The notes under the pieces: generated by a model
Told to the model about the DNA's origin: nothing
Database searches by the model: none
The model's input: only the letters and a program-made list of their open reading frames with translations
Program-made: the position numbers and the translations under genes
NCBI GenBank assembly: GCA_964494885.1
Contig: CAZBTH010000003.1
Span: 5,983-69,982 of the forward strand
DNA length: 64,000 bases
Direction of reading: 5' to 3'
Origin: an uncultured Gammaproteobacteria bacterium
GTDB taxonomy: Bacteria > Patescibacteriota > Microgenomatia > UBA8517
Shown here: positions 1 to 64,000 of the stretch, piece after piece
Position numbering within the stretch: position 1 is the stretch's first letter
How the letters are laid out: each line of letters begins with the position of its first letter

Positions 1-1
1 C

Positions 2-196
2 GAAAACCCTCGGCGCAAGGTGCTTGAAATGCTTGTCGCGTTGAAGGCACTCCAGAAGATTCTGGACGAAATCAAGGCTTCCGAAAGCACCAACAAGCCC
101 ACCGAACCGAAACAACCGCCTGCGGCGACCGGTGTGCCCAAAGTGGAATTGCCCGAAGAGTTCCAAAAGTTTTTTGACGAACGCAACTTTAAATAA
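2..196 (+). CDS. 3' end of an unknown protein (partial, runs off the window start); GC-richer than the rest of the window
   Basis: Frame-2 translation ENPRRKVLEMLVALKALQKILDEIKASES...FFDERNFK* ends in TAA at 194-196. About 53% GC. Confidence 0.5.
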   Translation, partial: ENPRRKVLEMLVALKALQKILDEIKASESTNKPTEPKQPPAATGVPKVELPEEFQKFFDERNFK

Positions 197-216
197 TTTA
201 GCAGTACTTGGGATCA

Positions 217-254
217 CACCCGTATAAGAACTTTTTATACGGGTGTTTTTTTGC
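217..254 (+). terminator. Rho-independent terminator
   Basis: ACACCCGTATAA-gaacttt-TTATACGGGTGT, a 12-bp perfect stem, followed by TTTTTTT. Confidence 0.85.
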
Positions 255-328
255 TTGCCCGTCAAAAACGCCCTTGCGATGCAAACACGGAGTATTTGAG
301 AGTAAGTAGGTTTTGGCGGGGAAAAAAG

Positions 329-724
329 CTAAAACTCAGCCACGGGCATATGAAGATGTTTTTGGATATCACGGACTTCTCCTTGAACCTTTAAATAGTT
401 TTTGTCATGAAAGTTGAATAGTTTATCGAATTTTCGATCAAGTTTGTCAATTTTTGTATTTAATTTCTTGTCAATTTTTTGAAGCTCTTTCTTAGTAGCC
501 AATGGTTCTAGATCTTTTTTTGTAGCAAGTGATTTAAGATCTTCCTTCGAGGCTAATAGTTCTAGATCTTTTTTTGCAGCAAATTGTTCTAATTCTTTCT
601 TGGTGGCAAGTAATTCAATTTCCTTTTTTGTAGCAAGCAATTTAGTTTCTGACTGTACAATCCTTTTAGTTTCTGACTGTACAATCCCTTTAATCGCCTG
701 AAGGTCCTGCTTTGTTAGTGTCAT
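329..724 (-). CDS. Coiled-coil repeat protein, hypothetical (LATKKELE-type repeats)
   Basis: ORF with repeated (L/A)ATKK(E/D)LE heptad-like units. The DNA has a perfect 23-nt tandem duplication at 649-694. Confidence 0.5.
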   Translation of the reverse strand: MTLTKQDLQAIKGIVQSETKRIVQSETKLLATKKEIELLATKKELEQFAAKKDLELLASKEDLKSLATKKDLEPLATKKELQKIDKKLNTKIDKLDRKFDKLFNFHDKNYLKVQGEVRDIQKHLHMPVAEF

Positions 725-751
725 AACTCATTAAATATCCCCCCACCCACC

Positions 752-780
752 TTGTCAATTATATCTATCCGTATTACAAT
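752..780 (+). promoter_or_regulatory. Sigma70-like promoter for the ABC exporter
   Basis: TTGTCA-N17-TACAAT, about 70 nt upstream of the ATG at 854. Confidence 0.45.
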
Positions 781-853
781 GAAATCTAGCCACAAGATCT
801 CCCCTCGGGAAGCACTTTGAACTTGGTTGAAAAGTTTTTGTGGCGTTCAAAAA

Positions 854-2632
854 ATGTTTAAAATCTTTAAACGATTCTACTGGTTCATTTGGAAGCACAA
901 GTGGTGGTTCATCCTAGCGCAGCTGGCCACGACTATTGCTATCGTGCTTGAACTCATTACCCCCTATTTCTTTAAACTTTTTGTGGAAACTCTTCAAAGG
1001 AATGACTTGAATCATCTCTATACATTAATTCTGATCTTCATTGGAGTTTTGTTCGGCAGTCTTGTTTTTGACAATCTAAAGTTTTTTCTTGGCGACATTG
1101 TCTCGGTAGACACTGCCATAGACATAAGAACAACTATATTTAAATATATTCAGGAATTGGACTTCTCGTTTCATGCCGGAAAAAGCACTGGTTCTTTGAT
1201 TAGCGCTTTCAAGCGCGGTGACAACGCCTTTTGGGGACTTTACGAGCGCCTAAACCAAAGGATGTGGCAAATTTTTATCGGTTTTTTTGTAATGGGTTAC
1301 TTTTTTCTAAAAATCGATCCACGATTCATACTTATTTTCTTTATTTCTTTCCTCCTAACACTTGTGGCAACAAAATATCTGGCCGGTATGAACATCCGTA
1401 CGCGTGAAGAGTTTAACGAATACGAAGATAAAATATCCGGCATTATCACTGATAATTTGATCAATTACGAAACGGTAAAACTTTTTGCCAAGGAAAACTG
1501 GGAAATTGAACGGCTAAGGTCTACATTTCGTGATTGGAAAAAATTTCTTTGGAGGCATTTTTATACTTATAGGTATATTGACATGAGTGTTGGAAGTTTA
1601 ATCAACCTCTCCATATTCATTGTTTTGGCCTTTTCCCTGAACTTAATTAAGGCCGGTCAAATAGGCATCGGAGATTTTATCCTTGTTGTATCTTACGTAA
1701 ATTTGTTCTTTCCCAAGCTTTTTGATCTGATTTATGGTTTGCGCGAAATCTCAACAAGTTATGCTGACATCAAAAAATACTTTGATTTGCTGGATTACGA
1801 AATAGATGTAAAAGACCCAATAAGCCCTGTAAGCAAAGATCACGTCAACGGCATAATTGAATTTAAAGATGTCTCTTTTACCTACGGCGGGCGAAGCAAA
1901 AATGCGATTAATGGTGTTGATTTGGAGATTAAAAAAGGACAATCTGTGGCTTTGGTTGGTAGAAGCGGCAGTGGTAAAACTACGTTGGCAAAACTTTTAA
2001 TGAGATTCTACGATATCGATTCCGGAGAAATAACAATCGATGGAGTAAATATTAAAGATTTTACAAAAAGTACTCTAAGGGGATTTGTCGGAGTTGTTCC
2101 CCAAGAGCCCATTCTTTTCAATAATACTATCGCCTACAACATTGGCTACGGCTTCGGACAGGGTCGTCGGACAGGGTCGGACCCTGTCAAACAACCCGCC
2201 CGGAAAGGGTCCGACCTTTCAGAAATTAGAGCAGCTTCAAAACTTGCCAATATTGATGACTTTATTGAAAGCCTAAAGAAAAAATACGATACAGAGGTCG
2301 GCGAACGCGGGGTTAAACTTTCCGGAGGCCAAAAGCAGCGCTTGGCCATAGCGCGGATGATATTAAGCGACCCCGATATTGTTGTATTTGATGAGGCTAC
2401 AAGCCATCTTGATAGCGAGAGCGAAAAACTTATTCAGGATGCGTTTTGGAAAGCCAGAAAGGGAAAAACTACCATCATCATCGCCCACCGTTTGTCTACT
2501 ATCATGAGGGCGGACAAAATTGTGGTTATGGAACATGGGCATATTAAAGAAACAGGAACTCACGAGGGATTGGTGAAGAAAAAAGACAGTTTGTATTCCC
2601 ACTTCTGGAATTTACAAATTAAATTGGACTGA
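854..2632 (+). CDS. ABC transporter permease/ATP-binding protein (MsbA-like exporter) with an in-frame palindromic insertion
   Basis: N-terminal TM domain. Walker A GRSGSGKTT, signature LSGGQKQR, Walker B IVVFDEAT, H-loop IIIAHRL. The track start at 827 is TTG; the ATG at 854 (MFKIFKRF) is more likely. Confidence 0.9.
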   Translation: MFKIFKRFYWFIWKHKWWFILAQLATTIAIVLELITPYFFKLFVETLQRNDLNHLYTLILIFIGVLFGSLVFDNLKFFLGDIVSVDTAIDIRTTIFKYIQELDFSFHAGKSTGSLISAFKRGDNAFWGLYERLNQRMWQIFIGFFVMGYFFLKIDPRFILIFFISFLLTLVATKYLAGMNIRTREEFNEYEDKISGIITDNLINYETVKLFAKENWEIERLRSTFRDWKKFLWRHFYTYRYIDMSVGSLINLSIFIVLAFSLNLIKAGQIGIGDFILVVSYVNLFFPKLFDLIYGLREISTSYADIKKYFDLLDYEIDVKDPISPVSKDHVNGIIEFKDVSFTYGGRSKNAINGVDLEIKKGQSVALVGRSGSGKTTLAKLLMRFYDIDSGEITIDGVNIKDFTKSTLRGFVGVVPQEPILFNNTIAYNIGYGFGQGRRTGSDPVKQPARKGSDLSEIRAASKLANIDDFIESLKKKYDTEVGERGVKLSGGQKQRLAIARMILSDPDIVVFDEATSHLDSESEKLIQDAFWKARKGKTTIIIAHRLSTIMRADKIVVMEHGHIKETGTHEGLVKKKDSLYSHFWNLQIKLD

Positions 2633-2684
2633 AAAAATAAACAAATCTACAAATAATCAAATAAACAAATAAATTTCAAATGAT

Positions 2685-3050
2685 TTAATGTTTTGAATTT
2701 AATATAATTTTGCTAACTATCAATAATATTTCTTGTGCCTCTTTTATATAAGGCTCAGTAAGCCTTGGATCCAACATTGATGTATCTGAAACGAGAGTAA
2801 GCCAATATTTCGTTTCTTTGGTTTCTTTTTTAACAATCGTATATTTTAAAATAAAGTCTTTGTTTGAGTTGGCTGCGTCTGCTTCCTGATCATTGGCTCC
2901 CATAGATGTAAGCGAAGCTGAAATTTGTTGGATTATTGGTATATTTTCAATATTTTTTGGGATTTTACGAACAATATTTATGAAACACTCAACCACAAAC
3001 TTATGAATCCTTACATGAATATCCTTATCTGTCCCAACATATTCATTCAT
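2685..3050 (-). CDS. Hypothetical protein
   Basis: ORF only; no recognisable motifs. Confidence 0.4.
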   Translation of the reverse strand: MNEYVGTDKDIHVRIHKFVVECFINIVRKIPKNIENIPIIQQISASLTSMGANDQEADAANSNKDFILKYTIVKKETKETKYWLTLVSDTSMLDPRLTEPYIKEAQEILLIVSKIILNSKH

Positions 3051-3109
3051 TAAATAATTCTATCATTTATTTGTAATTTGCAGATTTGACTATTTGTTTA
3101 TTGAAGTAC

Positions 3110-3325
3110 TTACTCTTCTTTACTTTGCATACCCAATAACCAGAGGACAGCTTCTTTCTTATAACGGCGATCCCCTCTTGAATTTATTCTGATTGCAGGG
3201 AGTTTGCCCCGTTTACCCCATCTTTTTATAGTTAAAGGGGAGACGCGGAGAACATCTGCAACTTCACGAACTGTTAGTAAATCCGGTAGATTCTCAAGTT
3301 TTACTTTCTTTTTTCCTTCTTCCAT
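3110..3325 (-). CDS. Helix-turn-helix DNA-binding protein, excisionase/MerR-like family
   Basis: LTVREVADVLRVSPLTIKRWGKRGKLPAIRI is a typical excisionase-family HTH. Confidence 0.65.
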   Translation of the reverse strand: MEEGKKKVKLENLPDLLTVREVADVLRVSPLTIKRWGKRGKLPAIRINSRGDRRYKKEAVLWLLGMQSKEE

Positions 3326-3398
3326 ATTTTTTGTGTTGCTTACCGAAAAGGTAGTTAGTATGTTGTATATGGTATATAGATTCTGAAATTTGCTTTCT

Positions 3399-3445
3399 CT
3401 ATATACTATATACTATATACGATATACGATATACTTTGTACCCAT
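3399..3445. repeat. ATATAC(T/G) heptamer tandem array (intergenic repeat family)
   Basis: ctATATACtATATACtATATACgATATACgATATACt. The same motif family recurs at 13205-13250, 13528-13551, 19011-19090 and 19485-19611. Confidence 0.8.
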
Positions 3446-3529
3446 CCCCTGCCTATCAACGATCTATCTTAGTCAGACAATATCAAAGCGAAACAGCTCC
3501 GTCAAGGACCAATTTACAATAATTACATA

Positions 3530-3558
3530 TTGCAAATTAAATTTCGTGTTGTTATATT
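3530..3558 (+). promoter_or_regulatory. Sigma70-like promoter for the dCMP deaminase gene
   Basis: TTGCAA-N17-TATATT, 15 nt upstream of the ATG at 3573. Confidence 0.4.
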
Positions 3559-3572
3559 GGCTGACAAATTAA

Positions 3573-4067
3573 ATGGAAAGAACTGGAGAATATATAAAAG
3601 AAGCATATAAGTTTGCGGCAGCTAATTCAACTGATCTTAGTACTCAAATCGGCGCAATTCTTGTTGATGGGTCCGGTATACCTGTAGCCTGGGGAGCAAA
3701 CCATTTCCCAAGGGGTGTTGCCGAAACTTCCGAAAGACTCCAAAGACCAGCCAAATATCTGTACGTTGCTCACGCAGAACTTGAATCAATCCTTAATGCG
3801 GCAAGAAACGGTGTAAAAACGGAAGGGCTTAGTATGTACGGCACATGGGTCGCATGCAACGAATGCGCAAAATCAATAATTGACTCAGGAATCGTTAAGG
3901 TTGTAGGGCACAAAAAAGCGATGGACGCGGCACCCGAGAGATGGCTTGAACCGATAAGAATCGCAGCAGGAATGTTTGAAGAAGCCGGAGTTGTATTTGA
4001 AAACTGGGAAGGCGATATTGGCGGAGATATTGTAATCCGCTTTAACGAACAACCATTCAAACCTTAA
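3573..4067 (+). CDS. dCMP/cytidine deaminase family protein (ComEB-like)
   Basis: Zinc motifs HAELESI and CNECAKSI (H-A-E ... C-x-x-C). Confidence 0.8.
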   Translation: MERTGEYIKEAYKFAAANSTDLSTQIGAILVDGSGIPVAWGANHFPRGVAETSERLQRPAKYLYVAHAELESILNAARNGVKTEGLSMYGTWVACNECAKSIIDSGIVKVVGHKKAMDAAPERWLEPIRIAAGMFEEAGVVFENWEGDIGGDIVIRFNEQPFKP

Positions 4068-5599
4068 AAATCGTATATTTTAGAATATTTTTCTTCCAGA
4101 TATTGAAGGTTAACGTTTGGGTCAACCCCGTACATAATTCTTTCAGAATTTTTACGGGGCGAGACTTCCATTTTATTTTTCTTCAAAAGCTCCTCCAGTG
4201 TGTACGTACTCCCATACTTATGTATCTGTTCCTTGAGCCAATGTTCTATATTTTTTATTTTTAAACTGTAATTTTGATCTTTGATTTTTGATTTTTGAAT
4301 TTGATGTTCCCATTGCGCTCCTAAAAACGTTCCAAGACTGTAAGTCGGAAAATATCCCACCGTTCCCCCACTCCAGTGGATATCCTGGAGTACCCCTTCA
4401 GAATCGTTTTTGGGAGTAATTCCCAAGTATTCCTTCATTTTTGCATTCCAAATCTCCGGTAAATCTTTGACTTTCATTTTTCCTTCGATTAGTCCTTCCT
4501 CGATTTCAAATCTAAGCATAATATGGAAGTGGTAAGTAACTTCGTCGGCCTCTACCCGAAGAAGGCTTGGGCGGACTTTGTTAAAGTAAGAAAAATAGCT
4601 GGTTACTGGTAGCTGTTTGCTGATTACTGAATCAAAATCTTTTTTAAAATAATTGATAAACTCAGAGCTTCGGCCGACAAAGTTTTCCCAAAAACGGGAT
4701 TGAGATTCATGAATTGCCAAACTTGACCCCCCACCGATCGGGGTCATTTCCAGCTCCGGTGAAGACTGTAGGTCATAAAGTGCGTGGCCAAACTCGTGAA
4801 CTACCGCCAAAAGACTTCTTCCAAAATCGCGCTCATGATACCAAGTAGTGATCCTTGTGTCCTGATTTGAAAAGGACGTGGTAAATGGATGCGCGGAGGT
4901 ATCAAGCCGGAAATTTTGGCCAAAATCTTTCCACAGGTACCTTAATATTTTGTCATTTAATCCTGACATCTTATGCCTGTCATATTTTGCATTCTCGAGC
5001 GGGTGGGTTTTAAAATAATTTGGAGATGTTACGATACTCTTTAATATATTTTGAAGTGGTTGTTTGATTTTAACGAAAAAATATTCGACCGACTTAGAAG
5101 TTAACCCTTCTTCAAATTGATCCAGAAGCGCGTCATAGGGAGAATCTTTATAGCCCAAATATTCAGCCGCTTTTTTGTTCATGTCAAAAATTTTTGACAG
5201 AGATTTTTCAAATATTTTGAAATCGTTCTTTTCCTTGGCTTCTCTCCAAATAACAGTAGCCGTATTGGTTAGCCTTTCAAAATCTTCAATAAAGTCGCTT
5301 GGTAATTTCTCGTAATATTTTAGAGATCTCAAAAGAATCCGGACCACCCCCCTTTCCTGATCGGTCATTTGCTTAATGTCCTCTGCTTTATGCAACAAAC
5401 TTACAAAGTCTTGATCAAGAAACATCTTTTGCCTGATAACCGAGAGTCTGCCAAGTGCCTCACCGCGCGCAGAAGCTCCCTTTGGAGGCATGTAAGTTTC
5501 TAGATCCCAGTGGGCGATTGCCGAGGTGTAGCTTAGTGCCCACAAATCTTTGTATTTATCCAAAATTGAGAGGATCGTTTTGTTTTTGAAAGGTTTCAT
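4064..5599 (-). CDS. Carboxypeptidase Taq-like metallopeptidase, family M32
   Basis: HEFGHALY zinc motif, HESQSRFWEN, DIHWSGG, GYFPTYSLG. Confidence 0.85.
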   Translation of the reverse strand: MKPFKNKTILSILDKYKDLWALSYTSAIAHWDLETYMPPKGASARGEALGRLSVIRQKMFLDQDFVSLLHKAEDIKQMTDQERGVVRILLRSLKYYEKLPSDFIEDFERLTNTATVIWREAKEKNDFKIFEKSLSKIFDMNKKAAEYLGYKDSPYDALLDQFEEGLTSKSVEYFFVKIKQPLQNILKSIVTSPNYFKTHPLENAKYDRHKMSGLNDKILRYLWKDFGQNFRLDTSAHPFTTSFSNQDTRITTWYHERDFGRSLLAVVHEFGHALYDLQSSPELEMTPIGGGSSLAIHESQSRFWENFVGRSSEFINYFKKDFDSVISKQLPVTSYFSYFNKVRPSLLRVEADEVTYHFHIMLRFEIEEGLIEGKMKVKDLPEIWNAKMKEYLGITPKNDSEGVLQDIHWSGGTVGYFPTYSLGTFLGAQWEHQIQKSKIKDQNYSLKIKNIEHWLKEQIHKYGSTYTLEELLKKNKMEVSPRKNSERIMYGVDPNVNLQYLEEKYSKIYDF

Positions 5600-5650
5600 C
5601 AGGAGATTTTATCACATGACATACTCTCCGCAACAAGTTGCAACTTACCT

Positions 5651-6448
5651 TTAGCATGTCTTCCTTGAATCTGCTTCATCCTTCGCTACAAGCAGCGAGG
5701 TATTTGCAGGTTCTCGAATAAAATATTTATCGATGAATTCACCCATTACTTTATTTACTTCCGCAACCACTGCCTTGTGACGGCGGTAGCCATGATCTGA
5801 ATTTAACTCGTGGAGCATTTTTGGCCCAGGAACAGATTCATATATTTCTTCAATTTCGCGGGGGGTGTAATACCTGTCGTCAGTCCCCGAGAATAATAAT
5901 TTTGGTTTCTTGCATTCTTTCAGAATAGCCAGAGTATCAAATTTTTCTCCGTCCTTAAAATATTCAATAGGTAGAGCAAATTCTTTCTGTTCCTTGGTCC
6001 TTTCACTTCCAGGTGGAATATCCCTATGCTCAATCTGAACTCCATCTTTGACAGACTTGGGAGGTGTAGGCGGTTCATACGAAGACATTACCAAAATAAT
6101 ACCGATTACATTTGGATTAACACTTGCCAATATAGCCACATTTCCACCTCGAGAGTGGCCAAGTAACAAAGTTGGCTTATTTCCATAATATTCAATTAAT
6201 TCATTAACGGCTTTAAGATAGTTGGTAGTTGTAAAAAGTTCGGTTCCTCCCGGACTTTCCCAGGTGCCGGGCGGGTCAATCGCCACAGTATAAAACCCTT
6301 TGCCGTCTAAATATTCCTGGTGGCTAACAAAATTGGCGTAATCTTTGGTATCAATCTTACCGGGAAGCATAAGAACGACTTTTGAAGCGTTTTTGTTCCC
6401 TTTTTCGTTTACCGCCAGTGTAAATGATTTAGTATTAACCAAATTCAT
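5651..6448 (-). CDS. Alpha/beta-hydrolase fold protein (dienelactone hydrolase/esterase-like)
   Basis: Nucleophile elbow LLLGHSRGG. Size and pattern fit an alpha/beta hydrolase. Confidence 0.6.
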   Translation of the reverse strand: MNLVNTKSFTLAVNEKGNKNASKVVLMLPGKIDTKDYANFVSHQEYLDGKGFYTVAIDPPGTWESPGGTELFTTTNYLKAVNELIEYYGNKPTLLLGHSRGGNVAILASVNPNVIGIILVMSSYEPPTPPKSVKDGVQIEHRDIPPGSERTKEQKEFALPIEYFKDGEKFDTLAILKECKKPKLLFSGTDDRYYTPREIEEIYESVPGPKMLHELNSDHGYRRHKAVVAEVNKVMGEFIDKYFIREPANTSLLVAKDEADSRKTC

Positions 6449-6493
6449 ACTTGAAGTATACCAAAGTCTGAAAGATGTGTTACAGCGCCTTGC

Positions 6494-6511
6494 AAGGTCG
6501 GACCTTTAAAG
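6494..6511. repeat. REP-like palindrome (upstream flank of the RAYT gene)
   Basis: AAGGTCGGACCTTTAAAG, a half-site-plus-core copy of the TTTAAAGGTCGGACCTTTAAAG palindrome. Confidence 0.8.
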
Positions 6512-6527
6512 ATAATATTTAATTAAC

Positions 6528-7217
6528 ATGCCCACAAAAAACTCCATTAAAATTTACGCAGAAAACACTATCTATCATGTTTACAATCGCGGCGTGGAAA
6601 AAAGAGATATCTTTCTAGACGAACAGGATTATAAAGTTTTTCTTGGATACCTAAAAGAATACTTGTCCCCACCCCCAAGTCTTGAAGATAGAATAAAAAA
6701 ATCTTTTACCTTAAAAGGTCGGACCTTTAAAGGTGTATCAAGACAGCCCAATAATTACTGCGAAAAAATTGATCTTTTGGCGTATTGTCTAATGCCCAAT
6801 CATTTTCACTTCATATTAAAACAAAATGATGACAAGAACACTTTGAAGGAATTTATGCGATCCCTACTTACAAGGTATTCAGTATATTTCAATAAAAAAT
6901 ATGAGCGTGTCGGATCGTTATTCCAAGGTAAATATAAAGCGATTATCGTAATGGACGAAGTCTATCTACTCCATCTGTCGAGATATATTCACATAAATCC
7001 TTATGAGATAACCAAAGATCTTGTAAACGCATATTCTTCTTATGCCGAATATTTAGGCATTAGGCACACAGATTGGATAAAACCAAAGCTTATACTTTCC
7101 TATTTTACCAATCAAAAAACGACCCCCGAATTTACAGCAATCAATACTTATAAAAGTTTCGTAGAAAATTATTTAAAAGATAATTCGAACATATTGGAAG
7201 GTCTAAGATTAGAGTAG
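6528..7217 (+). CDS. IS200/IS605-family Y1 (HuH) transposase, REP-associated tyrosine transposase (RAYT)-like
   Basis: YHVYNRGVEKRDIF, HuH motif LMPNHFHFIL, catalytic-Tyr motif RYIHINPY (compare YIYINP in E. coli RAYT). Flanked by REP palindromes and carries one internal copy. Confidence 0.85.
   Translation: MPTKNSIKIYAENTIYHVYNRGVEKRDIFLDEQDYKVFLGYLKEYLSPPPSLEDRIKKSFTLKGRTFKGVSRQPNNYCEKIDLLAYCLMPNHFHFILKQNDDKNTLKEFMRSLLTRYSVYFNKKYERVGSLFQGKYKAIIVMDEVYLLHLSRYIHINPYEITKDLVNAYSSYAEYLGIRHTDWIKPKLILSYFTNQKTTPEFTAINTYKSFVENYLKDNSNILEGLRLE
6711..6735. repeat. REP-like palindrome inserted in frame inside the RAYT gene
   Basis: TTAAAAGGTCGGACCTTTAAAGGTG, translated as LKGRTFKGV. Confidence 0.8.
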
Positions 7218-7241
7218 CTTTAAAGGTCCGACCTTTAAAGC
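7217..7241. repeat. REP-like palindrome (downstream flank of the RAYT gene)
   Basis: GCTTTAAAGGTCCGACCTTTAAAGC, a 25-nt near-perfect palindrome that overlaps the RAYT stop codon. Confidence 0.85.
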
Positions 7242-7799
7242 TTAATCGGTTTCGTATTCAATCACGACCCAAGGAGTTGGTTTATTAAAGCCGCACATTC
7301 TTAAGACATCAATTGAAGCCTCCCTATGTTTACCGTTTTCCACTCTTGAACCCCGAATTGCGATTTCGTCATTCTTAAAAAGGTTTTCATATACCACCCT
7401 ATCATGTATCACCTGCCCTAATCCATATAAATATTGCGGAAGGTTGTCGGTATGTCTTTTCAATTCACTGACATCGTGGGTTTCTGAATATTCTTTGAAT
7501 TTATGTTCAAATTCTCCGTATTCAGGATAGCCTTTAGGCTTAATTGGGTTTTGCTCTCTTAGAAACTTTGCCGACATTAATTCACCCCACGCTTGAGTAT
7601 CAATAACTCCTTGGCTATTTACAACACCCAGCTGATTAAGATACTGATTTAATAGCTGTCTAACACCGGCAGCTGCAGCCGGATCTTCGTGGCTTTTCTC
7701 TACAAGCCATGCCCAAAGCTTATCAATTTCTTCTGCACGCGTTTCCGAAGAACGCCTCTCGAATTGCTCTCCTCCTCTACCGAATCCACCCATATCCAT
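7242..7799 (-). CDS. Hypothetical protein, probably translationally coupled to the upstream UppS gene
   Basis: Its start lies 3 nt after the UppS stop. No recognisable motif. Confidence 0.45.
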   Translation of the reverse strand: MDMGGFGRGGEQFERRSSETRAEEIDKLWAWLVEKSHEDPAAAAGVRQLLNQYLNQLGVVNSQGVIDTQAWGELMSAKFLREQNPIKPKGYPEYGEFEHKFKEYSETHDVSELKRHTDNLPQYLYGLGQVIHDRVVYENLFKNDEIAIRGSRVENGKHREASIDVLRMCGFNKPTPWVVIEYETD

Positions 7800-7801
7800 T
7801 T

Positions 7802-9076
7802 TTATGCAACCCTCTCCTTCAGGGCTCTGTAATATTTTTGAAGATAATCTTCTGCTTTAGCCCAATGAGCTTCCCCCGCCCCAGCTATGGCCAAATTGCG
7901 CTCCACTGCGGCCAAGATTCGGAGGTGAGCCGCTTTTGCGGCCTGAAAAAGCGATATGCGATAGACCTCGGCATAAAGTTCTTTGGCAGTTTGCTCCGCC
8001 TCAAAAGAAGATTCCACAGAGTCCTTGCCGGCAAGCTCCCTATTCATTTTGACCTCAAGTGAGGCAACAAGTTCCGGCTCAAATGCCAGTTTGAGTTCGT
8101 CTTTCACTAATTTGTAAAATTTCTTCATTTTTCCTTTCGCCTCTATGAACTTACTTGCTTTTTCATAAACAAAGGCCTCTATTAATAGTTTTGCTGCTTG
8201 AATCGCCAGAGTCTTACTTAACCCATACTGCTCTTTGATGTGTTTCATAACATAGTCGCGGATGCGGACGCCTTCGGGAATGTTTTTGAGGCGCCACCAA
8301 GAAAGCTCCAAGCGGGCGGCGATTTCCGGATTGAATTTTAAGTGCTCCTCGGCGTCATTTCCACCAAACCTGCGCCTGCGGCGGCTAAAATCCAAAACTG
8401 CATCCTTCAATTTTTCGGGTCCAAAGTCAGGAAAATGATCGTTTTCGAAATAGTATTCGGTATAGGGTGACTGCCAAAGCAACATTCCGCTGGTTCTTTG
8501 TTCCCCGCTGGTTCTTATCATCAAATCCACATATGGATAAGGCTGGCCTTTTGTATCGAGATATTTTTCAAACAACTTTTTGTCAATACTCCCGGCAGGG
8601 ACTTTGTCTATCACCATTTTTTGAACCGCGCGGATGATTTCATCGTGTCCGCCGTAATCTATGGCAATATTCATAATGTATTTTTTATTGTCTTTTGTTT
8701 CTATTTCCGCTTTGGCAATTTTTGATAGAAGGAATTTGGGCAGACGGTCTTTTCGCCCCAGGTGAACTATTTTTACGTTGTCCTTTTTGGCATCTGACAA
8801 GTATTGATTTATCATTCTTGAATACAGCTTCATCAGATAGCCTATTTCCTCTGTGGTTCTGTCCCAGTTCTCGGTAGAGAATCCCCACAGGGTAACCGTA
8901 TGAATTCCCCAACTTCTCGACGACTTGCAAATTTCAACAGCAGTGTCAAACCCTTTTTTGTGCCCCTGAAGGGTGTTTAGCCCCCTGGCCCTTGCCCATC
9001 TGCGGTTGCCGTCGGGAATGATGGCAATATGATTTGGAACAACGGTGTCTTTGGGGAGAATTAGATTATTTGACAT
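7802..9076 (-). CDS. uppS: Undecaprenyl-diphosphate synthase (cis-prenyltransferase) with a C-terminal extension of about 190 aa
   Basis: HIAIIPDGNRRWA, plus GH..G and ENW motifs in the first 230 aa. An extra alpha-helical C-terminal domain follows. Confidence 0.85.
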   Translation of the reverse strand: MSNNLILPKDTVVPNHIAIIPDGNRRWARARGLNTLQGHKKGFDTAVEICKSSRSWGIHTVTLWGFSTENWDRTTEEIGYLMKLYSRMINQYLSDAKKDNVKIVHLGRKDRLPKFLLSKIAKAEIETKDNKKYIMNIAIDYGGHDEIIRAVQKMVIDKVPAGSIDKKLFEKYLDTKGQPYPYVDLMIRTSGEQRTSGMLLWQSPYTEYYFENDHFPDFGPEKLKDAVLDFSRRRRRFGGNDAEEHLKFNPEIAARLELSWWRLKNIPEGVRIRDYVMKHIKEQYGLSKTLAIQAAKLLIEAFVYEKASKFIEAKGKMKKFYKLVKDELKLAFEPELVASLEVKMNRELAGKDSVESSFEAEQTAKELYAEVYRISLFQAAKAAHLRILAAVERNLAIAGAGEAHWAKAEDYLQKYYRALKERVA

Positions 9077-9743
9077 GTGATGTGATTATATCAAGAATAT
9101 TGTCGCGATTCACAATTTGCCAGCCGTTTTCCATTGCAATTGCCTGGAGCTTCTCATTAGGCTCCATTACGAATGCGTGCTCAACGAGTTCCAACATATC
9201 AGCGTCATTTTCTGAATCCCCAACTGCAAAAGATCCGCCTTTGCCGTATTTTGAAACCAAATCTGCGACAATTCCTTTATTTCCCGCCAGACTTCGTTCA
9301 ACTCTTCCTGTAAATTTACCATCTTCTATCTCCGCAACCGAGGAAACATGATTTGGAACCCCAAAAATTTTCCCTAAAGCTTCGCACATAAACTGAAAGT
9401 TCGTGGTAACCAAAAAAATGTCATATGTATCTTTAATCTTAGAAGTAAGTTTTTCGAAATACGGAAAAAATTTGGCTTTGTTTTTTGATAGGTATTTAAA
9501 AGTGTCATCAAGCATTATTTTATAATCCACTTCTTTCAAGGCATTTGCTGAAACCTTGAGCATTGAATTTGCGGCGTCGGTATAGTTTTGATTGCCATTT
9601 TTGTATTCGTTAAGTTCCCAGAGTATTTTGTCCCAAGTCCCTTTGGCAATAAATCCTCTTTTTTCTTGGTCTTGAACCTGATCAAAAATGGAGTGACCTT
9701 CGTATATAACGCCGTCAATATCAAAAAGCGCTAGTTTTTTCAT
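9066..9743 (-). CDS. HAD-superfamily hydrolase (phosphoserine-phosphatase-like, subfamily IB)
   Basis: Motif I LFDIDGVI and motif IV GDSENDADML. Confidence 0.75.
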   Translation of the reverse strand: MKKLALFDIDGVIYEGHSIFDQVQDQEKRGFIAKGTWDKILWELNEYKNGNQNYTDAANSMLKVSANALKEVDYKIMLDDTFKYLSKNKAKFFPYFEKLTSKIKDTYDIFLVTTNFQFMCEALGKIFGVPNHVSSVAEIEDGKFTGRVERSLAGNKGIVADLVSKYGKGGSFAVGDSENDADMLELVEHAFVMEPNEKLQAIAMENGWQIVNRDNILDIITSHVK

Positions 9744-9839
9744 ATCTTTATTTTATATCATTTTGAAAAAATTAATTAAATAGCCTTCACACTGATATAT
9801 CTATATATAACGATGTATCAGAAAAATGTTAAAAAAACC

Positions 9840-9869
9840 TTGTTCTATTGTTCTAGAACAGTAGAACAA
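9840..9869. promoter_or_regulatory. Operator-like 17-bp inverted repeat between divergent genes
   Basis: TTGTTCTATTGTTCTAG / CTAGAACAGTAGAACAA, one mismatch, centred on CTAG. Confidence 0.5.
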
Positions 9870-10090
9870 ACAAATAGGATTTGGGGATTTTAGAGAGTTT
9901 CGAGATCATTTTCCTCTCTTTCGGTCGGTTCGTGTATTACAGGTGCCCCTCTCCCCTCGTGCCCGCTTCCAATTGTGCCCAACTCGTCATCAAGCTGGTC
10001 TTCTGAGTTTTGTTCTTGTCTTTCTGTCATATTGAATCACCCCCAATCGTATCGTGCACTAGGTTAGTCTTCTTTGGTATAATTCACCCC

Positions 10091-10318
10091 ATGGCACTTG
10101 CAGAATTTAATAAGTATGAGGATCCGGAAGTCCGTGCCTGGGCTATGATTTGGAAAGTAGCGCCTCAAATGGAAAGAGTCCGTCCTTTGACTGAAGGAGA
10201 CCAAGAAACTATCGATGAAATATCAAAACTCAGAACCGAAGGAAAATTGACAGATGCTCAAAAAAAGGTATTAGATACGATTGGGATGAATGTCTCAATC
10301 GACTACGACGGCTTTTAA
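10091..10318 (+). CDS. Small hypothetical protein (75 aa)
   Basis: MALAEFNKYEDPEV... The upstream part of the 10010 ORF is probably not coding. Confidence 0.35.
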   Translation: MALAEFNKYEDPEVRAWAMIWKVAPQMERVRPLTEGDQETIDEISKLRTEGKLTDAQKKVLDTIGMNVSIDYDGF

Positions 10319-11106
10319 CATATGCGCGTACCCGTTGTCTTTTTGCCCATTACTGCATTTTTGAGACTATTTTTTTCGTTTCCATTTACAATTGAGGTCG
10401 AAATATCATATTTTTTGGCTAAAGAAAGCGCCTGTTCAACTTTATGGAGCATTCCCCCTGTCACATCTACACTTTTTGCCCCAATAATTGAAGACTTTAA
10501 TTGATTAAAATTTTTATTCGTTATTACCGGAATAATGTTTCCTTTTTCGTCGTGAACTCCATTAACATCAGTGACGTAAATCATGCGAATTTTATAGTCT
10601 CTGACTAATTTCTTAGCAACGATAGAAAGTACTTTTTCTGTGGAAAAAATCGTGCAACCTTGCCCCCTGTCCATTATTACGTCTCCATATATGACAGGGT
10701 GCGACCCTGTCAGCAAAGCTTGTTTGATCGGGTCTAAATATGATTTATTAGATACTTGTGTATCAGAAATAATGAAACTTGCGGGAGAAAACGGAAAAAC
10801 CGGGAGATTTCCTTTGATGAAAATCTTTACTAAAATGTCATTTAGAGTTCTCGCCGCGTCTTCTACTATCGTCATTCCCATCAAACTCTTAGAATTGATA
10901 AGTCCTTTTTTTGTTTGATATTTTTTGGCGGGAGTATGTGCAAAAGACCCGGCGCCATGACCGATAACAATCGCGCAGGGAAACACTTTTAGTGCCGCTT
11001 TTATTTCCCCGCCTAATCTTTTTATATTTGCCGGTCGCGCAGTAAACTCCTTGGACTTATCCGTAATTACGCTCCCTCCAAGTTTTATAAATATTAGTTC
11101 TTTCAT
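10315..11106 (-). CDS. Amino-acid-kinase-family protein, probably isopentenyl phosphate kinase
   Basis: IKLGGSVITDK, HGAGSFAH, YGDV, DVTGG and NGN motifs match IPK/FomA-type kinases. Carries the palindrome GACAGGGTGCGACCCTGTC in frame at 10694-10712. Confidence 0.7.
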   Translation of the reverse strand: MKELIFIKLGGSVITDKSKEFTARPANIKRLGGEIKAALKVFPCAIVIGHGAGSFAHTPAKKYQTKKGLINSKSLMGMTIVEDAARTLNDILVKIFIKGNLPVFPFSPASFIISDTQVSNKSYLDPIKQALLTGSHPVIYGDVIMDRGQGCTIFSTEKVLSIVAKKLVRDYKIRMIYVTDVNGVHDEKGNIIPVITNKNFNQLKSSIIGAKSVDVTGGMLHKVEQALSLAKKYDISTSIVNGNEKNSLKNAVMGKKTTGTRIC

Positions 11107-11163
11107 CCCGCTATTCTAGCAGATTGGCAACAAGTGTTATACTTTCTATTGGTCTCAAAAAAA

Positions 11164-11721
11164 ATGGCAAGAACCTCACACTTCGACTCGCAAGGCTCGC
11201 TCGGTGCAAGCACTTTTGAGGCAGTTTTTGAAAAACTGGCTGTACCTCTAACCAAATTTGTAATCAAAAGAGTTTCAGGGGACTCTGAAGCGGTAGAAGA
11301 AGTACTCTCTTCCACTATGGTTGCCGCCTGGCGTGGGTGGAATTCGTTCCGTCATAAGTCGAGCTACTTCACCTGGATGTGCAGAATCGCTTTAAATAAA
11401 ATCGCCGATTATTACCACGATCAGGTGAATCGCAACTCAAAAATTGTGGTACCTCTTATAGACGCTTTTAATAATATTGATGATAAATCCCTTTCCCCGG
11501 AAGAATCGATTGCACTAGATGAACTAAGAAGGTCTGTAAACGATTGTTTAAATCTTATCTCCCCCGAAAAAAGACGCTTGTTGCAGTTTAGGTACTGGTA
11601 CGATCTTTCCTACTCCGAGATAAGTAAAATTTTTGGAATTAGCGAACGGGCAGTTGAGGGACAACTTTACCGCGCCCGTCATGAATTTGCGGAGATTTGG
11701 TCACGCGAAGGCAAAGTGTGA
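11164..11721 (+). CDS. ECF-type RNA polymerase sigma-70 factor
   Basis: Region 2 (IADYYHDQ) and region 4 HTH (LSYSEISKIFGISERAVEGQLYRARHEF). Start codon uncertain: 11134 or 11164. Confidence 0.75.
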   Translation: MARTSHFDSQGSLGASTFEAVFEKLAVPLTKFVIKRVSGDSEAVEEVLSSTMVAAWRGWNSFRHKSSYFTWMCRIALNKIADYYHDQVNRNSKIVVPLIDAFNNIDDKSLSPEESIALDELRRSVNDCLNLISPEKRRLLQFRYWYDLSYSEISKIFGISERAVEGQLYRARHEFAEIWSREGKV

Positions 11722-12281
11722 CCGTTCGGATACCAATCCCTTGTTTGTTTATAAATTGATAGCTCCTGGTGGGTCATTATTTGGACCTCTCCTATGTCCA
11801 GCAGGTTTGAACCCTTCCTTTGAAAAACAAAGTTTATATGCAAAGCGGAATAGATTGGACTCATGTGAGGGTTTGATTTTTCAATATGACCTGCGCGCAC
11901 TTCCGGATTTCTGTAATCTCTAGTGCTGGGTTTTCCCCACGGGAATACATTTGGCGTTAACGGGTATGCAGATTGAATCAAACGGGAAAGAGCCACCCTA
12001 TTTTCCTCTTCGGTAATAAACCTTACCCCATAAATATCTCCTTCCGGCACCACGGAATCTCTCCTTTTGATCTTGTTTTCAATTCTTGACAGCCCTTTTG
12101 CTCTATACCCACTTTCCTCCCAATCAATTTTTACATTATTTAAAACCAGAAAGTAAGAAAAACCAACAAACAATGATTTTGCCATTCTTTCCCGCGTTTC
12201 AACATCCGGAAGACTATTTATTTGCTCATAAACATTCTCAGGCATTCTGACAGCAATATTAAAATCTCTTTCTGTGTTCAT
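11679..12281 (-). CDS. Hypothetical protein
   Basis: ORF only. Overlaps the 3' end of the sigma factor gene by 43 nt. Confidence 0.4.
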   Translation of the reverse strand: MNTERDFNIAVRMPENVYEQINSLPDVETRERMAKSLFVGFSYFLVLNNVKIDWEESGYRAKGLSRIENKIKRRDSVVPEGDIYGVRFITEEENRVALSRLIQSAYPLTPNVFPWGKPSTRDYRNPEVRAGHIEKSNPHMSPIYSALHINFVFQRKGSNLLDIGEVQIMTHQELSIYKQTRDWYPNGHTLPSRDQISANS

Positions 12282-12328
12282 AAGGAAGAAAATTTTAACA
12301 CGGACAAACGGACATACAAGACCGTAAT

Positions 12329-13129
12329 TTAAAGGTGCGTCAGTTTATACCAGAAAATTTTGACGGGGAAAATTGGGAAGGCATTAAAGACACGTTTGAA
12401 TCGATCCGGTTCTGTAATAAGTCGATAGAACCACTCCAGACCTGCTTTTTCCATCCATATCGGAGGTAATTTGGAAACACCCGCAATATAGCGAAAAGTT
12501 CCACCTACTGCCATTGCTCCCTTGATTTTAAGTTTTGAAAGATTATTGTGAATCCAAATTTCCTGTTTAGGATTGCCAAATGCCACAAACAAAAGATCTG
12601 GAGCAAATTTGTTTATCTTGTCAATTGCATCTTTCTGTAATCTTTCGTCTACTTCCGTCTCAGGTTGTCCTTTTTGGTTCAATTTTGGTCCCGCTGCAGT
12701 TTCAATTTTTAATTTTGAATTTTTAATTTTTAACTTTGAAGCTGCTTTAGCAGCTTCATCCCCCAATCCACCGAGAAGAAACACTTTCCAATGTCTTTTT
12801 GCCGCCAGTTTGATCAAACCCTCAAAAAGTTTTCTGCCAGGAATGACATTTAAGCTCTTTCCAAAGAGGAATCTTGAAGCATAGGCAAGTCCCACACCAT
12901 CCGGTACTGCATAGTCTGCCGAATTGAGAGCAATCTTAAGCTCTTTGTTCTTCTGAGCCATTAAAACAAGCTCCGGGTTGGGTGTCACAATACTGAATTT
13001 TGTATTACAGGATATATTTTCTTCCACTCCTGTTAGCAATAAGTTAACCGAACTGCTAAGTATATTAATTCCAAGGATTTGTCCGTATTTCCGACCTTTT
13101 TTGTCTTTTTTTACTCTGATTTTGTTCAT
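12329..13129 (-). CDS. WecB/TagA/CpsF-family glycosyltransferase with an in-frame low-complexity insertion
   Basis: VTPNPELV, ADYAVPDGVG, LLGG, GNPKQEIW and AMAVGGTFRY are TagA-family motifs. The KLKIKNSKLKIE insert is encoded by a tandem DNA repeat at 12700-12745. Confidence 0.75.
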   Translation of the reverse strand: MNKIRVKKDKKGRKYGQILGINILSSSVNLLLTGVEENISCNTKFSIVTPNPELVLMAQKNKELKIALNSADYAVPDGVGLAYASRFLFGKSLNVIPGRKLFEGLIKLAAKRHWKVFLLGGLGDEAAKAASKLKIKNSKLKIETAAGPKLNQKGQPETEVDERLQKDAIDKINKFAPDLLFVAFGNPKQEIWIHNNLSKLKIKGAMAVGGTFRYIAGVSKLPPIWMEKAGLEWFYRLITEPDRFKRVFNAFPIFPVKIFWYKLTHL

Positions 13130-13551
13130 TAACTTTTAACTTTTAGCTCATAGCCTTTAACTTTTTATCCATTAGCCTCATATTTTCCGCAGGTAACTAC
13201 AACCTATATTGTCATTTGTATATTGTATATAGTATGTAGTATATAGGAAACGATAGAACTATACTAAGGGATAGTAGTACAAATTACGCATCAACTACAA
13301 ACACACAATATTGAACAAGTTTTTACTTCTTTTTTCAAATACGTATTCTAAAACTTATCCTCAATCGATCCTCAACTCGATTGACATTTTTTGGCTTATA
13401 CTATGAGTATTTATTTTAGAAAGATATTACTTACCAACCCTACTATTTTATTTAAATCAATAAGTGCAAGTCTTAAAGAAATACTAACCCTATAAGTTTA
13501 TCTTGTTCTAGTTTTTCCCCATACCCCATATTCTATATACGATATACTAGT

Positions 13552-14559
13552 TTATCCCCTCGTGCTGACACTTCTTTTCCAAAGCTCAATATTTTCAAGA
13601 ACTAGACCTGTTCCCCTAACAACGCACAAAAGTGATTCGTCGGCCACATGAGCAGGAACTCCGGTTTCTTGTGTCATCAGCTTGTCAAAATTCCTGAGGA
13701 GTGACGTTCCCCCACTCATTACAATCCCTTTATCTATTATATCTGCCGCAAGTTCAGGCGGCGTATCTTCCAGAACCGCTTTTACCCCACCTACGATTTG
13801 CATCAAAACAAGATTTATCGCCTCACCAACCTCAGTTGAAGTTATAATTACACTCCTGGGAAGTCCAAATACCAGATCGCGCCCGGATATTTCAAGTTTT
13901 TCCTCCTTGGCTAAAGGTGTGGCCGAACCAATTTTCAATTTGATTTCCTCGGAAGTCTGATCTCCGATAATCAAGTTATGTTTCTTTTTCAAATAATTCT
14001 GTATGGCCTCATCAATCTTATTTCCGGCAACCCTGACAGATTTGTGAGTAACAACTCCTCCAAGAGAAATTACGGCCGCCTCGGTTGAGCCTCCGCCAAT
14101 ATCTACTATCATATGCCCGGACGGTGCAGATACAGGAATTCCCGCTCCAATTGCGGCTGCCAGCGGCTCATCAATTAAATAGGCATGGGAAGCACCTGCG
14201 GAGAGGGTTGCATCCAAAGCTGCACGGCGTTCCACCTGTGTACAGCCGGCAGGTACACAAACCATCACATTTGGCTTGAAAAACTGGAATTTGCCGACTA
14301 CTTTACCTATAAAATACTTTAGCATTGCCTCGGTTATCTGATAATCCGCTATTACCCCGTCTCTCATAGGACGACTAGCAATAAGCGCCTCCGGAGTTCT
14401 ACCCAACATTTTTTTTGCCTCTTCCCCCACAGCCACTACTTTATTGTCATCGGCAGAAATCGCTACAACTGTGGGCTCATTCACTATCAACCCCTCTCCA
14501 GCCAACCAAACCAGAGTGTTGGCAGTACCTAAATCGATTGCGATGTTTTTACGAGGCAT
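13552..14559 (-). CDS. mreB: Rod-shape-determining protein MreB
   Basis: Actin-fold motifs AIDLGTANT and IVDIGGGSTE, conserved along the full length. Confidence 0.9.
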   Translation of the reverse strand: MPRKNIAIDLGTANTLVWLAGEGLIVNEPTVVAISADDNKVVAVGEEAKKMLGRTPEALIASRPMRDGVIADYQITEAMLKYFIGKVVGKFQFFKPNVMVCVPAGCTQVERRAALDATLSAGASHAYLIDEPLAAAIGAGIPVSAPSGHMIVDIGGGSTEAAVISLGGVVTHKSVRVAGNKIDEAIQNYLKKKHNLIIGDQTSEEIKLKIGSATPLAKEEKLEISGRDLVFGLPRSVIITSTEVGEAINLVLMQIVGGVKAVLEDTPPELAADIIDKGIVMSGGTSLLRNFDKLMTQETGVPAHVADESLLCVVRGTGLVLENIELWKRSVSTRG

Positions 14560-14679
14560 AATATTAATTCAAAAATCAAAATTAAAAAATCAAAATTTTG
14601 ACTTCTTACTTTTGAATTGTATCAAGGGCATTATATCAGAATTCAGAGATATCATTGGGAGTCTGATATAATATGAGCC

Positions 14680-15873
14680 ATGACTAAAGTCCGTATTTAT
14701 GTATTTTTGTCTACACTTTTAATAGTCGGTGTTTTTGGTGTTTTTGTTTCATTCTATGCAAGAGGATATCGTCTAAATCTCAAAACGTTTAAATTTGAAC
14801 CCAACGGGATTCTGGTGATAAAATCTGAACCTGATGGTGCCTCGGTTTATGTAAACAAAGAGCTGAAGGGTGCAACAAACACCTCCCTTTCCCTAGCACC
14901 AGGCAATTATGACGTTGAGGTCAAAAAAGACGGTTTTTTCCCCTGGTCCAAAAGACTCTCAATAGATAAGGAGATTGTGACAAACGTGTCTATTTCACTT
15001 TTTAAAAATGTCCCGTCGCTCTCCCCAATCACTTTTTCGGGAGCGATTAACCCGGCAGTGTCTCAAGACGGCACAAAAATGGCATTTTTGGTTCCAACTT
15101 CAAAAGATCCGGGAAACGACAAGGAAGGCTTGTGGAGTTTAGATACCTTTAATTTCCCGTTGGGGTTTTCCGGCGACCCTAAAATGATAACCGACGGCGA
15201 TCTTACGGGCTCAACGTATGTATTTTCACCCGACGCAAGACAAATCTTGCTAACTACATCTAACGGTATCTTTCTACTCGATTCCGGATCTTTTATTTCC
15301 CAGTCCCAAAGAATAAATATTGCCTCACGGGTGCCATCAATACTTGCTCAATGGGAAAACGAAAAGAAAATCAAAAATGAGAGTTTGGTTAGAAATTTAC
15401 CTCCGGACGTTGCTGACATTTTAACCAGAAAAAGTAAGACTTTTACTTTCTCCCCTGACGAAACGATGATCCTCTATACCGCAAGTTCTTCCGGAACATT
15501 GCCTGAAGACCTTATCAGCCAACTTCCCGGCTCATCTACTCAAAAACAAGAAAGAAATGTTAATGCGGGCTCAAGTTACGTTTATGATATCAAAGAAGAC
15601 AGAAATTTCCTGATTACCAATAACGAGGTTGTCGTAGGAGACACACCAAATTATTCTTTGCGTTGGATGCCTTCAAGCAAACATATTCTGCTTGCCCAAC
15701 CAGATCAAGTGATTATTATGGATTACGATGGTACAAATAGACAGGTTGTCTATTCCGGAAGTTACTTTGCGCCCTTTGCCTTTCCGTACAGGAATTCGAC
15801 AAAGCTTTTGATTCTAACAAACCTCGGGGCAATATCCCTAGTCCCCAACCTTTACACCCTAACGATTAAGTAA
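14680..15873 (+). CDS. PEGA-domain membrane protein with a beta-propeller-like C-terminal region
   Basis: N-terminal TM helix. PEGA signature GASVYVNKELKGAT...LAPGNYDVEVKKDGF. Confidence 0.65.
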   Translation: MTKVRIYVFLSTLLIVGVFGVFVSFYARGYRLNLKTFKFEPNGILVIKSEPDGASVYVNKELKGATNTSLSLAPGNYDVEVKKDGFFPWSKRLSIDKEIVTNVSISLFKNVPSLSPITFSGAINPAVSQDGTKMAFLVPTSKDPGNDKEGLWSLDTFNFPLGFSGDPKMITDGDLTGSTYVFSPDARQILLTTSNGIFLLDSGSFISQSQRINIASRVPSILAQWENEKKIKNESLVRNLPPDVADILTRKSKTFTFSPDETMILYTASSSGTLPEDLISQLPGSSTQKQERNVNAGSSYVYDIKEDRNFLITNNEVVVGDTPNYSLRWMPSSKHILLAQPDQVIIMDYDGTNRQVVYSGSYFAPFAFPYRNSTKLLILTNLGAISLVPNLYTLTIK

Positions 15874-15880
15874 ACTTTTG

Positions 15881-15952
15881 TGCCCTCAGAGGGAATTGAA
15901 CCTCCATCTTACCCTTAGGACGGGTCTGCTCTATCCGTTGAGCTATGAGGGC
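15881..15952 (-). tRNA. tRNA-Arg (anticodon CCT)
   Basis: The reverse complement folds as a cloverleaf. Acceptor GCCCTCA/TGAGGGC, anticodon loop GTCCTAA, T-loop TTCAATT. CCA not encoded. Confidence 0.8.
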
Positions 15953-15961
15953 ATATTTACC

Positions 15962-16036
15962 TGGTCGGGGTGCTGGGAATTGAACCCAGTGTCTTTACGT
16001 CCCGAACGTAACGTGATACCGATTCACTACACCCCG
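15962..16036 (-). tRNA. tRNA-Pro (anticodon CGG)
   Basis: Acceptor CGGGGTG/CACCCCG, D-stem GTGA/TCAC, anticodon stem TTACG/CGTAA, loop TTCGGGA, T-arm CTGGG-TTCAATT-CCCAG. CCA encoded. Confidence 0.85.
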
Positions 16037-16113
16037 AGTCATACGAGGGGTGCCAAGCTCTGCTTACACCCACATTAGGCTGATTATAACAGGAAAGTGG
16101 GTGTTCATACTAT

Positions 16114-16671
16114 GTGATAATATTATTTTATATGCCTTCTTCCCGCCCGGGATATGAATATCTTTCTGCTTATACACTTGGAAAAGTTATTCAGGATTTA
16201 ACCGTAGAATTTTGCAACCGCTACATAGATTGCAAGAGCAGAACCCACGACCAAATGGTGCAAGCGGCACGTTCCAATTGTCAAAATGTGGCAGAAGGCT
16301 TCAGTAACCCGTCACTAAAAGGTTATATTAAACTCGTAGGTATTGCTTACGGTTCAAATGAAGAACTAACTAAAGACTACCAGGATTTTTTAAGGCAACA
16401 CAATTTACCAATTTGGGAGAAAAATGACGAAAAAGTTAGGGTTTTTAGGGAATTTAGGGCAGTTTGGACTTCCCCAACCTCTCTAAATACCCCAACACCC
16501 CCAAACACCCCAACTGAGTTTGCCAATATGTTGCTTACTTTTTGCAACATGGAAGGCTTTTTACTTAAAAAGTTGGTTGCTTCACTTTTGGAAAAACACG
16601 AAAAAGAGGGTGGCTTAACAGAGGAACTATACAGAAAAAGAGTTGAATATCGCAAAAGCCACTCCATTTAG
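16114..16671 (+). CDS. Four-helix-bundle protein (TIGR02436 / 23S rRNA IVS-protein family, Avd-like), long form
   Basis: QNVAEGFSNPSL family core. Paralogous to 28060-28611. Confidence 0.6.
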   Translation: MIILFYMPSSRPGYEYLSAYTLGKVIQDLTVEFCNRYIDCKSRTHDQMVQAARSNCQNVAEGFSNPSLKGYIKLVGIAYGSNEELTKDYQDFLRQHNLPIWEKNDEKVRVFREFRAVWTSPTSLNTPTPPNTPTEFANMLLTFCNMEGFLLKKLVASLLEKHEKEGGLTEELYRKRVEYRKSHSI

Positions 16672-16686
16672 TGTAAAATCCATAAA

Positions 16687-17685
16687 ATGCTAGCCAAACT
16701 TAAACAAAAAATTATCGATAAGACTTCCGGTAAACGCAAAAACGAGACTTCTCCCGAGATCTTCGACGAGTTTAAGTTAAAAACCGGCAAAAAGAATCAG
16801 CTTTTTACTTTTTTTAAACCCGAAGTGTTTTTGAAAAAGACTCCGGATCAGATCGAAAAAATATTAGACTTGGTATTTAAAAAACTTGAGGAATATGAAG
16901 TCAGCGTTGACGGAGCCGCCCTTTTCCCGGGAGCAGCTATCGGCAAATACACAATAATGGATAAGCACTACGGCGTAATTAATACCCTATCTAAAAATGC
17001 CTCCAAAATTCTTAGCAAAGACGAACGTAATTTGGTCTTAAAGACTCTCGGTATAACAAACCCAAATACAAAGATATTGGGCGGGCACGAAGCATATGAA
17101 ATTTCTGGCTTCGGCAGAACTTACGATTTCGATACTTATTGGTTGGAGGCCCCCTCAACAAAAATTAAAAGTGGGTTCTATGTTAGAAAAATGAAAATTG
17201 GAGACAGCGAAACTGTTGTTGTAAACGGATTCCATCCCCATCAACTCGCCCACTACACCGAACCGGACAGATTTGTGGGAACGATGTTAGTCTCTTCTGA
17301 CCGTGACTGGTCGGTACTCAGAACCGAGATGCTGGGCGAAACCTTTCCGGATAAGGCGGTACCGGGTTCGATTCGCGGAATGCTATACAAAGATGCAAAA
17401 ACATACGGGTTTGAAACAGTAACCATCGCCAATAATGCCCTACATCTCTCAGCAGGCCCAACTGAAGCGTTATTCGAAATCGACAACTTTCTGAACAAGC
17501 CGTTTGGAATTGACTTCATAAAAGAAGAGGCAAACTTAAGTAAAAAATTAATGGATAAAGGTATAAAAGAAGAAGATATAAGGAGTATTATCAATGACAA
17601 AGAGGTTCATTCTCTTTTGGAACACAAGAATACCAGTGAAGCAATCGAATTGATTGAGTCAAAACTGATGCAGAAAGATATATAA
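16687..17685 (+). CDS. Nucleoside-diphosphate-kinase-like protein (divergent, extended to 332 aa)
   Basis: QLFTFFKPEVF resembles the NDK N-terminal strand. GSIRGMLY...NALHLSAG resembles the NDK active site (G-T-I-R-G-D ... N-x-x-H-G-S). Confidence 0.45.
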   Translation: MLAKLKQKIIDKTSGKRKNETSPEIFDEFKLKTGKKNQLFTFFKPEVFLKKTPDQIEKILDLVFKKLEEYEVSVDGAALFPGAAIGKYTIMDKHYGVINTLSKNASKILSKDERNLVLKTLGITNPNTKILGGHEAYEISGFGRTYDFDTYWLEAPSTKIKSGFYVRKMKIGDSETVVVNGFHPHQLAHYTEPDRFVGTMLVSSDRDWSVLRTEMLGETFPDKAVPGSIRGMLYKDAKTYGFETVTIANNALHLSAGPTEALFEIDNFLNKPFGIDFIKEEANLSKKLMDKGIKEEDIRSIINDKEVHSLLEHKNTSEAIELIESKLMQKDI

Positions 17686-17722
17686 ATACTTATTCTGTTT
17701 GTTAACGAATAACCTCTTCAAA

Positions 17723-19009
17723 CTATATCAAGAGCTTTTTATACTTCTCCCCGTCCTTGTATGGCCCTATTATGGCCAAATTCAAGTGATCTTTAACAAA
17801 TATCTTTTTAGCTTCGTTTACGACTTCTTCTTTTGTCACTTTACCGATTCTCTTGTAAAGTTCGTCCGGAGTTAAAACCTCTTTCAAAAACATCACCTGT
17901 TCTGCAAAAAAGTCGCCTGCTGCTTGAGTATCTTCCAAGGAAAGCGCAATATGGCCCTTAAGATATTCTTTTGTTTTTTCCAACTCCTTGGGGGAAATCG
18001 GAAACTTGCCGTCCGCCAGACCGTAGAGTTGATCCAGAATAACTTTAATTGCTTCTTCGCTCTTGCCCGTATCCACACCTGCATAAAACCCTGTATATCC
18101 TACTTCGTTAAATTTATCTCCTGCCGGTTTAACAGCGTATGCCAATCCACGACGTTCCCTGACTTCTATAAACAACCTTGAACTCATAGGCCCTGCCAGT
18201 ATTGTGGAAAGTACACTTTGGGCAAATCGTCCCGAATACCCCCTGCCCTCGCTTAAAAAACCAAGGATTATATGAGCCTGTTCAACCTTTTTGATTTTAA
18301 GTTTAAATTTAGGACTTTTTTGTTCCGCTTTAAAGGTCTGACCTTTAAAGTCACTTATAGTTTTTCCACCTAGTGGGTGGAGAGAAGTAAAATATTTATT
18401 TACTAATTCAAGGGCTTCTTTTTCTGTAATACCGCCAGAAACTGAAACAAACATATTTTCGGGATAGTAATGTCGTCCTCTGTAAAGTTCGAAGTCGCTT
18501 TTAGTTATTCGTTTTACGCTCTTTGCTTCCCCACCTATATCCCACCCCAATGAACTACCTTTAAAAATTAGCCCCTCAAAAACATCGTGAATTTTTACCA
18601 TTGGAGTATCCTCGTACATCGCAAGTTCCTGAATAATCGTCCCTTTTTCGCGTTCTATCTCCTCGGGTTTTAGAAGCGGAGAAAGAACCATGTCACTTAA
18701 TACATCCATTGCGGTTTCGACACTACCTGAACGGGATTTTATATAAAAATTTGTCCAATCCTTACTTGTTGCCGCATTAAACTCTCCTCCTATCGAGTCC
18801 ACCGCCTCACTAATTGCCTTAGCGGAAGGTCTTTTTGCACTACCCTTAAAAACCATGTGTTCTAAGAAGTGGCTGATACCGTTGATTCGTTTGTCCTCAA
18901 ATCTTGACCCGGTTTTGACCCACACAGTTACGGTTACCGACTCCAACCCCGGCATGGGGACAGTTACAACAGTCAAACCGCTTTTTAGTTTATGAAGTTT
19001 GTATTCCAT
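17723..19009 (-). CDS. M16-family zinc peptidase (pitrilysin/insulinase-like) with an in-frame REP insertion
   Basis: Inverted zinc motif HFLEHMVFKGS (HxxEH). The likely start is MEYKLHKL at 19009. Confidence 0.8.
   Translation of the reverse strand: MEYKLHKLKSGLTVVTVPMPGLESVTVTVWVKTGSRFEDKRINGISHFLEHMVFKGSAKRPSAKAISEAVDSIGGEFNAATSKDWTNFYIKSRSGSVETAMDVLSDMVLSPLLKPEEIEREKGTIIQELAMYEDTPMVKIHDVFEGLIFKGSSLGWDIGGEAKSVKRITKSDFELYRGRHYYPENMFVSVSGGITEKEALELVNKYFTSLHPLGGKTISDFKGQTFKAEQKSPKFKLKIKKVEQAHIILGFLSEGRGYSGRFAQSVLSTILAGPMSSRLFIEVRERRGLAYAVKPAGDKFNEVGYTGFYAGVDTGKSEEAIKVILDQLYGLADGKFPISPKELEKTKEYLKGHIALSLEDTQAAGDFFAEQVMFLKEVLTPDELYKRIGKVTKEEVVNEAKKIFVKDHLNLAIIGPYKDGEKYKKLLI
18328..18350. repeat. 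REP-like palindrome inside the M16 peptidase coding sequence
   Basis: CTTTAAAGGTCTGACCTTTAAAG, translated in frame as FKGQTFKA. Confidence 0.85.
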
Positions 19010-19117
19010 GAAGCTAGTATATAGTATATTGTATGTAGTATGTAGGGGGAGCGAAAACCATGAAACTAGGATATAGTACATTGTATATGGGGAAACATAG
19101 GCACAAGGACAAAAGAC

Positions 19118-19471
19118 ATGATATTAAAATTTACTGATTTAATAGCCTGGAAAGAGGCTCACAAATTAGTCCTTCTTACATACAAAGTATTGGAAACTTT
19201 TCCCAAAAAGGAAATTTTTGCCTTATGTGACCAAATTAGAAGATGTGTAGTCTCGATTGGTGCAAATATTGCAGAAGGATTTTCAAGACGAGGCAAAAAA
19301 GAGAAAACTCAGTTTTATTACATTTCCAAAGGTTCACTAACCGAATTAGAAAATCATTTCATAGTTGCCAGAGATGTTGGCTATATTGACAAAAAGGAAT
19401 TCGAAAAGGTACTTGGGCAAATGGATTTAGTCGGCCGCTTACTTACCGGTCTTATCCGCTCAGTCTCCTAA
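19118..19471 (+). CDS. Four-helix-bundle protein (TIGR02436 / 23S rRNA IVS-protein family)
   Basis: WKEAHKLVLLTYKV...QIRRCVVSIGANIAEGFSR...KGSLTELENHF is the canonical family signature. Confidence 0.8.
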   Translation: MILKFTDLIAWKEAHKLVLLTYKVLETFPKKEIFALCDQIRRCVVSIGANIAEGFSRRGKKEKTQFYYISKGSLTELENHFIVARDVGYIDKKEFEKVLGQMDLVGRLLTGLIRSVS

Positions 19472-19484
19472 TCCCGCGCCCTAT

Positions 19485-19611
19485 CTCTTCCCCATATACT
19501 ATATACCACATACTAGTTCCTCTAGTTCCAGGCCCCCCTCTTCCCTATATACGATATACTATATACAACATACTACTTTGCCCCAACATACAATATACGA
19601 TATACTAGTTT
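19485..19611. repeat. ATATAC heptamer arrays flanked by C-runs
   Basis: ccccATATACtATATACcacATACtag...ccctATATACgATATACtATATACaacATACtac...ATACaATATACgATATACtagtttATG. Confidence 0.8.
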
Positions 19612-20124
19612 ATGTCCCAAAATCCTCATGGTAAATCCAGTCAGATCATAAAGAGTTTTGAGGCTAAATTACTTAGTAAAAGGTCTTTTGTGGCCAAAGT
19701 TGTAGATTTCCTTACCTCGTACTTCGGAACAATAGGATTTCTTTTCGCAAACGCGGCTATTTACGGAATTTGGGTTTTGGGAAATTCAGGAAAAATTCCC
19801 GGATTCCCCCAGGTTGACCCCTACCCCTACTCTTTCATGAATTCTTTCGTTTCAATAGAGGCGATCATTTTGTCCGTAATAGTTCTGATGAGTCAAAACC
19901 GGGAAAACCAGCGTGATATTTTACGAAACGAACTAGGACTACAGGTTGAGCTAATTTCAGAAAAAGAAATCACCAAAATACTTAAAATCCTCAAAGAAAT
20001 CCGCTCGGGAAAGAAGAATTCGGAACCCGACCAGGAGCTTGAGGAAATGACAAAAGAAATCGACGCAGGGTATATTGAAAGAAAACTGGAAAAAGAACTT
20101 ACGGAATCAGAAAAAATTACTTGA
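19612..20124 (+). CDS. DUF1003-family membrane protein
   Basis: Two TM helices plus DPYPY...SQNRQ-type conserved core. Paralog of 25477-26001. Confidence 0.65.
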   Translation: MSQNPHGKSSQIIKSFEAKLLSKRSFVAKVVDFLTSYFGTIGFLFANAAIYGIWVLGNSGKIPGFPQVDPYPYSFMNSFVSIEAIILSVIVLMSQNRENQRDILRNELGLQVELISEKEITKILKILKEIRSGKKNSEPDQELEEMTKEIDAGYIERKLEKELTESEKIT

Positions 20125-20275
20125 CATTGAACTTCTATAGGCTTAAACTTCCCTCAAAGTTTGCTGAAAACTTTAATAGATTCCCGCCTACGCGGGAATG
20201 ACAGTTGGGAATGTGCACTTTTACATCATAATTCAAATTCAATTTTCATTTCTTGACCCACGAAAGGAGGTTAAG

Positions 20276-21514
20276 ATGGATAACTATTTGAAAGCGTTTC
20301 CTGATACAAGTCCTGCAACAAAGCACCAACTGCGTCACCTTCTTTCACAAGTTGGTAATGTAGACGAAGTTTTGAGGAAGGCAACCGAAAACGGTGTACC
20401 ACCGAAGAGTTTGGTCCAATGGCTTGATAAAAGCATTCAGAGACAACAAAAATCCCCAAGCAATCAACCGGTTGTTGCAGCGACAGCACCGAGACGAGCC
20501 GGGGATCAATCTTCTGAACGAAAAGTGGAAGAGCCCGCAGAAGAAGCCGAGGATCCAGCAGAGGAAAAACCGGAATGGCGTGAACGATTGACGGGATGGC
20601 TCGGCCGTGGCAAGTCAGGTAAGAAAGCCAAAGCTGATCAAGTTCAAGCTGGCAATCGAGACAGCCAAAAAAATTCCGGCTTGGTTAAATGGATCGGAAT
20701 CGGAATTGTAATTGTAGCAGTTGGTCTGGCCGGCTGGCAGTTTATGAGGAACGGCATAGCCCTTCCCAGTTTCAGCGGTGACAGAACAGATTTCAATCTC
20801 TCTGGCGCGCCAAGTTTTATCATAACTCTACTGTTTGCCCCAACTATTCTTGTAGCCATAAACATTATCTCATTCGCCGAATCATTTTCCAGAAAAGAAA
20901 GATGGCTCCTTGACTGGTGGATCGCAATACTAACAGTTGTTGCTCTGGTTGAACGGGTCGCTATCGGCGAAAAGCTCTGGTTGTTCCTTTTGGGCGCATG
21001 CACCTTTGGAATGGCTGTAGCCATCTTTTTAAACGAATCTCAAGAACAAGGTGGTTGGTTCGATACAATCGACTTAACCCCGTTGGGGAACGCTGCCGGA
21101 ATGCTTTTGATCATACACGCCGCCAATTGGGCCGCCATTCCATATCCTACATATGTTCCAATCTGGATCGTGTGGATTGTTTTTGGCATTTCTATGATCA
21201 AGGAACTCGCACGAACATTTTGGCTTGGGATATTTGCAGTCGTAACTGGTGTAGCGGCAGCAATTACACTTAATATCTCGGTGATTTCTATCTGCCTCGC
21301 AGCATCGGTAATCGCGGTAACCTGGGGTTCACGTAAAGGATGGGTTCCAACGTCTCGGCACCGTAGCGATACCTCTGTTTTCTCGGGAAGTGGTCGAGAA
21401 CTTTCGATCATCATTCCCTATGACGTAGTCCTTGGGCAAGTTTATGCGTTCGCGTTAACAGCGTTTGCCCTGTACGGCAACTTTTTGGTTGCGACATTTA
21501 CAGGCGGGCAATAA
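20276..21514 (+). CDS. Polytopic membrane protein with a charged N-terminal cytoplasmic domain (island gene 1)
   Basis: AAAGGAGG SD 6 nt upstream of the ATG. Roughly 7 predicted TM helices. About 48% GC. Confidence 0.6.
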   Translation: MDNYLKAFPDTSPATKHQLRHLLSQVGNVDEVLRKATENGVPPKSLVQWLDKSIQRQQKSPSNQPVVAATAPRRAGDQSSERKVEEPAEEAEDPAEEKPEWRERLTGWLGRGKSGKKAKADQVQAGNRDSQKNSGLVKWIGIGIVIVAVGLAGWQFMRNGIALPSFSGDRTDFNLSGAPSFIITLLFAPTILVAINIISFAESFSRKERWLLDWWIAILTVVALVERVAIGEKLWLFLLGACTFGMAVAIFLNESQEQGGWFDTIDLTPLGNAAGMLLIIHAANWAAIPYPTYVPIWIVWIVFGISMIKELARTFWLGIFAVVTGVAAAITLNISVISICLAASVIAVTWGSRKGWVPTSRHRSDTSVFSGSGRELSIIIPYDVVLGQVYAFALTAFALYGNFLVATFTGGQ

Positions 21515-21608
21515 CAAATTTCGCATCAACCAAACCCCCCCGTGGGACGGATATTTCTTCAATTCAGAAGAAAAAATCATCTCACGGGGTACAAATCGGA
21601 GGTCCGAA

Positions 21609-21839
21609 ATGAAAAAATTGTTTGCGAAATTCAGTTCGTCAATGTCAACATCAAAATGGCGACCGACTATCCCAACCCAAACCAAAACAATTGGAAAGGT
21701 GTTTTTCGACTTTCTGATCCTGGCTATTGTGATGACATCAATTGTCGTTGGGATCTTTTCCAAGAATCTTATGATTCCGGCGATCGTACTCCTTGCTTTG
21801 TTTGTATTAAGTTTTTTTATCCAGCGAAAGCCCGGATAA
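21609..21839 (+). CDS. Small membrane protein, 76 aa (island gene 2)
   Basis: GGAGG SD upstream. Two hydrophobic helices. Confidence 0.5.
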   Translation: MKKLFAKFSSSMSTSKWRPTIPTQTKTIGKVFFDFLILAIVMTSIVVGIFSKNLMIPAIVLLALFVLSFFIQRKPG

Positions 21840-21849
21840 GGAGGAAGAA

Positions 21850-22743
21850 ATGTTAAAGAAGATCAAAATCAGTGAACGAGGAGATGGTCGGATAATATTC
21901 GTCCTCCTCCTCGCGATCGTGGTAATCGTTATTCTCCTGCTGTTCGGAGGGGGAGCCCAATTAGTGGCTATCAACTCTGTGTCGCGGCTCCTGGAGTGCC
22001 AAGACATGGGAATTCTGGGAGTAAGACTGCAAAATTCATACTCGCCCAAACAGGAGTATGCAATGGAGCACCAATTCCCTGATGACGTCGCTTCTGGGCA
22101 GGTTAGATACATAAGCATTCTGGGTGATGACATCACCATCCCCAAAGAAGGCTGGGGAGACATCTACGCAAGACGGGAAGACTTTTCCTATTGCGTCGAC
22201 GACCTAACCGACGACAAAAAGAAAAGGACTTGCATTGACAACTACTACGGCAATCCCGATGCCGGATTTGCCACAGTTGGCATTGGTGGAACCATTTGGA
22301 AACCCACAGATTATGGCCAACTGAGCGGGCAAAAAATGTACGTCAGCGTGGCATTCATCACCGGCCTGACGGATTTTGGGTTCCCTATCGGAGCAATCGT
22401 CATTAATGACGATTACAATCCGGACTTTTCACCCCAGGCGTATACCCCTGACTTTCAGGCCTCCCTCGCATGCAAGATGCTTGTTTGGGAAGGTACTGAT
22501 AAATCAGAGATCAATTGCAGGGACTTTGGATACTTGCCTTACACGAATAAAGTAATTCAAGGGCCCTCGATAATCAACGGAGCTGGATACTATATCGTCG
22601 AAGGGTGCTCTAATGGGATTTGGGTAAAACCGTATTCAGAAATGCAGCCGGGGGCTTTAGACGGCCTTTCCCAAAAAACGTTGGAATCGATTGTCGAGAT
22701 GTTCGGACAAATCACCGCTCCGGCTCCGGCTTCGACACCCTAA
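21850..22743 (+). CDS. Signal-anchored extracytoplasmic Cys-containing protein (island gene 3)
   Basis: AAGGAGG SD. N-terminal TM anchor followed by a soluble domain with several Cys. Confidence 0.6.
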   Translation: MLKKIKISERGDGRIIFVLLLAIVVIVILLLFGGGAQLVAINSVSRLLECQDMGILGVRLQNSYSPKQEYAMEHQFPDDVASGQVRYISILGDDITIPKEGWGDIYARREDFSYCVDDLTDDKKKRTCIDNYYGNPDAGFATVGIGGTIWKPTDYGQLSGQKMYVSVAFITGLTDFGFPIGAIVINDDYNPDFSPQAYTPDFQASLACKMLVWEGTDKSEINCRDFGYLPYTNKVIQGPSIINGAGYYIVEGCSNGIWVKPYSEMQPGALDGLSQKTLESIVEMFGQITAPAPASTP

Positions 22744-22765
22744 CCATTTCCTGGAGGACAATAAC

Positions 22766-23236
22766 ATGTCACAAAATTCGAGTCCAAAACCGGCCAACAA
22801 AAAGCCGATGTTTTTCGTCCTTGGTATCCTGGGAGCAATCGTCGGGATAGCCATTTTTGGAAGCGCAGCCGGAAGGTTTGTTGCATATTTGATCTGCGCC
22901 TTGTTCATTGGCGCGGTCGGCTATGTGACTTACAATTCTACCAAAGACGCCAAGTACTGGCTCGGCATACCTTTTGCCCTGACTTTCTTCGGCTTTGTCT
23001 TCGGAGCCTTTGAGGATGCTGCCAGATACGGAGCAAAAATCGGTGGCAGTTTTCAAGGCATCGCCTGGCTGCTACTCTGCCCTATTATCGCCATTGCCGT
23101 TGCCATAGGCAGCCGCTTGTATTCAAAGAAAAAGCCTGACATCGACGCAGGAATCAATGATACATTAAGGAATGTTGACACTGCGCTTGATAATGCAGCC
23201 GATGAATTGGGCAAACTGCTCAAATTGAAGAAGTGA
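22766..23236 (+). CDS. Membrane protein, 156 aa (island gene 4)
   Basis: GGAGG SD. About 4 TM helices. Confidence 0.55.
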   Translation: MSQNSSPKPANKKPMFFVLGILGAIVGIAIFGSAAGRFVAYLICALFIGAVGYVTYNSTKDAKYWLGIPFALTFFGFVFGAFEDAARYGAKIGGSFQGIAWLLLCPIIAIAVAIGSRLYSKKKPDIDAGINDTLRNVDTALDNAADELGKLLKLKK

Positions 23237-23250
23237 TACTTAAATCTTGA

Positions 23251-23295
23251 CCGCTCGTTGCGCTTTAATACAAAAAGCAACGGGCGGTTTTTTTT
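23251..23295 (+). terminator. Rho-independent terminator
   Basis: CCGCTCGTTGC ... GCAACGGGCGG stem followed by a run of 9 T. Confidence 0.8.
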
Positions 23296-23345
23296 GCCCA
23301 TCGAAGCTCGAAGAGCGAAGTTGGGTTTGGAGAAACCCGCCCCAC

Positions 23346-23374
23346 TTGACATACCATGTCTATAGGATTATACT
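23346..23374 (+). promoter_or_regulatory. Sigma70 promoter
   Basis: TTGACA-N17-TATACT, about 18 nt upstream of the ATG at 23392. Confidence 0.6.
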
Positions 23375-23391
23375 GCCGGCAAGTCAAAAAT

Positions 23392-24405
23392 ATGGCAAAA
23401 CCCGAGGAATCAGACAATAGCCAACAAGGTGAACTAGAAGGTGAACTAGTGATAGATGTCACCCCACTTAATCAAGCCGAAGAGGATTCGATTGAGGTGG
23501 CCAATCCTTCAAGAATGCGCAAATTGACTGGTGAGGAAATTAAATCACTAGGTCTTCCCGAAACAGTAGCCCCATTAATAACAAGCGCTGTCAGAAAATC
23601 AAAAAAAGGCCCAGACAAGCTCATCTATCTCCTTAGAACTGGTGAAGGAAGCGTTTTTGAAATGGATGAAAGGCATCCGATGGTCCAGGAAATGCAGATT
23701 AAGGCCGCCGGTGCTGCAATCGACACTTTTGAGACTGTAACCCCACTTCAAACGGCAAATGCGATCAAAAATGCAATTAGTCAATTTGGATATACTTTCG
23801 ATGGAGGGCCGCTTCAAGCTTGGGATTTTGCAATAAAAGCGATGGATAAGATGATCGAGTTCCAAAATAAACAATTACAAATTCATCAGATAAATGTGAT
23901 GCAAGCAGCAACAGTACAACTTCAATCGGACATAAGTCTTGGCCTCGCCGGATATTTGACTCTTCCACCGCTTAGAAAACGTGCAGCAGACATATTAATT
24001 CAACTAGGTCTTGCGGCCGCTGTTAAAAACTATTCTGGCCAAGACACTCTAGATGCGGCCGATAGACTTGGAAAAATAAACCTTCTTTTCGAACAGATGA
24101 CACAAGAGGCGGCCACTGCAAAAGCGCAGGGGAAGGCTGACCGGGCATATCTCGCTGCCGATAAGGCAAAAACATTTATCGGAGACATACTCGCACAAGG
24201 AAACGAAAGTACTATCGCCTTTTCTAAAACTTTGATTGGTTTTGTATTTGGAGACGACCATCAAGACGAAGGTGTGATAACGGCAACACTGAACAAAGCT
24301 GGGGAGTCGGGTCAAAAACTTCTTGCCCTTATACAAGGGTCGGGTCAGGGTATAAATGGTTTTTTCAAAAATTTGTTTAATAAAGGTGGAGGAGCACGAC
24401 CTTGA
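23392..24405 (+). CDS. Soluble alpha-helical hypothetical protein (island gene 5)
   Basis: ORF starts MAKPEESDN... The track start at 23356 lies inside the promoter. Confidence 0.55.
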   Translation: MAKPEESDNSQQGELEGELVIDVTPLNQAEEDSIEVANPSRMRKLTGEEIKSLGLPETVAPLITSAVRKSKKGPDKLIYLLRTGEGSVFEMDERHPMVQEMQIKAAGAAIDTFETVTPLQTANAIKNAISQFGYTFDGGPLQAWDFAIKAMDKMIEFQNKQLQIHQINVMQAATVQLQSDISLGLAGYLTLPPLRKRAADILIQLGLAAAVKNYSGQDTLDAADRLGKINLLFEQMTQEAATAKAQGKADRAYLAADKAKTFIGDILAQGNESTIAFSKTLIGFVFGDDHQDEGVITATLNKAGESGQKLLALIQGSGQGINGFFKNLFNKGGGARP

Positions 24406-24520
24406 CCGAAAAGGCCGAGATGGAAAATAACAGTCCCACTCTTGCAATCCCCTAATAATAATCCTACAATCCCCCTGCAACTTAACATTACCCTGAAAAG
24501 GGAATAAAAAGGAGAATCTT

Positions 24521-24955
24521 ATGAACGACCTGATTTGGTATTTGGTCTTATCAATTGCCGGTGCTGTAGGCTTTTTCATCGCGATCTTCATGCCTTTTTT
24601 GTGTGAGATCAAGAAAACAAGACTGGAGATGGAAAAGAAACGCGCGTTACGGGCGAAAAATCCGATTTCTTTCGGCCTCAATTATTTCTTTGACGAAAAC
24701 GACAGAATTGAGGCTGTCGTCACTGACATCGACTATGAAGCCGGAGAGTTATCTATCGACGTCACCTTGCATGTAGCAGGTGACGACACCATCCTAAGTG
24801 CCCCGAACGACAGTGATTTGAGCAATGTCAGACTGTCGGTAAGGCACGCAGACGGAATAGTCGAAGCGCTATCGTTTGACATTGCAAATGACAAACCTGT
24901 CGCCTTTGACGGATGGGACATTGTAATAGACGACGTTCTTGCCAAAACTGGCTAG
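24521..24955 (+). CDS. Membrane-anchored hypothetical protein (island gene 6)
   Basis: AAAAGGAG SD. N-terminal TM helix. Confidence 0.55.
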   Translation: MNDLIWYLVLSIAGAVGFFIAIFMPFLCEIKKTRLEMEKKRALRAKNPISFGLNYFFDENDRIEAVVTDIDYEAGELSIDVTLHVAGDDTILSAPNDSDLSNVRLSVRHADGIVEALSFDIANDKPVAFDGWDIVIDDVLAKTG

Positions 24956-24978
24956 GTCGTTTTCTTAAAGGAGACATT

Positions 24979-25362
24979 ATGCCATTCAAAACCTGGTCAG
25001 CTCTGATATTTTTGACGTTCGTGCTTGCAATATTTGTGATAACGCCGTTATGCTACGCTATCGGCGATAAAAAGGCCGAAACCGAACTATTGAACAGAGA
25101 GTTTACTGTTTTCGCCTCGGTTGTCAACAACACTGAAAAAACGCAAATCGGAACAATTCAGGCCAATTCGGTATCTGGAGTTTGGGAATTTGGATATATT
25201 GGGTATGTGTCTGGTCCAATCCAGCTTGACAACGGCTTTAATCTTACATCGGAACAGGGTGGTTACATTCTTACAAAAGAGAACGTTCCAAACAAGGTTT
25301 ATTTGACAGTCGGTACCGTAAAAGGATGGCAGATAGTTTACGCTAATCCAATTCTTCCATAG
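24979..25362 (+). CDS. Signal-anchored or secreted hypothetical protein (island gene 7)
   Basis: AAAGGAG SD. N-terminal hydrophobic signal MPFKTWSALIFLTFVLAIFVITPLCYA. Confidence 0.55.
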   Translation: MPFKTWSALIFLTFVLAIFVITPLCYAIGDKKAETELLNREFTVFASVVNNTEKTQIGTIQANSVSGVWEFGYIGYVSGPIQLDNGFNLTSEQGGYILTKENVPNKVYLTVGTVKGWQIVYANPILP

Positions 25363-25376
25363 GATGAAAGTCAACA

Positions 25377-25437
25377 AGAGCAGCGCTAAATCACCCAAAA
25401 GGTGAATCCTAACAAAGGACGCTGCTCTTTTTTTTGG
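25377..25437 (+). terminator. Rho-independent terminator with a long loop
   Basis: AGAGCAGCG ... CGCTGCTCT stem followed by a run of 9 T. Confidence 0.7.
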
Positions 25438-25476
25438 TTATTGCCAACCCCAAAAGCCCGGGACTACAATCCAAGT

Positions 25477-26001
25477 ATGCCGGGAGATCATGTAAAGTCC
25501 AGCCACCGCCTAATCCAAAGTTTTGAGGCAGACCAGCTCAAGAATCGTCCAAAATTCATACAAATTGCAGACCGATTAACTTTGTTGTTTGGGAGCATTA
25601 GTTTTTTTACTCTTAATGCCTTGCTTTTTATTGTTTGGATAGCAATCAATACAGGGTCCGTCCCACTTATACCGGTCTTTGACCCCTACCCTTTTATTCT
25701 TTTGACTATGTTTGTTTCGCTTGAGGCAATTTTTCTTTCCATAATCGTTCTTATGAGCCAAAACAGACAGGGGCACATTTTTACCCTCCGCGAGGAACTT
25801 GATATGCAGGTTAATCTCCTGGCAGAACGCGAAATAACTATGTCACTTAAAATTTTGAAGCTGATGGCAAACAAAATGGGAGTAAAAATTAAGGATAAAG
25901 AACTGGGCGAGATGGTTAAAGAAACCGATATTTCTTATATCCAAAGAGAAATACAGGAACAAATTCAGGAAAGAAAACGTCTTTCCAAAAATACAAAATA
26001 A
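25477..26001 (+). CDS. DUF1003-family membrane protein (paralog of 19612-20124)
   Basis: Aligns throughout with the 19612 ORF, including DPYPF...LMSQNRQ. The start at MPGDHV aligns with the paralog start. Confidence 0.65.
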   Translation: MPGDHVKSSHRLIQSFEADQLKNRPKFIQIADRLTLLFGSISFFTLNALLFIVWIAINTGSVPLIPVFDPYPFILLTMFVSLEAIFLSIIVLMSQNRQGHIFTLREELDMQVNLLAEREITMSLKILKLMANKMGVKIKDKELGEMVKETDISYIQREIQEQIQERKRLSKNTK

Positions 26002-26195
26002 AAACAATAAGCAAGTGTCCTTGCGAGGAGCAGTAAGCGACGCGGCAATCTATAACGGATGAGATTGCTTCGTATGACTCGCAATGACAAAAAGCATCAC
26101 ATTCGTTCGGGCGCTTTCCCCACGAGATTTTCGCTCTCGCCTTTAGGTATTATTCATACACGGCTCGTGCCAAAATCTGGCGGGGCTACACGCCC
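26002..26195. other. GC-rich structured ORF-free region with a 20-nt direct repeat that duplicates the ArgS C-terminal codons
   Basis: TCACATTCGTTCGGGCGCTT occurs at 26097-26116 and again at 26196-26215, where it forms the argS 3' end. Nested hairpins lie between the copies. Confidence 0.6.
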
Positions 26196-28025
26196 TCACA
26201 TTCGTTCGGGCGCTTGTATCCCAAGAAGTTGAAGGCCATTCTTAAGTATCTGCCCTGTTGCAGCTGTAAGCGTCACTCTGAATGCACTTATACTCTTCCA
26301 CTCTTCTGCTTTTCTACTCTCATCCTCCAAAATTCTAAATTTATTGTAAAAAGTATTATATTTCGAAGCCAAATCATATAAATAGTTACACAAAAGATTG
26401 GGTGAGTAAGTTTTGGCTGCAGTCGCTATTACCTCAGTAAATCGGGATAAAGCTCTTAGTAACGACAATTCTTCTTCAGTTTCCATTTTCCATTTGCCAT
26501 TTATCATTTCATTTGTAGATTTGCTTATTTGCTTATTTGTAGATTTAAGAAGTACGCTGTTGCATCGAGCAACTGTATATTGAAGATATGGGCCCGAGTT
26601 GCCTTCCAAAGACAGGGAACTTTCAAAATCGAACGCAATGTCCCCGCCTATCCCTTGCTTTAAAAATGCATATTTAACGGCTCCAAGGGCAACCTGTTCT
26701 GCAATTTCATCTTCCATATTGTGTGCATCAAGAAGTTTTTTCTTAGCTTCGTCCAAAACCCATTCCCCCCTAATAATTTTTCCGGTTCTTGAACTCATCT
26801 TTCCTTCGGGAAGACGGACCATCCCGTGCCCTATGTGTGTTGTAGCCTCGGCAAGATCCTTTTTGTACATAGATAGGGCTTTAAGGACAACGTCAAAATA
26901 GGCATCAATCTCGTTACCGGTCACGATAATCGATTTGTCATATGGAAAATCTTTGTATTTGGCAACAGCATTGCCGAAATCCTTGGCTTCGTATGTGGGC
27001 AAATTAAGGGCATTTATAAAAACCCTATTATGCAAACCGTATTTTTCTCCAGGAAAAATTACAGCGCCACGCTCACCCTTCTCAAAAATTCCTTTGGCCA
27101 AACCGTCCAAAACCATTCCATAGCCAAATTCTCCGGTTCTGCTTTCCGGATAATAGCCGTCAAACTTCATCCCAACCCTTTTATAAATTGATTCGAAATA
27201 TTCCAAACTCCATGCCCTACCAATTTCATAAATATTTTTGATTTCAGAATAAGAATACTTGCCGTCTTTTTTGATATATTGATCGTAGTTCACCTGTGGA
27301 GATTCGTTGAATTCCGGCAAAACCACTTCCTGTGCAGCCTTGAAAATTAAAAAGTTAAGCTCTTTCATATCTTCTACTGCTTTCGGATCTTCTTCAAAAG
27401 CAGTTGCACCTTTTGCGTATGCTTGTCCAAAATACTCGATTCTTTCTTTTAGAGGCTTTTCGGTAAGGTCTTTAATATCAACTTTGTCCTCTGAAAACTT
27501 AAACATTAAACCCCAAATCGCCTTGGCAGCATGCATGCCAACATCGCCAAAATAATCGGCTCGCCATACGTCTCCGCCAATCGCGCTTTGCAAGCGGCTA
27601 ATCGATTCACCAACCGTATTTGTATATAAGTGGCCTATATGAAACTCTTTGAATGGGTTGGGATCGGTATATTCAACAACTACTTTTTTACCCTTAAGAA
27701 AACCGCTCTTTCCATAACTTTCCCCTTCTTTCTGTATCTTCCCAAGCTCGTTGACAAGGGTCCCCCCTGTCAACCAAAAATTTATAAAACCCGGGCCGGC
27801 GACTTCAATTTTTTCAATAAATTTGGATAATTCGGGAGACTGGGATAGTTTGATTTTGATTTCTTCAGCCAATTCCCTTGGATTTTTGCCCTCGCTTTTT
27901 GCCATGATTAGCGCAATATTGCACGAGTAGTCGCCGAATGTTTCGTTTTCGGGAAATTCCAAGCTGATTTCCTTTGCTTTGGTTACAGCTTCTAAAGCCG
28001 TTAGTATTTTAGTTCTAGTTTCCAT
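26196..28025 (-). CDS. argS: Arginine--tRNA ligase
   Basis: HIGH-class motif region and KMSSRTG (the KMSKS-like motif). C-terminus ...LLGIQAPERM. The likely start is METRTKIL at 28025. Confidence 0.9.
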   Translation of the reverse strand: METRTKILTALEAVTKAKEISLEFPENETFGDYSCNIALIMAKSEGKNPRELAEEIKIKLSQSPELSKFIEKIEVAGPGFINFWLTGGTLVNELGKIQKEGESYGKSGFLKGKKVVVEYTDPNPFKEFHIGHLYTNTVGESISRLQSAIGGDVWRADYFGDVGMHAAKAIWGLMFKFSEDKVDIKDLTEKPLKERIEYFGQAYAKGATAFEEDPKAVEDMKELNFLIFKAAQEVVLPEFNESPQVNYDQYIKKDGKYSYSEIKNIYEIGRAWSLEYFESIYKRVGMKFDGYYPESRTGEFGYGMVLDGLAKGIFEKGERGAVIFPGEKYGLHNRVFINALNLPTYEAKDFGNAVAKYKDFPYDKSIIVTGNEIDAYFDVVLKALSMYKKDLAEATTHIGHGMVRLPEGKMSSRTGKIIRGEWVLDEAKKKLLDAHNMEDEIAEQVALGAVKYAFLKQGIGGDIAFDFESSLSLEGNSGPYLQYTVARCNSVLLKSTNKQISKSTNEMINGKWKMETEEELSLLRALSRFTEVIATAAKTYSPNLLCNYLYDLASKYNTFYNKFRILEDESRKAEEWKSISAFRVTLTAATGQILKNGLQLLGIQAPERM

Positions 28026-28059
28026 ATAAATTTTATAACTTTTATAATAGTTATAATTG

Positions 28060-28611
28060 TTATACACTGCTTTTTTTATACTCCATCCTCTTTTTAAACA
28101 AGTTCTCTCTAAAACCACCCTCTTTAATAAATTTCTCCTCGGTCCAACGAAGTTTTTGATCCAAAAGTTGGTTTGTTTGGTTTATTAAACAAAGCATGGC
28201 GTTGGCTGCAGCCTCGGGGTTCCCAATATAACTTTTATAAAGGTTATAATTTTTATAATTGTTATACGCAAGCCGTCGGACAGCTTGCGCCTCAGAAGAG
28301 CCCACTTCCCAAACCTTTAACCCTTTTTGTCTTAAGTAATCTTGATAGTCATTTAACAGTTCTTCTAAACTTCCTCTGGCAACACCTAAAAGTTTAATTC
28401 TGCCTTCCAGGCTTTTTTGCAAATATCCTTCAGCTATATTCTGTTTGCCGCTTCTTGCCGCCTGCTCCATTTGGTCTTTGGTGCGAGATTTGTAATTGAT
28501 ATAGAGTTTGCAAAATTCAACAGTAAAATCGTAAACAATTTCGCTTTGAATATAGAAAGGTAACGTTTTGTAACCCTTATTTTCCATTTTTACTATTTTA
28601 TTATAACCCAT
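28060..28611 (-). CDS. Four-helix-bundle protein (TIGR02436 family, long form; paralog of 16114)
   Basis: TVEFCKLYINYKSRTKDQMEQAARSGKQNIAEG aligns with the 16114 ORF. Confidence 0.6.
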   Translation of the reverse strand: MGYNKIVKMENKGYKTLPFYIQSEIVYDFTVEFCKLYINYKSRTKDQMEQAARSGKQNIAEGYLQKSLEGRIKLLGVARGSLEELLNDYQDYLRQKGLKVWEVGSSEAQAVRRLAYNNYKNYNLYKSYIGNPEAAANAMLCLINQTNQLLDQKLRWTEEKFIKEGGFRENLFKKRMEYKKSSV

Positions 28612-29708
28612 TAATCAGGCTTGGCATATTCGCTAATTACTTTCTCAAATATTTTTGCACACTTTTCGACCTTATCAGAATAACAATATTCATTCGCCTT
28701 ATGCATCTGTGTTATCTCCCCCGGACCGAATATTACTGTCGGAATTCCAATTTGCGTAAAAAACGGCATGTCAGTAGACCCCGGGAATGCCACCAGTTTT
28801 GCCTTTGAAACGTTTTTGACAATTTTGGCGATATCTTCGCCGCTTTCCGTAAACCCAAAGCTAACCGGCGGATAAAGGTACTCAACTTTACCAATTCTGC
28901 CTACAGATTTTTTTACAGCCTCAAAAGCAGTTTCATGTATTTCCGGAATGGTTCTAATATCGAATGTTGCGGAGCACGCATCCGGAAATTTATTTGGGGC
29001 TATTTCAGTTCCAGCCATGATAGAGGTGGCAAGGCTAATTGTAGGAAATCCTAAAATCTTATTCTTGTATTTCTTTTTCCACTCGGCACCCAAGTTATCT
29101 ATTCTTGATATCAATTTAAACATTCTTAGAACTGCATGATCAGATTTCTTAATTGGCTTGCTCCCATGCCCCGAGTCCCCCGTCGTAATCACTTTTATAA
29201 ACAAATTTCCTTTATGCGCGACACCGATTAACCCTAATCCTGTTGGTTCACAGACAATTGCTGATACTTTTTTATATACTTTTAGATGCTTTGTTGCCAA
29301 CCACTCAACTGTATCATTTGTCCCGTGACCATCCACTTCTTCCCCCACTGTAAACGTGAGAATTACATCACACTCCGGTTTTTTGACAGAAAATTCTTTT
29401 GCCAAAAGCATAAGTACCGCGACCGAAGCTTTATTATCGCTTGATCCAAGACCAAATATCTTGCCGTCTTTTCCGATTCCACCAAAAGGATCGTGTTGCC
29501 ATAGATCAATATCTCCCGGGCTTACCGTATCTACATGAGAATTAAATATCAGGCATTTTTTACTGTTTGACCCTTTTACGGCCGCAACCACATTACCTTT
29601 AATATTTATGGTTTTAAGTCCACAAGAGGTCAAGAAATCATAAATATATCCGATGATCTCCTTTTCCTCACCTGTCACAGAATTTATTTGTATTAACTTT
29701 TTTAACAT
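28611..29708 (-). CDS. M20-family metallopeptidase (ArgE/DapE-like deacylase)
   Basis: NSHVDTVSPG and GSSDNKAS metal-binding motifs. Size fits the family. Confidence 0.7.
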   Translation of the reverse strand: MLKKLIQINSVTGEEKEIIGYIYDFLTSCGLKTINIKGNVVAAVKGSNSKKCLIFNSHVDTVSPGDIDLWQHDPFGGIGKDGKIFGLGSSDNKASVAVLMLLAKEFSVKKPECDVILTFTVGEEVDGHGTNDTVEWLATKHLKVYKKVSAIVCEPTGLGLIGVAHKGNLFIKVITTGDSGHGSKPIKKSDHAVLRMFKLISRIDNLGAEWKKKYKNKILGFPTISLATSIMAGTEIAPNKFPDACSATFDIRTIPEIHETAFEAVKKSVGRIGKVEYLYPPVSFGFTESGEDIAKIVKNVSKAKLVAFPGSTDMPFFTQIGIPTVIFGPGEITQMHKANEYCYSDKVEKCAKIFEKVISEYAKPD

Positions 29709-30181
29709 TATTTGATGATAACCGGTGTGTCACAGCACACCTTTCCGGCTTTTTTAGCCTCTATAAACATCGGGCAGTTGACGCACTCACCCCAAACCTC
29801 CTTTGGCAACAAATCGGGATCTGTTAATATTTCTACTCCATTGTCCAAAAATATCTTTAAACTTTTTTCGTTACATAAAGCAAAAAGTTTAGCTTCTGGA
29901 AAAATCAATTTGGCCGCCGAAATTAGATCTTTGACCACTTTGTGTCCCAATCCGTGTTCTCTTTTGACCGGATCCACAATCACCGCCCCAAGTTCTTTCC
30001 AGCCATCTGGCCAATCAAATGTTATGGCTCCAAATCCGGCCACTTCCCCATCGCCATTTAAGACAACGATACCCCTTCCCTCTTCCAGAAATTTAAAAAT
30101 TTCTTCGGGACTTTTGGGTAGCATTGACCCCGACTCTTTAGTCCAATCTGATATTTTTATTGACACGTTTTCTCTTTCCAT
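29708..30181 (-). CDS. GNAT-family N-acetyltransferase with a C-terminal Cys cluster
   Basis: Acetyl-CoA-binding region GLGHKVVKDL. C-terminal CVNCP...CC. Confidence 0.6.
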   Translation of the reverse strand: MERENVSIKISDWTKESGSMLPKSPEEIFKFLEEGRGIVVLNGDGEVAGFGAITFDWPDGWKELGAVIVDPVKREHGLGHKVVKDLISAAKLIFPEAKLFALCNEKSLKIFLDNGVEILTDPDLLPKEVWGECVNCPMFIEAKKAGKVCCDTPVIIK

Positions 30182-30182
30182 G

Positions 30183-30219
30183 TGCGCCCGGCGGGAATCG
30201 AACCCACAACCACGGGCGC
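30183..30219 (-). ncRNA. tRNA-like minihelix (acceptor stem plus T-arm only) abutting the GNAT start codon
   Basis: On the minus strand: GCGCCCG-TGGTT-GTGGG-TTCGATT-CCCGC-CGGGCGC-A, followed immediately by CATGG, the GNAT start. There is no D-arm or anticodon arm. Confidence 0.5.
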
Positions 30220-30224
30220 AAGCT

Positions 30225-30267
30225 AGACTACGTTCTTTATTCCCCTTGGAACGTAGTCTCTTTTTGG
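30225..30267 (+). terminator. Strong hairpin plus T-run (plus-strand terminator-like) next to the minihelix
   Basis: AGACTACGTTC-13 nt loop-GAACGTAGTCT followed by CTTTTTGG. Confidence 0.45.
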
Positions 30268-30397
30268 ACTTATTTTGTTATGCAAAAGGTATATCTTGCT
30301 CCAGTTACACAAACAACTTTGTTGTCATTTGTGTTTTTATTACAACCTACAAGTAATAGCGACACCAAGGTCAAACAGGTAAGCAACTTCCTGATTT

Positions 30398-30637
30398 TCA
30401 TCGTCCACCTCGACTGTCAAAAGGGCTTGATTTTGGTGCATCCCCGGGCGGCTCCGGCGGATCATCGTCTACGAGAAGCGACCCAACGAACAGCAATATC
30501 GCTCCGATAGAAAATCCGTCCATCATGCCGGTTAATATTGGATGTGGCGGCCAGACACCCTCTTTGAACGCAAAAATTGCAATGAGCAGACTAAACCCAA
30601 GCAATATTGTGCCCAAATAACGAAATAACTTTTTCAT
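30398..30637 (-). CDS. Small two-TM membrane protein (79 aa)
   Basis: AAGGAG SD 6 nt upstream of the ATG at 30637. The track N-terminal extension (MHIKNVNIKN) is encoded by a 16-nt tandem repeat and is probably 5' UTR. Confidence 0.55.
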   Translation of the reverse strand: MKKLFRYLGTILLGFSLLIAIFAFKEGVWPPHPILTGMMDGFSIGAILLFVGSLLVDDDPPEPPGDAPKSSPFDSRGGR

Positions 30638-30689
30638 CGTATACTCCTTTTTTACGTTTTTTATGTTTACGTTTTTTATGTGCAACTTT

Positions 30690-30900
30690 GGGCCACAAAC
30701 CCTCCTTCGCGCAAGGCTTCGGAAGGGTCGCTAACGCAAAAAGCCCCGTTAGCGTCCGAGAAATAAATCTCAGAAACTAAAGGGGCTCTTCACTTACGGC
30801 TAGAGGGCGGCTTGCCACTCCGTAGCCTTGGCGAAGGGTGGTACCACCCTTGTTCAATTATCCTTAAAACCATCCAACTCCGCACGAGGCTTCGTTGGAC
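30690..30900 (-). other. GC-rich ORF-free structured region (candidate leader, riboswitch or ncRNA) upstream of the small membrane gene
   Basis: Several perfect hairpins: CGCTAACG...GTTAGCG, AAGGGTGG-ta-CCACCCTT, CCGCG-ttgta-CGCGG. Local GC about 52% against about 38% background. Confidence 0.4.
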
Positions 30901-30923
30901 AAAGAAAAACCGCGTTGTACGCG
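30901..30923 (-). terminator. Rho-independent terminator on the minus strand
   Basis: Minus strand reads CCGCG-tacaa-CGCGG then TTTTTCTT. Confidence 0.6.
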
Positions 30924-31125
30924 GTTAATTCAAACTTAAAGGACAATCCTTATTATTTGAGTTCTCCGTTTGACGACAAACTCTAGCTTGCTTTTACGGT
31001 AAGCTCCCGTCAGACATTTTGGTCTGCTGCTCGCAAGGCGCGAACTTGCTATGACGCATTTATTAGACTGGAGGTAATTGTATAATATTTGGACAAATTG
31101 TCAACCATCAATTGCCACCTATAGG

Positions 31126-31154
31126 ATTGACTATTAGGCAAAAATGTCCTATAA
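31126..31154 (+). promoter_or_regulatory. Consensus sigma70 promoter for the lipoprotein gene
   Basis: TTGACT-N17-TATAAT. Confidence 0.7.
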
Positions 31155-31224
31155 TTAGAACTTCCCGTTAGTGCACGTTTAAAAAAACCAACCCTATCCC
31201 GCAATTTCAAGTTTTGGAGGATCT

Positions 31225-31638
31225 ATGAAGAAAAATAAGTTGTTTCAGGCGATTGCCTCGATCTTGATATTGATTTTACTGGTCGCCTGCTCCGTGGAGC
31301 AATCCGAGACAGCACGCGCACCAACTGCCATTGCTGTTCCAGAACCCATATATTATGGGGACTTAACTTTAGACATAACCTGGGTACAGGAAAACAATGC
31401 GATCCACATCGTAGCGCACATGTTTCCACCGGCTGGATTCACGGCAAAACCGCAAGCACTCACAGTTTTGAACAGTGAACTTTTGCCGATTTTTTCGGCA
31501 ACTCTCAGCAACATAGGTTTCGACGAAACGAAATACATCACCCCCCAGACTCTGGCAGTCTATTTGGGTGAGAACGGTCCAATTTTTATTGAAGGGTATG
31601 GGGTTTACCATTACAATTTTACGGTAGCATACCCGTAA
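31225..31638 (+). CDS. Lipoprotein, hypothetical
   Basis: Signal peptide with lipobox LLVAC (MKKNKLFQAIASILILILLVACS). Confidence 0.65.
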   Translation: MKKNKLFQAIASILILILLVACSVEQSETARAPTAIAVPEPIYYGDLTLDITWVQENNAIHIVAHMFPPAGFTAKPQALTVLNSELLPIFSATLSNIGFDETKYITPQTLAVYLGENGPIFIEGYGVYHYNFTVAYP

Positions 31639-31745
31639 GCAAAACCGGATCAGTGTTATTTTTATTTCGCTTTTAACACTGATCCGGAAAGTTTCTTCAT
31701 TCCGCAATTTGATTTCACCCCTATTTTCGGATACAATTCCCCCAC

Positions 31746-32765
31746 ATGTCAAATGAAAGATTGGGCAGGCTAATATCAAATATACCTAATCCCACAAATG
31801 CCGAACTAGCCGAATTAGAAGCAAGGTATATTAAAAATTATCATTTTGATTACTCCGCAATCAAAAAAATAGACATCGACGACTTGTTGGACCTCCATAT
31901 CGCAGATATCCCCGAAGTCAAGTTAAACAGCTTGGAAGAAGATATCGCTCTGGCCAAACGCATTGAGAATGGAGGGGATGATGCCCAAGAGGCCCGTGAA
32001 GCCCTTTTTTACTCTGTTGTTTACATGGTAATCTCGGAAGCCTCCAAAAAAACAAAAGACAAACAAGAAATGATGGATCTAGTTCAAGAAGGAAATTTGA
32101 TTCTTTGGGAAAAGGCGATAGAAAAGTATGATTGGAGACACGGCTTCAAGTTTTCCACCTACGCAATGTGGTGGATCAGAAGCGCTCAATCCAGATATTT
32201 GAGTAGGAACTCTCGACCGTATAGGGTGCCAGAAAAGGTGATTCTTGATTCCAAAATAGTGGTGAGAACCTTCGACCGTCTTTCTGATGAGAACCAACAC
32301 AAACCCACCCTTAAAGACATCTCTGAAGTTACAGGAATAAAACCAGACAAGGCTCGAGAACTTTTTGATTTTGCAAAACAAAAATATGTTTCCCTCTCTT
32401 CACCCACGAACAAACGCGACGACATGGAAGTTGAGGAAACAGCAGAGGACCATAAATCATTACACGGCATAGCCCTGGAAGACAGCATTGACGAAAAAAA
32501 CCACATTGAGTTTGTAAAATCAAAGATAGTGGAAGAATTATCACACCTCATTCCAAGACAAAGAGAAGTTCTAAAGTTCAGGCTTGGAATTGGCAATCAA
32601 AACATATGGAATGGGGATTATATGCCATTCGAAAAAATCGGAAAAATCATGGGGGGTATTACAAGGGAAAGGGTTAGACAAATACAAAGAGATGGACTGA
32701 GAAATATTAAAGACAGAAAGATTCACAACCTCTTGATAACAATTTTATCTTCCAGCAAAATTTGA
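31746..32765 (+). CDS. RNA polymerase sigma factor, sigma-70 family (RpoD-like)
   Basis: Region 2.4 FSTYAMWWIRSAQSRYL. Region 4.2 MPFEKIGKIMGGITRERVRQIQRDGLRNI. Confidence 0.8.
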   Translation: MSNERLGRLISNIPNPTNAELAELEARYIKNYHFDYSAIKKIDIDDLLDLHIADIPEVKLNSLEEDIALAKRIENGGDDAQEAREALFYSVVYMVISEASKKTKDKQEMMDLVQEGNLILWEKAIEKYDWRHGFKFSTYAMWWIRSAQSRYLSRNSRPYRVPEKVILDSKIVVRTFDRLSDENQHKPTLKDISEVTGIKPDKARELFDFAKQKYVSLSSPTNKRDDMEVEETAEDHKSLHGIALEDSIDEKNHIEFVKSKIVEELSHLIPRQREVLKFRLGIGNQNIWNGDYMPFEKIGKIMGGITRERVRQIQRDGLRNIKDRKIHNLLITILSSSKI

Positions 32766-33608
32766 TTTTGAACGCAGGGTCGGCAACCAATATTTATTTC
32801 CATCCGTAACAAACTCCACATCTCCAATTTCATCGGTTCTCAAAACTTTTACATTGTATTTACCTAATAAGTCCAATATCTCTTTATGTGGGTGGCCATA
32901 AACATTGTTCTTCCCGTTACTAATTACCGCAACTTGTGGATTTAGAGCTTTTACAAGCATTTCAGACAAACCATTCTTGCTTCCATGGTGATTCACTTTG
33001 AGATAGTTAACCCCTTCGACTTCGCTCAGGGCTGATAGTCCATCACTAATTTTGTTTTCAACATCTGCTGTAAAAATAGCTTTAAATTGATCGTATTTAA
33101 GAAGTGTAACGATCCCCATGTCATTTGTGTTACCTGTTTCGGAGTTGCCCGAAAGGTTAAGTATATCTAACTGTATCGGACCCACCCTGATGATTTGCCC
33201 CATGTATGGTCTTATAACGTTCACCCCACTACCCCCCACCGCTTTCTCTAGCACTTGGTAATCCAGATTGCCAGAATCAATGTCATTATATAAATAATTG
33301 TCCAACTTATACCTTTTGAAAACTTCTATTAGTCCATAATAGTGATCCTTCTGCGGATGAGTTGAAATTACGAGTTCTATGCCCCGATCCCAAAAGGGAA
33401 CATGTTTACTCAAACATTCCAAAACCTTATTATTCGGCCCACCATCGGTTAAAATTTGAATATTTTTATAAACCACAAGAATTGCGTCTCCCTGACCAAC
33501 ATCGCAAGCAATGATATGAAGGTTTTCATCCGGTACTTGAAAAATGGCGATAAACAACAAAGAAAGTACAAGTGATAATAAAATAAATGTGTATTTCCAG
33601 ACCTTCAC
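32745..33608 (-). CDS. comEC: ComEC C-terminal part: one TM helix plus a metallo-beta-lactamase domain
   Basis: HIIACDVGQGDAILV, STHPQKDHYYG and VNHHGSKNG are ComEC MBL-domain motifs. Confidence 0.75.
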   Translation of the reverse strand: MKVWKYTFILLSLVLSLLFIAIFQVPDENLHIIACDVGQGDAILVVYKNIQILTDGGPNNKVLECLSKHVPFWDRGIELVISTHPQKDHYYGLIEVFKRYKLDNYLYNDIDSGNLDYQVLEKAVGGSGVNVIRPYMGQIIRVGPIQLDILNLSGNSETGNTNDMGIVTLLKYDQFKAIFTADVENKISDGLSALSEVEGVNYLKVNHHGSKNGLSEMLVKALNPQVAVISNGKNNVYGHPHKEILDLLGKYNVKVLRTDEIGDVEFVTDGNKYWLPTLRSKSNFAGR

Positions 33609-33625
33609 AATATTAAAAATTAAAT

Positions 33626-33707
33626 ATAAAAATGTAAAAATACAAATAAAAATTTAAAATCTTTGATGTTTTATATGTCATTTTGATTTTTAATATTTGA
33701 TTTTTTA
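33626..33707. repeat. AT-rich 80-nt element splitting comEC (copy A)
   Basis: ATAAAAATGTAAAA...AAAATTTAAAAT...TATGTCATTTTGATTTTTAATATTTGATTTTTTATTT closely matches copy B at 34789-34866. Confidence 0.75.
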
Positions 33708-34772
33708 TTTTGCAAACAGTTTCACTGTTTGCGCAAACCACCACAGCATAGGATAACCCAAATAAAGTATAAGCTTTCCCAAGCTAGGCATAATTAATCC
33801 GATAATCCCCCCAACGCTCCCCAAAATCATAATATAGGGAATTGTCCAAAGAACTAGGGCGTTGATCAAGGGAGACCATATATTAAACTGTCCAAATGTA
33901 ACAAACAGTATCGGTGCTACCCCAATTTGAGCCGCTAAAGACGTGGAAAGTCCTTCTCTAAGAAACTTGGGTATCTTAAGCAATTTAGAATGAATTCTTT
34001 TTTCAAAAAGTACAAGCGAGGCCGTAGAAACAAAAGACAGTATAAAACCGATATCGATAATCCAATTGGGATTATAAATAAGCATTACTCCTGCGGTAAG
34101 GAACAAAACACGCATGGTTGACACGATCCGACCTATTCCCTGCCCCAGAAAAATGACTGACGACATAATGGCCGCCCGCACGAGTGGTGCATCAAAACCC
34201 GACACAAAGAGATACAAAATAATACCTAACATAGCAAACACTATCGCTTTTTTTCTGGTTAAATACAATGTAAGAATTCCCATCAAAAAAGATACAACGA
34301 AAGTTACGTTGGTTCCTGATGCAACCACAACATGGGCCACTCCCGCAAGTTTTGTCTGATTATAAAAATCCGGTGAAAGCGCCCCTTTGGCCCCGATTAC
34401 GATTCCCGACAAAAGTCCCCCTTCCGGTTCGGGTAAAACTTTCTGATAAAAAGAAATTATGTTGTTTCGAAATAATGACGTATAACTTTTTGACGGATTA
34501 ATTTTCATTAATTTTGGGTCCTCTAATTTTCCACTGCCAACGGTTCCCTCAACAACAATTTTGTCGCCGTATGAAATTTCCGGGAAAAGCGGAAGATAGG
34601 TTCTAAGTTCCGCAACTTTTAAATATTGAGAGGTGGAATAACGGATGGGGTCGGAAAAAACTGTTGTAGTTATACGGACACGGTCACCATTGTGGTAATT
34701 TGGTAAAGTAAAATAATATCTTACCCCAATCAGCACTATCAGAAAAATAAAAATTGTCAAATTCCGTTTCAT
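33705..34772 (-). CDS. comEC: ComEC N-terminal part: polytopic membrane Competence domain
   Basis: LAGVAHVVVASGTNVTFVVSF is the ComEC Competence-domain motif. Many TM helices. Confidence 0.75.
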   Translation of the reverse strand: MKRNLTIFIFLIVLIGVRYYFTLPNYHNGDRVRITTTVFSDPIRYSTSQYLKVAELRTYLPLFPEISYGDKIVVEGTVGSGKLEDPKLMKINPSKSYTSLFRNNIISFYQKVLPEPEGGLLSGIVIGAKGALSPDFYNQTKLAGVAHVVVASGTNVTFVVSFLMGILTLYLTRKKAIVFAMLGIILYLFVSGFDAPLVRAAIMSSVIFLGQGIGRIVSTMRVLFLTAGVMLIYNPNWIIDIGFILSFVSTASLVLFEKRIHSKLLKIPKFLREGLSTSLAAQIGVAPILFVTFGQFNIWSPLINALVLWTIPYIMILGSVGGIIGLIMPSLGKLILYLGYPMLWWFAQTVKLFAK

Positions 34773-34788
34773 AATTCAAAAATAAAAA

Positions 34789-34866
34789 ATAAAAATGTAA
34801 AATGGCAATGGAAAATTTAAAATTTCGATATGTCATTTTGATATTTAATATTTGATATTTTATTTA
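34789..34866. repeat. AT-rich 80-nt element (copy B) in the comEA-comEC intergenic region
   Basis: See copy A; about 85% identical over roughly 80 nt. Confidence 0.75.
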
Positions 34867-35493
34867 ATATACACTTACCAAATCTTTTATCTTGTTATAC
34901 GCAGAACTCTTCAAAACACCTTTTGACAGCAATTCTTCAACGTTTGAGTACGGTCTGTGTTCAATTATGTTTTGGCCATAAACTTGGCCAATTCCAGGCA
35001 ATGAGTCGAGCTCCTGAAGGGTCGCTGTATTGATATTGACAAGGGGGCCCCTTGTCACCCCTAAAACGGGTTGATCTACTTTGATATCATCATAAGTTTT
35101 AGCAGTCAAGTTGTCTGACTGCTGATTGGCGTTGGGTATATACACCTTTTGTCCGTCTGTTAATTTTGCCGCGCGGTTTAGATATTTATCCGTCCAAACT
35201 CTGTCCGCGTTAACCGAAAACCCGCCGGAAACAACCAAAAGATCCTCAACGCGACTACCACCGGAAAGTTTATAAACACCCGGTTTAACTACTTCTCCAG
35301 CAATTTCCACTGTTAAGTCCTGACGAATGTCGAAACCTTCGTTATTATCAAGAATTTCAACCTTTGTTGATGGAGACGCCAGTCCACTTTTAAAAAAGAA
35401 AATCCCCGCGCCGGTAGCGATCAACCCCCCGAGAAGTATTAAAAGAGGATAACGAAAACGGTTTAACATTTCATCTATATTGAAGCTGTGCAT
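34864..35493 (-). CDS. comEA: Competence protein ComEA (SLBB plus helix-hairpin-helix DNA-binding)
   Basis: HhH motif INTATLQELDSLPGIGQVYGQNIIEHR. N-terminal TM anchor. Confidence 0.8.
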   Translation of the reverse strand: MHSFNIDEMLNRFRYPLLILLGGLIATGAGIFFFKSGLASPSTKVEILDNNEGFDIRQDLTVEIAGEVVKPGVYKLSGGSRVEDLLVVSGGFSVNADRVWTDKYLNRAAKLTDGQKVYIPNANQQSDNLTAKTYDDIKVDQPVLGVTRGPLVNINTATLQELDSLPGIGQVYGQNIIEHRPYSNVEELLSKGVLKSSAYNKIKDLVSVY

Positions 35494-35567
35494 TACTAAA
35501 CTATACTACGAAATTAATTACTTTTCCCGGAACCACACTTCGTCAAAACTTCGCGGGGCAAGTAATA

Positions 35568-38126
35568 TCAACCTATTACAAAATTAATTACCTTGCCGGA
35601 TATAAAAATTGTCTTTTTAATGGTTTGCCCTTCCAACCACTTGGCCACATTAGCGTCAGATTTGGCCAATTTGGTTACCTCAGATTCTTGCTTCGAGATT
35701 CCAGATTCCAGCTTCAAAGTAGCCCTTAACTTGCCATTGACTTGAACCACAACCGTGACCTTATTCTGAACAATAAGTTTAGGGTCGTAGGAAGGCCAAG
35801 GAGCCTTGTGAATGCTAAAAGGCATACCTAAGACCTCTACCCATATTTCCTCCATCATATGAGGCGCAAAAGGGGCCAGGAGGAGGGCCAAAGCACTTAA
35901 GACCTCAGAAGTCTGATGACTGATATTTGATGTCTGAATCGAAGTTTGATTTTCGATCTTCGTTTTTCCGACTTCGTTTCTGATTTCAGACTTCTGACTT
36001 CCGGCTTCTGTTAGTGTATTCACCAGTTCCATAAGAGATGAAATTGCCGTATTGAATTTATAGTTTTCAATATCCTCCCCCACTTTTTTGATAGTTTGGT
36101 GGAGCTTTGATAAAACTTCACTGTTGACTGCTGATTGTTGACTGCTGATTGTTGACTGTTGGAACAGACGCCAAACACGTCCCAAAAATCTGGCTATTCC
36201 TTCAACTCCTGTTATACTCCACGGTTTCATTACGTCAAACGGTCCCATAAACATTTCATAAACACGAAGCGTATCAGCTCCAAATTTGGGAATAATATCG
36301 TCAGGTGTAATCACATTTCCCCATCTTTTGCTCATTTTGCGGGAATCAGGTCCAAGTATCCAACCAGGAGCACGGAGCTTTAAAAATGGCTCGTCTCCCA
36401 CAGATTTATCGATTAGACCTTGGTCAAATAAGAACTTCCAGAAAAATCTGGCAAAAAGTAAATGTTGGACAACATGTCCCCCGCCAACGTAGTCGTCAAC
36501 AGGAATAATATTTTCTTTTGAAGCAAACTCTTTAATATTCTTTGGATCGCAAAATCTCATAAAATACCAAGAGGAGTCAACATATGTATCCATTGTATCA
36601 ACCTCTCGTTTGGCCGGCTTTCCACAAATAGGACAGACTACATCTTTCTGGAAAGTTTTAGATCTGGCAATCGGACTTTCACCATGTGGTTGGAAATCGA
36701 CATCGGTAGGAAGAACAACTGGTAGATTTTTTTCTTCTACGGGAAACCAGCCAGCCATACCTTTAAAGGATGATCCTTTAAAGGTGTCGGATGCACAATG
36801 CTCGCAATAGATCATGGGGATAGGACAACCCCAATATCTTTGGCGGGAAATTAACCAATCACGGATATGGTAAGAGACCGTTCTCTTGCCAATTCCTTTA
36901 TCCTCAAACCAGTCCATAGTCTTTTGCAATCCCTCTTCGAAACTCAAGCCGTTTAGAAATTCAGAATTGATAAATTTTCCTTCCATCCCATGTTCAATAA
37001 CCTGTTCTTTTGTTTCTATTTCTGAAGTATCGCCGTCTTTTCCTACAATGACCCTAACAATAGGAAGGTCGTATTTTTTGGCAAACTCAAAATCATTCAA
37101 GTCATGTCCCGGACAACCCTGAACAGCTCCTGTCCCCACACCGGCAACTACAAAATCAGAAACCCAAACCGGAACTTCTTTGTTGTTTATAGGATTAATT
37201 GCATACAAACCGGTAAACACCCCTGTTTTTGTCTTATTGGCCACATTTGTCACATTAGATGAATTAGAAAGATGCTCTTTGATGTATTTATCTACACTTT
37301 CTTGATTCTCTTTAGGGATCTTAAGTTGTTTTAATAGTTTGTGTTCTGGAGCTAAAACCAGAAAAGTCATGCCGAAATTTACAGGAGCAGTTGTAAAAAC
37401 TTCTATTTCCTCGTCGGAATCAACAACCTTATATCGAATATTTATCCCTTCTTTCCTCCCAATCCAATTAACCTGCTGTCTTTTAACTTCGTCTTCCCAA
37501 TCAATTTTTTCAAGACCCGAGATTAAACGGTCAGCATAGGCAGTGATTTTAAAGAACCACTGATCCATATCTTTTTGTATTACTTCTGTATCACACCGTT
37601 CACATTTACCCTCAACCACTTGTTCATTGGCCAAAACTGTTTCATCTTTAGGACACCAATTGACAGGAGACTTCTTTTTGTAAGCCAAACCAGCTTTGAA
37701 AAGCTGAATAAATATCCACTGAGTCCATTTATAAAATTCGGGAGAACTTGTGTCAATTTCCTTATCCCAATCATAAGACATGCCGCTTATTTCCAATTGG
37801 CGTTTGAATGTTTTTATATTCTCGTGAGTGGATTTATCAGGGTGAATCCCGGTTTTAATAGCATAATTTTCCGCGGGAAGGCCAAATGCATCCCACCCCA
37901 TCGGATGAAGAACGGAATGACCCCTCATCCTAAAATATCGGGACAGGATATCTGTGCCAACATAGCCCTCAAGATGACCAACATGCATCGAGGCGCCGGA
38001 AGGATAAGGGAACATGTCCAAGATATACTTTTTCTTTTTTCCGGCTTCCGGAGTTTTGTAAACACCCTCCTTCTCCCATTTTTTTTGCCATTTTGGTTCG
38101 ACAACTGAATGGTCGTATTTATCCAT
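35568..38126 (-). CDS. leuS: Leucine--tRNA ligase with several in-frame repeat insertions
   Basis: HMGHLEGY (HIGH) and KMSKRWGN (KMSKS). Conserved editing and anticodon-binding regions. Confidence 0.95.
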   Translation of the reverse strand: MDKYDHSVVEPKWQKKWEKEGVYKTPEAGKKKKYILDMFPYPSGASMHVGHLEGYVGTDILSRYFRMRGHSVLHPMGWDAFGLPAENYAIKTGIHPDKSTHENIKTFKRQLEISGMSYDWDKEIDTSSPEFYKWTQWIFIQLFKAGLAYKKKSPVNWCPKDETVLANEQVVEGKCERCDTEVIQKDMDQWFFKITAYADRLISGLEKIDWEDEVKRQQVNWIGRKEGINIRYKVVDSDEEIEVFTTAPVNFGMTFLVLAPEHKLLKQLKIPKENQESVDKYIKEHLSNSSNVTNVANKTKTGVFTGLYAINPINNKEVPVWVSDFVVAGVGTGAVQGCPGHDLNDFEFAKKYDLPIVRVIVGKDGDTSEIETKEQVIEHGMEGKFINSEFLNGLSFEEGLQKTMDWFEDKGIGKRTVSYHIRDWLISRQRYWGCPIPMIYCEHCASDTFKGSSFKGMAGWFPVEEKNLPVVLPTDVDFQPHGESPIARSKTFQKDVVCPICGKPAKREVDTMDTYVDSSWYFMRFCDPKNIKEFASKENIIPVDDYVGGGHVVQHLLFARFFWKFLFDQGLIDKSVGDEPFLKLRAPGWILGPDSRKMSKRWGNVITPDDIIPKFGADTLRVYEMFMGPFDVMKPWSITGVEGIARFLGRVWRLFQQSTISSQQSAVNSEVLSKLHQTIKKVGEDIENYKFNTAISSLMELVNTLTEAGSQKSEIRNEVGKTKIENQTSIQTSNISHQTSEVLSALALLLAPFAPHMMEEIWVEVLGMPFSIHKAPWPSYDPKLIVQNKVTVVVQVNGKLRATLKLESGISKQESEVTKLAKSDANVAKWLEGQTIKKTIFISGKVINFVIG
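36760..36784. repeat. REP-like palindrome inside the LeuS coding sequence
   Basis: CCTTTAAAGGAT-G-ATCCTTTAAAGG is a perfect 12+1+12 palindrome, translated TFKGSSFKG. It lies in an insertion relative to canonical LeuS. Confidence 0.85.
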
Positions 38127-38127
38127 A

Positions 38128-38577
38128 TTATTTCCAAAGTGAAAACCTCTTAGTTAAAGGGTCTATATCACTTTTTGCTCCAAACGCGCAAACACCATAA
38201 TATTCCAAATTTTCCTCAAGCGTGTTTTTGGTACGTTCTTTTTGTTCCTCAAACGTTCCCACGGTCATTGTATCTGTAAAATCTACAAAATGAACGCCAG
38301 AGTCCATTAAATTTTTCCTAAAAGTGCGGATTTGATTCGAGTTGTCTGCCGAAAGGATTATAAATCCATGATCAGAAATACTGCTGTGACGCCCATCATT
38401 TTTATCAATATGTGTATCAAACCTCATCTCTGAGATATTTGGATAACTAGCAGATAGGCCCGCTGACATATGCGCCAAGGCATTCATTAGTTTCCCGACA
38501 GAAATTTTTTTATTCAAAACGGCTACAAATTTGTTTTTTAGTTCTCCTGTTTCCATATTTTTATTTCTATATTGCAA
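38128..38577 (-). CDS. DUF2000-family protein (PTH2-like fold)
   Basis: KFVAVLNKKISVGKLMNALAHMSAGL...HGFIILSADNSNQIRTF...YYGVCAFG matches the DUF2000 pattern. Confidence 0.55.
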   Translation of the reverse strand: MQYRNKNMETGELKNKFVAVLNKKISVGKLMNALAHMSAGLSASYPNISEMRFDTHIDKNDGRHSSISDHGFIILSADNSNQIRTFRKNLMDSGVHFVDFTDTMTVGTFEEQKERTKNTLEENLEYYGVCAFGAKSDIDPLTKRFSLWK

Positions 38578-38631
38578 TATTTAACCATATTCTACCGCTG
38601 CAGTCGATAGTTTATGGATACAAAAAAGGGT

Positions 38632-38835
38632 CTAACAACCAAATCCTACCTCAAAGGTTGTGGGCGTTCGCTCCTTTGAACAACCTTGGTTTACAGATAG
38701 CGACTTATCAACACAGGCCTCCGGCGATCCGTTTCCCTGAGCCTCAGTTGCTATTTTTGCTTCTCCGGCCTCACGAATTGCCGATGTTGATTGCTCTTTC
38801 TGACCCTCTCCAGTCATAACTGCAATAATAGGCAT
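38632..38835 (-). CDS. Small hypothetical protein (67 aa)
   Basis: Strong SD (AAGGGGGTG, 7 nt upstream). A hairpin plus U-run lies just upstream at 38866-38898. Confidence 0.4.
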   Translation of the reverse strand: MPIIAVMTGEGQKEQSTSAIREAGEAKIATEAQGNGSPEACVDKSLSVNQGCSKERTPTTFEVGFGC

Positions 38836-38973
38836 ATATTTTCACCCCCTTTCTACAAACAAAAAACCTCCCGTGTTAGAGAGGTTTTAAAAAAATATTT
38901 ATCACTCTCTAACCACAAGAAAGCTCTCCGAGAAGGAGGGCTTTAATGCTTAAGAGAACTGTAAATATTTTCA

Positions 38974-39726
38974 TTGAGTTTTGAGTATATACCCAAACAA
39001 TCTAGGTTTGCAAATTTCAGTACTTGTCATATACTTTTAGAAGATATGCAATTTGTTTCACCTGTTTTGGCCGTCATCACTGTTGTCCTTGCTTTTGTAA
39101 TCTCGGTCAGTCCGCTTTCGAGCTACGGCCTGCAAATTACGGCTTTAATGATTGTCATTTACATCGGAACTTCATTTCTGATAAGAAAAGGTGCTCTCCC
39201 CGGAAGTATTAAGGTCACAATGGATGTTATTATCTTTTCCCTTTCTGTTTCTCTTTTACTTTTTACCACAGGAGGATTTAATTCGCCGGTTTTCTTTTTA
39301 AGTTATTTTTTGCTTTTTGGGGTTTCGCTTTTTTCCTCCCCAATTACCGCAACGGCAATTACAATAACCTTCGCCCTGCTTTTTGTTGTCTCACCCAAAC
39401 AGGATTTCTGGATCGATCTACTCCAAATCGGATCATTATTGGCCATTGCGCCCTTGTCCGTCCTCTTTGGAAAACAGTATCTAAAAGTGCTGGAGGATAA
39501 AAAGATGATTACAGGGCTTTCCCAGAAAATTCAAAAGAATAAAGTTGATGTAGAGGCTTGGACCGAGGGAGATTTTAGAAGACGGGTACTCCGAATTCAG
39601 GATTATCTGCAAAAGCTTCTTAACGACCCCGGAGTCGAAACCGACAAAAAGGAAAGAATCAAGTCTTTGTACAGACAGATTTATGACTTATTTTTGAGCG
39701 GAAGAACGATGGAGAAAAATGTTTAA
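38974..39726 (+). CDS. Polytopic membrane protein with a cytoplasmic C-terminal tail
   Basis: About 5 TM helices. The start may be 39046 (MQFVSP). Confidence 0.5.
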   Translation: MSFEYIPKQSRFANFSTCHILLEDMQFVSPVLAVITVVLAFVISVSPLSSYGLQITALMIVIYIGTSFLIRKGALPGSIKVTMDVIIFSLSVSLLLFTTGGFNSPVFFLSYFLLFGVSLFSSPITATAITITFALLFVVSPKQDFWIDLLQIGSLLAIAPLSVLFGKQYLKVLEDKKMITGLSQKIQKNKVDVEAWTEGDFRRRVLRIQDYLQKLLNDPGVETDKKERIKSLYRQIYDLFLSGRTMEKNV

Positions 39727-40465
39727 TGATATGTTGAAGTTTGTCCTCATTTTTTTTGTGTTCTCTCTATTCTCTATTCTCTATTCGCTCTTCGCTGTAC
39801 CCGTGCTCGGCCAAGCTGAAATTACATCCCCGAATTATATTATTCAGATGCCAAATTTAAATTCCGGTGCCGGACTCCCCACATCCAGTAATTACAAGGT
39901 CAGTTCAACAATAGGTCAAACTGCCCCAGGGCTATTTTCTTCCGCAGGCTATCGCGTTAAATCGGGATTCCAATACATCTATTCAATAATTCCATTCTCT
40001 TTTACGGTTTCCTCGACTTCGATTAATTTCGGAAGCTTGATTGCCCAAACCCCGTCTACAGCCACAAACACATTAACTGTGAGTAGTGGTGGCGCTGGTG
40101 GATATCAAGTTAAAGCTTCAGAAAATAATCCCCTAAAAATTGGCAGTACTGGAACCACAATCCCTGACACAAACTGTGACATCTCCTGCAGTGAGACCAC
40201 GGCCGGAGTCTGGACTTCGTCTTCCAGGTACGGTTTTGGGTTTAACATGTCCGGAGACGATATTCCGGCTGATTTTACCAACTCAACTTACTACCGTCAG
40301 TTTGCTAATAGAGATGGAGCCGAAAGCCCCCAAATTGTGATGTCGTCGATTTATGTAGGAACAGGCAGACAGTCAACGGTAGCGTACAAAGTAAATATTT
40401 CCGGTATTCAACCGGCGGGTGTTTACAATAATATGATTACATATACAGCTATACCAAGCTACTAA
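39719..40465 (+). CDS. Secreted protein, paralog family A (shared Cys-containing C-terminal domain)
   Basis: N-terminal signal. The C-terminal region (C..C.ETTAG.WT...YGFG...SSIYV...QPAGVY...YTA) matches 41499-42998. Confidence 0.6.
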   Translation: MFNDMLKFVLIFFVFSLFSILYSLFAVPVLGQAEITSPNYIIQMPNLNSGAGLPTSSNYKVSSTIGQTAPGLFSSAGYRVKSGFQYIYSIIPFSFTVSSTSINFGSLIAQTPSTATNTLTVSSGGAGGYQVKASENNPLKIGSTGTTIPDTNCDISCSETTAGVWTSSSRYGFGFNMSGDDIPADFTNSTYYRQFANRDGAESPQIVMSSIYVGTGRQSTVAYKVNISGIQPAGVYNNMITYTAIPSY

Positions 40466-40466
40466 T

Positions 40467-41435
40467 ATGCAAATCTACAAATCTACAAATCTACAAATTA
40501 CAAATAAATTAATTAATTCCAAATTTCAAATATTTATTTGCTTATTTGCTTATTTGCTTATTTGCTTATTTATTGTGCCTAGCCTGGCCTACGGCCAGGA
40601 GGTTTCCCTTTCCATTTCCCCTCCTTTAACGGAAATTGCGATTCAGCCCGGTAAGGATATTAGTCAAACGATTACTGTTAAAAATGATGGTGTTCCGGTA
40701 GTTGTTGTCGCCAAAATGATGCCGTTTGTACCCCTTGATACAAACGGACATGTAGAATTAATCGAGGATCAAACTTCTATTGACGCTTTCTCTTCCTGGT
40801 TTTACTTTGACGAACGCCCCACTCCGCTCGGAGTAAACGGGATTCACCAATACATTATAAAAATTTCTCCCCCGAAATCGGCAGAACTTAGAGACTATTA
40901 CTTTACTTTTGTAGTAGAAGTGCAAAACAATAATAATTTGGAAGTCGGAGTAAATAATACTCAATCCCAAGCAAGAATTGGGGCAAACATATTATTAACC
41001 GCAACCAATGACGGCAACCCGCAAAAAAATGTCTCGATCGTTAAATTTACGGCGCCACGCGTTATCGATTCATTCTCCGGTTTTACCTACCAGGTACTTC
41101 TGGGTAATTCCGGATCAGGGTTCTTTAAACCGGTCGGCAGGATTACAGTCGACCAGATTTTTGGCACGACCACAACATTCAACCTAGCTCCTCTTAACGT
41201 CCTTGTGGGAAGCGAGCGGGAAATTGGTTGCCTTGATGGGCAAGAAATAATTCCTTGTAAACTCCCCGGAAAGTTTTTAATCGGTATTTATAGGGCCAAC
41301 TTAAGTTTTACTGTTGACGGGGTAGGAGAAAGTCACGAAAAACAAATTTACACAGTGGCATTTCCGTTTACTATCCTTTTGGGGCTTGCAACTATAGTGA
41401 TCACTTACGGCATAATAAGAAGACTAAATCCTTAA
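40467..41435 (+). CDS. Cell-surface protein, paralog family B (signal peptide, C-terminal TM anchor)
   Basis: N-terminal MQIYKSTNLQI encoded by 9-nt tandem repeats. The C-terminus has a hydrophobic anchor then RRLNP. Confidence 0.6.
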   Translation: MQIYKSTNLQITNKLINSKFQIFICLFAYLLICLFIVPSLAYGQEVSLSISPPLTEIAIQPGKDISQTITVKNDGVPVVVVAKMMPFVPLDTNGHVELIEDQTSIDAFSSWFYFDERPTPLGVNGIHQYIIKISPPKSAELRDYYFTFVVEVQNNNNLEVGVNNTQSQARIGANILLTATNDGNPQKNVSIVKFTAPRVIDSFSGFTYQVLLGNSGSGFFKPVGRITVDQIFGTTTTFNLAPLNVLVGSEREIGCLDGQEIIPCKLPGKFLIGIYRANLSFTVDGVGESHEKQIYTVAFPFTILLGLATIVITYGIIRRLNP

Positions 41436-41498
41436 TAAATTCAATTTTTTTAATCATATTGTTGACAATAACATGCAGCAGTATGAGAATAATAATAT

Positions 41499-42998
41499 AT
41501 GAACATTAATAGACGGGTATTTGTTTTTTTACCTTTTATTTTTATTGCAACTTTTTTTGCTTCATCGGCCATATCAATTAATAGTGCATACGCCTCAACG
41601 ATGACTTCCGCTTCTGCTACAATGAGCAACTCCAGAATGTCATTTAAGGCGCCTATTAGTTCCGGTTCGGCCGGGAGTTCGCTAGTTACAATAAGTGGCG
41701 CAGTTCCCGATACAACAACAAATCATTTATTCCCCGGAGATGCTGTTTGTTTTACAGATGCAGGCAACAACGTTTGTAGAGATAACACAACATATACAAT
41801 AGCCAATGTACCATCAACAACCACTTTCAATGTAACTACACCGCTTACAACAGCGCTGACAGCAACAGACTATGCAGTTGCTTCGCAATCGGGAACTCTA
41901 ACAATTACAGCAACAACAGTTAACCAGGTTCCCATAGGTGGAAAACTTATCATCACCATTCCGGCTAACGATGGAAATTCTACAGCTAAAAATAATGATG
42001 GAATGCCTGATAGCGCGGCAAGTATTGCCTTAAACGGTTTTGATTTAAGTAGTTTTGCAGTTGCAAGAGCAACTGTAACGGGTGATTCCTGTACTGCCGC
42101 AAATTGGGGCACATCGGGGACCGCAACAGAGTTCACAACCGGCGGCGGCGGAACAACAGATACCACAATTTCCTGGACAAGAGCAACCTCCATATGTGCC
42201 GCAGGTAGTGTTCTTACAATTTCTATTACGGGAATTATCAACCCCGCTCCAATCACAGGACACACTCAAGGAACAGCTGATGTGTATGGCATAACGGTAA
42301 CAACCACAGACAGCTCATCAAATACAATCGATTCGGTTGTTCCAAGAGTTGCACCGGTTGAAGCAGTTCTTATTTCGGCTACAGTTGATGAAAGTTTGAC
42401 TCTTACCATCGCGGGGCTTACAGGAGGCGCTCAAACATATTGTGGTAGTCAGACTTATGTAACAAGTACCGCGACTTCAATTCCGTGGAGTACACAAACC
42501 GGTGGTGCCGGATTTAAATATTCAGCTCAGCAATTGACGGTCAGTACAAACGCCGCATCGGGTTACACTGTGACTCTTCAGGAAAATGATCAAATGGGTA
42601 AAAATGGAAACACTTGCACGGGCACAGCACCTTCTTCCGGAGAATTTACTTTTAGTGCAGGAACTTGCATCAGAGATACCGTTTGTACGGTTTCGGCTTG
42701 CAGTGAATCAACCGCCGGAGATTGGACAACTGCAACAAATTACGGTCTCGGTTATTCACTGGCTTCCCAAAGCGGATCCGATGCCCCCTTCTATTACAAT
42801 GAAAAGAACAGAACATACAGCGCTAAACAATTGGCGGATGTCACACAAGGCGGCGAAACGGCACAATCAATTATGAGCAACTCTGCTGCAGTGTCTGCAA
42901 GCAGTATTTATGTTTGCTATACTTTAAGCATTCCCGGTACACAGCCATCCGGTTATTATTACAATATAGCAAAGTACACAGCAACAGCAACCTTTTAA
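41499..42998 (+). CDS. Secreted Thr/Ser/Ala-rich protein, paralog family A
   Basis: Signal peptide. C-terminal domain shared with 39719-40465. Confidence 0.6.
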   Translation: MNINRRVFVFLPFIFIATFFASSAISINSAYASTMTSASATMSNSRMSFKAPISSGSAGSSLVTISGAVPDTTTNHLFPGDAVCFTDAGNNVCRDNTTYTIANVPSTTTFNVTTPLTTALTATDYAVASQSGTLTITATTVNQVPIGGKLIITIPANDGNSTAKNNDGMPDSAASIALNGFDLSSFAVARATVTGDSCTAANWGTSGTATEFTTGGGGTTDTTISWTRATSICAAGSVLTISITGIINPAPITGHTQGTADVYGITVTTTDSSSNTIDSVVPRVAPVEAVLISATVDESLTLTIAGLTGGAQTYCGSQTYVTSTATSIPWSTQTGGAGFKYSAQQLTVSTNAASGYTVTLQENDQMGKNGNTCTGTAPSSGEFTFSAGTCIRDTVCTVSACSESTAGDWTTATNYGLGYSLASQSGSDAPFYYNEKNRTYSAKQLADVTQGGETAQSIMSNSAAVSASSIYVCYTLSIPGTQPSGYYYNIAKYTATATF

Positions 42999-43021
42999 TT
43001 TAAATAAATAAATCTGCCCAA

Positions 43022-44107
43022 ATGAAAATCTACAAATCTACAAATCTACAAATAAGCAAATTCACACAAGTGATGGTTCTAGCATTTGTTTATTTGCTTA
43101 CTAGTTTATTTGCTTATTCCGTAGTCAAGGCTCAGGACATTCTTCCCCTTACCGTTGTTCCCCCTAAACAAGAAATATTGGTCAATCCGGGTGAAAAGTT
43201 TACCACTACTGTCAAATACCTTAATCAAAGTAGCTCCCCCGTAAACGGAACTGTTAGCGTTCTCGATTTTGTTGTGGAAGATAGTGTTGGGACTCCCGTA
43301 TTCTTAGATAACCCGACGGTGGTTGGCACAACGACAATATCAGCAAAATATTCAGCTGCAAAGTGGATCAGTTTCCCGACAGAAAACGTGACGATTGCAG
43401 GAGGTGCCAATATCGCCGTGCCGGTTACGATCAATGTTCCAAAAAATGCAGCCGCCGGGGGACGTTACGCAGCAATTTTGTTCCAACCCACTGTCAATCA
43501 AGCCGAAAATGGCCAGGAAGGAACGGCCATAACTCCTACTGCAATCAGATTAGCCTCTCTAATTTATATTAGGATTGCAGGACCAATCACGGAAAAAGCC
43601 CGCATCATCGATTTCCAGGCACCAAAGTTTTTGGAATATGGGCCGATCGGTATCTCAACAACAATTCTAAATGAAGGAAGTTACCACATTACTCCCAAGG
43701 GTAATGTCACATTGAGAGATATGTTTGGTCGAGTGATAAGCAATTCCCCATTGGATATAAAGAACATTTTTCCAGGCACCACCAGAGTTTATGACAACAA
43801 TATCGGATCAAGATTAATGCTTGGTAAATTTACAGCCACCCTAAACGCCACCTATGGTGAAAGGGAACAGCTTATTACATCTACCCTCGTTATCTGGTTA
43901 TTTCCATGGAAGGCTGCACTCGCGATCACTCTTGCAATCATCATCGTTATTCTCTTAATCAAAATGTGGTACAAGAGAGTTACCAAAAAGGAAGAAAGAT
44001 TGGCCGAAGAGCTCAAGGAGGAAACAAGCGAACTTGAGGCATTGAAAGCAAAGTTTAAAGATCAAATTAGCAATGACAAGCCGGAAGTCCAAAACCCCCA
44101 ACAGTGA
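43022..44107 (+). CDS. Cell-surface protein, paralog family B
   Basis: N-terminal MKIYKSTNLQI shared with 40467. C-terminal TM helix then a charged tail. Confidence 0.6.
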   Translation: MKIYKSTNLQISKFTQVMVLAFVYLLTSLFAYSVVKAQDILPLTVVPPKQEILVNPGEKFTTTVKYLNQSSSPVNGTVSVLDFVVEDSVGTPVFLDNPTVVGTTTISAKYSAAKWISFPTENVTIAGGANIAVPVTINVPKNAAAGGRYAAILFQPTVNQAENGQEGTAITPTAIRLASLIYIRIAGPITEKARIIDFQAPKFLEYGPIGISTTILNEGSYHITPKGNVTLRDMFGRVISNSPLDIKNIFPGTTRVYDNNIGSRLMLGKFTATLNATYGEREQLITSTLVIWLFPWKAALAITLAIIIVILLIKMWYKRVTKKEERLAEELKEETSELEALKAKFKDQISNDKPEVQNPQQ

Positions 44108-44125
44108 TAGCCTCGTGGGTTCCGA

Positions 44126-45043
44126 ATGAAAATTAAAAATTTTAAATTAAAAATTCGTCAGTCGATTATTATATTCCCCGCAATCATAGTCATTTTAACG
44201 CAGTTTGTTTTATTAAATGACGGTTTGTTCGTCTATGGGCAAACGTTACCGAATTATTCGATTACAGGGCCTTTGGTATCAATCTCCGCAAGTATCGGAT
44301 CTCCAATATTAAAACTTTGGGGATATGGCGCTCCCAATTCAAGAGTTGAACTTAGCGGTGATAAAGTCAGTGACTTTACATATACCAAAGTCGACGGTTA
44401 CTTTGAATTTTCAAAAACATATCTGCCACAAGCGACAGATATTTTCTACCCAGAGCTCTGCTTAACAGAGATTGACCAAACCGGGCGCGCTACCACTCCG
44501 ACCTGTATCCCCAGACTTCTCGCAACGAAAGATAGTTATAATATTGGTCCCGTGATTTTACCACCCACACTAAGTCTTACAGAAGGTGTTATTGACACCA
44601 CTGCGCAATCCGGAGCCAGCGGAATAACTATTCCAAACTCAGAAGTCAGGGTCGTTCTTGCCGAGGACAACAAAAACCTACGTCTCACAAATTTCAACCT
44701 CGTTAAGCCTGTGCTGGCCTATTACATTCCAAATTATACCATCAAATCGGATAGCCAGGGCCATTTCAGTTTTAATATGCCGGGAGTAAACCCTAATGGC
44801 TGGCGTGTCTTTGTTTTTACACACTATTCAGAAGAAGCCAGATCTCCAAAAAGTAATACTCTAAAGTTTGTGATAATTTCCCCTACCGTAAGCGCAATAG
44901 GAAATATCTGGACATTTATCCTTTCTTTGTTTACCCTACCATCACTTATCATTCTTGAAATTGTAGTAATTCTTTTGATCTTTGTGGGAGCCTTTCTGAA
45001 CCGAAGAGACAGAAAGAAAGTATCTCCGAATACTATTAAGTAG
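44126..45043 (+). CDS. Cell-surface protein with signal peptide and C-terminal TM anchor plus basic tail
   Basis: The C-terminus reads ...SLIILEIVVILLIFVGAFLNRRDRKK, a sortase- or exosortase-like tripartite anchor shape without a recognisable sorting motif. Confidence 0.5.
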   Translation: MKIKNFKLKIRQSIIIFPAIIVILTQFVLLNDGLFVYGQTLPNYSITGPLVSISASIGSPILKLWGYGAPNSRVELSGDKVSDFTYTKVDGYFEFSKTYLPQATDIFYPELCLTEIDQTGRATTPTCIPRLLATKDSYNIGPVILPPTLSLTEGVIDTTAQSGASGITIPNSEVRVVLAEDNKNLRLTNFNLVKPVLAYYIPNYTIKSDSQGHFSFNMPGVNPNGWRVFVFTHYSEEARSPKSNTLKFVIISPTVSAIGNIWTFILSLFTLPSLIILEIVVILLIFVGAFLNRRDRKKVSPNTIK

Positions 45044-45076
45044 ATCTAAGAATATCGAACCAGTGGATTATCATTG

Positions 45077-45547
45077 CTAGTCAAATGTGACCGTGGTCTG
45101 CTGGATCAGGTTTATTCCGTCGACTGCGGCTTGAATTATATAAAGGCCGGTTGAAGATTCAGAGGAGATATCAAAAGTGGCCCTCCCCTGAGGGTCTGTA
45201 ACCGGCTGAATTGCCATAACCTGTAACAAATTGCCGCTACCGACAACAACTGTTTTTCCGGAAATTCCCAGGCCACGGTTATCTAAAATAAAAACTGTTA
45301 TTCTAATCTTTTCTCCCCCTGTTTTAGCTCTTAACGGCGAGGCAAAGACATATGAATTTTCCAGAGATAAGTCTTGAGAACCTCCGGATTGGGTTACAGA
45401 AGAAGTCAGAGAATATGCGGAACTTCTAAATAACTGCGGGCCGCGTATAAAATATAATATTAAGATAAGCACAAGCAGCAAAACAACAATAACAATAAGA
45501 GTATAGATCGCATACTTTGGCCACCTAGGCAAATTATTTTCATTCAT
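45077..45547 (-). CDS. Membrane-anchored protein with a bacterial Ig-like (Big/invasin-like) domain
   Basis: TM helix, then KIRITVFILDNRGLGISGKTVVV...ATFDISSESSTGLYIIQAAVDG. Confidence 0.5.
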   Translation of the reverse strand: MNENNLPRWPKYAIYTLIVIVVLLLVLILILYFIRGPQLFRSSAYSLTSSVTQSGGSQDLSLENSYVFASPLRAKTGGEKIRITVFILDNRGLGISGKTVVVGSGNLLQVMAIQPVTDPQGRATFDISSESSTGLYIIQAAVDGINLIQQTTVTFD

Positions 45548-46087
45548 GATATAATTAATACTAAGCTTAATACATACGCATTTGCAAGCATCTAAAAAGT
45601 TAAACCTCACTCCCCTGCCTCCGGTAAATATAATAGCCAAAAGTTCGGTCTAAAAGGAGGGTAATTTTTCCTAGCACTCATTTTCTCCATCTGCTAATCA
45701 CAGCCGTATCGCCGAAGTATAAAAATATAATATAAAATTATTTAAGCAGAGGCTGCAATCGAACATTTTTATAGAGACGTTCTTCTAAAACGATTACATT
45801 CTCCGCAAAAAAATTTGGCAGTAAGTAATAAACGCAGTTTTCCGCAAACTAAACTCCATGCCTGTTTTTTTGGAAGAAAACAGGCATTTATAAACATTAT
45901 AAACGTTATAAAATTTATAAATATTATATTTTCGTGCGGAAAAGACGTGCGTTAATTATACTACAAGTACTGTGAAAGTAAATTCTAATATTTAAAAGGG
46001 ATGATATGGTAAATACCCTTGACAGGCTTGAATAATATTTTAATAATAGTCTAATTAGTATAATTTGTATAATCTAGCCTTAATAAC

Positions 46088-46603
46088 ATGCTCACCAACT
46101 CAATCGATTCGACTCAAAAAAACTTCTTAAAATACCTAGACACTCTTGGTTTATCCCCCAAAACGCATAAAAACTACAGAAGTGATCTCAACCATTTTAT
46201 TGACTGGCTAATATTACACATCAAATCAATGGGATCATACGTTGATACCCTGACTGAGACCGTCCCTTTTTTGAACAAAGACATACCTTTGAAATATAAA
46301 TCGTTCTTAACAGAAAACAATACTCCAATCAAAACAATTAACCGACGCCTCTCCACACTAAGACATTTAACCAGATATTTTGTGATTTCGAATCTAATTA
46401 CCACGGATATTATGGAGGATATTGAAAATATAAGCTCAGGGAATAAGGTAATAAAAAATATATCAGCTCCCATAGTTGATGCATTCCGAATGCATCTTGA
46501 AACCGAAAAAGTTTCTAAAAACACCGTCAAAAATTATGTAAGCGATATTAGACAATTTTTGTCATGGCTAGAAAAAACAAATTCGTCAAATCTGACCAGT
46601 TAG
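46088..46603 (+). CDS. Integrase-type SAM-like (core-binding) domain repeats; probably the frameshifted N-terminus of the following giant ORF
   Basis: FLKYLDTLGLSPKTHKNYRSDLNHFIDWL...TINRRLSTLRHLTRYFV matches the phage-integrase N-terminal SAM-like domain. A second copy starts at IVDAFRMHLETEKVSKNTVKNYVSDIRQFLSWLEK and is completed in the next ORF. Confidence 0.6.
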   Translation: MLTNSIDSTQKNFLKYLDTLGLSPKTHKNYRSDLNHFIDWLILHIKSMGSYVDTLTETVPFLNKDIPLKYKSFLTENNTPIKTINRRLSTLRHLTRYFVISNLITTDIMEDIENISSGNKVIKNISAPIVDAFRMHLETEKVSKNTVKNYVSDIRQFLSWLEKTNSSNLTS

Positions 46604-46613
46604 TCTAATTTAC

Positions 46614-49600
46614 ATGGACAAACTACCAAAACTAACATCGAAAATAATCAAATCCTATCAAAATGAGATTGCCAGAAGTGATTCGGCCGCAACCGCAAAG
46701 AGAAAAATAGTTTCTTTGAAAAAATTTCTTGATTGGGCAAAAACCAAAGGCCTTATAGATATAAATTTGGAAGAGACAATCATTACTCAGGCTAAAAACG
46801 AAACAAAATTCCCCGCAAAAAAAGCGTTAAATATCAGATTCCAGAACTTATACAAAAGATATCGCAATATACCAGGAACTTCTTATTTGAATATTGCAAT
46901 ACTTGTAATCCTATCCTCCACCTTAGGACTCGGTATATACAATCAATTCTTTAAAAACGCCACAAACCCATTTGCTGCAACGTCTTTAGTTCGACCTAAC
47001 CGCTATCTTTCTTTTCAGGGCAGATTAACTAATCAATTTTTGAATCCGGTTACAGCTGTAACAAGTGTAGTTTTTACTCTATATGACGCGGCAAGCTCCG
47101 GTACCACGCTTTGGACCGGCACCTGTAATGTAACTCCGGATACGGATGGGGTTTTTTCAACCCTTCTTGGAAGCGACTGCGGTTCGGAGATTTCCAGTAG
47201 TGTTTTTTCTGACAATGCCAGTGTTTGGCTGGGAGTTAAAGTCGCAGCAGACGCTGAGGCCACCCCCAGAATCCAGATTGCAACTGTTGCCTATGCCCTA
47301 AATTCGGAAACTCTTCAGGGATACCCGGCCTCTTCAAGTGCAACAATTAACACAGTGCCCGTGGTCAACAACTCAGGACAAATTGTCTTGGCGGTGAGCT
47401 CCCCTAAAATTCAATCCACGACAGGTACCTTTGCAATCGAAGGGCAGGCCATAACAATACAAACTCCAAGTGCATCAAATGGTAATGTTACTATAGCACC
47501 GGATGGCACGGGACAGCTTAACTTGACATTTACAGGCGCCTCCCCGGGGTCTGGAACCGGAATGGTGAACGCAACCGACGCCAACTTAACCTCCGGTTCC
47601 TTGTATTACGGTTCGGTTGCTTCTGACGCATCAGGTTACAACCTTTTGCAGTTACAATCCGGATCCACTCTTTCCAATAAATTCGTAGTCGATTCAGCCG
47701 GAAACGCATCTGCATCGGGTGATTTAACTTTGGCGGGAGTTAGTTCGATCCAAACAACAACATTTAGTCCCCTTACCATTGGCGGAAGTACAACAGGAAA
47801 TATAGTACTATCACCATCAAACAATATCGCGGGGGGCAATGTTTCGCCTGGAGTTACAAATGTGACCGATCTAGGAACCGCTTCCCTCTTGTTTAGGAAT
47901 ATTTATGCAACAACTTTGTACCAAGGCGTCAACCAAGTCTGTGATGCCGGGGGTGGGGTTGCAGGATGCGCAGGCGCAAACTACTGGAGACTTGCCAATA
48001 ATGTCCTTTCCCCTATCCAAGTTGCATATGATTTGACAATCGGCGGAAGCGCAACAGGTAGCGCCTTCCAGGTTTATGCCGCAACGGGAAATGTGGCTTC
48101 AGCCGGAGTAGGACAATTTGGTAGTACCTCGGTGTCAACCTATTCGAGGTTTGGGTCAGCAACTACAGAGCATTCTCTTTCTTCAGCCAGCGATCTCTTG
48201 GTAAACGGAAAGTTGGAACTTAACGATACTCTCTTTCTCGACGGAGGAACAATTGCAAACTCTGCAGGCACGGGAACTATTACTTTTTCCCCTACACCAA
48301 CAACAGCCTCCAACGCCCTTTCCGCAAGCAACTGGCTTATAGAAAATACCGCCAATGTTGGTCAAGCGGCCCTTATGGTTAATCAGGTAAAAGGTGGGGA
48401 TATTTTTACAGCCTCTCAATCAGGAATTCCCGTATTTACGGTGGCCCACCTGGCAGGTACAGTGGCTAACGGCATAACTTTAACTGGTGCGGCTACAGGC
48501 AGCGGCCCAACCATAACAGCAACCGGTTCCGACACAAACATAGCACTTTCCATAGATTCAAAGGGTACCGGAGCATTAAATTTGAATAATACTGCAACAG
48601 GGGATATTCTCTTGGCAGGAGGAGTTGGAGCAACGGGATGCACACTAACCAACTCCACCGGCGCGCTTTCTTGCGCTGGAAACATATCAACAACTGCCAC
48701 AAGTGGAACTCAAGGCTGGTGGCAGCGTGTTGCCGGTAACCTATCTCCGATTAATCTTAATGATACTATTTCTGCCACCACCTCGGCCGCTACAGCCATG
48801 ACCATCACCCAAACCGGCGCTTTCGACGCTTTCTTGGTACAAGACGCGGCTGGTGACACCACTCCATTTGTCATCGACCAATCGGGCAACGTCGGCATTG
48901 GTGACACCACTCCAAGTTATTTACTTGATGTTGCAGGTACTCTTAATTCAACGGGAAGCACCACGCTTGGAACCGGAGCTTCTTCAGTTAATGTTATTGG
49001 TTCTACCACCACTCCAGGAACATTAACTTTACATGGAGCTACAACTCTAGACGACACTTTCACAGTATCTGGAAATAACTTAACATCTCTAGGAGGCAAT
49101 CTCACTCTTAGCGGTACCACAATTACCGCTTCCTCGCTTGCTACACTAACAACTTCATCTGCAGTTGCTTGGGGTGGGGCTACCGAGCTTACCTTTACTG
49201 CTGATAACGCAACTATCTATGGATCGAATGCTGCTAGTGGAAACCTTATTCTTGATGGGACTAGTAATGCTACAAAAACTTCCAGTTATGTGATTATCCA
49301 ACCAAATGGTGGCAACGTCGGAATCGGTACTTCTGCACCTACGGCTACATTAGAAATATTAGCTGATGTTGATACTCCTTCAGGTAACGCCATAGAGGTT
49401 CAAGCGGTCGAATCAGCTAATCTTAACGACCAAGATGCTGATGATATTACTTTCACAAATGCTACAACATGCTGGACATACGGTGCCGGCTGGGCTCGTT
49501 CTGGTGGGACGGCCCTTCATTCCGCGTTAGTAGGTACTGAAAATTTATCTTGCAATTTAACAGACGGCTATATTGATAATAATCAAATATATAGAATGAC

Positions 49601-51497
49601 TTTTGATATGGGAGGAAGAACAGCTGGCACTGTCACTCCAAAAGTTGGAACGGCAGCTCACGATGCAATTAGTGCTAATGGTTCATACGATCTTACCTTC
49701 GACGCTACAGCTAATAATACAGATATAATTTTTACTCCTGACATTAATTTTAACGGTTATATTGATAATGTTTATATCTATCGAAGAGCCGTCAATACTG
49801 TTATTTCTGATACTGGAAGAGTGGGTATTGGACGAGCAACACCTGCATACTTTCTTGATGTTTTGGCTCCGGAAAATGGAGTCATTGCCAGATTCTTAAG
49901 TGACAACACCACTGGTTGTACTTTGGCAACTGGAGGTACTATTTCTTGTACTTCAGATGTCCGGCTAAAACAGGATATTGAAGACACTTCTTTTGGCCTA
50001 GATACTATTATGAACTTAAGACCAGTAGATTTTAACTGGAAAAGCGGAGCTTCAATTTATAAAAACCTTGGTTTTATTGCCCAAGAAGTTGAAACGCTTA
50101 TCCCTAATCTGGTTAACGTTGATCAAGATAATGGTTACAAACAACTCAATACAACAGGGCTTATTCCTGTCCTCACAAAAGCTATACAAGAACAGCAAAT
50201 ACAAATTTCTACCCTCTCCACCCAACTCGCGGATTTAAAGATCAATTCTACAGGCGATATCACTTTATCCGGTAATCCAGTTTCCGGTTATACTGTCTCT
50301 ACTCCTATCGGCATTACTCAAAAAATTGGTGCTTTTGCCAATTTAGTTGCTGCAAATATACACGCAGGGGCGCTGATTACTGATGAACTGCTTACTGATA
50401 AACTGAATGCGGTTGTAGCAACAGTTCAAAAGCTGACAACTAATAGTTTAGCGGTTAAACTGATATCCCCTCTTCCTGATCAAACTGACGTTACAGTAAA
50501 ACTCGGAGGTGAGGCAACACCATCAGGAAAACTGGCGATTCAAAACTCACAAGGTGATGAAGTGGCTGCTATCGATTCGTCTGGCAACGCAACATTCTCC
50601 GGTACAGTAAACAGTAACCAGTTAACAGTAAACAGTGAAGCAACTATTTCCGGAACTCTTTTTGCAGACAACATAAAATCAAAAAGTCTGGATGAAATTC
50701 AAGCACTTTTGACAAAAGTCCAGACTGACCAGGGTCTTCTAAAGGACGCTCAAAGCTGGAACACCAACACCGCAACAAACTCAGCAACTCTCTCAGGTCT
50801 TTCCGCCAGTGATCTATATATAACAAACCAGGCCGCAATTAATTCACTGTCTATTTCTAAAACTTTAGCTGTCGGTTCTGATCTTGTATTTAGTTCCTCA
50901 GTCAACAGTGAACAGTCAACAGTGAACAGCATTGACACTTTGTCTGCTCCACTTCGGATTCAGAGTTTGACAATGGCACCAGTTGAGCTTATGGCCGGAC
51001 TTGTAACAATAGATACACACGGAAATGTTACGATCGGCGGAGACTTGAATGTAGCAGGCAGAATACACTCCTCCGGTCTAACCTTGCAAGGAACAAACTT
51101 ACAAGATGACAAAATTCTTAATCTCCAAAGTCAAACCGGAATCCTGGTCGCCTCGGTGGACGCAAGTGGATCGGCCGAATTCGAATCAGTTTATACTCCC
51201 CAACTTATTATTGCGGGGGCTGACGCAACAACCCCAGGTGCTGTGGTAAACGGAGCAACAACAACAAACTCAACAATCGGACATACGATAATACCGGCAG
51301 GAACAAATGAGATAACAATTATCAATCCCAAGGTTACCGACTATACCCTAATCTATGTGACACCAACCTCGTCAACCCAAAATAATGTATTATATGTAAA
51401 GAGCAAACAAAAAGGACAATTCACAGTTGGATTTGCAATCCCGATTGATACAGACGTCTCATTCAATTGGTGGATAGTCCAGGTACAAAAATGGTAA
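46614..51497 (+). CDS. Giant (1627 aa) membrane-anchored surface fibre protein with an internal S74 endosialidase-chaperone-like domain
   Basis: N-terminal SAM-like half-domain (SKIIKSYQNEIA...SLKKFLDWAKTKGLI), TM helix, Thr/Gly/Ser/Ala-rich beta-rich repeats. SDVRLKQDIEDTSFGLDTIMNLRPVDFNWKSGASIYKNLGFIAQEVETLIPNLV...GYKQLNTTGLIPVLTKAIQEQ matches the S74 intramolecular chaperone domain. Confidence 0.7.
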   Translation: MDKLPKLTSKIIKSYQNEIARSDSAATAKRKIVSLKKFLDWAKTKGLIDINLEETIITQAKNETKFPAKKALNIRFQNLYKRYRNIPGTSYLNIAILVILSSTLGLGIYNQFFKNATNPFAATSLVRPNRYLSFQGRLTNQFLNPVTAVTSVVFTLYDAASSGTTLWTGTCNVTPDTDGVFSTLLGSDCGSEISSSVFSDNASVWLGVKVAADAEATPRIQIATVAYALNSETLQGYPASSSATINTVPVVNNSGQIVLAVSSPKIQSTTGTFAIEGQAITIQTPSASNGNVTIAPDGTGQLNLTFTGASPGSGTGMVNATDANLTSGSLYYGSVASDASGYNLLQLQSGSTLSNKFVVDSAGNASASGDLTLAGVSSIQTTTFSPLTIGGSTTGNIVLSPSNNIAGGNVSPGVTNVTDLGTASLLFRNIYATTLYQGVNQVCDAGGGVAGCAGANYWRLANNVLSPIQVAYDLTIGGSATGSAFQVYAATGNVASAGVGQFGSTSVSTYSRFGSATTEHSLSSASDLLVNGKLELNDTLFLDGGTIANSAGTGTITFSPTPTTASNALSASNWLIENTANVGQAALMVNQVKGGDIFTASQSGIPVFTVAHLAGTVANGITLTGAATGSGPTITATGSDTNIALSIDSKGTGALNLNNTATGDILLAGGVGATGCTLTNSTGALSCAGNISTTATSGTQGWWQRVAGNLSPINLNDTISATTSAATAMTITQTGAFDAFLVQDAAGDTTPFVIDQSGNVGIGDTTPSYLLDVAGTLNSTGSTTLGTGASSVNVIGSTTTPGTLTLHGATTLDDTFTVSGNNLTSLGGNLTLSGTTITASSLATLTTSSAVAWGGATELTFTADNATIYGSNAASGNLILDGTSNATKTSSYVIIQPNGGNVGIGTSAPTATLEILADVDTPSGNAIEVQAVESANLNDQDADDITFTNATTCWTYGAGWARSGGTALHSALVGTENLSCNLTDGYIDNNQIYRMTFDMGGRTAGTVTPKVGTAAHDAISANGSYDLTFDATANNTDIIFTPDINFNGYIDNVYIYRRAVNTVISDTGRVGIGRATPAYFLDVLAPENGVIARFLSDNTTGCTLATGGTISCTSDVRLKQDIEDTSFGLDTIMNLRPVDFNWKSGASIYKNLGFIAQEVETLIPNLVNVDQDNGYKQLNTTGLIPVLTKAIQEQQIQISTLSTQLADLKINSTGDITLSGNPVSGYTVSTPIGITQKIGAFANLVAANIHAGALITDELLTDKLNAVVATVQKLTTNSLAVKLISPLPDQTDVTVKLGGEATPSGKLAIQNSQGDEVAAIDSSGNATFSGTVNSNQLTVNSEATISGTLFADNIKSKSLDEIQALLTKVQTDQGLLKDAQSWNTNTATNSATLSGLSASDLYITNQAAINSLSISKTLAVGSDLVFSSSVNSEQSTVNSIDTLSAPLRIQSLTMAPVELMAGLVTIDTHGNVTIGGDLNVAGRIHSSGLTLQGTNLQDDKILNLQSQTGILVASVDASGSAEFESVYTPQLIIAGADATTPGAVVNGATTTNSTIGHTIIPAGTNEITIINPKVTDYTLIYVTPTSSTQNNVLYVKSKQKGQFTVGFAIPIDTDVSFNWWIVQVQKW

Positions 51498-53416
51498 AAA
51501 CATTAGAAGAAATCCAAAAATACATCCTTTACATAATAATAGCGATATTCCCTATTTTTATATTCATTAGCTCGACCTCACCCGAAGTTCTTTCTAAATT
51601 GATATTGCTCGCAATCGGCATAACTATCGTCATGGCAACTTGGATCATTAGAATGATCATAACCGGCAACATATCTTTCCATACAGGCAAATTTGATCTA
51701 GGAGTTCTTCTTATAACCCTCGCTTATGTTCTTTCGGGGATATTTAGGACCAATAACAAACCTGAGGCTTTCTTTATGCCCGGTACAGCCTCTTTTGTGG
51801 TTGCTCTGGCGATAATTTATTTCTTAATAAATCAACTGGATAAAAAAGCTAAAACAGAGTCTTTAGTTTCATTTTTTACTTCCGGTATATTCCTTTCTTT
51901 ATCCGTAATCTTTAGCGAACTTGAAATATTTACAAAAATTCCTCAACTTCCCGCATTTATAAAAAGTGTGTCATTTAACCCACTCGGAGGAATTTTACCG
52001 TCAATAATCTATCTGGTTCCGACGGCGCTTATCGGGATTTCGTTAATTATAAAGGACAGTGATATCGTCAAAAGGGTTTTTTGGATTGTGGCAAACGCCT
52101 TAGTTGTTATGGCTATGATAATTCTGATCGGAAAGTCATTCCCCGGAAATGTCCAATCACCGAAATTTCCAAGCCTACAGACTTCTTGGGAGGTTGCAGT
52201 TGGAACTGTTGCAAAAAACCCGATTTTTGGAATAGGTGCGGGAAATTACTTAACCGCGTTCAATCTTTATCGCCCTGTTACTTATAATCAAACAGATCTC
52301 TGGTCAGTTAAGTTTTCAACAGCAAGCAATTTTTATCTGACTACGATCACTGAAACCGGTTTATTAGGATTGGCCACCTTGGCCTTTTTACTGTTAAGTA
52401 TTCTCAGATTCTTTGCGCACTCCCTGACTGCAAAAAACATGAATGAGGCATTAAGTGAAGGTCTGGAAAAGCTGGCTATTGCCGCCATTGTTATAATCCT
52501 GGCATTTTACCCCGCCTCCCCCATATTTGTGATCTTTCCGCTTTTTGTTCTTTTGGGTGTATTTTCGAAATCGGAAACCAAAACTTTTACTGCCTCAAAT
52601 ACAAAATTTGCAACAATTACGATTGGAATTATTTTGGGAATAGGAGTCGCTCTTGCCAATTTCTTTGGAGCCAAGGCGGTCATTGCCGAAGCCACATTTA
52701 AAAAATCCCTTGACTCTCTCAGTAAAAATGACGCAAAACAAACTTTTGATTTAATGCAAAAGTCAATACAAGGAAACTCCGGAATTGACAGATATCACGC
52801 CTCCCTCGCCCAGGTTGACATGGCTCTTGCACAATCAATCGCAAACAAGAAAGACATTACAGATTTCGACAAAAATACAATTACCCAACTGGTACAGCAG
52901 GCAATCACAGAAGGTAAAGCAACTGTTGCCCTCAACCCCGAAAGATCGGGCAACTGGGAGGTGTTGGCACAGGTATATCGAAGTGTAATGCCATTTGCTA
53001 CCGGTGCCGATCAATTCACGATTCAATCTTATTCTCAGGCAATAGCATTAGATCCAATAAATCCAAATCTACGAATAGCATTGGGTGGTGTTTATTACGC
53101 CCAGGGGCGCTACGACGATGCTGTCGATGTCTTTAAGCTTGCCATTCTCGCAAAACCGGACCTTGCTAACGCCCATTACAATTTGGCAATGACCTATAAG
53201 GCAAAGAGGGAATATGCCAAAGCAATAACCGAGATGAATTTGGTCCTATCTCTGGTTGCCAAAGATTCAGACGACTACAAATTGGCAAAAAGTGAACTCG
53301 ATAATTTGATGAAAGATAAACCGGTTTCTGTCAATACTGTCGACGGGCAGGGTCAGTTGACTGCCCCACAATCTGTAAATCCCAGCAATATCAAGCCACC
53401 AATTCCCCTTCCCTGA
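51491..53416 (+). CDS. O-antigen ligase/polymerase-family (Wzy_C-like) membrane protein with C-terminal TPR repeats
   Basis: Many TM helices. NPIFGIGAGNYL is a Wzy_C-like loop. C-terminal TPR repeats (AHYNLAMTYKAKREYAKAI). The ATG overlaps the stop of the giant ORF. Confidence 0.65.
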   Translation: MVKTLEEIQKYILYIIIAIFPIFIFISSTSPEVLSKLILLAIGITIVMATWIIRMIITGNISFHTGKFDLGVLLITLAYVLSGIFRTNNKPEAFFMPGTASFVVALAIIYFLINQLDKKAKTESLVSFFTSGIFLSLSVIFSELEIFTKIPQLPAFIKSVSFNPLGGILPSIIYLVPTALIGISLIIKDSDIVKRVFWIVANALVVMAMIILIGKSFPGNVQSPKFPSLQTSWEVAVGTVAKNPIFGIGAGNYLTAFNLYRPVTYNQTDLWSVKFSTASNFYLTTITETGLLGLATLAFLLLSILRFFAHSLTAKNMNEALSEGLEKLAIAAIVIILAFYPASPIFVIFPLFVLLGVFSKSETKTFTASNTKFATITIGIILGIGVALANFFGAKAVIAEATFKKSLDSLSKNDAKQTFDLMQKSIQGNSGIDRYHASLAQVDMALAQSIANKKDITDFDKNTITQLVQQAITEGKATVALNPERSGNWEVLAQVYRSVMPFATGADQFTIQSYSQAIALDPINPNLRIALGGVYYAQGRYDDAVDVFKLAILAKPDLANAHYNLAMTYKAKREYAKAITEMNLVLSLVAKDSDDYKLAKSELDNLMKDKPVSVNTVDGQGQLTAPQSVNPSNIKPPIPLP

Positions 53417-53441
53417 AAAACGAAATTTAATTTATTTTCTA

Positions 53442-53945
53442 TTATGGAGTTGCTGTCGGACTTACCTCGGGTGTTATCGTCGGCGCCGGTGTTGCCTTGG
53501 CCTTGGTTGAAGCAGACGGCGACAGATCTGGACTTGGTACCTGATTATTTATGTTAACCGCTCCAACCTCAACAATCATATTTGTAGAAGGCCTGTATAA
53601 AATAGCCTTTGCCGCCTTCTGGTAAATTAAAACCTTGTCGTCGTTTTGAGCCTTGGCAAAAAACGGTTGATCTTTAACTTTTGAAGCATCGGTCACTGTT
53701 GCCACTGTAGGCTTTTCGTCGTCCGGAAGTGAAATAAGCTTGCCAACCTGGGCTACTAAAGCATCTACCTCTGCTTGAACTGCCGCAGCTCCTTTAGAAA
53801 GTCCGAACCATTCAGGTTTTTGTTGAGCCGTAAATATTCCTCCAGCAGCTCCAAGAGCAATAATTAAGATATAAGGAATAAGTCTGAAAATTAAAAACCC
53901 CAACCCCCTACTTTTCTTCTGTCCTTCGTCCGTTTGGGCTTCCAT
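53442..53945 (-). CDS. Membrane-anchored hypothetical protein with a Pro/Thr-rich C-terminus
   Basis: ORF with a TM helix. Confidence 0.45.
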   Translation of the reverse strand: MEAQTDEGQKKSRGLGFLIFRLIPYILIIALGAAGGIFTAQQKPEWFGLSKGAAAVQAEVDALVAQVGKLISLPDDEKPTVATVTDASKVKDQPFFAKAQNDDKVLIYQKAAKAILYRPSTNMIVEVGAVNINNQVPSPDLSPSASTKAKATPAPTITPEVSPTATP

Positions 53946-54000
53946 GTTAATAATTTATACCACCGGCAACATCCATATGCAAGACCTTATGCATTTAATG

Positions 54001-55077
54001 TCACGGCAATGTTTCTGGGGGGGTTGAACCGGAATGGATTTGGTGCTCTTTGGTGGCGCCCTCTTTATATCCACCAATCTTGGAGATACGGACGGCGATT
54101 ATCAGAAATCCCAGAAACGCAAGCCCCGCCAAACCCAGGTTTGTGAAATAAAATGGAGTAAGAAATTCTAAAGCGTCGATTGCCGGAGTCGTAACAACCA
54201 ACATCCAATGATGATTTCCAACTACAATCGGTGAAGCGGCAATCAAAAACCGCGTCAATACTCCGTTTTTGTTTTCGTCTGGTAATGCAATGTCCAATTT
54301 GAACTCATCGTCGGACAAAAACGCATTTTTCAGTTTTTGTACCAACAAGTCGCTCCCCACAATCCCGGATTTAGTCAGATAATCAAAGTAATTTATTCCA
54401 ACAAGTTCTTTAGCAGGACCTGAAAAAATTACTCCGTTCTGATCAAATAAATATACTCTTGTGTTGTTGGTAATTTTTAACGAATCCAAATAATAAGATG
54501 TTATTTCATCCAACAGGAACGAGGATACAAAAACACCACTGAATTTACCGCCTCTTATGATTGGAGATGCCACAGGAACTACATATCTTCCACTCGCAAA
54601 GCCAATTTTAGATTGGACCGGACTTCCGATAAGGACATCTCCACCCTTGGCGGTCTTTGCCCACATAAAGTACTGTCTATCGGATAAGTCTATCCCTTTT
54701 CCGGTCGGTCCTTGACGATCAAAACCATATTTAACGACACCAGAACCGTCCACGACAACAGCACCCGACACGGATGTATTTTTCCAGCTCTTGACAAACA
54801 TTTCCAAATCTTTTTGTTCGATCTGAGATAAAATGTCGATTCGATTTGAAAACGATGACACTTGATTGCCAAAACTACTCACGAACACTTTTAAGGCGAT
54901 TGATCCGGACCTTGCCGCAACCTGTTCACGGTGAAGCATTTGTTCAACCAAGTTGTCTGCAGCAGCCTTATTCAAAAAAAGGTAGATGACGCCGGCAAAG
55001 AGAATCATTAAAACCCCGAATAGAACAAAAATGTTGTTGTAAGTTTTGAAGAGTATATTTAGAACACCTTTTATCAC
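54001..55077 (-). CDS. Cache-like extracellular sensor domain protein flanked by two TM helices, no output domain
   Basis: Periplasmic region YFMWAKTAKGGDVLIGSPVQSKIGFASGRYVVPVASPI is typical of a Cache ligand-binding fold. Confidence 0.5.
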   Translation of the reverse strand: MIKGVLNILFKTYNNIFVLFGVLMILFAGVIYLFLNKAAADNLVEQMLHREQVAARSGSIALKVFVSSFGNQVSSFSNRIDILSQIEQKDLEMFVKSWKNTSVSGAVVVDGSGVVKYGFDRQGPTGKGIDLSDRQYFMWAKTAKGGDVLIGSPVQSKIGFASGRYVVPVASPIIRGGKFSGVFVSSFLLDEITSYYLDSLKITNNTRVYLFDQNGVIFSGPAKELVGINYFDYLTKSGIVGSDLLVQKLKNAFLSDDEFKLDIALPDENKNGVLTRFLIAASPIVVGNHHWMLVVTTPAIDALEFLTPFYFTNLGLAGLAFLGFLIIAVRISKIGGYKEGATKEHQIHSGSTPPETLP

Positions 55078-55151
55078 GGCATAAATAGTATGCCACGAAA
55101 GTTATTAATTATGTCAAGTAGATTTTAAGCATGGTAATGTTAAACTAAACT

Positions 55152-55835
55152 ATGTATAAATTTGAAAAGGCTCTGTTTTTTTACAGTATTTTGGCCATAA
55201 CCGTATTTTTTATTTCATTTGGTGTTTTCTCGCCGTCTCCACTAAACTTCATAAGTGGCGTTTTGATGCTCCCTAGCACTTTTTACTTCTGGATAAGGAT
55301 GACTTATCCTGAGCACACAGCCCCGGACAGATGGACCGTAAGGTTCCTTTCGGTTTTGACGCTTCTATCACTTTTTGGCATTTTCGGATTTTACCTACTA
55401 TCAAAAGGCTTACCACAAATCCAAATCCTTACAGTTGAAAATAAGCGTCTCACGACCCAAAACGCAGATCTACTAAACAAACTGGAAAGAACAGACTCTG
55501 AAATGACTAAACTTAAGCAAAATATCGCTACTCCTTCGGCAACCATAAAAGGAGTTGACACGAATGACATAACCGTTGCAGACCTGGTCGCTGGGTCCCC
55601 GACCACAGGCTTAGGACAAAGAATAACAGGCATTACAGGCCAATCTTCAATTGACGTCTACCAATCCACATCTCTTTCCTCCACAAAAATCGGCGCGGTC
55701 GACGCCAACATCACATATCCATATGTAACAAAACAAGACGGTTGGTATAAAATAGTTATAGAAAGTCCAAAAGACCGCCTGCCTGCCGGCAGGCAGGGTT
55801 GGGTAAACGAAAGTCAGGTAATCGAGGTGCAATAA
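55152..55835 (+). CDS. Membrane protein with a C-terminal bacterial SH3-like domain
   Basis: TM helices, then ...DGWYKIVIESP...GWVNESQVIEV, an SH3b-like domain. Confidence 0.45.
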   Translation: MYKFEKALFFYSILAITVFFISFGVFSPSPLNFISGVLMLPSTFYFWIRMTYPEHTAPDRWTVRFLSVLTLLSLFGIFGFYLLSKGLPQIQILTVENKRLTTQNADLLNKLERTDSEMTKLKQNIATPSATIKGVDTNDITVADLVAGSPTTGLGQRITGITGQSSIDVYQSTSLSSTKIGAVDANITYPYVTKQDGWYKIVIESPKDRLPAGRQGWVNESQVIEVQ

Positions 55836-55845
55836 TTAAATAAAT

Positions 55846-56649
55846 ATGAAGTCACTGCTACCCAAATTATTATTTTTTTACTCAACAGTTGTTGCACTAC
55901 TGATAACGGTTAGCAGTGGAAGGTTCGTTTTTCTCTTTTTACCAGTTCTTACCTATTTTCTTTTAGAAACCACACGACGGTTCTTTTTCTCGCAAGACCA
56001 GATTCTCTCGGTAGGCATCGAAAAAATATTGATATATTACAGCTTTGTAATAAGCAGCCTTGTAGTTGTAATGGGGTTTGTATCTGCGGGGAGTTTGACC
56101 CAAATGATCTCCGGAGTGATATTTGTTCCATTACTCATTTATTTTGCATCACAGGTTTTTCCCAGAAGAACCCGCGCTGTCCGCCTTCCGAAGACTCCAG
56201 AAATAATAATTCAAACAAACGAGGATAAAGTTGACGAAAAAACCATAAAGCTTAAGAAGGAGGGGGTAGACATTGACCGCAGAACATTTTTAAAGCTAAT
56301 CGGTTCGGCGGGACTTAGCCTTTTCTTATTCTCGATTTTTACCAAGCGGGCAGAGGCTGCATTTTTCGGAAGCGTTCCCGGACCGGGCACTGTTTCTGTT
56401 AAAGATATTGCAGGAAATAAAATTAACCCTGCCGAAAAACAGCCGACAGACGGCTATAGAATCAGCCGGCTCGACGACGCATCCCCCGCCTACTACGGAT
56501 TTACCAACAAGGACGGCGCCTGGTTTGTGATGAAAGAATTGGAAGACGGGTCCTACCTTTACCGAAAAGGAAACTCCGGTTTTGCCGCCGCCTGGGCAGA
56601 ACGAGGAAATATCGGTATTACATACGACGAGTTTGAAAATGTGTTTTAA
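55846..56649 (+). CDS. Hypothetical protein: N-terminal 4-TM region followed by an internal twin-arginine-like signal and a soluble domain
   Basis: DRRTFLKLIGSAGLSLFLFSIFTKRAEAAF resembles a Tat signal with an AxA cleavage site, but sits about 130 aa into the ORF. Confidence 0.4.
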   Translation: MKSLLPKLLFFYSTVVALLITVSSGRFVFLFLPVLTYFLLETTRRFFFSQDQILSVGIEKILIYYSFVISSLVVVMGFVSAGSLTQMISGVIFVPLLIYFASQVFPRRTRAVRLPKTPEIIIQTNEDKVDEKTIKLKKEGVDIDRRTFLKLIGSAGLSLFLFSIFTKRAEAAFFGSVPGPGTVSVKDIAGNKINPAEKQPTDGYRISRLDDASPAYYGFTNKDGAWFVMKELEDGSYLYRKGNSGFAAAWAERGNIGITYDEFENVF

Positions 56650-56699
56650 AAAGATCAACTTTAACGCCCCTTGACCTTTAACCTAAAATCAGCTATTTA

Positions 56700-57203
56700 T
56701 TGAGTATGAAACTTACAAAAGAGATTTGGCTCGTAGTTGCGTTTGTTGCTTTTCTTATGGCTTGGCTTATCGATAGGCTAGCCGGACCTGTATCGATCGC
56801 TGTCGGAAACCCGATTGCATTTCTTTCCTCCTCAAGACTCCTTAACACCTATCCGTTTACGGCGACGGCAATAATCATAAGAACTCTAGCAATTTTTATT
56901 TCAGCAATGTTGATTTTTTCTCTCTTTAACAGGAAATACTTTACCAAAGCCGTAGTACTTACCTTCCTTTGCATTCTGGCCGAATTCTTTTCAATTCAAC
57001 AGCTTGCAACCGGGTTTAGAGTCACCACAATTCAATGGACGCTTTCTATTGCCTACGCAAGCCTCATCTTGGTGGTCGGAATCGTCTGGCTGATTTTAAT
57101 GGGAATCTGGGCAAGCTTTAACAAAGAAGCAACCCCCACCGAAAGCCCCGGCGGGCCAAGAGAAGATTCAGTGCTCGAACCGCCCTCGGAAAATAGAGGA
57201 TAG
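56700..57203 (+). CDS. Polytopic membrane protein, hypothetical
   Basis: About 5 TM helices. Confidence 0.45.
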   Translation: MSMKLTKEIWLVVAFVAFLMAWLIDRLAGPVSIAVGNPIAFLSSSRLLNTYPFTATAIIIRTLAIFISAMLIFSLFNRKYFTKAVVLTFLCILAEFFSIQQLATGFRVTTIQWTLSIAYASLILVVGIVWLILMGIWASFNKEATPTESPGGPREDSVLEPPSENRG

Positions 57204-57204
57204 A

Positions 57205-58032
57205 TCACAAATTTTTAAGATATTCCTTTGCCAATTCTTGAAAATTCCCGGCGAACGACATTACCGACTCCCTTTCTTCTATAAACGGAGTTAAATCGTC
57301 TTCAATCATCTCTTTTGTAACTTTTTTAATCTTTTGGTTAATCAGTTTAATAGCCTTAACTTTAGACAAGCCTGTTTGGTTTTCAACCTGAACCCAATTG
57401 GGTTTTATTCCCTTCTCCAGATACCAAATCAGATCATAATAATCCCTGCCTTTAAACCTGACAACATTTTCCACTCCTTCGATTTTCTCTCTGGTTAATA
57501 TTGCGCTGATTTTGCCCGCAAACAAATCTTCAATAGAGTATCTCCTCATCACAAAGGAAAGATTCTCATAACTTTTGGCTGTGACCTCCACCCTTGCATA
57601 GGGCTTGTCGTTTTGAGAAAAATCAATCCGGATATGCAATATATTAGTCTCACTTTGATCTACCGGTAACCCAATTTCTTTGAGTATCGGAAACTTCAAG
57701 TAAATTGTTCTTCTATTGTTTGCAAGTTTAACTGACAAATCGTCAAATTTTAGCCTTTCGGAAAAATAATTTTTTAAAGCATCGGAAAAATCTTCTATGT
57801 TAAAATTTGACCCGACCTCAACGTCAAAATCTAAATCTTCCGAAAGTCTTGGCAGCTTAAAACAAAACCTCAAGGCGGTCCCGCCCTTAAATAAAAGGAT
57901 CTTGCCCCAATTGCCCGTAAAGACGAAGTTGAGTACGTAATACTGAATGGCCTCTTTTAACAGGCTTCTAACATAGAGCTTATTTTTATCTTTATTCTCC
58001 AGATATACTTGTTTTAATTTAGAAAGAAACAT
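57205..58032 (-). CDS. AbiEii-like nucleotidyltransferase toxin (type IV TA), copy 1
   Basis: LLFKGGTALRFCFKLPRLSEDLDFD shows the GGTAL and SEDLDF hallmarks of the AbiEii family. Confidence 0.75.
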   Translation of the reverse strand: MFLSKLKQVYLENKDKNKLYVRSLLKEAIQYYVLNFVFTGNWGKILLFKGGTALRFCFKLPRLSEDLDFDVEVGSNFNIEDFSDALKNYFSERLKFDDLSVKLANNRRTIYLKFPILKEIGLPVDQSETNILHIRIDFSQNDKPYARVEVTAKSYENLSFVMRRYSIEDLFAGKISAILTREKIEGVENVVRFKGRDYYDLIWYLEKGIKPNWVQVENQTGLSKVKAIKLINQKIKKVTKEMIEDDLTPFIEERESVMSFAGNFQELAKEYLKNL

Positions 58033-58660
58033 AATTTTTTTCTATACTTTTCAATACCGTTGACATTTTTTTACTCTTGGCTGATTTTACATACAATTTA
58101 AACTCACCCAGATCTTCTTTTGTAAAACTATCCCAATTTATTCTAGCATCCAAAACGGATACACCGATATTCTCCATTCTTTTAAGATAAAAATAATCAA
58201 ACAATGCTTTAGCTTTGGAAGCGATATAAATTGTCTTATCTTGCCATTTCTTTTGCCTAAAACCCAAAAATAAGGTTGACTTAATACTTTTATATATAAA
58301 GTTTCCCAAAAAATTATTATATTTTCTGGTCGTTTTCGTGGTAATTGAAGTTATGGAAAAAACAGATTCGGGGATCAGACCTTCGTTAGAAAGCACGTAT
58401 TCACCGGATATATATGAAGGTTCTCTTAAAACGTTGGTAATATACTCAAAGTAAGGTTCCTTTTCTACTCTTTCGAAAAAAGGGTCGGTTACATACAAAC
58501 CTTTTTTTAAAACTTTCAAATAACCGATTTTAACGAGACGTTCTAATTTTTTGTCAAGATTCCTGCCTTCCTTATCGACAAGGATAGATGCCGTACTTTT
58601 GTTGAAAAAAGGCAATTTCTCGAGCTCCTCCTGATACTTTATTCCAGAAATACTAATCAT
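58019..58660 (-). CDS. AbiEi-like antitoxin/transcriptional regulator, copy 1
   Basis: Lies upstream of copy-1 AbiEii and overlaps it by 14 nt. N-terminal wHTH-like region ...LERLVKIGYLKVLKKGLYV. Confidence 0.6.
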   Translation of the reverse strand: MISISGIKYQEELEKLPFFNKSTASILVDKEGRNLDKKLERLVKIGYLKVLKKGLYVTDPFFERVEKEPYFEYITNVLREPSYISGEYVLSNEGLIPESVFSITSITTKTTRKYNNFLGNFIYKSIKSTLFLGFRQKKWQDKTIYIASKAKALFDYFYLKRMENIGVSVLDARINWDSFTKEDLGEFKLYVKSAKSKKMSTVLKSIEKNYVSF

Positions 58661-58708
58661 TTAGTAGTAATTCTAAAACAAATGGGGGTATTTGTCAAGT
58701 CTTCCCAA

Positions 58709-59431
58709 TCAGAAAAATTTATCCAACTCCATCAAAAGCGGTTTTGGGAATGCGTCAATCGCGGGCTTCATGCTTTTAGGAAGAAAGTGTAAAAGTTCAT
58801 CGCCAAATTTAATTTGTTTTTTCTCCAATATTTCTCGAATTTTCTTCAATTCGTCTTTTTCTGAAACAGTTAGCTCACCATTTTTCAATAAGAAATATAC
58901 ATCATAAAAATCTCTGGGTTTACTTCTTGTAAGTGCTGCTTGAATTTTCTCCCCTATCATTTCTCTTTTAGGCAACAAATATGCCTGATAGGTTGGAATA
59001 TATTCATTCAAAATATCAACTATGTCATAGTCAATACCTATTTTTTTTCTTAATGAAATTTGAATATTAATTGGAATTTTCAAAGTCAAAATATTAACAT
59101 ATAATTTGGCCAAATACCCACCCGTTGTTCCTTTAGACTCTTCAATATCACAATTTAAACCATTGTTTGATAATTCTTCCAAGACAGAAAGAATTATCTT
59201 TTCAATCTCTCTATTGTCAACCTCACAAGCTGAGAAATCTAGATCTTCTGAAAAACGAGGACTTTTATATGCTAGCCTGTATGCAGTCCCGCCTTTAAAA
59301 AGAATTTTATTGGAATTTTCAATTTGATATAACGAAGACAAAAACAGATGCTGGGCATATTCCCTATGAACATTATCAGTTGTAGTTTGAAATTTGTTTT
59401 GTATTATTAACAGTCTTTCGTAAGTTAGCAT
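58709..59431 (-). CDS. AbiEii-like nucleotidyltransferase toxin, copy 2
   Basis: ILFKGGTAYRLAYKSPRFSEDLDFS. Confidence 0.75.
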   Translation of the reverse strand: MLTYERLLIIQNKFQTTTDNVHREYAQHLFLSSLYQIENSNKILFKGGTAYRLAYKSPRFSEDLDFSACEVDNREIEKIILSVLEELSNNGLNCDIEESKGTTGGYLAKLYVNILTLKIPINIQISLRKKIGIDYDIVDILNEYIPTYQAYLLPKREMIGEKIQAALTRSKPRDFYDVYFLLKNGELTVSEKDELKKIREILEKKQIKFGDELLHFLPKSMKPAIDAFPKPLLMELDKFF

Positions 59432-59432
59432 A

Positions 59433-60008
59433 TTATTTAAAAACTTTTTTTAATAAATTGTCCAATCGTTTATCGTTAAAATAATTTGCGTAATTAAAAA
59501 TCTTTTGCTTGTCTAGTTTGACAATATTCATTCGATCATTTAAAACTCGCTTGCCTAGAGCTACAAAATATAAATAATCTACAAGCGCTTTCTCGGGATC
59601 AGCTATAAGTATGTCATTAATTAAATCATAACCTGTATAGGCTTGTTTTTTAATTTTATAATATCGATACATAGTCTGTTCGTCGCCAAATTCTCTTGTG
59701 GCCTTTGTGGTTACAGACGTAATTGTATATACAGTCTCCGGGATAATGTTGTGTCTGGAGAGTGCTGTATCTAAAGATATATATGACGGTGAATAAACTT
59801 TGTTCGCAATTCTAAATTTGTCGTTGACTTCATTTCGCAAATAATAAACACCCCTTCGCGGACTAATTAGATACCCTTTAGCCTTATACCTTGAAAGTTT
59901 AACGGCGACAACTTTTCTATCCACATTAAAAATGTTCACAAAATCCTGATTTGTAAATACTTCCAAATTATGCTCTTTTAATGTCTGCCTGATTTGTTGG
60001 AAATTCAT
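59433..60008 (-). CDS. AbiEi-like antitoxin, copy 2
   Basis: Lies 1 nt upstream of copy-2 AbiEii. ...LSRYKAKGYLISPRRGVYYL. Confidence 0.6.
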   Translation of the reverse strand: MNFQQIRQTLKEHNLEVFTNQDFVNIFNVDRKVVAVKLSRYKAKGYLISPRRGVYYLRNEVNDKFRIANKVYSPSYISLDTALSRHNIIPETVYTITSVTTKATREFGDEQTMYRYYKIKKQAYTGYDLINDILIADPEKALVDYLYFVALGKRVLNDRMNIVKLDKQKIFNYANYFNDKRLDNLLKKVFK

Positions 60009-60111
60009 TTTCTTAACAATTATGTTAACTATGTGAATTCATATTAAAACTGATTTGGGGCTTTATCAAGAAATCGTTTGCTTACCAAATTCTGATTTGG
60101 CCAAGCTTTGC

Positions 60112-60516
60112 TTACACACTCTTCTTCCCCACCACAAGCTTCCAGGCAATTCTCTGAACTATATAAGCCCCAAGGCCAATTGCAAAAGTCCAGAAATAAT
60201 TGGTGATTCCAAATCCTGCCACTTGAGAAAATCTGGAAACTATCCAAAAAGCGAAAACGTTTGCGCTAAAAAAATAGCCGAATGTAACCGCGGAGCTATC
60301 GAACTTGATTCCTTTGCTCATAGCAAAATCCCAAAGTACCCAGATGAAAAAAGTTACCCAAAAACCGGTATAAATAGCCGACTCGATGGGATTAAAGCGC
60401 CAGTTGCCCAAAACTATATTTTGAGAAAACATACTTCCGAAAAAATACAAAACAATAGAGTTGACTAACCAATAAGCAAAATATAATAAATGGTTATACA
60501 TAAATCTCACCCCCAT
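60112..60516 (-). CDS. Four-TM membrane protein, hypothetical
   Basis: ORF with 4 hydrophobic helices. Confidence 0.45.
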   Translation of the reverse strand: MGVRFMYNHLLYFAYWLVNSIVLYFFGSMFSQNIVLGNWRFNPIESAIYTGFWVTFFIWVLWDFAMSKGIKFDSSAVTFGYFFSANVFAFWIVSRFSQVAGFGITNYFWTFAIGLGAYIVQRIAWKLVVGKKSV

Positions 60517-60657
60517 TCGAAACAGTGATTAGTGACTAGCGATTAGAGATTAGTTTAGTTCCAGACTATACCCTAAAACCTATACGCTAAACCCTTTCTG
60601 CAATTTGAATATATCACAAAAACATTCCAACCGAAATGGAAATTTAGTATACTGATT

Positions 60658-62244
60658 TTGAATAACATGGCGGCACCAATTTACACTTCAGACCTAACAG
60701 ATCTTCTAACCGATATGGCCTCAACAACGGGCTGGACGGCTCTTGGGGGTGGAGCCGGTGGTTTGGTTGCACCTGAGACCGACTTTTTTATCCAAGGAAA
60801 CAATTGTATTTCCAAAGCAGGCTGGTCGTCTGCCGTAAAGGGAATGGTCTACAATGTAGGCAGCGGCCAGACAGTTGCTAGTGGCAAAGCAGTTTTTATG
60901 TGGATTTATTACTGGGCGCCAAACTCTTTGGACGTTGAAGCTGGCACTCCAGGAGGACTCCAGCTACTTATTGGTAGCTCTACTACAGCCTACAAAGCCT
61001 GGGACATCCGCGGAAAGGACACCCTTACTTACGGAGGTTGGGTTTGCGGAGTAGTCGACCCAACCACCGGCGCTGATGACGTCACCGGCTCTCCATCCGC
61101 CACACTTCAATATTTTGGCGCAACAGCTAATGTTCCGGGGGCGGGTCCATCAAAAGGACAGCCTTTGGGAATTGATGCTTTTCGCCACGGACGTGATTTT
61201 ACCTGCACAAACGGCGACGCCTCAAATGGTTATGCAACTTTTTTAGGAGCCGCCTCTTATAATGACAATGTCACGAGGCGCTACGGCCAAATCCAAGCAA
61301 CTGACGGTGGTTATTTGCAGCAAGGAAGGTTTTTAATGGGATCCTCTTCTATAGCCGTTGACTTTCGCGACAGCAATAAATCAATACTTATAGCCAGGAC
61401 TCCAAAAGTTTCATCTAGCTTCAACACTTTTGAAGTACAAAATGCTGCAAGCCGTGTTGACTGGACAAATATTACCATCACGGCTTTAGGTACAACTTCG
61501 AGGGGAGATTTTGTCACAACCGACAACGCCAACATAAACATTGATAGTTGTACATTTACGGATATGGGAACGTTTGATTTCCAATCGAATAGCACTATTC
61601 TTACATCTACATTTCGAAGGTGTAATTTGGTAACACAAAGTTCTGCCGTCTTCACCGATTGCACTTTTGACTCAACCAATGACTCAACAAAGGCCATTCT
61701 GTCGAACAATCCCGCCAATATTTCAAACTGCACTTTTATTTCTAGCGGCACCAAGCATGCAATAGAGATCAACACGGCCGGAACATATTCTTTTACCGGA
61801 AATGCTTTTGTCGGTTATGCCACCGGCAACGGCTCAACCGGCAATGAAGTTATTTACAATAATTCAGGCGGTTCTGTAACACTTAATCACTCGGGAACTA
61901 CCGGCACTATTTCTGTCAGGAACGGCTCCGGGGCCACGACCACGGTCGCAGTCTCGGCTACATTAACCATTGAAATCCGCAACTCGGATGACGGAACACT
62001 AATCACCCAAAATTGTGAAGTAACCGTTGTCAAGGTGTCAGATGAATCGATTCTTTTTCATGAGGATGATATAACGGACGGCATAACTGAATATTCATAC
62101 TCCACCGGTTCGGGAACATCAATCTATATAAATGTTATTAATACAGCGGGTTATCAAAACAAAGTTGTGTTTCAAACATTGTCTGCAAACAGTGAAACTG
62201 CGAAAGTATTTTTGGATACAGACAGAATTTACACCAACCCCTAA
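60658..62244 (+). CDS. Ser/Thr/Gly/Asn-rich parallel-beta-helix-like protein, no signal peptide (possibly phage-derived fibre or tailspike)
   Basis: Repeated motifs such as NCTFISSGTKHAIEIN, DSCTFTDMG and TDCTFDS. About 49% GC against about 36% in the flanks. Confidence 0.5.
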   Translation: MNNMAAPIYTSDLTDLLTDMASTTGWTALGGGAGGLVAPETDFFIQGNNCISKAGWSSAVKGMVYNVGSGQTVASGKAVFMWIYYWAPNSLDVEAGTPGGLQLLIGSSTTAYKAWDIRGKDTLTYGGWVCGVVDPTTGADDVTGSPSATLQYFGATANVPGAGPSKGQPLGIDAFRHGRDFTCTNGDASNGYATFLGAASYNDNVTRRYGQIQATDGGYLQQGRFLMGSSSIAVDFRDSNKSILIARTPKVSSSFNTFEVQNAASRVDWTNITITALGTTSRGDFVTTDNANINIDSCTFTDMGTFDFQSNSTILTSTFRRCNLVTQSSAVFTDCTFDSTNDSTKAILSNNPANISNCTFISSGTKHAIEINTAGTYSFTGNAFVGYATGNGSTGNEVIYNNSGGSVTLNHSGTTGTISVRNGSGATTTVAVSATLTIEIRNSDDGTLITQNCEVTVVKVSDESILFHEDDITDGITEYSYSTGSGTSIYINVINTAGYQNKVVFQTLSANSETAKVFLDTDRIYTNP

Positions 62245-62303
62245 CCCTACAGCATATTGACAAGTCGTGGACTAAACACTATAATAATTATAGTGTTTGG
62301 ACT

Positions 62304-62891
62304 ATGAAATATAATAAAAAGTCGATCGCCAGTATTCTGCGTTCTCCAAAAACAGTTTTTACCTTTAAAGACGTTTCATTAATTTGGGGCGACACCAATA
62401 AAAAAAATGTTATAGCAAGCGCTAATTATTACGTTAGAACCGGTCAACTCATTAGAGTTAGAAAGGGAATCTATAGCAAAAACGAAAATTATGACCGAAT
62501 GGAACTGGCTAATAGAATTTTTGTTCCATCATATATTAGTTTCGAAACAGTGTTGGGCAAGGAAGGTGTTAATTTTCAATATTACGGCCAAATATTTATT
62601 GCCTCTTATCTTACCCGTAACATAATTATCAACAACCAAACTTATTCATTTAGAAAAATTAAGAATGAAATCCTTGTAAACCCATTAGGAATCAACAACG
62701 AAAATGACATATCAACGGCAACCAAAGAGCGGGCTTTTTTGGACACCATTTATATAAACGGGGACTATTATTTTGACCACATTGATTCACTTGATTGGAA
62801 AAAGATATTTGAAATCCTTCCAATATATAACAAAAAACAAATGGCCAAAAAAGTTAAATATTGGTACAATTATTTTAAAGAAAACAGATAA
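62304..62891 (+). CDS. AbiEi-like antitoxin, copy 3
   Basis: Immediately upstream of copy-3 AbiEii. ...YYVRTGQLIRVRKGIYSK. Confidence 0.6.
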   Translation: MKYNKKSIASILRSPKTVFTFKDVSLIWGDTNKKNVIASANYYVRTGQLIRVRKGIYSKNENYDRMELANRIFVPSYISFETVLGKEGVNFQYYGQIFIASYLTRNIIINNQTYSFRKIKNEILVNPLGINNENDISTATKERAFLDTIYINGDYYFDHIDSLDWKKIFEILPIYNKKQMAKKVKYWYNYFKENR

Positions 62892-63584
62892 ATGTCGCTT
62901 AATATACCAAAACACAGAGATATCCTTTTACAAATTCTAAAGGATGTATATTCTGATACAACAATTTCTTCATTTTTAGGATTTAAAGGAGGGACCGCCG
63001 CTCTGCTTTTTTATGATTTAAGCCGTTTTTCAGTAGACCTGGATTTCGATTTGATTGATGAAACTAAAGAAGATGAAGTTTTTGAAAAAATAAAAGTGAT
63101 TTCTCAAAAATATGGTGTGCTGGAGGCTAAAAAGAAACGTTTCAATTTGATATTTATTATTTCCTATGCAAAAAATGAGCAAAAGATCAAAATTGAAATT
63201 AACCGCAGACATTTTGGTTCAAAATACCAACTAAGGACTTATTTAGGTATCTCCGTACTTGTTATGAATGAGGAGGATATGTTTGCCCATAAATTGATGG
63301 CTATGAACGAAAGATTTGAGAAAACCAGCCGTGATATATATGACGTTTGGTTCTTTTTGAAAAAAGGTTGGCCAATTAATAAAAAAATTATTGAAGAAAG
63401 ATCGGGTAAATCTTTTATTAGTTTATTAAAAGACAATTTGAATAAATTAGAAAATATGAATAATGGCAATATTCTAAAAGGAGTTGGCGAACTTTTAACG
63501 CAAAGTCAAAAGGACTGGGCAAAGGCAAAACTAAGAGATGATACAATATTTCTTTTGAAATTAAGATTGGAAAACGAAAATTAG
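62892..63584 (+). CDS. AbiEii-like nucleotidyltransferase toxin, copy 3
   Basis: LGFKGGTAALLFYDLSRFSVDLDFD. Confidence 0.75.
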   Translation: MSLNIPKHRDILLQILKDVYSDTTISSFLGFKGGTAALLFYDLSRFSVDLDFDLIDETKEDEVFEKIKVISQKYGVLEAKKKRFNLIFIISYAKNEQKIKIEINRRHFGSKYQLRTYLGISVLVMNEEDMFAHKLMAMNERFEKTSRDIYDVWFFLKKGWPINKKIIEERSGKSFISLLKDNLNKLENMNNGNILKGVGELLTQSQKDWAKAKLRDDTIFLLKLRLENEN

Positions 63585-63688
63585 TATATCAATTCCGTCT
63601 TAAATATATCAATTCCGACGTAAATATAAATCCCCCTTGACAGACCTTGCCACGGTCGCTGTAAACTGTTTCTAATCGATTTCAAAGA

Positions 63689-63730
63689 TTAGAAATATAG
63701 AAGATTAGAAATATAGAAGATTAGAAATAA
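63689..63730. repeat. 18-nt tandem repeat (AGATTAGAAATATAGAAG, about 2.5 copies) just upstream of a start codon
   Basis: agattagaaatatagaagattagaaatatagaagattagaaataaATG. Confidence 0.8.
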
Positions 63731-64000
63731 ATGGCGAAAATTGTTGATCCAGATTCATTAAACCAAGCAACCGAAGTCGTAATTGATACGACTTTAAAGA
63801 CAATCCAGCTTCTCGCAACCGGAAACTTAAGTAATGCCTCCCCCGGTTCAACGTCCGGCGTTACCCTCCAAGCCGTTTATTCGTTCTTAAAAGAGGAATG
63901 GAAAACCGATACGGCACTAAACAAATTTAAATTTCCCATCAAAATGTTTACGAAGACTGACGGAATCATGATTAACGCTTGGGATTGGAAAGATGCAACC
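63731..64000 (+). CDS. 5' part of an unknown protein (partial, runs off the window end)
   Basis: MAKIVDPDSLNQATEVVIDTTLKTIQLLATG... Open to the end of the window. Confidence 0.45.
   Translation, partial: MAKIVDPDSLNQATEVVIDTTLKTIQLLATGNLSNASPGSTSGVTLQAVYSFLKEEWKTDTALNKFKFPIKMFTKTDGIMINAWDWKDAT

Follow-up and report, generated by a model that had tools for sequence, protein, structure and literature searches.

A palindrome within an M16 peptidase gene of a Candidatus Woesebacteria genome as a probable copy of a REP-type hairpin family linked to a RAYT-like transposase

We found that a 23-bp palindrome within an M16 peptidase gene of a Candidatus Woesebacteria (CPR/Patescibacteria) genome is probably one copy of the REP-type hairpin family of a RAYT-like Y1 (HUH) transposase system, the gene for which lies on the same stretch of 64,000 nucleotides (the window, meaning the whole stretch at its full length; Table 1). 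REP/RAYT systems are viewed as intragenomic replicators that persist over long times and pass vertically; their repeats are extragenic by name, and to our knowledge nearly all studies of them concern Proteobacteria. The system described here seems widespread in CPR/Patescibacteria, which have tiny, gene-dense genomes; a literature search for REP or RAYT in CPR returned nothing relevant, which, given its limited coverage, is weak evidence of absence. Translated REPs are already known elsewhere, and what is new here is that the internal copy of the transposase gene changes in step with the flanking repeats.

Table 1 Features of the window that bear on the repeat family.
Feature	Coordinates	Strand	Details
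Two second-type palindromes	2170..2222	+	GACAGGGTC-G-GACCCTGTC at 2170-2188; GAAAGGGTCCGACCTTTC at 2205-2222; common core GGTCNGACC
REP upstream of RAYT gene	6490..6511	+	Asymmetric TTGCAAGGTCGGACCTTTAAAG; left arm TTGCAA
RAYT-like Y1 (HUH) tyrosine transposase gene, 229 aa	6528..7217	+	HUH motif NHFH at residues 91-94; conserved Tyr 153
REP-like copy within RAYT ORF	6711..6733	+	TTAAAAGGTCGGACCTTTAAAGG; peptide L-K-G-R-T-F-K-G at tip of predicted beta-hairpin
REP directly after RAYT stop	7218..7240	+	CTTTAAAGGTC-C-GACCTTTAAAG; 22-mer site at 7219
M16B (pitrilysin-family) peptidase gene, intact, 428 aa	17723..19009	-	Pfam Peptidase_M16 and Peptidase_M16_C; start at 19009 set by homology
REP copy under study	18328..18350	.	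Perfect 23-bp palindrome CTTTAAAGGTC-T-GACCTTTAAAG; minus-strand peptide F-K-G-Q-T-F-K
Leucyl-tRNA synthetase (LeuRS) gene with variant palindrome	35568..38126	-	
Variant palindrome	36759..36785	.	ACCTTTAAAGGAT-G-ATCCTTTAAAGGT; part of 14-codon in-frame insertion (ASDTFKGSSFKGMA) in LeuRS

Results

The M16 palindrome and its repeat family

The M16 copy, ctttaaaggtctgacctttaaag, is an 11+1+11 palindrome without mismatch, and as single-stranded DNA it has a folding energy of −7.9 kcal/mol (z = −4.4), placing it among the short (20–40 bp) stem-loop palindromes that characterize REPs. It differs from the copy directly 3' of the RAYT stop codon at a single position, the unpaired centre base. The sequence-only reading had placed it in the same family as the palindromes flanking the RAYT gene and had described it as translated in frame within an intact M16 gene; both statements agree with our results, the second through the Pfam domains present, and the peptides it quoted for the three intragenic copies (6711, 18328 and 36760) are correct. 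The minus-strand ORF that contains the palindrome spans 17723–19081, with homology putting the true start at 19009, and reads ...SDFKGQTFKAEQ... around the repeat, which occupies the variable linker joining the two domains, immediately upstream of the family-conserved F226-K. The copy has ccg and tca as neighbouring bases rather than a GTAG or CGTC tag of the REP classes, is a singlet rather than the inverted REP doublet of a REPIN, and is intragenic and translated where REPs lie between genes.

Related sequences were far more frequent in the window than expected by chance. A 22-mer search at up to three mismatches gave four sites (6490, 6711, 7219 and 18329) against none expected (100 shuffles), and the core GGTCNGACC occurred six times where base composition predicts ~0.4. 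Cores were self-complementary at each of the three TTTAAA-N9-TTTAAA sites of the window and at 55 of the 57 non-redundant sites in 496 kb of window and fetched loci. Most of these 55 (38 sites) lay outside long ORFs though ~85% of the DNA is ORF (P = 2 × 10−19), in a census that is biased to the GGTCNGACC core because its loci were fetched with the exact pattern. Altogether the window contained four canonical copies, one variant and two second-type copies, while one MAG had six exact copies over five contigs. Unrelated genes, intergenic DNA and the surroundings of RAYT all contained the GGTCNGACC core, the extended arms GTACCC...GGGTAC were common to the intergenic copies, and abutting palindrome pairs were seen only in the M16 gene of P0043 and in the ABC transporter insert of the window. 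At Rfam gathering thresholds the window yielded two tRNAs only, and the palindrome matched no Rfam family.

Inner stems differed by site and lineage and were always exact complements (GGT/ACC, GGA/TCC, GAC/GTC and GAT/ATC). Residue pairs followed codon complementarity: the partner of G was T, S, P or A (92 cases) and that of D was V or I (eight cases), with no crossed pairs (Fisher P = 5 × 10−12).

The RAYT gene and its REPs

The transposase scored 36.2 bits against Pfam Y1_Tnp (cut-off 23) and 45.6 bits against the NCBIfam equivalog REP_Tyr_transpos (NF047646), which is under the cut-off of 80 and comes from an alignment of residues 80–169 only. H92, H94 and Y153 were invariant among 47 homologues, giving the HUH motif and tyrosine on a Y1 fold that define a RAYT. 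The best PDB fold match of the predicted model (pLDDT 88.9) was E. coli TnpA-REP (4ER8, E = 7 × 10−7), which was found by fold search only; a PDB sequence search with the RAYT alignment profile gave no match. The single RAYT copy of the 64-kb window adjoins an M32 peptidase gene, as does a 72% identical RAYT in locus L057, and this synteny suggests vertical inheritance; the syntenic spot in L049 is without RAYT.

REPs were present on both sides of the Y1_Tnp gene, as in a REPtron, in the window (6490 and 7218) and in six further loci (L034, L018, L035, L057, L060 and L061). Five of the seven RAYT loci read retain the TTGCAA left arm of the upstream REP at this position, where it may act as a −35 element. 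A promoter-like TTGCAA-17-TAnnnT before the RAYT gene overlaps the upstream REP, though a promoter scan did not list the candidate (TTGCAA-17-TAATAT, 8/12 positions matching). Downstream, the TAG stop codon and its preceding G form a GTAG 5' of the hairpin (gaGTAGCTTTAAAGG), a tetranucleotide seen at no other copy.

The copy inside the ORF and the upstream REP had a common inner stem in seven RAYT loci, one of which was forecast in advance. The corresponding peptide, F-T-L-[QK]-G-x-[TSPA]-F-K-G, was kept in the 120 closest (Patescibacteria, 59–100% identical) of ~7,900 homologues of this RAYT. More distant, longer relatives retained G-R-x-F-[RKQ]-G but combined it with residues unable to pair (for example G..V and G..I), and there is therefore a protein constraint in RAYT. 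Tentatively, we suggest that the RAYT gene contains, in frame at codons 62–69, a functional REP of its own that exchanges sequence with the non-coding REPs, such that a stem change is mirrored in the transposase peptide (G-R-T, G-Q-A, D-H-V and D-R-I) and vice versa. Such physical coupling would make enzyme and substrate a single co-evolving unit, and the dispersed copies translated within M16, LeuRS and further genes would track this population, a scenario we regard as possible rather than probable.

The M16 site across orthologues

At the codons that encode the palindrome, M16 orthologues of 63–87% identity had either an identical palindrome, another one or a decayed version, with no REP-sized change in length, and the F-K conserved across the family formed the right arm. 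Perfect palindromes occurred in P0007 and P0043, P0003 had ACCTTTAAAGAC-acg-GTCTTTAAAGGT, versions in P0078, P0113, P0051 and P0004 were decaying, and P0002 and L037 were without palindrome. The nearest relative (88% identical) had none, and the linker of the window gene is only 2 aa longer. Inner stems at this site were GGTC/GACC, GAC/GTC, GGAG/CTCC and GATC/GATC, and both sides of a pair had changed in 8 cells of the alignment compared to 2.3 ± 1.2 in shuffles, with 0 of 500 shuffles reaching 8. No empty-site/filled-site pair for M16 was found among close relatives. These comparisons indicate that the M16 site is old and orthologously persistent, and not a private recent insertion. A proposed tie between the M16 stem type and the RAYT type of the same genome, drawn via L052 and L057, was rejected, as these are different lineages (M32 peptidases 66% identical).

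The M16 hairpin is retained across orthologues while its inner stem switches, decays or goes missing, for which the most likely cause would be repeated re-templating or gene conversion from resident REPs, or transposase-catalysed loss and regain. Alternatively, selection might act on the hairpin itself, which in the broader form of this idea would be a host-functional DNA or RNA element, such as a protein-binding or mRNA-processing site, with RAYT as its domesticated partner and selection, rather than the mere persistence of selfish insertions, keeping hairpins at orthologous positions, genes included. Different but complementary stems at the same M16 codons and at one LeuRS site are consistent with such a role, as are the syntenic RAYT beside the M32 peptidase and the overlap of the upstream REP with promoter-like sequence. 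We nevertheless consider it unlikely, since the closest relatives are without the element in both M16 (P0002) and LeuRS (P0390) and show no sign of harm, many orthologous copies have decayed (for example to FKGQEF and SQGESFG), the host genes have no common function, and no Rfam family was matched.

Insertions and overlays in other genes

Relative to orthologues or solved structures, in-frame insertions are clear from sequence comparison in three other genes, with inserts of 39–48 nt. LeuRS of the window is 14 aa longer than orthologues of 54–61% identity, the short form being present in 94 of 120 homologues; the empty site has no TTTAAA, and one LeuRS site had different but complementary inner stems at the same codons in different lineages. 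Judged against ABCB4, the second-type palindromes add ~16 aa in frame to the ATPase domain of an ABC transporter (827–2632), and palindromes of this type also border a more distant RAYT (L014 and L022). In a metagenome RpiB, an in-frame palindrome insertion adds 13 aa relative to PDB 2vvo. By contrast, the palindromes in M16, GluRS, a DbpA domain and an M24 peptidase lie over native sequence without REP-sized length gain, which a simple cut-and-insert model does not predict. In the M24 peptidase the right arm coincides with the native 'VRG'; for the DbpA-domain gene the lack of length change is read from Pfam coordinates alone, as the query had no match in the PDB.

Insertion of a 15-nt unit, GGTCNGACCTTTAAA, at a pre-existing TTTAAA would explain both the frame and the five-residue periodicity, but was rejected as a general rule on the empty LeuRS site without TTTAAA and the insert sizes.

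Overlays of this kind are also what would be expected if palindromes were made locally, by template switching or fold-back copying at a pre-existing self-complementary TTTAAA (codons F-K or L-K) that copies the complement of adjacent native codons, so that every site would build a hairpin of its own. Four right arms match conserved residues native to the protein (F226-K in M16, 'VRG' in M24, and those in the DbpA domain and GluRS, the latter two without length change), and local copying would also produce inner stems that vary by site and lineage yet are always exact complements. It would not account for the recurrence of the 9-nt core GGTCNGACC across unrelated genes, between genes and beside RAYT, for the common extended arms of the intergenic copies, or for the LeuRS, RpiB and ABC inserts and the missing TTTAAA at the empty LeuRS site, and we judge it improbable, more so than a host function.

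Reading frames of translated copies

Two of the three frames through the palindrome are free of stops, giving FKGxTFK and LKVxPLK. The second (TTA-AAG-GTC-NGA-CCT-TTA-AAG) is open unless N = T and is used in intact, Pfam-verified genes for ArgRS (L003), GluRS (L006) and a PMT_2 glycosyltransferase (L023). The proposal of the sequence-only reading that intragenic copies keep to the one frame avoiding an embedded TAA, as a sign of purifying selection after insertion, was therefore not borne out: independent intragenic sites were divided 8:3 between the open frames compared to an expected 4:3 (P = 0.23), and absence from the TAA frame in intact genes is true by definition. Its description of the 6711 and M16 copies as insertions was likewise not supported, for the former because the motif is common to close (at least 59% identical) Patescibacteria RAYT homologues and forms a predicted beta-hairpin, and for the latter because of the palindromes at the same codons in orthologues, the conserved F-K in the right arm and the 88% identical relative without palindrome.

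Given the peptide FKGQTFK and the codon usage of the window, the exact M16 palindrome DNA would be expected ~0.6% of the time. Together with the use of both open frames by intact genes with Pfam domains on both sides, this places the signal at the DNA rather than the protein level. That FKGxxFKG is a peptide motif under protein-level selection, with the DNA palindrome a coding by-product, is highly improbable: it is kept across close RAYT homologues in a confident predicted beta-hairpin and distant relatives keep G-R-x-F-[RKQ]-G with non-pairing residues, but other genes translate this DNA as LKVRPLK, most copies are intergenic, residue pairs track codon complementarity (92 G, 8 D, 0 crossed), the host proteins are unrelated, and the idea is already contradicted for the M16 copy. 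The second-frame and intergenic copies led us to reject a purely protein-level motif.

Discussion

We propose that the repeat unit of the REP-type family consists of (C)CTTTAAAGG, five bases and CCTTTAAAG(G), with self-complementary outer arms and an inner stem that is mostly GGTC-N-GACC. The single-stranded unit folds into a hairpin with a stem of ~10 bp, which, by analogy with the protein family, is the kind of substrate that RAYT and IS200/IS605 transposases would bind and cut. Family membership, linkage to RAYT, the frames, the variation among orthologues and the true insertions in other genes are observed, whereas how the enzyme acts and which way sequence is transferred are inferred. Copies cluster strongly in intergenic DNA; about one third are intragenic, surviving only in permissive loops and in the two stop-free frames.

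A sizeable share of copies is translated within genes that are essential (those for tRNA synthetases, for peptidases and for an ABC ATPase), which provides a natural map of permissive insertion loops and a source of five-residue-periodic (15-bp) peptide variation. If general, the co-variation of RAYT-internal and flanking REPs would offer a testable handle on long-term matching of transposase and substrate. For annotation, FKGxxFKG-type inserts in CPR proteins would be better read as repeat-derived than as functional motifs.

Comparison with known systems

Like the REP/REPIN-RAYT systems of Proteobacteria (E. coli TnpA-REP, PDB 4ER8; Pseudomonas REPINs), the family consists of short, mostly intergenic hairpin palindromes flanking a single Y1 HUH transposase gene, with TnpA-REP as the best structural match of the transposase model and a RAYT that is apparently vertically inherited (window and L057). 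It differs in having a CPR bacterium as host, and its RAYT protein is under the NCBIfam RAYT cut-off and has an extra beta-hairpin of ~30 aa. The near-perfect palindrome consists of two self-complementary CCTTTAAAGG units spaced 15 bp apart, and a GTAG tag is not a general feature. Copies occur singly rather than as REPIN doublets, about one third of them are translated, and a copy within the RAYT ORF co-varies with those on either side of the gene.

Families of Rickettsia palindromic elements (RPE) are confined to Rickettsia, and we know of no dedicated transposase for them. They resemble the present family, as do the intragenic REPs of Di Nocera, in being in-frame translated palindromes within ORFs. 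Di Nocera et al. (2013) described REP classes with a GTAG or CGTC tetranucleotide at one end, and intragenic REPs translated in frame in hosts including tRNA synthetases and housekeeping genes, read as tolerated insertions in permissive regions, while RPE-1 was described as longer palindromic insertions (PMC3733652). The unit here is 23–33 bp, RAYT-linked and hosted by Woesebacteria, and is set apart from RPEs by size and host; it differs from both groups in that stems which vary between lineages, yet stay complementary, occupy identical orthologous codons.

The 'peel and paste' TnpA of IS200/IS605 has the same Y1 HUH fold, and one LeuRS site, at which the element is patchily present and precisely absent, would be consistent with seamless excision and insertion at a specific target. 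Here, there is no TnpB partner and no IS-length element, and no conserved target tetranucleotide was found beside the copies, unlike in IS200/IS605.

The highly iterated palindrome of cyanobacteria, HIP1, is 8 bp long, occurs in thousands of copies and is abundant inside coding regions, and we know of no transposase associated with it. Both are short palindromes in coding regions that are kept at the DNA level, several genes here being overlaid without length change, and the present element differs in being at least 23 bp long, low in copy number and linked to RAYT.

Results

The palindrome in the M16 peptidase gene is perfect, with 11-base arms around a single centre base, and forms a stable fold as single-stranded DNA (−7.9 kcal/mol, z = −4.4). 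As the sequence-only reading had it, the element is in frame in the peptidase and nearly identical to the palindromes flanking the RAYT-like transposase gene (hereafter RAYT). It is translated as D-F-K-G-Q-T-F-K-A inside a gene with both Pfam domains and the HxxEH site, and differs from the copy directly 3' of the RAYT stop codon only at the unpaired centre base. Matches to the 22-mer with at most three mismatches occurred at 6490, 6711, 7219 and 18329 and were absent from 100 shuffles; the core GGTCNGACC occurred six times against ~0.4 expected from base composition, and TTTAAA-N9-TTTAAA was present at just three sites of the window, each with a self-complementary core. The match to the RAYT-flanking repeats is not due to chance. 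The M16 element is one REP copy of a RAYT-type system and is translated as part of a permissive linker; the observation itself stands, its interpretation only in part. Homologues of the peptidase carry the names Candidatus Woesebacteria or Patescibacteria.

Features of the window
Feature	Position	Strand	Remarks
ABC transporter ORF	827-2632		contains palindromes of a second type
Second-type palindromes	2170-2222		GACAGGGTCGGACCCTGTC and GAAAGGGTCCGACCTTTC
First of these	2170-2188		GACAGGGTC-G-GACCCTGTC; encodes ABC insertion
Another	2205-2222		encodes ABC insertion
REP upstream of RAYT	6490-6511		
RAYT ORF	6528-7217	plus	
REP inside RAYT	6711-6733		
REP downstream of RAYT	7218-7240		
Strong inverted repeat	9840-9869		TTGTTCTATTGTTCTAGAACAGTAGAACAA; unrelated to REP family
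Two adjacent tRNA genes	15881-16036	minus	sole Rfam matches in window
M16 peptidase ORF	17723-19081	minus	start by homology 19009, 428 aa; Peptidase_M16 and Peptidase_M16_C, HxxEH site intact
M16 palindrome	18328-18350		ctttaaaggtctgacctttaaag
LeuRS variant palindrome	36759-36785		
Strong inverted repeat	62265-62307		21-nt arm pair; unrelated to REP family

The RAYT ORF matched Pfam Y1_Tnp above the cut-off, while its best NCBIfam match, REP_Tyr_transpos, scored 45.6 bits, short of the cut-off of 80. H92 and H94 of the HUH motif and Y153 were invariant in 47 homologues, and the AlphaFold model (mean pLDDT 88.9) was closest among solved structures to E. coli TnpA-REP with a REP hairpin (4ER8, E = 7e-7), with IS200/IS605 TnpA structures ranking after it. 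Domain match, catalytic residues, modelled fold and the palindromes on both sides of the gene together suggest a distant member with RAYT layout, predicted to work like a RAYT. Nearly all of its ~7,900 homologues are ~227 aa long and from Patescibacteria. RAYT and REPs lie between prenyltransferase and hydrolase genes in the window (6448-7242), but the corresponding interval in the genome of an 87%-identical M16 homologue (L049, 20350-20875) lacks both and is occupied by a different 104-aa ORF.

The copy at 6711 had been regarded as an insertion, which is contradicted by its peptide: F-T-L-[QK]-G-x-[TSPA]-F-K-G-[VI]-P-R-Q-P-K-N-Y, ~30 residues N-terminal to the HUH motif, is common to the closest 120 homologues (59-100% identical) and is modelled as a beta-hairpin (strands 56-62 and 65-70). 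Within the motif, G (GGN) was paired with T, S, P or A (NCC) in 92 sequences and D (GAY) with V or I (GTC/ATC) in eight, with no crossed pairs among them (Fisher P = 5e-12, which overstates independence as the sequences are phylogenetically related). Residue pairs track codon complementarity, not chemistry. In more distant and often longer relatives, G-R-x-F-[RKQ]-G is retained with residues that do not pair, for instance G..V. Many relatives among proteins P0246-P0388 measure 350-450 aa and bear a C-terminal extension, and F-T-V-[KN]-G-R-x-F-x-G-x-P-H-Q-P-K-N-Y is retained there without palindrome-compatible residues. The motif is missing altogether from a 47%-identical RAYT, whose flanking palindromes differ and share only the GGNCGGACC core.

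Internal and flanking palindromes of RAYT genes in the window and in loci from other genomes or metagenomes
Locus	Internal	Upstream	Downstream
Window	TTAAAAGGTCGGACCTTTAAAGG	TTGCAAGGTCGGACCTTTAAAG	CTTTAAAGGTCCGACCTTTAAAG
L034	TTGCAAGGTCGGACCTTTAAAGG	identical to internal	CTTTAAAGGTCGGACCTTTAAAG
L018, L035	GGTCAGACC core	GGGTCAGACCC core	incomplete
L057 (F-K-D-R-I-F-K-G)	TTTAAAGACCGGATCTTTAAAGG	TTGCAAGATCGAATCTTTAAAGG	CTTTAAAGACCGGATCTTTAAAG
L060 (L-Q-D-H-V-F-K-G)	TTGCAAGACCACGTCTTTAAAGG	identical, 23/23	CCTTTAAAGACGTGGTCTTTAAAGG

The inner stem of the coding copy matched that of the upstream REP at seven loci (those tabulated and L061), which comprise four stem types (GGTC/GACC, GACC/GATC, GAC/GTC and GGCC/GGCC). 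For the RAYT P0188, a GGCC-N-GGCC flank was predicted beforehand from the peptide L-K-G-Q-A-F-K-G, and the upstream DNA reads TTGCAAGGCCTGGCCTTTAAA. This agreement could arise from gene conversion acting locally on the three repeats, which lie within 700 bp, or from a functional need for matching copies; of all the results, the coupling of RAYT coding sequence and REP most deserves further work. The left arm of the upstream REP was TTGCAA at five of the seven loci (TTGCAG and TTGAAG in L018 and L035). In the window (6490-6527), TTGCAA opens the REP and is followed 17 nt later by TAATAT, 9 nt before the RAYT ATG, and the other RAYT loci have the same layout, with a TA-rich hexamer 17 nt after the left arm and shortly before the ATG. 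This arrangement may be a RAYT promoter overlapping the REP, a candidate that matched 8 of 12 consensus positions and fell below the threshold of a consensus promoter scan, which did not call it.

The exact 21-mer TTTAAAGGTCNGACCTTTAAA was found at 10 loci among species-representative genomes, which include Gottesmanbacteria and Woesebacteria as well as a MAG that has six copies, and at 37 metagenome loci. Among 57 non-redundant TTTAAA-N9-TTTAAA sites in 496 kb (window plus fetched loci), 55 had a palindromic core, although most loci were fetched by the pattern itself, such that core diversity is underestimated. The family is strongly enriched between genes, like REPs (P = 2e-19), because 38 of these sites lay outside long ORFs while ORFs of at least 150 aa cover ~85% of the window. 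The remainder used the FKG (14 sites) or LKV (three) frame, and none the TAA frame. The proposal that a single frame avoids TAA does not hold: TTA-AAG-GTC-NGA-CCT-TTA-AAG is open unless N = T, and this second frame is used in ArgRS (L003, SPLKVRPLKDE), GluRS (L006, RPLKVRPLKVA) and a PMT_2 glycosyltransferase (L023), in each of which Pfam domains flank the site. FKG-frame hosts are a GT4 glycosyltransferase, PheT, an M24 peptidase, a DEAD-box helicase, a second LeuRS site, RpiB, and the window M16 and LeuRS genes. With orthologues collapsed and RAYT excluded, the 8:3 split between frames did not differ from the 4:3 expected from stop removal alone (P = 0.23). All that can be said firmly is that stop codons are avoided by the copies in intact genes, and this holds by definition. 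At four metagenome loci (L011 547, L031 56, L036 847, L041 4553), the palindrome occupies codons 2-9 of the longest ORF for a 126-aa protein, whose true start codon probably follows shortly after it.

The M16 inter-domain linker is ~36 aa and nearly constant in length in 120 homologues, and in a large share of them it contains between one and four FKGxx units. A conserved F-K-x-x-Q closes the linker, with F226 invariant in 29 aligned sequences. We compared the DNA at the same codons in ten orthologues.

M16 site in orthologues, with identity to the window
Orthologue	Identity	Site
P0002	88%	no palindrome; linker two codons shorter
P0003	87%	ACCTTTAAAGAC-acg-GTCTTTAAAGGT
P0007	75%	CTTTAAAGGTC-g-GACCTTTAAAG
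P0043	66%	two abutting perfect palindromes, CCTTTAAAGGAG-g-CTCCTTTAAAGG and CTTTAAAGGTC-t-GACCTTTAAAG
P0078, P0113, P0051, P0004	63-80%	partly decayed (GATC/GATC, GAC/GTC, GGT/ACC)
P0092	64%	only partial repeat-like units
L037	53%	no palindrome

In this small alignment three stem pairs were changed on both sides, and two-sided changes (8 cells) exceeded those in shuffles (2.3 ± 1.2; reached in 0 of 500). The G..T and D..V states were interleaved relative to overall identity, a pattern that template replacement would fit better than repeated four-base compensatory mutation. The comparison of orthologues shows an old, persistent and evolving site and contradicts a private recent insertion, although an insertion may have been the first event.

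Genuine in-frame insertions are present in LeuRS, RpiB and the ABC transporter. The window LeuRS reads C-[ASDTFKGSSFKGMA]-GW against C-GW in orthologues 54-61% identical; the short form occurs in 94 of 120 homologues, including the nearest (88% identity), and a minority have REP-like or decayed peptides at this point (FKGQAFKG, LKGQTLKG, LKGETLQG, SQGESFG). Residues around the LeuRS insertion (36690-36850, GWFPVEEKNLPVVLP) are closer to P0391 and P0396 (68-69% identical) than to the nearest relative P0390 (GWQPVPDTDLPVKLP); recombination at this place, or replacement of a segment, may be the cause. Compared with PDB 2vvo, RpiB of L033 has 13 inserted residues, among which the copy lies. Compared with ABCB4, the ATPase domain of the ABC transporter has a ~16-aa in-frame insertion, encoded by the two palindromes of the second type, a type that also flanks the 47%-identical RAYT in L014 and L022. 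In GluRS, a DbpA domain and the M24 peptidase, the palindrome overlies native sequence with no REP-sized gain, its right arm often on native residues.

Discussion

REPs and RAYTs are known from earlier work, as is the translation of REPs that lie within genes: intragenic REPs were reported in tRNA synthetase, repair and helicase genes, some of them equated with Rickettsia RPE elements (Di Nocera et al. 2013, PMC3733652). A literature search of limited scope found no paper on REP/RAYT in CPR, which is weak evidence of novelty. Compared with described systems, the host clade here is CPR, the repeat consists of two self-complementary CCTTTAAAGG units 15 bp apart, and a high fraction of copies is translated. 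Two further differences are an orthologous coding site that is retained while its stem varies in a complementary way, and the co-variation of the REP copy in the RAYT ORF with those that flank the gene.

Follow-up and report, generated by a model that had tools for sequence, protein, structure and literature searches.

What is the origin of a block of seven same-strand genes (g1 to g7) lying at positions 20200-25440 of a 64,000-nucleotide stretch of DNA (hereafter the window), and what might its products do? An earlier note had described it as a likely horizontally acquired envelope module, inserted between duplicated DUF1003 genes. The reading favoured here, with a probability of roughly 0.6, is that of a long-resident, lineage-specific accessory locus of Woesebacteria (CPR/Microgenomates), a flexible genomic island of the replacement type that encodes a co-regulated membrane-associated complex.

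Gene organization and composition of the block

The seven ORFs, all on the plus strand, are flanked by core genes on the minus strand. The features of the locus are listed below.

17723..19009, minus strand: M16 peptidase (Pfam Peptidase_M16 and M16_C), left core anchor
19118..19471, plus strand: gene for a 23S-rRNA-IVS-type four-helix-bundle protein (PF05635, E = 2.7e-35)
19612..20124, plus strand: DUF1003a, 2-TM protein (PF06210, E = 4e-23)
20119..20157, plus strand: promoter P1 of g1-g4; TTGACA (20121-20126), N8, CTATAGG, N2, TAAACT (20144-20149); spacing 17
20276..21514, plus strand: g1, 412 aa; SD AAAGGAGG
21609..21839, plus strand: g2, 76 aa, 2-TM hairpin, first gene of the hypervariable core; SD GGAGG
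21850..22743, plus strand: g3, 297 aa; SD AAGGAGG
22766..23236, plus strand: g4, 156 aa, four TM helices and a polar C-terminal helix; SD GGAGG
23249..23297, plus strand: intrinsic terminator T1, end of the g1-g4 operon; 13-bp stem and U8, -22.8 kcal/mol, z = -4.0
23344..23382, plus strand: promoter P2 of g5; TTGACA (23346-23351), N8, CTATAGG, N2, TATACT (23369-23374), then GCCGGCAAGT; spacing 17
23392..24405, plus strand: g5, 337 aa, soluble, mostly alpha-helical; no SD, leader of about 10 nt
24521..24955, plus strand: g6, 144 aa, N-terminal TM helix, basic stretch and acidic beta-rich domain; SD AAAGGAG
24979..25362, plus strand: g7, 127 aa, signal-peptide-like N-terminus and beta-rich domain; SD AAGGAG
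25376..25437, plus strand: intrinsic terminator T2; branched hairpin with 10-bp outer stem and U8, -25.4 kcal/mol, z = -3.2
25477..26001, plus strand: DUF1003b (PF06210, E = 4e-27)
26196..28025, minus strand: arginyl-tRNA synthetase (ArgRS; Pfam families), right core anchor

GC content of the block is 45.6%, compared with 40.3% for the whole window and about 38-43% in the adjoining kilobases. When all sliding windows of 5.24 kb were compared, the block ranked practically at the top (maximum 0.459, mean 0.406, sd 0.018). The elevation noticed earlier is thus real, but its figures (48% against 38%) were overstated: within the block 48.5% is reached only at 22-23 kb, and elsewhere positions 47-49 kb give 48-49%. 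A GGAGG or AGGAG sequence is located 5-10 nt upstream of the ATG in six of the seven genes (all except g5, although an SD had been ascribed to each), and such sites are, as stated earlier, largely absent elsewhere in the window (4 of 58 genes; Fisher p = 1.7e-5). GC3 amounts to 0.46-0.55 in g2, g3, g4 and g6 compared with 0.375 ± 0.05 elsewhere; it is not elevated in g5 (0.34), and the GC excess of g1 resides mainly at codon positions 1 and 2. In NNY codons, C-ending preference is 0.52 versus 0.36. Either high expression or repeated import from a gene pool of higher GC content could account equally well for the raised GC3, and the NNY preference does not discriminate between the two. The membrane-protein genes rely on strong SD sites and favour codons ending in C, and most remaining genes of the genome appear to begin right after a -10 box (leaderless type).

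The consensus promoters and strong intrinsic terminators claimed earlier were both found (P1 and P2, T1 and T2). The -35 box of P1 overlaps the stop codon of DUF1003a, P2 matches the consensus at 11 of 12 positions, and g5 starts 17 nt downstream of the TATACT box. P1 and P2 are 74% identical across 39 nt. Within 64 kb the motif CTATAGGNNTAWACT is present at these two sites only (0.09 expected by chance), and across 70 loci matches to TTGACA-N9-TATAG-N3-TAWAYT are restricted to module promoters. At least two transcription units would be controlled by near-identical sigma70-type promoters whose common spacer motif (TTGACA-N8-CTATAGG-N2-TAWACT) is specific to the module. P1 is predicted to drive g1-g2-g3-g4 up to T1, and P2 to drive g5, probably also g6-g7, up to T2. 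The likeness of their promoter sequences suggests that the two units are co-regulated.

According to hydropathy, g1 begins with a soluble domain of about 55 aa, which a charged linker connects to at least seven TM helices. Likewise, g3 is anchored by a TM segment near its positively charged N-terminus, and the ectodomain behind it (about 260 aa) contains six Cys residues. The earlier view that all products are membrane or extracytoplasmic proteins applies to most of them, but not to g5, in which hydropathy revealed no hydrophobic segment, nor to the C-terminal domain of g6, which the positive-inside rule would place in the cytoplasm. The label "envelope module" is reasonable for six of the seven products. 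As the note had anticipated, the block proteins resist annotation; no match was found in Pfam, NCBIfam, PHROG, PADLOC or PDB. Of the two remote-homology searches suggested there, the one with g3 returned only an ortholog in a related genome (L016, see below), no other homolog being found beyond its own cluster, and the one with g5 a small family. g5 is the founding member of this very small orphan family (15 clusters among 1.84 billion representatives), the closer half of which conserves the C-terminal motif G-[LIV]-N-x-F-[FL]-[KR]-N-[LV]-F. Its predicted structure, of low confidence (pLDDT 67, pTM 0.31), did not match any known fold. For g1, the L016 ortholog is the sole homolog among 5.8 billion proteins.

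Conservation of the locus in related genomes

Related Woesebacteria from groundwater have the cluster at the corresponding chromosomal site, the closest named relative being Ca. Woesebacteria GW2011_GWB1_39_10 (L016; ArgRS 85% identical). Gene order is the same in this genome (M16 peptidase, DUF1003a, g1, g2-like, g3, g4, g5-like, g6, DUF1003b, ArgRS), GC content of the locus is also raised (0.45-0.50 versus 0.35-0.42), and the SD pattern is shared, which contradicts the proposal of a recent insertion; common gene order with matching composition is what the note itself had named as refuting evidence. In L012 the order is M16 peptidase, two TM proteins of 531 and 70 aa, a g5 homolog, a protein of 113 aa and ArgRS, and in L011 an analogous module adjoins ArgRS. 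Identity to the window is 86% (L016) and 75% (L012) for the M16 peptidase, and 85-86% (L016), 71-74% (L012) and 37-46% (L011) for ArgRS. SD sites and raised GC3 on the membrane genes, with neither on g5, recur in L016, L012, L011 and L071. P2 is kept in L016, L012 and L011, and the latter two also have terminators at the position of T1. The membrane genes of L012 and L011 could not be shown to be homologous to g1, g2, g3, g4, g6 or g7 (best E about 0.003); that these two loci carry the same module rests on g5, position, architecture and the shared promoter.

In most other Microgenomates the genes for ArgRS and the M16 peptidase are neighbours; 14 other CPR loci have the pair in the same direction, 5 bp to 3 kb apart and with unrelated filler in between. 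The opposite-strand block at 19.0-26.2 kb is therefore an ancient lineage-specific insertion. Homologs of g1, g3, g5 and g6 were found at none of 47 other ArgRS loci. What stands of the proposed horizontal acquisition is an older, lineage-specific insertion with lateral exchange of inner alleles, not a recent event.

Pfam confirms that DUF1003 genes bracket the block. Both are clear members of the family (PF06210), each product having two TM helices and a coiled-coil-like C-terminal tail. No function is known for this family, which the literature found mentions only in passing. The start of DUF1003a is of the leaderless type (TATACT 6 nt upstream of the ATG), as is that of DUF1003b, which has its own promoter (TTGCCA-18-TACAAT, 25441-25470). 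Both genes are separate transcription units and are missing from the module as it occurs in L012 and L011; they are therefore its neighbours and not parts of it. The idea that they arose by target duplication on insertion, or that paralogs recombined, is not borne out. The two proteins are only 44% identical, and each has its own L016 ortholog in the same place (DUF1003a 94%, DUF1003b 96% identical); the genes are thus old paralogs and not an insertion duplication. At the nucleotide level the paralogs share a single 86-nt stretch of 71% identity, long repeats being absent. In L012 the module is flanked by the same two core genes, and DUF1003 genes are absent altogether. A syntenic genome with one DUF1003 gene and no island, for which the note had suggested looking, was not present among 24 Microgenomates/CPR ArgRS loci.

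The 23S-rRNA-IVS-type gene has inverted repeats on either side (19011-19094 and 19488-19611). Roughly 570 bp including this gene are missing from L016; it is an independent indel relative to L016 and lies outside the module. Similarly, the segment 24955-25465 with g7 is absent from L016, which makes g7 a presence/absence gene.

Mosaic divergence within the module

Between the window and L016, identity drops to alignment noise exactly at the start of g2 (21600). g2-g5 are at most 31% identical, with sharp breakpoints, and T1/P2 between them are kept. L016 has at the g2 position a 66-aa 2-TM analogue with no detectable sequence similarity. The g3 orthologs are 31% identical with three Cys residues kept, those of g4 27-28% (E = 3e-18), and the protein at the g5 position, at 23%, nonetheless belongs to the g5 family (hhalign probability 97%; HMM E = 3e-19). 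Identity of g6 is 67-71%. In contrast, g1 serves the module as a conserved anchor: nucleotide identity in its TM part is 92-99%, and its dS amounts to 0.21 for the whole gene and 0.15 for the TM part, compared with 0.56-1.8 in 13 other ortholog pairs. Constrained synonymous sites could account for some of this low dS. The g5 proteins most similar to that of the window are those of L011 (67%) and L012 (54%), L016 following at 23%, the reverse of the ArgRS order (46%, 74% and 86%, respectively).

Lateral exchange of alleles among the inner genes is supported. Because the searched data contain only four versions of the module (two with and two without DUF1003), recombination as its mechanism is suggested by pairwise patterns rather than by a population sample. 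Two observations point to an opportunity for such recombination. A ComEC gene is present in the window, and on one contig of the window strain (L002) a DUF1003a tract of 180 bp has exactly the sequence of the L016 allele, although this tract could be an assembly chimera.

Origin of the block and alternative explanations

The favoured replacement-type island would go back to an ancestor of a narrow subclade, in which argS and the M16 peptidase gene, neighbours until then, were separated by the insertion of a module on the opposite strand. Its framework (g1, the T1/P2 intergenic region and g6, plus the flanking DUF1003 genes in two genomes) is conserved, with g1 apparently even exchanged between species recently. 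The versions of g2-g5 would be alleles of great age and strong divergence that are replaced by homologous recombination, for which this framework provides the anchor. The products may assemble into a membrane-embedded complex with g1, g2 and g4 as polytopic core and g3, perhaps also g7, as exposed domains, g3 probably being disulfide-bonded. g5 would be located at the cytoplasmic face, possibly tethered via a short C-terminal amphipathic helix. Frequency-dependent selection by phages or by host or partner cells might uphold the diversity.

A purely vertical operon, whose composition follows from amino-acid content and expression-linked codons and whose central genes diverged fast in place under relaxed or positive selection, would dispense with lateral exchange. 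Synteny is conserved, the SD and GC pattern is common to four lineages, the GC excess of g1 lies chiefly at codon positions 1 and 2, the C-ending bias fits translational selection, and g6 evolves with a dN/dS of 0.24 at ordinary dS. Divergence in place can hardly explain, however, how the 48-nt T1 stayed 98% and P2 82% identical amid coding sequence saturated at all codon positions; moreover, neighbouring core genes exceed g1 in dS by a factor of 3 to 8, and the similarity rank of g5 reverses that of ArgRS. We regard this explanation as unlikely. Far less probable is a recent island that entered, or recombined between, the DUF1003 genes and left the paralogs as by-product. Its appeal lies in the raised GC (45.6% versus about 40%), translation signals atypical for the genome, the DUF1003 genes on either side and the lack of the block at this site in most Microgenomates. 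It is at odds with the old divergence of the paralogs, with the module of L012, and with L016, which has both copies and the module, of the same composition, at a core-gene dS of 0.6-1.8. GC3 of g5 is host-like in every host. In addition, no integrase was seen, flanking direct repeats and phage or plasmid similarity were likewise absent, and the nearest tRNA genes (15880-16036) are some 3.6 kb away on the left side.

Anti-phage defence or abortive infection in a variable hotspot, with g1, g2 and g4 as membrane effectors and g5 as cytoplasmic sensor, would agree with the variable locus between core genes, the discordant g5 phylogeny, the hypervariability of both cytoplasmic and membrane components, and the recurrence of a g5 homolog next to small SD-led multi-TM proteins. 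Yet none of the PADLOC models fitted any of nine proteins, searches for nuclease, NTPase, TIR, SIR2 and cyclase domains were negative, and the module occupies one fixed site with constant architecture and no alternative systems. Furthermore, the g5 homolog of L064 has soluble neighbours only, so the link of g5 to membrane partners is not universal. A role in defence is accordingly considered improbable. Hardly any weight is given to a remnant of a prophage or integrated element (a lysis or superinfection-exclusion cassette) or to a target locus of a diversity-generating retroelement (DGR), hinted at by the neighbouring four-helix-bundle gene with its weak bAvd-like Pfam match below the family cut-off. 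Such an element would be in keeping with small genes for membrane proteins that come with promoters, SD sites and terminators of their own. Against it, PHROG gave no match, no relatives were found among IMG/VR contigs and GenBank phages, a BFVD fold search was negative, a template/variable repeat pair was absent from 18.9-26.4 kb, no reverse transcriptase was detected among the large ORFs scanned, and the four-helix-bundle gene is the independent indel described above.

Comparison with known systems

Kiwa (KwaA/KwaB) is a two-gene defence system composed of a membrane and a soluble protein. Similarly, the 4-TM protein g4 (about 150 aa) adjoins the soluble g5 (about 330 aa) in a variable locus. 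The block differs in that it has no PADLOC match, that a terminator and a promoter separate g4 and g5, and that the unit includes another five genes. With classical islands, which are tRNA-linked and carry an integrase, it shares atypical GC content and codon usage and insertion relative to an ancestral gene order, but it is devoid of integrase, adjacent tRNA gene and direct repeats, is present in relatives at dS above 0.6, and contains in g5 a gene fully ameliorated to host composition.

The closest parallels are with replacement flexible genomic islands of aquatic prokaryotes (Lopez-Perez, Martin-Cuadrado and Rodriguez-Valera 2014, PMC4033161). These were defined by comparing strains within a single species; as a rule they contain genes for glycosyltransferases and for O-antigen, capsule, flagellar glycosylation or the S-layer, and their borders show diagnostic peaks of synonymous SNPs. 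As in these islands, the block occupies the same chromosomal position between core genes in related genomes, and its overall role and architecture match from genome to genome although the genes are very different or unrecognisable. Both also have envelope or exposed products (predicted for the block), sharp boundaries with signs of homologous recombination with other lineages, and atypical composition. The block differs in that it was compared across CPR species and genera, in two or three genomes, and in that it consists of seven orphan families with no enzymatic domain. A further difference is its internal terminator-promoter segment, which forms a conserved island inside a variable core.

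Composition and start signals of the block

The block at positions 20200-25440, referred to here as the module, carries seven genes, all on the plus strand.

20276-21514, +, g1
21609-21839, +, g2
21850-22743, +, g3
22766-23236, +, g4
23392-24405, +, g5
24521-24955, +, g6
24979-25362, +, g7

The GC content of the block was 45.6% compared to 40.3% for the whole window and approximately 38-43% for the adjoining kilobases, which places it at the top end of the sliding windows of 5.24 kb (mean 0.406, sd 0.018, maximum 0.459). The elevation reported in the earlier note is thus real, yet its size (48% against 38%) had been overstated. GC at third codon positions (GC3) was 0.43-0.55 in six of the genes versus 0.375 ± 0.05 elsewhere (Mann-Whitney p = 0.001-0.002), and C was preferred in NNY codons (0.52 versus 0.36). 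The excess is of mixed origin: in g1 it lies mostly at codon positions 1 and 2, in g3, g4 and g6 at position 3.

A Shine-Dalgarno (SD) site, defined as GGAGG or AGGAG at proper spacing before the start, was present in six of the seven module genes but not in g5, and in 4 of the 58 genes in the rest of the window (Fisher p = 1.7e-5). The scarcity of such sites outside the block was thereby confirmed, while the assertion that all seven genes possess one was not. A −10-like hexamer ending 4-12 nt upstream of the start codon was found for 22 of the 58 non-island genes versus 3.7% of random positions (examples in the window: 19594-19611, 25465-25476, 14665-14679). Background initiation therefore looks leaderless, with the island as the exception: in this genome, leaderless or near-leaderless starts seem to predominate, SD sites being kept for a few small envelope genes.

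Relatives and age of the locus

Identical proteins were found only on groundwater contigs (Rifle, PRJNA292723) of one strain. All ten Rifle contigs belong to this strain (99.8-100% identity), and an analysis of strain-level microdiversity was dropped for that reason. Among species representatives, Ca. Woesebacteria bacterium GW2011_GWB1_39_10 (locus L016; arginyl-tRNA synthetase ArgRS 85-86% and M16 peptidase 86% identical) is the closest, which assigns the window to the chromosome of a member of the Woesebacteria (CPR/Microgenomates).

Order and orientation of the genes match in L016: M16, DUF1003a (identity 94%), g1 (84-86%), a 66-aa 2-TM gene, g3 (31%), g4 (27%), a gene for a 285-aa protein, g6 (67-71%), DUF1003b (96%) and ArgRS. 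Only g7 and the gene at 19118-19471, which is of the 23S-rRNA-IVS four-helix-bundle type (IVP gene), are missing. Remote similarity places the 285-aa protein in the g5 family (hhalign probability 97%; E = 3e-19 with an HMM built without it). GC rises likewise (0.45-0.50 versus 0.35-0.42), and SD sites precede g1, g2, g3, g4 and g6; the gene at the g5 position lacks one and has a −10-proximal start. Recent acquisition, as proposed in the earlier note, is contradicted by this agreement in gene order, GC rise and SD pattern, the very result that the note had named as refuting it.

In L012, a more distant relative (ArgRS 71-74%, M16 75%), the interval between M16 and ArgRS encodes a 531-aa protein, a 70-aa TM protein, a g5 homolog (~53-54%) and a 113-aa TM-anchored protein, with no DUF1003 gene at the module. 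The 531-aa protein resembles g1 in build (many TM helices behind a soluble N-terminus and a long linker); a NUMOD3 motif at its N-terminus scored 19.7 bits against a cut-off of 20.4 and was not relied on. An analogous gene set adjoins ArgRS in a further relative, L011. The membrane genes of L012 and L011 have SD sites and raised GC3, and g5 has neither; these membrane genes could not be aligned, and homology to g1, g3, g6 or g7 was not demonstrable. The module is thus framed by M16 and ArgRS in three genomes (window, L016, L012), and in L011 it adjoins ArgRS. Among loci of other lineages, one g5 homolog (L071) adjoins an SD-led 4-TM protein gene with raised GC3, and another (L064) has soluble neighbours.

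ArgRS and M16 share a strand in 14 further CPR loci (Levy-, Woese-, Chisholm-, Wildermuthbacteria and others), at a distance of 5 bp to ~3 kb (once 7 kb) that is filled by unrelated genes. No homologs of g1, g3, g5 or g6 were found in 47 other ArgRS loci. Searches of GTDB genomes and JGI metagenomes with g5 patterns returned nothing, and g1 patterns retrieved from metagenomes only the L016 strain again. Given the contiguity of argS and the M16 gene elsewhere, the opposite-strand block of 19.0-26.2 kb must have entered an ancestral pair in a narrow subclade. Of the acquired envelope module postulated earlier, an ancient insertion therefore stands, but not the mechanism put forward for it.

That mechanism, a gene duplication linked to the insertion or a recombination between paralogs, concerned the two genes bracketing the island. 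Both do encode DUF1003 proteins (PF06210; 82 and 95 bits, gathering cut-off 27.4). Their identity of only 44% excludes that the insertion duplicated one of them; moreover, the pair is present in just two of four module-bearing genomes. On contig L002 of the window strain (ERZ5996431 NODE_1489), which is 99.97% identical to the window outside DUF1003a, this gene carries 33 clustered substitutions at window positions 19782-19961, mostly at third codon positions. The 180-bp tract is 100% identical to the GW2011_GWB1_39_10 allele and reflects either inter-species recombination or an assembly chimera.

Several small elements were observed near the DUF1003 genes. The IVP gene is flanked by inverted repeats (19011-19094 and 19488-19611) that consist of promoter-like units rich in TATAC. 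In L016 the entire ~570 bp (19011-19611) are missing, and the gap between M16 and DUF1003a is ~35 bp; the segment looks like a mobile IVS-like cassette. Directly 3' of DUF1003b lies a hairpin-forming element of ~85 bp (26009-26093); L016 has it at 99% identity and contains two more copies at other sites. The element is followed by a perfect direct repeat of 20 nt, TCACATTCGTTCGGGCGCTT (26097-26116 and 26196-26215), whose second copy lies at the 3' end of the ArgRS gene.

Promoters and terminators

Two near-consensus promoters and two strong terminators were found in the island, in agreement with the earlier description.

20121-20149, promoter P1 (g1-g4)
23249-23297, terminator T1
23346-23374, promoter P2 (g5)
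25376-25437, terminator T2

Over a stretch of 39 nt P1 shares 74% identity with P2, the common form being TTGACA-N8-CTATAGG-N2-TA(A/T)ACT. The pattern CTATAGG-N2-TAWACT occurs within the 64 kb only at these two sites (0.09 expected), and across 70 fetched loci the full promoter pattern matched module promoters only. P2 and the following GCCGGCAA are recognisable 5' of the g5 homologs in L016, L012 and L011, each time preceded by a terminator. From these sequence features we infer that the two transcription units are probably co-regulated and form one functional module. The spacer motif CTATAGG (20135-20141 and 23360-23366) contains the palindrome CTATAG and resembles the core of promoters of T7/SP6-type phage RNA polymerases. 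This likeness is most likely a coincidence because both sites are also near-perfect σ70 promoters.

Mosaic divergence from L016

Background nucleotide identity between the window and L016 is ~77-85%, with dS values of 0.56-1.8 in 13 ortholog pairs. Along the module, divergence departs from this level in both directions.

Divergence of the window from L016 (nucleotide level)
g1, overall: dS 0.21
g1, N-terminal domain: dS 0.12
g1, TM domain: dS 0.15; 92-99% identity over 20700-21500
g2-g4, from 21600 (start of g2): alignment noise
T1: 98%
P2: 82%
g5: alignment noise
g6: 64-86%
g7 segment, 24955-25465: missing in L016
DUF1003b: ~89-91%

At the protein level, identity is 31% for g3, 27% for g4, 23% for g5 and not detectable for g2, compared to 79-96% for core genes. 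Long antisense ORFs within g1 were rejected as genes, given that substitutions relative to L016 fall mainly at third codon positions of g1 (28 of 46 in its TM part).

The similarity order of g5 is the reverse of that of the core: identity to the window is 67% for g5 and 46% for ArgRS in L011, ~53-54% and 71-74% in L012, and 23% and 85-86% in L016. The pairwise comparisons of two or three genomes thus yielded sharp identity breakpoints, a low dS of g1, conserved T1 and P2, and a discordant g5. Divergence in place can hardly explain a regulatory segment kept between coding regions that are saturated at all codon positions. The conservation of T1 and P2 would fit an exchange of coding cassettes through recombination within conserved anchor sequences. 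The window species and the L016 species occur in the same aquifer, and ComEC is encoded in the window.

Predicted module proteins

As had been stated before, the products are unannotatable: none of the seven matched Pfam, NCBIfam, PHROGs or PADLOC above threshold. Word-indexed protein searches returned three relatives for g5, one for g1 (among 5.8 billion proteins) and none outside its own cluster for g3. An exhaustive HMMER search found only 15 clusters of the g5 family among 1.84 billion representatives.

Topology was read from hydropathy, Cys content and the positive-inside rule, an established principle. Accordingly, membrane proteins and one or two ectodomains are predicted. In g1, a cytoplasmic N-terminal domain and linker precede at least seven TM helices; g2 would form a 2-TM hairpin; g3 would combine an N-in anchor with a ~260-aa external domain that contains six Cys, three of them conserved in L016; g4 has four predicted TM helices, and g7 is signal-peptide-like. 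In g6 a TM helix is followed by a basic stretch, and its domain is therefore probably cytoplasmic.

No TM helix was found in g5. Closer members of its family share the C-terminal motif G-[LIV]-N-x-F-[FL]-[KR]-N-[LV]-F, with a high hydrophobic moment in several, which could be a membrane-targeting helix. AlphaFold2 models of g5 were of low confidence (pLDDT 57 with 4 sequences and 67 with 17; pTM ~0.3 (0.31)); the 17-sequence model showed a small N-terminal β sheet and subsequent helices of 40-50 residues. Foldseek found no match to this model in PDB or BFVD at E ≤ 0.001, and the g5-family profile gave only noise against PDB sequences (best E = 0.05).

Other features of the window

A second block differing from L016 spans 28000-32790; the M20 peptidase, acetyltransferase, 79-aa, 137-aa and σ70 genes in it have no L016 counterpart at that site. 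It holds two more small envelope genes that are SD-led and GC3-rich.

30398-30637, −, gene of a 79-aa 2-TM protein
31225-31638, lipoprotein gene

At 30183-30219 (minus strand) lies a tRNA-like minihelix, GCGCCCG-TGGTT-GTGGGTTCGATTCCCGC-CGGGCGCA, in which a 7-bp acceptor stem is directly joined to the T arm, with no D or anticodon arms. It was not called by ARAGORN or Rfam, is 93% conserved in L016 and differs from the tRNA genes at 15880-16036. The region 46614-53416 encodes a 1627-aa protein with an endosialidase-chaperone (Peptidase_S74) domain, followed by a Wzy_C and TPR membrane protein, and may be another surface-structure locus; the 1627-aa protein accounts for the other GC peak of the window (48-49% at 47-49 kb). 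A 332-aa gene (16687-17685) is absent from L016 at that position, and family searches gave only sub-threshold nucleoside-diphosphate-kinase-like matches.

Discussion

We favour, with a probability of about 0.6, a description of the module as an ancient insertion whose present evolution proceeds by replacement of cassettes. The atypical composition would also suit a classical mobile island. However, the module is present in L016 and L012 and lacks mobility hallmarks: gene calls of the locus had no integrase or transposase Pfam matches, the nearest tRNA genes are at 15880-16036, and no flanking repeats were found besides the 71%-identical DUF1003 core. An integrated element bracketed by these tRNAs (15.9 kb) and the tRNA-like fragment (30.2 kb) was rejected since the sequences differ. 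A simple foreign-DNA signature is likewise disfavoured, since the relative GC excess is the same in each host regardless of the host's own GC, and GC3 of g5 is not atypical and is host-like in every host examined. The composition is compatible with expression-linked codon choice as well as with continual import of alleles, and does not choose between them.

Other element classes were rejected too. A listed anti-phage defence system was not recognised (PADLOC-DB 2.0; no matches for nine proteins at E ≤ 0.01). A phage remnant would be expected to have relatives in PHROGs, IMG/VR or among GenBank phages, and there were none; the g5 model likewise had no BFVD fold match at E ≤ 0.001. The locus does not look like the target of a diversity-generating retroelement, as no template/variable repeat pair was found in 18900-26400 and the ten largest unassigned ORFs of the window contain no reverse-transcriptase domain.

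With regard to function, our tentative reading, at somewhat less than an even chance, is a membrane complex whose genes are co-regulated and in which an exposed, variable subunit is under diversifying selection. We consider a more comprehensive proposal rather unlikely as a whole. According to it, g1-g7 and the two CTATAGG-type promoters would represent an undescribed, CPR-restricted envelope apparatus of seven orphan families, in which a polytopic core is combined with an exposed subunit bearing disulfide bonds and with a helical scaffold at the membrane periphery. The specificity-determining genes g2-g5 would be swapped as cassettes between co-occurring Woesebacteria species, with g1 and the terminator-promoter segment as anchors, and the palindromic motif common to both promoters could be the target of a membrane-tethered regulator, namely the small N-terminal domain of g1.

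A life attached to other cells is assumed for CPR bacteria, whose envelope proteins are mostly unannotated. With its seven genes, its pair of matched promoters and a conserved frame around a hypervariable core, the locus offers a bounded set with which surface recognition or phage interplay in Woesebacteria can be tested. A patch rich in GC and SD sites denotes here a class of accessory envelope genes whose position and composition are kept across relatives; methodologically, such a patch is no marker of recent horizontal transfer in this genome. Should the contrast between SD-led accessory and leaderless-type core genes prove general, it would matter for the way CPR genomes divide up translation initiation. 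The locus provides a tidy example and a useful caution for the interpretation of anomalous GC and SD patterns in CPR genomes rather than a new principle.

Among known systems, replacement flexible genomic islands are described (PMC4033161) as having a fixed position and an equivalent role with very different genes, the products being thought exposed and the exchange occurring by homologous recombination. The module resembles them in that its position between core genes is kept and its architecture is equivalent, with highly divergent or non-homologous genes. It differs from the islands described there in taxonomic depth, in consisting of orphan families without glycosyltransferases, and in the conserved regulatory islet within its variable core.

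Follow-up and report, generated by a model that had tools for sequence, protein, structure and literature searches.

The question raised by this locus is why a segment folding like part of a tRNA stands directly before the start codon of a protein gene, and whether it is a relic, a processing signal or a regulator. The DNA analysed, here called the window, is a stretch of 64,000 nt from an uncultured groundwater bacterium. On its minus strand the 37 bases at 30219..30183 form a minihelix, followed by a single C and the ATG of a gene for a GNAT acetyltransferase. Its parts are as follows.

30219..30213, minus strand: 5′ strand of the acceptor stem, GCGCCCG
30212..30208, minus strand: linker TGGTT of 5 nt (U8 plus the variable-loop bases GGUU)
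30207..30203, minus strand: 5′ strand of the T stem, GTGGG
30202..30196, minus strand: T loop of 7 nt, TTCGATT
30195..30191, minus strand: 3′ strand of the T stem, CCCGC, giving a 5-bp stem with one U-G pair
30190..30184, minus strand: 3′ strand of the acceptor stem, CGGGCGC, giving a 7-bp stem
30183, minus strand: discriminator base A
30182 and 30181..30179, minus strand: spacer C and the GNAT ATG, which aligns with the ME.E N-termini of homologues

The earlier note had described this layout of acceptor stem, 5-nt linker and T arm on the minus strand, and the sequence reads as it said. It had also taken the last nucleotides to overlap the ATG and to be fused to it. The minihelix in fact stops one spacer base before the ATG; only a notional CCA tail would overlap the start codon.

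The 37-mer folds with −22.0 kcal/mol, the structure drawn accounts for 93% of the ensemble, and it is kept when the element is folded in contexts of 106 nt and 321 nt. All 12 of the 12 pairs are intact and form a 12-bp coaxial stack of acceptor and T stems with a canonical T loop, while the D and anticodon arms are absent. The 7-bp acceptor stem, the 5-bp T stem and the 7-nt T loop (GTTCRANNC) have the dimensions of a tRNA, and the base at position −1 is U. The T-loop motif taken alone is not significant. A scanner for the whole architecture (7-bp acceptor, short linker, 5-bp T stem, TTCRANN loop) was run over both strands of 1.03 Mb of fetched DNA and returned the minihelix, one poor match of high GC content and nothing else. 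Because this result is near-unique, and because the 31 bases at the 3′ end match tRNA-Arg genes at 100%, the minihelix is not a chance structure. An assembly artefact is ruled out, since contigs from several assemblies and samples carry the identical sequence at the locus. Two contigs from two other assemblies (L135 and L137) both end at window position 30187, within the CGGGCGC strand of the acceptor stem. The assembly graph may have broken here because real tRNA-Arg genes share the sequence, or both assemblies may go back to the same reads. The other end of L135 has 176 bases without a match.

The minihelix is not recognized by tRNA finders. ARAGORN makes no call there; its only tRNAs in the window are two at 15880-16036, and it reports no tmRNA in the window. 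The Rfam tRNA model (RF00005) has no match at 30183-30219, either at E ≤ 10 or at the gathering threshold. The best tRNA-like Rfam match on the minus strand is to mascRNA-menRNA (RF01684), with 20.6 bits against a gathering score of 42.5 and E = 0.27, and the tmRNA model (RF00023) matches the T arm of the minihelix only, with 13 bits. With no call from ARAGORN or Rfam and no cloverleaf with D and anticodon arms, a full tRNA is rejected, in agreement with the earlier note. A split tRNA, which that note had kept as an option, is not supported, since both acceptor strands lie in one continuous stretch and pair together, which makes a partner half unnecessary. An integron attC site, a tmRNA and a YrlA-like RNA were also considered and set aside, as none has motif or Rfam support.

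The 5′ 7–8 nt and the 3′ 30–31 nt of the minihelix are identical to those of genuine tRNA-Arg genes (anticodons TCT, TCG and CCG; acceptor strands GCGCCCG and CGGGCGC, T arm GTGGG, TTCGATT, CCCGC), and the identity takes in GGTT, the T arm and the discriminator A. In a tRNA-Arg(TCT) gene of L038, 7 + 31 nt are identical, the 31 nt TGGTTGTGGGTTCGATTCCCGCCGGGCGCAC matching at 100%, and 30-nt matches are present in tRNA-Arg genes of L020, L071, L078, L111, L113 and L124. These seven genes and the minihelix have the 5′ sequence GCGCCCGT in common, and a tRNA-Arg(TCG) gene of Patescibacteria (L039) shares the 5′ sequence GCGCCCGTGG with it. Both remaining parts are thus collinear with, and near-identical to, a tRNA of a single identity. 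Judged by this agreement, the minihelix is a derivative of a tRNA-Arg gene minus positions ~9-44, that is, the D arm, base 26 and the anticodon arm; having no anticodon, it cannot decode. The decayed tRNA that the earlier note had listed among its possibilities fits these observations. The sole tRNA-Arg gene of the 64-kb window (CCT, 15880-15952) differs from the minihelix in sequence.

Genome contigs, one genome per species, were scanned for the 3′ half, which gave at least 120 stretches. Among the 120 matches listed, all are full-length tRNAs or 3′ remnants; none is a minihelix, and in none is a 5′ acceptor strand found within 35 nt. Two Planctomycetota sequences (L073 and L104) have only the 3′ two-thirds of tRNA-Arg(TCT) next to unrelated 5′ sequence and are ordinary att-type remnants. 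The pattern GCGCCCG-N(2-12)-T arm-CGGGCGC has 0 matches in viral contigs, and a looser minihelix pattern has 0 in metagenome contigs. The literature search returned nothing specific on bacterial minihelix elements.

The surroundings of the minihelix comprise a leader and an operon of four genes, all on the minus strand.

30738..31104, minus strand: T-box-type leader (from a motif scan, a match to RF00230 below gathering and an alignment with relatives)
31104..31077, minus strand: leader promoter, TTGACA-16-TACAAT
31042..31040, minus strand: CGC in the short first hairpin, the loop of which has an invariant CGCG
30849..30841, minus strand: T-box motif GGGTGGTAC
30786..30738, minus strand: T-box terminator
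29708..30181, minus strand: GNAT acetyltransferase, 157 aa (Pfam PF00583 and homologues)
29708..28611, minus strand: M20 peptidase (Pfam)
28611..28060, minus strand: 23S-rRNA-IVP-like four-helix-bundle ORF (Pfam)
28118..26196 as listed, minus strand: arginyl-tRNA synthetase, ArgRS (Pfam)

The leader lies ~0.55 kb upstream of the minihelix. It scores 16.1 bits with the T-box model RF00230, and the leader of one relative (L002) 22.1 bits, against a gathering score of 93. The alignment with six relatives, on the other hand, displays an invariant AAGGGTGGTAC and stems that visibly compensate. The T-box bulge reads UGGU, a match to the discriminator A, and AAGGG in the leader can pair with CCCTT of the terminator 5′ strand as an alternative pairing. 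A UGGN-bulge motif, a competing terminator and a specifier that fits the synthetase are therefore all present. CGC is an arginine codon, and since this codon in the loop of the first hairpin fits the ArgRS gene downstream, the leader is read here, from its sequence features, as a divergent Arg T-box.

A T-box-type leader also precedes GNAT in nine relatives of the candidate-phyla-radiation (CPR) lineage, eight of which have ArgRS downstream in the fetched DNA. Leader coordinates in the relatives are L002 3700-3960, L005 3660-3978, L006 3875-4131, L010 272-529, L011 3606-3915, L138 1-240 and L139 390-650. Midway along these leaders, before the T-box motif is reached, stands a conserved hairpin that carries a T run. 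The window's own motif is part of a perfect 18-nt palindrome, AAGGGTGGTACCACCCTT, at 30834-30851, which could sequester the UGGU bulge; the relatives do not have the palindrome. Nothing specific on CPR Arg T-boxes was found in the literature. The operon also varies between M20 and ArgRS: this position is empty in L002-L006, is occupied by an ORF with a tRNA_bind domain in L011, and in the window holds the IVP-like ORF (28060-28611).

Between the arginine-type leader and the conserved GNAT-M20-ArgRS operon, the window carries an insertion in which the minihelix is the last element.

30182..30685, minus strand: lineage-specific insertion of ~0.5 kb (~500 bp), from comparison with L002-L006, L010, L011, L138 and L139
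30398..30637, minus strand: orphan ORF of 79 aa, preceded by a good Shine-Dalgarno sequence, AAGGAG, and containing two hydrophobic segments
30270..30401, minus strand: ORF of 43 aa with a lipoprotein-like signal, LLVGC, its ATG overlapping the stop of the 79-aa ORF (ATGA)
30225-30235 and 30249-30259: arms of a hairpin of 11 bp, 100% complementary, with a 13-nt loop

In order, the insertion consists of the 79-aa ORF, the 43-aa ORF, the hairpin and the minihelix. Its left edge is approximate, at 30686-30700, placed by homology of TTTGTGGCCCAAAG with the sequence that follows the terminator in relatives; its right, downstream edge is the minihelix. For both ORFs the ribosome-binding sites are good, the products show membrane or lipoprotein features, and the pair is now under T-box control. 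No homologues of either were found. A search of the 79-aa ORF against 5.8 billion proteins returned itself as the sole match, and the 43-aa ORF has no Pfam match. BLAST of the insertion against all fetched DNA gives self-matches and tRNA 3′ halves only. A donor-locus pattern, a hairpin arm joined to the tRNA 5′ end, has 23 matches in metagenomes, all of them chance matches inside coding DNA.

The earlier note had pointed to the 11-bp hairpin with a T run on the plus strand, and this description holds. The run, T5 at 30261-30265, belongs to the plus strand only; the minus strand has A5 before the hairpin and no U tract after it, and the minus-strand terminator scan does not list the hairpin at 30225-30259. 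Lacking a U tract on the operon strand, it should not terminate transcription of the operon. The T-box leader 0.55 kb upstream, the two orphan ORFs and the status of the whole block as a lineage-specific insertion are context beyond that note.

Both junctions of the insertion carry the 6-nt direct repeat GCACAT, at 30683..30678 and 30185..30180, and a 27-nt stretch of 70% similarity recurs there with a spacing of 504 nt. A target-site duplication is rejected, as the similarity of the junctions is not significant (p ~0.07; 7% of random 51-nt pairs drawn from the window do equally well).

Ten GNAT homologues, 61–79% identical, could be placed on contigs (L001-L006, L010, L011, L138, L139), which are Saccharimonadales-like if judged by the name that one source gives to a homologue. 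Minihelix and insertion are absent in all ten. In nine of them 20–110 nt separate the T-box terminator from the GNAT ATG, with no small ORFs and no tRNA-like sequence in between. The tenth, L001, has a shorter leader and no minihelix either. The order GNAT-M20-ArgRS is conserved among the relatives. Conservation upstream of GNAT orthologues, by which the earlier note had proposed to judge the element, is therefore lacking, and this speaks against a conserved function. All other contigs with the insertion block come from the same population, and those that extend into the minihelix match it at 100% over the part they cover. There is no diverged copy, and retention across related genomes is not seen: the only copies are identical ones from a single population.

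L001 has the closest GNAT relative beyond the population of the window (79% identity). At 3850-4000 the 5′ half of the leader is retained, together with the first hairpin and its T run; the T-box motif is absent, and M20 and ArgRS are not downstream, the neighbours being HisRS and tRNA-His instead.

With a probability of about 65%, the minihelix is a recent, internally deleted tRNA-Arg relic in a young insertion, and its predicted cleavage is a tolerated by-product that has not been selected. An internal deletion of a tRNA-Arg gene would have taken the D and anticodon arms (~9-44) and spared the acceptor stem and T arm; the ~0.5-kb insertion would have landed between the Arg T-box leader and GNAT, displacing the short spacer of the relatives. 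On the minus strand, no promoter-like or terminator-like site is found from 30738 to 30182, which suggests that the minihelix is part of the operon transcript and would be transcribed within the operon mRNA upon T-box read-through. As in t-elements, a tRNA-like fold with a conserved T arm then stands inside an mRNA precursor.

Bacterial RNase P needs no more of its substrate than acceptor stem and T arm. RNase Z faces the acceptor and T domains in their stacked form, and the remaining parts of the tRNA are largely dispensable (PMC3790967). The U at −1 is favourable. Among the 39 window ORFs scanned with Pfam there is no RNase Z, RNase P protein or CCA-adding enzyme. Since it would be co-transcribed with the operon, the minihelix is a probable cleavage target of both enzymes in the operon RNA, with RNase P expected to cut before G30219 and RNase Z after A30183. 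Cleavage would split the RNA of the small ORFs from that of GNAT-M20-ArgRS and leave GNAT with a leader of 1 nt (C-AUG). The cleavage is taken as a tolerated by-product because a single population has the minihelix, and in all relatives the operon functions in its absence.

How GNAT would then be translated depends on its start codon. Gene callers are split, giving products of 157, 152 or 138 aa. The ancestral ATG has no Shine-Dalgarno sequence before it. One caller chooses a GTG at 30166..30164, five codons downstream and behind a weak Shine-Dalgarno-like sequence, GGAAAGAG; translation from this GTG would be the alternative to a start at C-AUG.

Three observations weigh against the relic. 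The remnant is flawless, and the deletion took precisely the D and anticodon arms, neither of which processing requires. This is neater than a random event would have to be, although the minihelix was noticed for its neatness and the argument is tempered by this. The arginine identity is the same as that of the operon's ArgRS and of the CGC specifier of the T-box, a coincidence of roughly 1 in 10. The minihelix also ends exactly 1 nt before an ancestral start without a Shine-Dalgarno sequence.

These observations lend themselves to a functional bacterial t-element, that is, a selected punctuation for RNase P and RNase Z that uncouples the small ORFs, produces a near-leaderless GNAT mRNA (C-AUG) and offsets the loss of the Shine-Dalgarno region. 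Such a role is unlikely, even if it carries more weight than any other alternative. The substrate geometry is perfect and includes the U at −1, and the 3′ edge lies 1 nt from the ATG. There are precedents as well. In plant mitochondria, tRNA-like t-elements direct cleavage by RNase P and RNase Z at mRNA ends, and the 5′ end of Arabidopsis rps4 is at +2 beside a t-element (PMC1920247); t-elements of Haloferax are likewise cut by RNase P and RNase Z (PMC6546412). The genome moreover has tRNA genes without an encoded CCA, for example tRNA-Arg CCT, so that CCA addition is to be expected, and with it a trimming of tRNA 3′ ends by an exonuclease or by RNase Z. Every copy, however, is identical, so that the copies offer no variation in which conservation could show, and ten of ten relatives do without the minihelix. 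Three of these (L001, L010 and L011) also lack a Shine-Dalgarno sequence before GNAT, yet have no minihelix to offset it, and the GTG start would supply the window gene with a Shine-Dalgarno-like sequence of its own. The minihelix shares with t-elements the acceptor stem and T arm, the GGTTCRANYCC motif, a location inside a protein-coding transcript and the adjoining start codon. It differs from them in that it is known from sequence, whereas t-elements have mapped ends or cleavage assays, and in being bacterial, a bare minihelix and limited to a single lineage.

The processing-signal and regulatory-mimic roles that the earlier note had offered may be called structurally plausible. A version that joins the two is a shade more doubtful than punctuation by itself: the trimmed tRNA-Arg would be a natural bacterial t-element that punctuates the T-box operon, releases a 37-nt minihelix, leaves a C-AUG mRNA and might feed back on the Arg T-box.

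Less probable again is that the minihelix matters as a junction only, marking the end of a mobile or illegitimately recombined segment whose donor locus had a tRNA-Arg gene at its end. Genes for tRNAs are common targets of recombination and integration; the right edge of the insertion coincides exactly with the minihelix, GCACAT recurs at both junctions, as does the 27-nt similarity with its 504-nt spacing, and the region from ComEC to the T-box differs in every relative. The similarity of the junctions does not go beyond chance, however, no integrase or transposase is nearby, and BLAST, protein, viral and metagenome searches did not find a donor. Like att-type 3′ remnants, the minihelix is a tRNA-derived fragment at an edge of inserted DNA; such remnants (L073, L104) consist of a contiguous 3′ part without the 5′ acceptor strand, whereas here both acceptor strands are present and paired. 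An att-type remnant is rejected for this reason and for the absence of an integrase in the neighbourhood, and the statement of the earlier note that the element is not a simple 3′ remnant stands.

It is very improbable that the minihelix acts as a mimic of tRNA-Arg, either as a processed, CCA-added and unchargeable RNA that offers A-CCA to the UGGU bulge of the T-box in a positive feedback, or as an operator bound by ArgRS. The arginine identity, a T-box upstream with CGC in its loop and a bulge that matches the discriminator A, and an ArgRS gene within the same operon would all suit this role. But nine relatives have a like T-box leader and no minihelix, and for eight of the nine the fetched DNA includes ArgRS. 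A T-box relies heavily on contacts with the elbow and between anticodon and specifier to bind its tRNA, and the anticodon and A20 of the D loop are what ArgRS recognizes; anticodon, elbow contacts and A20 are all lacking in the minihelix. At its 3′ end the minihelix encodes A-CAU instead of A-CCA, and A73 is found in most tRNAs, which makes the match of the discriminator a weak one. Equally slight is the chance that the plus strand is the relevant one, with the reverse complement of the minihelix, the hairpin and the T run forming the 3′ end and terminator of an antisense RNA over the GNAT start: this strand folds well (−37 kcal/mol, z = −4.0), alone has the T run after the hairpin and carries a promoter-like site at 29803-29831, but such sites are common in the AT-rich DNA of the window, the canonical T loop and T stem and the tRNA-Arg match belong to the minus strand only, and nothing is conserved.

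The minihelix can also be placed beside two other groups of tRNA-like RNAs. With mascRNA and MEN-beta RNA (RF01684) it shares the mimicry of acceptor stem and T arm; those RNAs lie at the end of longer transcripts and are processed by RNase P and RNase Z. That family is vertebrate and nuclear and keeps extra arms, and the minihelix scores below its gathering threshold. Like the tRNA-like domain of tmRNA, the minihelix has an acceptor stem and T arm but no anticodon arm; unlike tmRNA, it is without G3:U70, the tag reading frame and pseudoknots. Most likely, then, it is a known kind of object in an unusual form: a relic of a tRNA with a likeness to t-elements, rather than a conserved regulator.

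As a relic, the minihelix is a tidy example of the decay of a tRNA gene and of the entry of foreign DNA into a riboswitch-controlled operon without destroying it. If cleavage takes place and is used, it would represent tRNA-type mRNA punctuation, known from mitochondria and an archaeon (Haloferax), in a bacterium, and also a compact natural tag for RNA processing. Either way, the findings argue against annotation of the minihelix as a regulator or as a tRNA, whole or split; the real control element of the operon is the T-box leader 0.55 kb upstream.

Farther upstream, the stretch from the ComEC/MBL gene to the T-box promoter (31225-32765, plus strand) holds a sigma-70-like gene and a 137-aa ORF, and its gene content is different in every relative (L002, L005, L006, L011). 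This variation suggests that the stretch is a recombination hot spot. Elsewhere the window carries a gene for an IS200-like Y1 transposase (6528-7217, plus strand), two AbiEii-type toxin genes (57205-58032, minus strand, and 62892-63584, plus strand) and a gene for a 1627-aa protein bearing an endosialidase-chaperone (S74) domain (46614-51497, plus strand).
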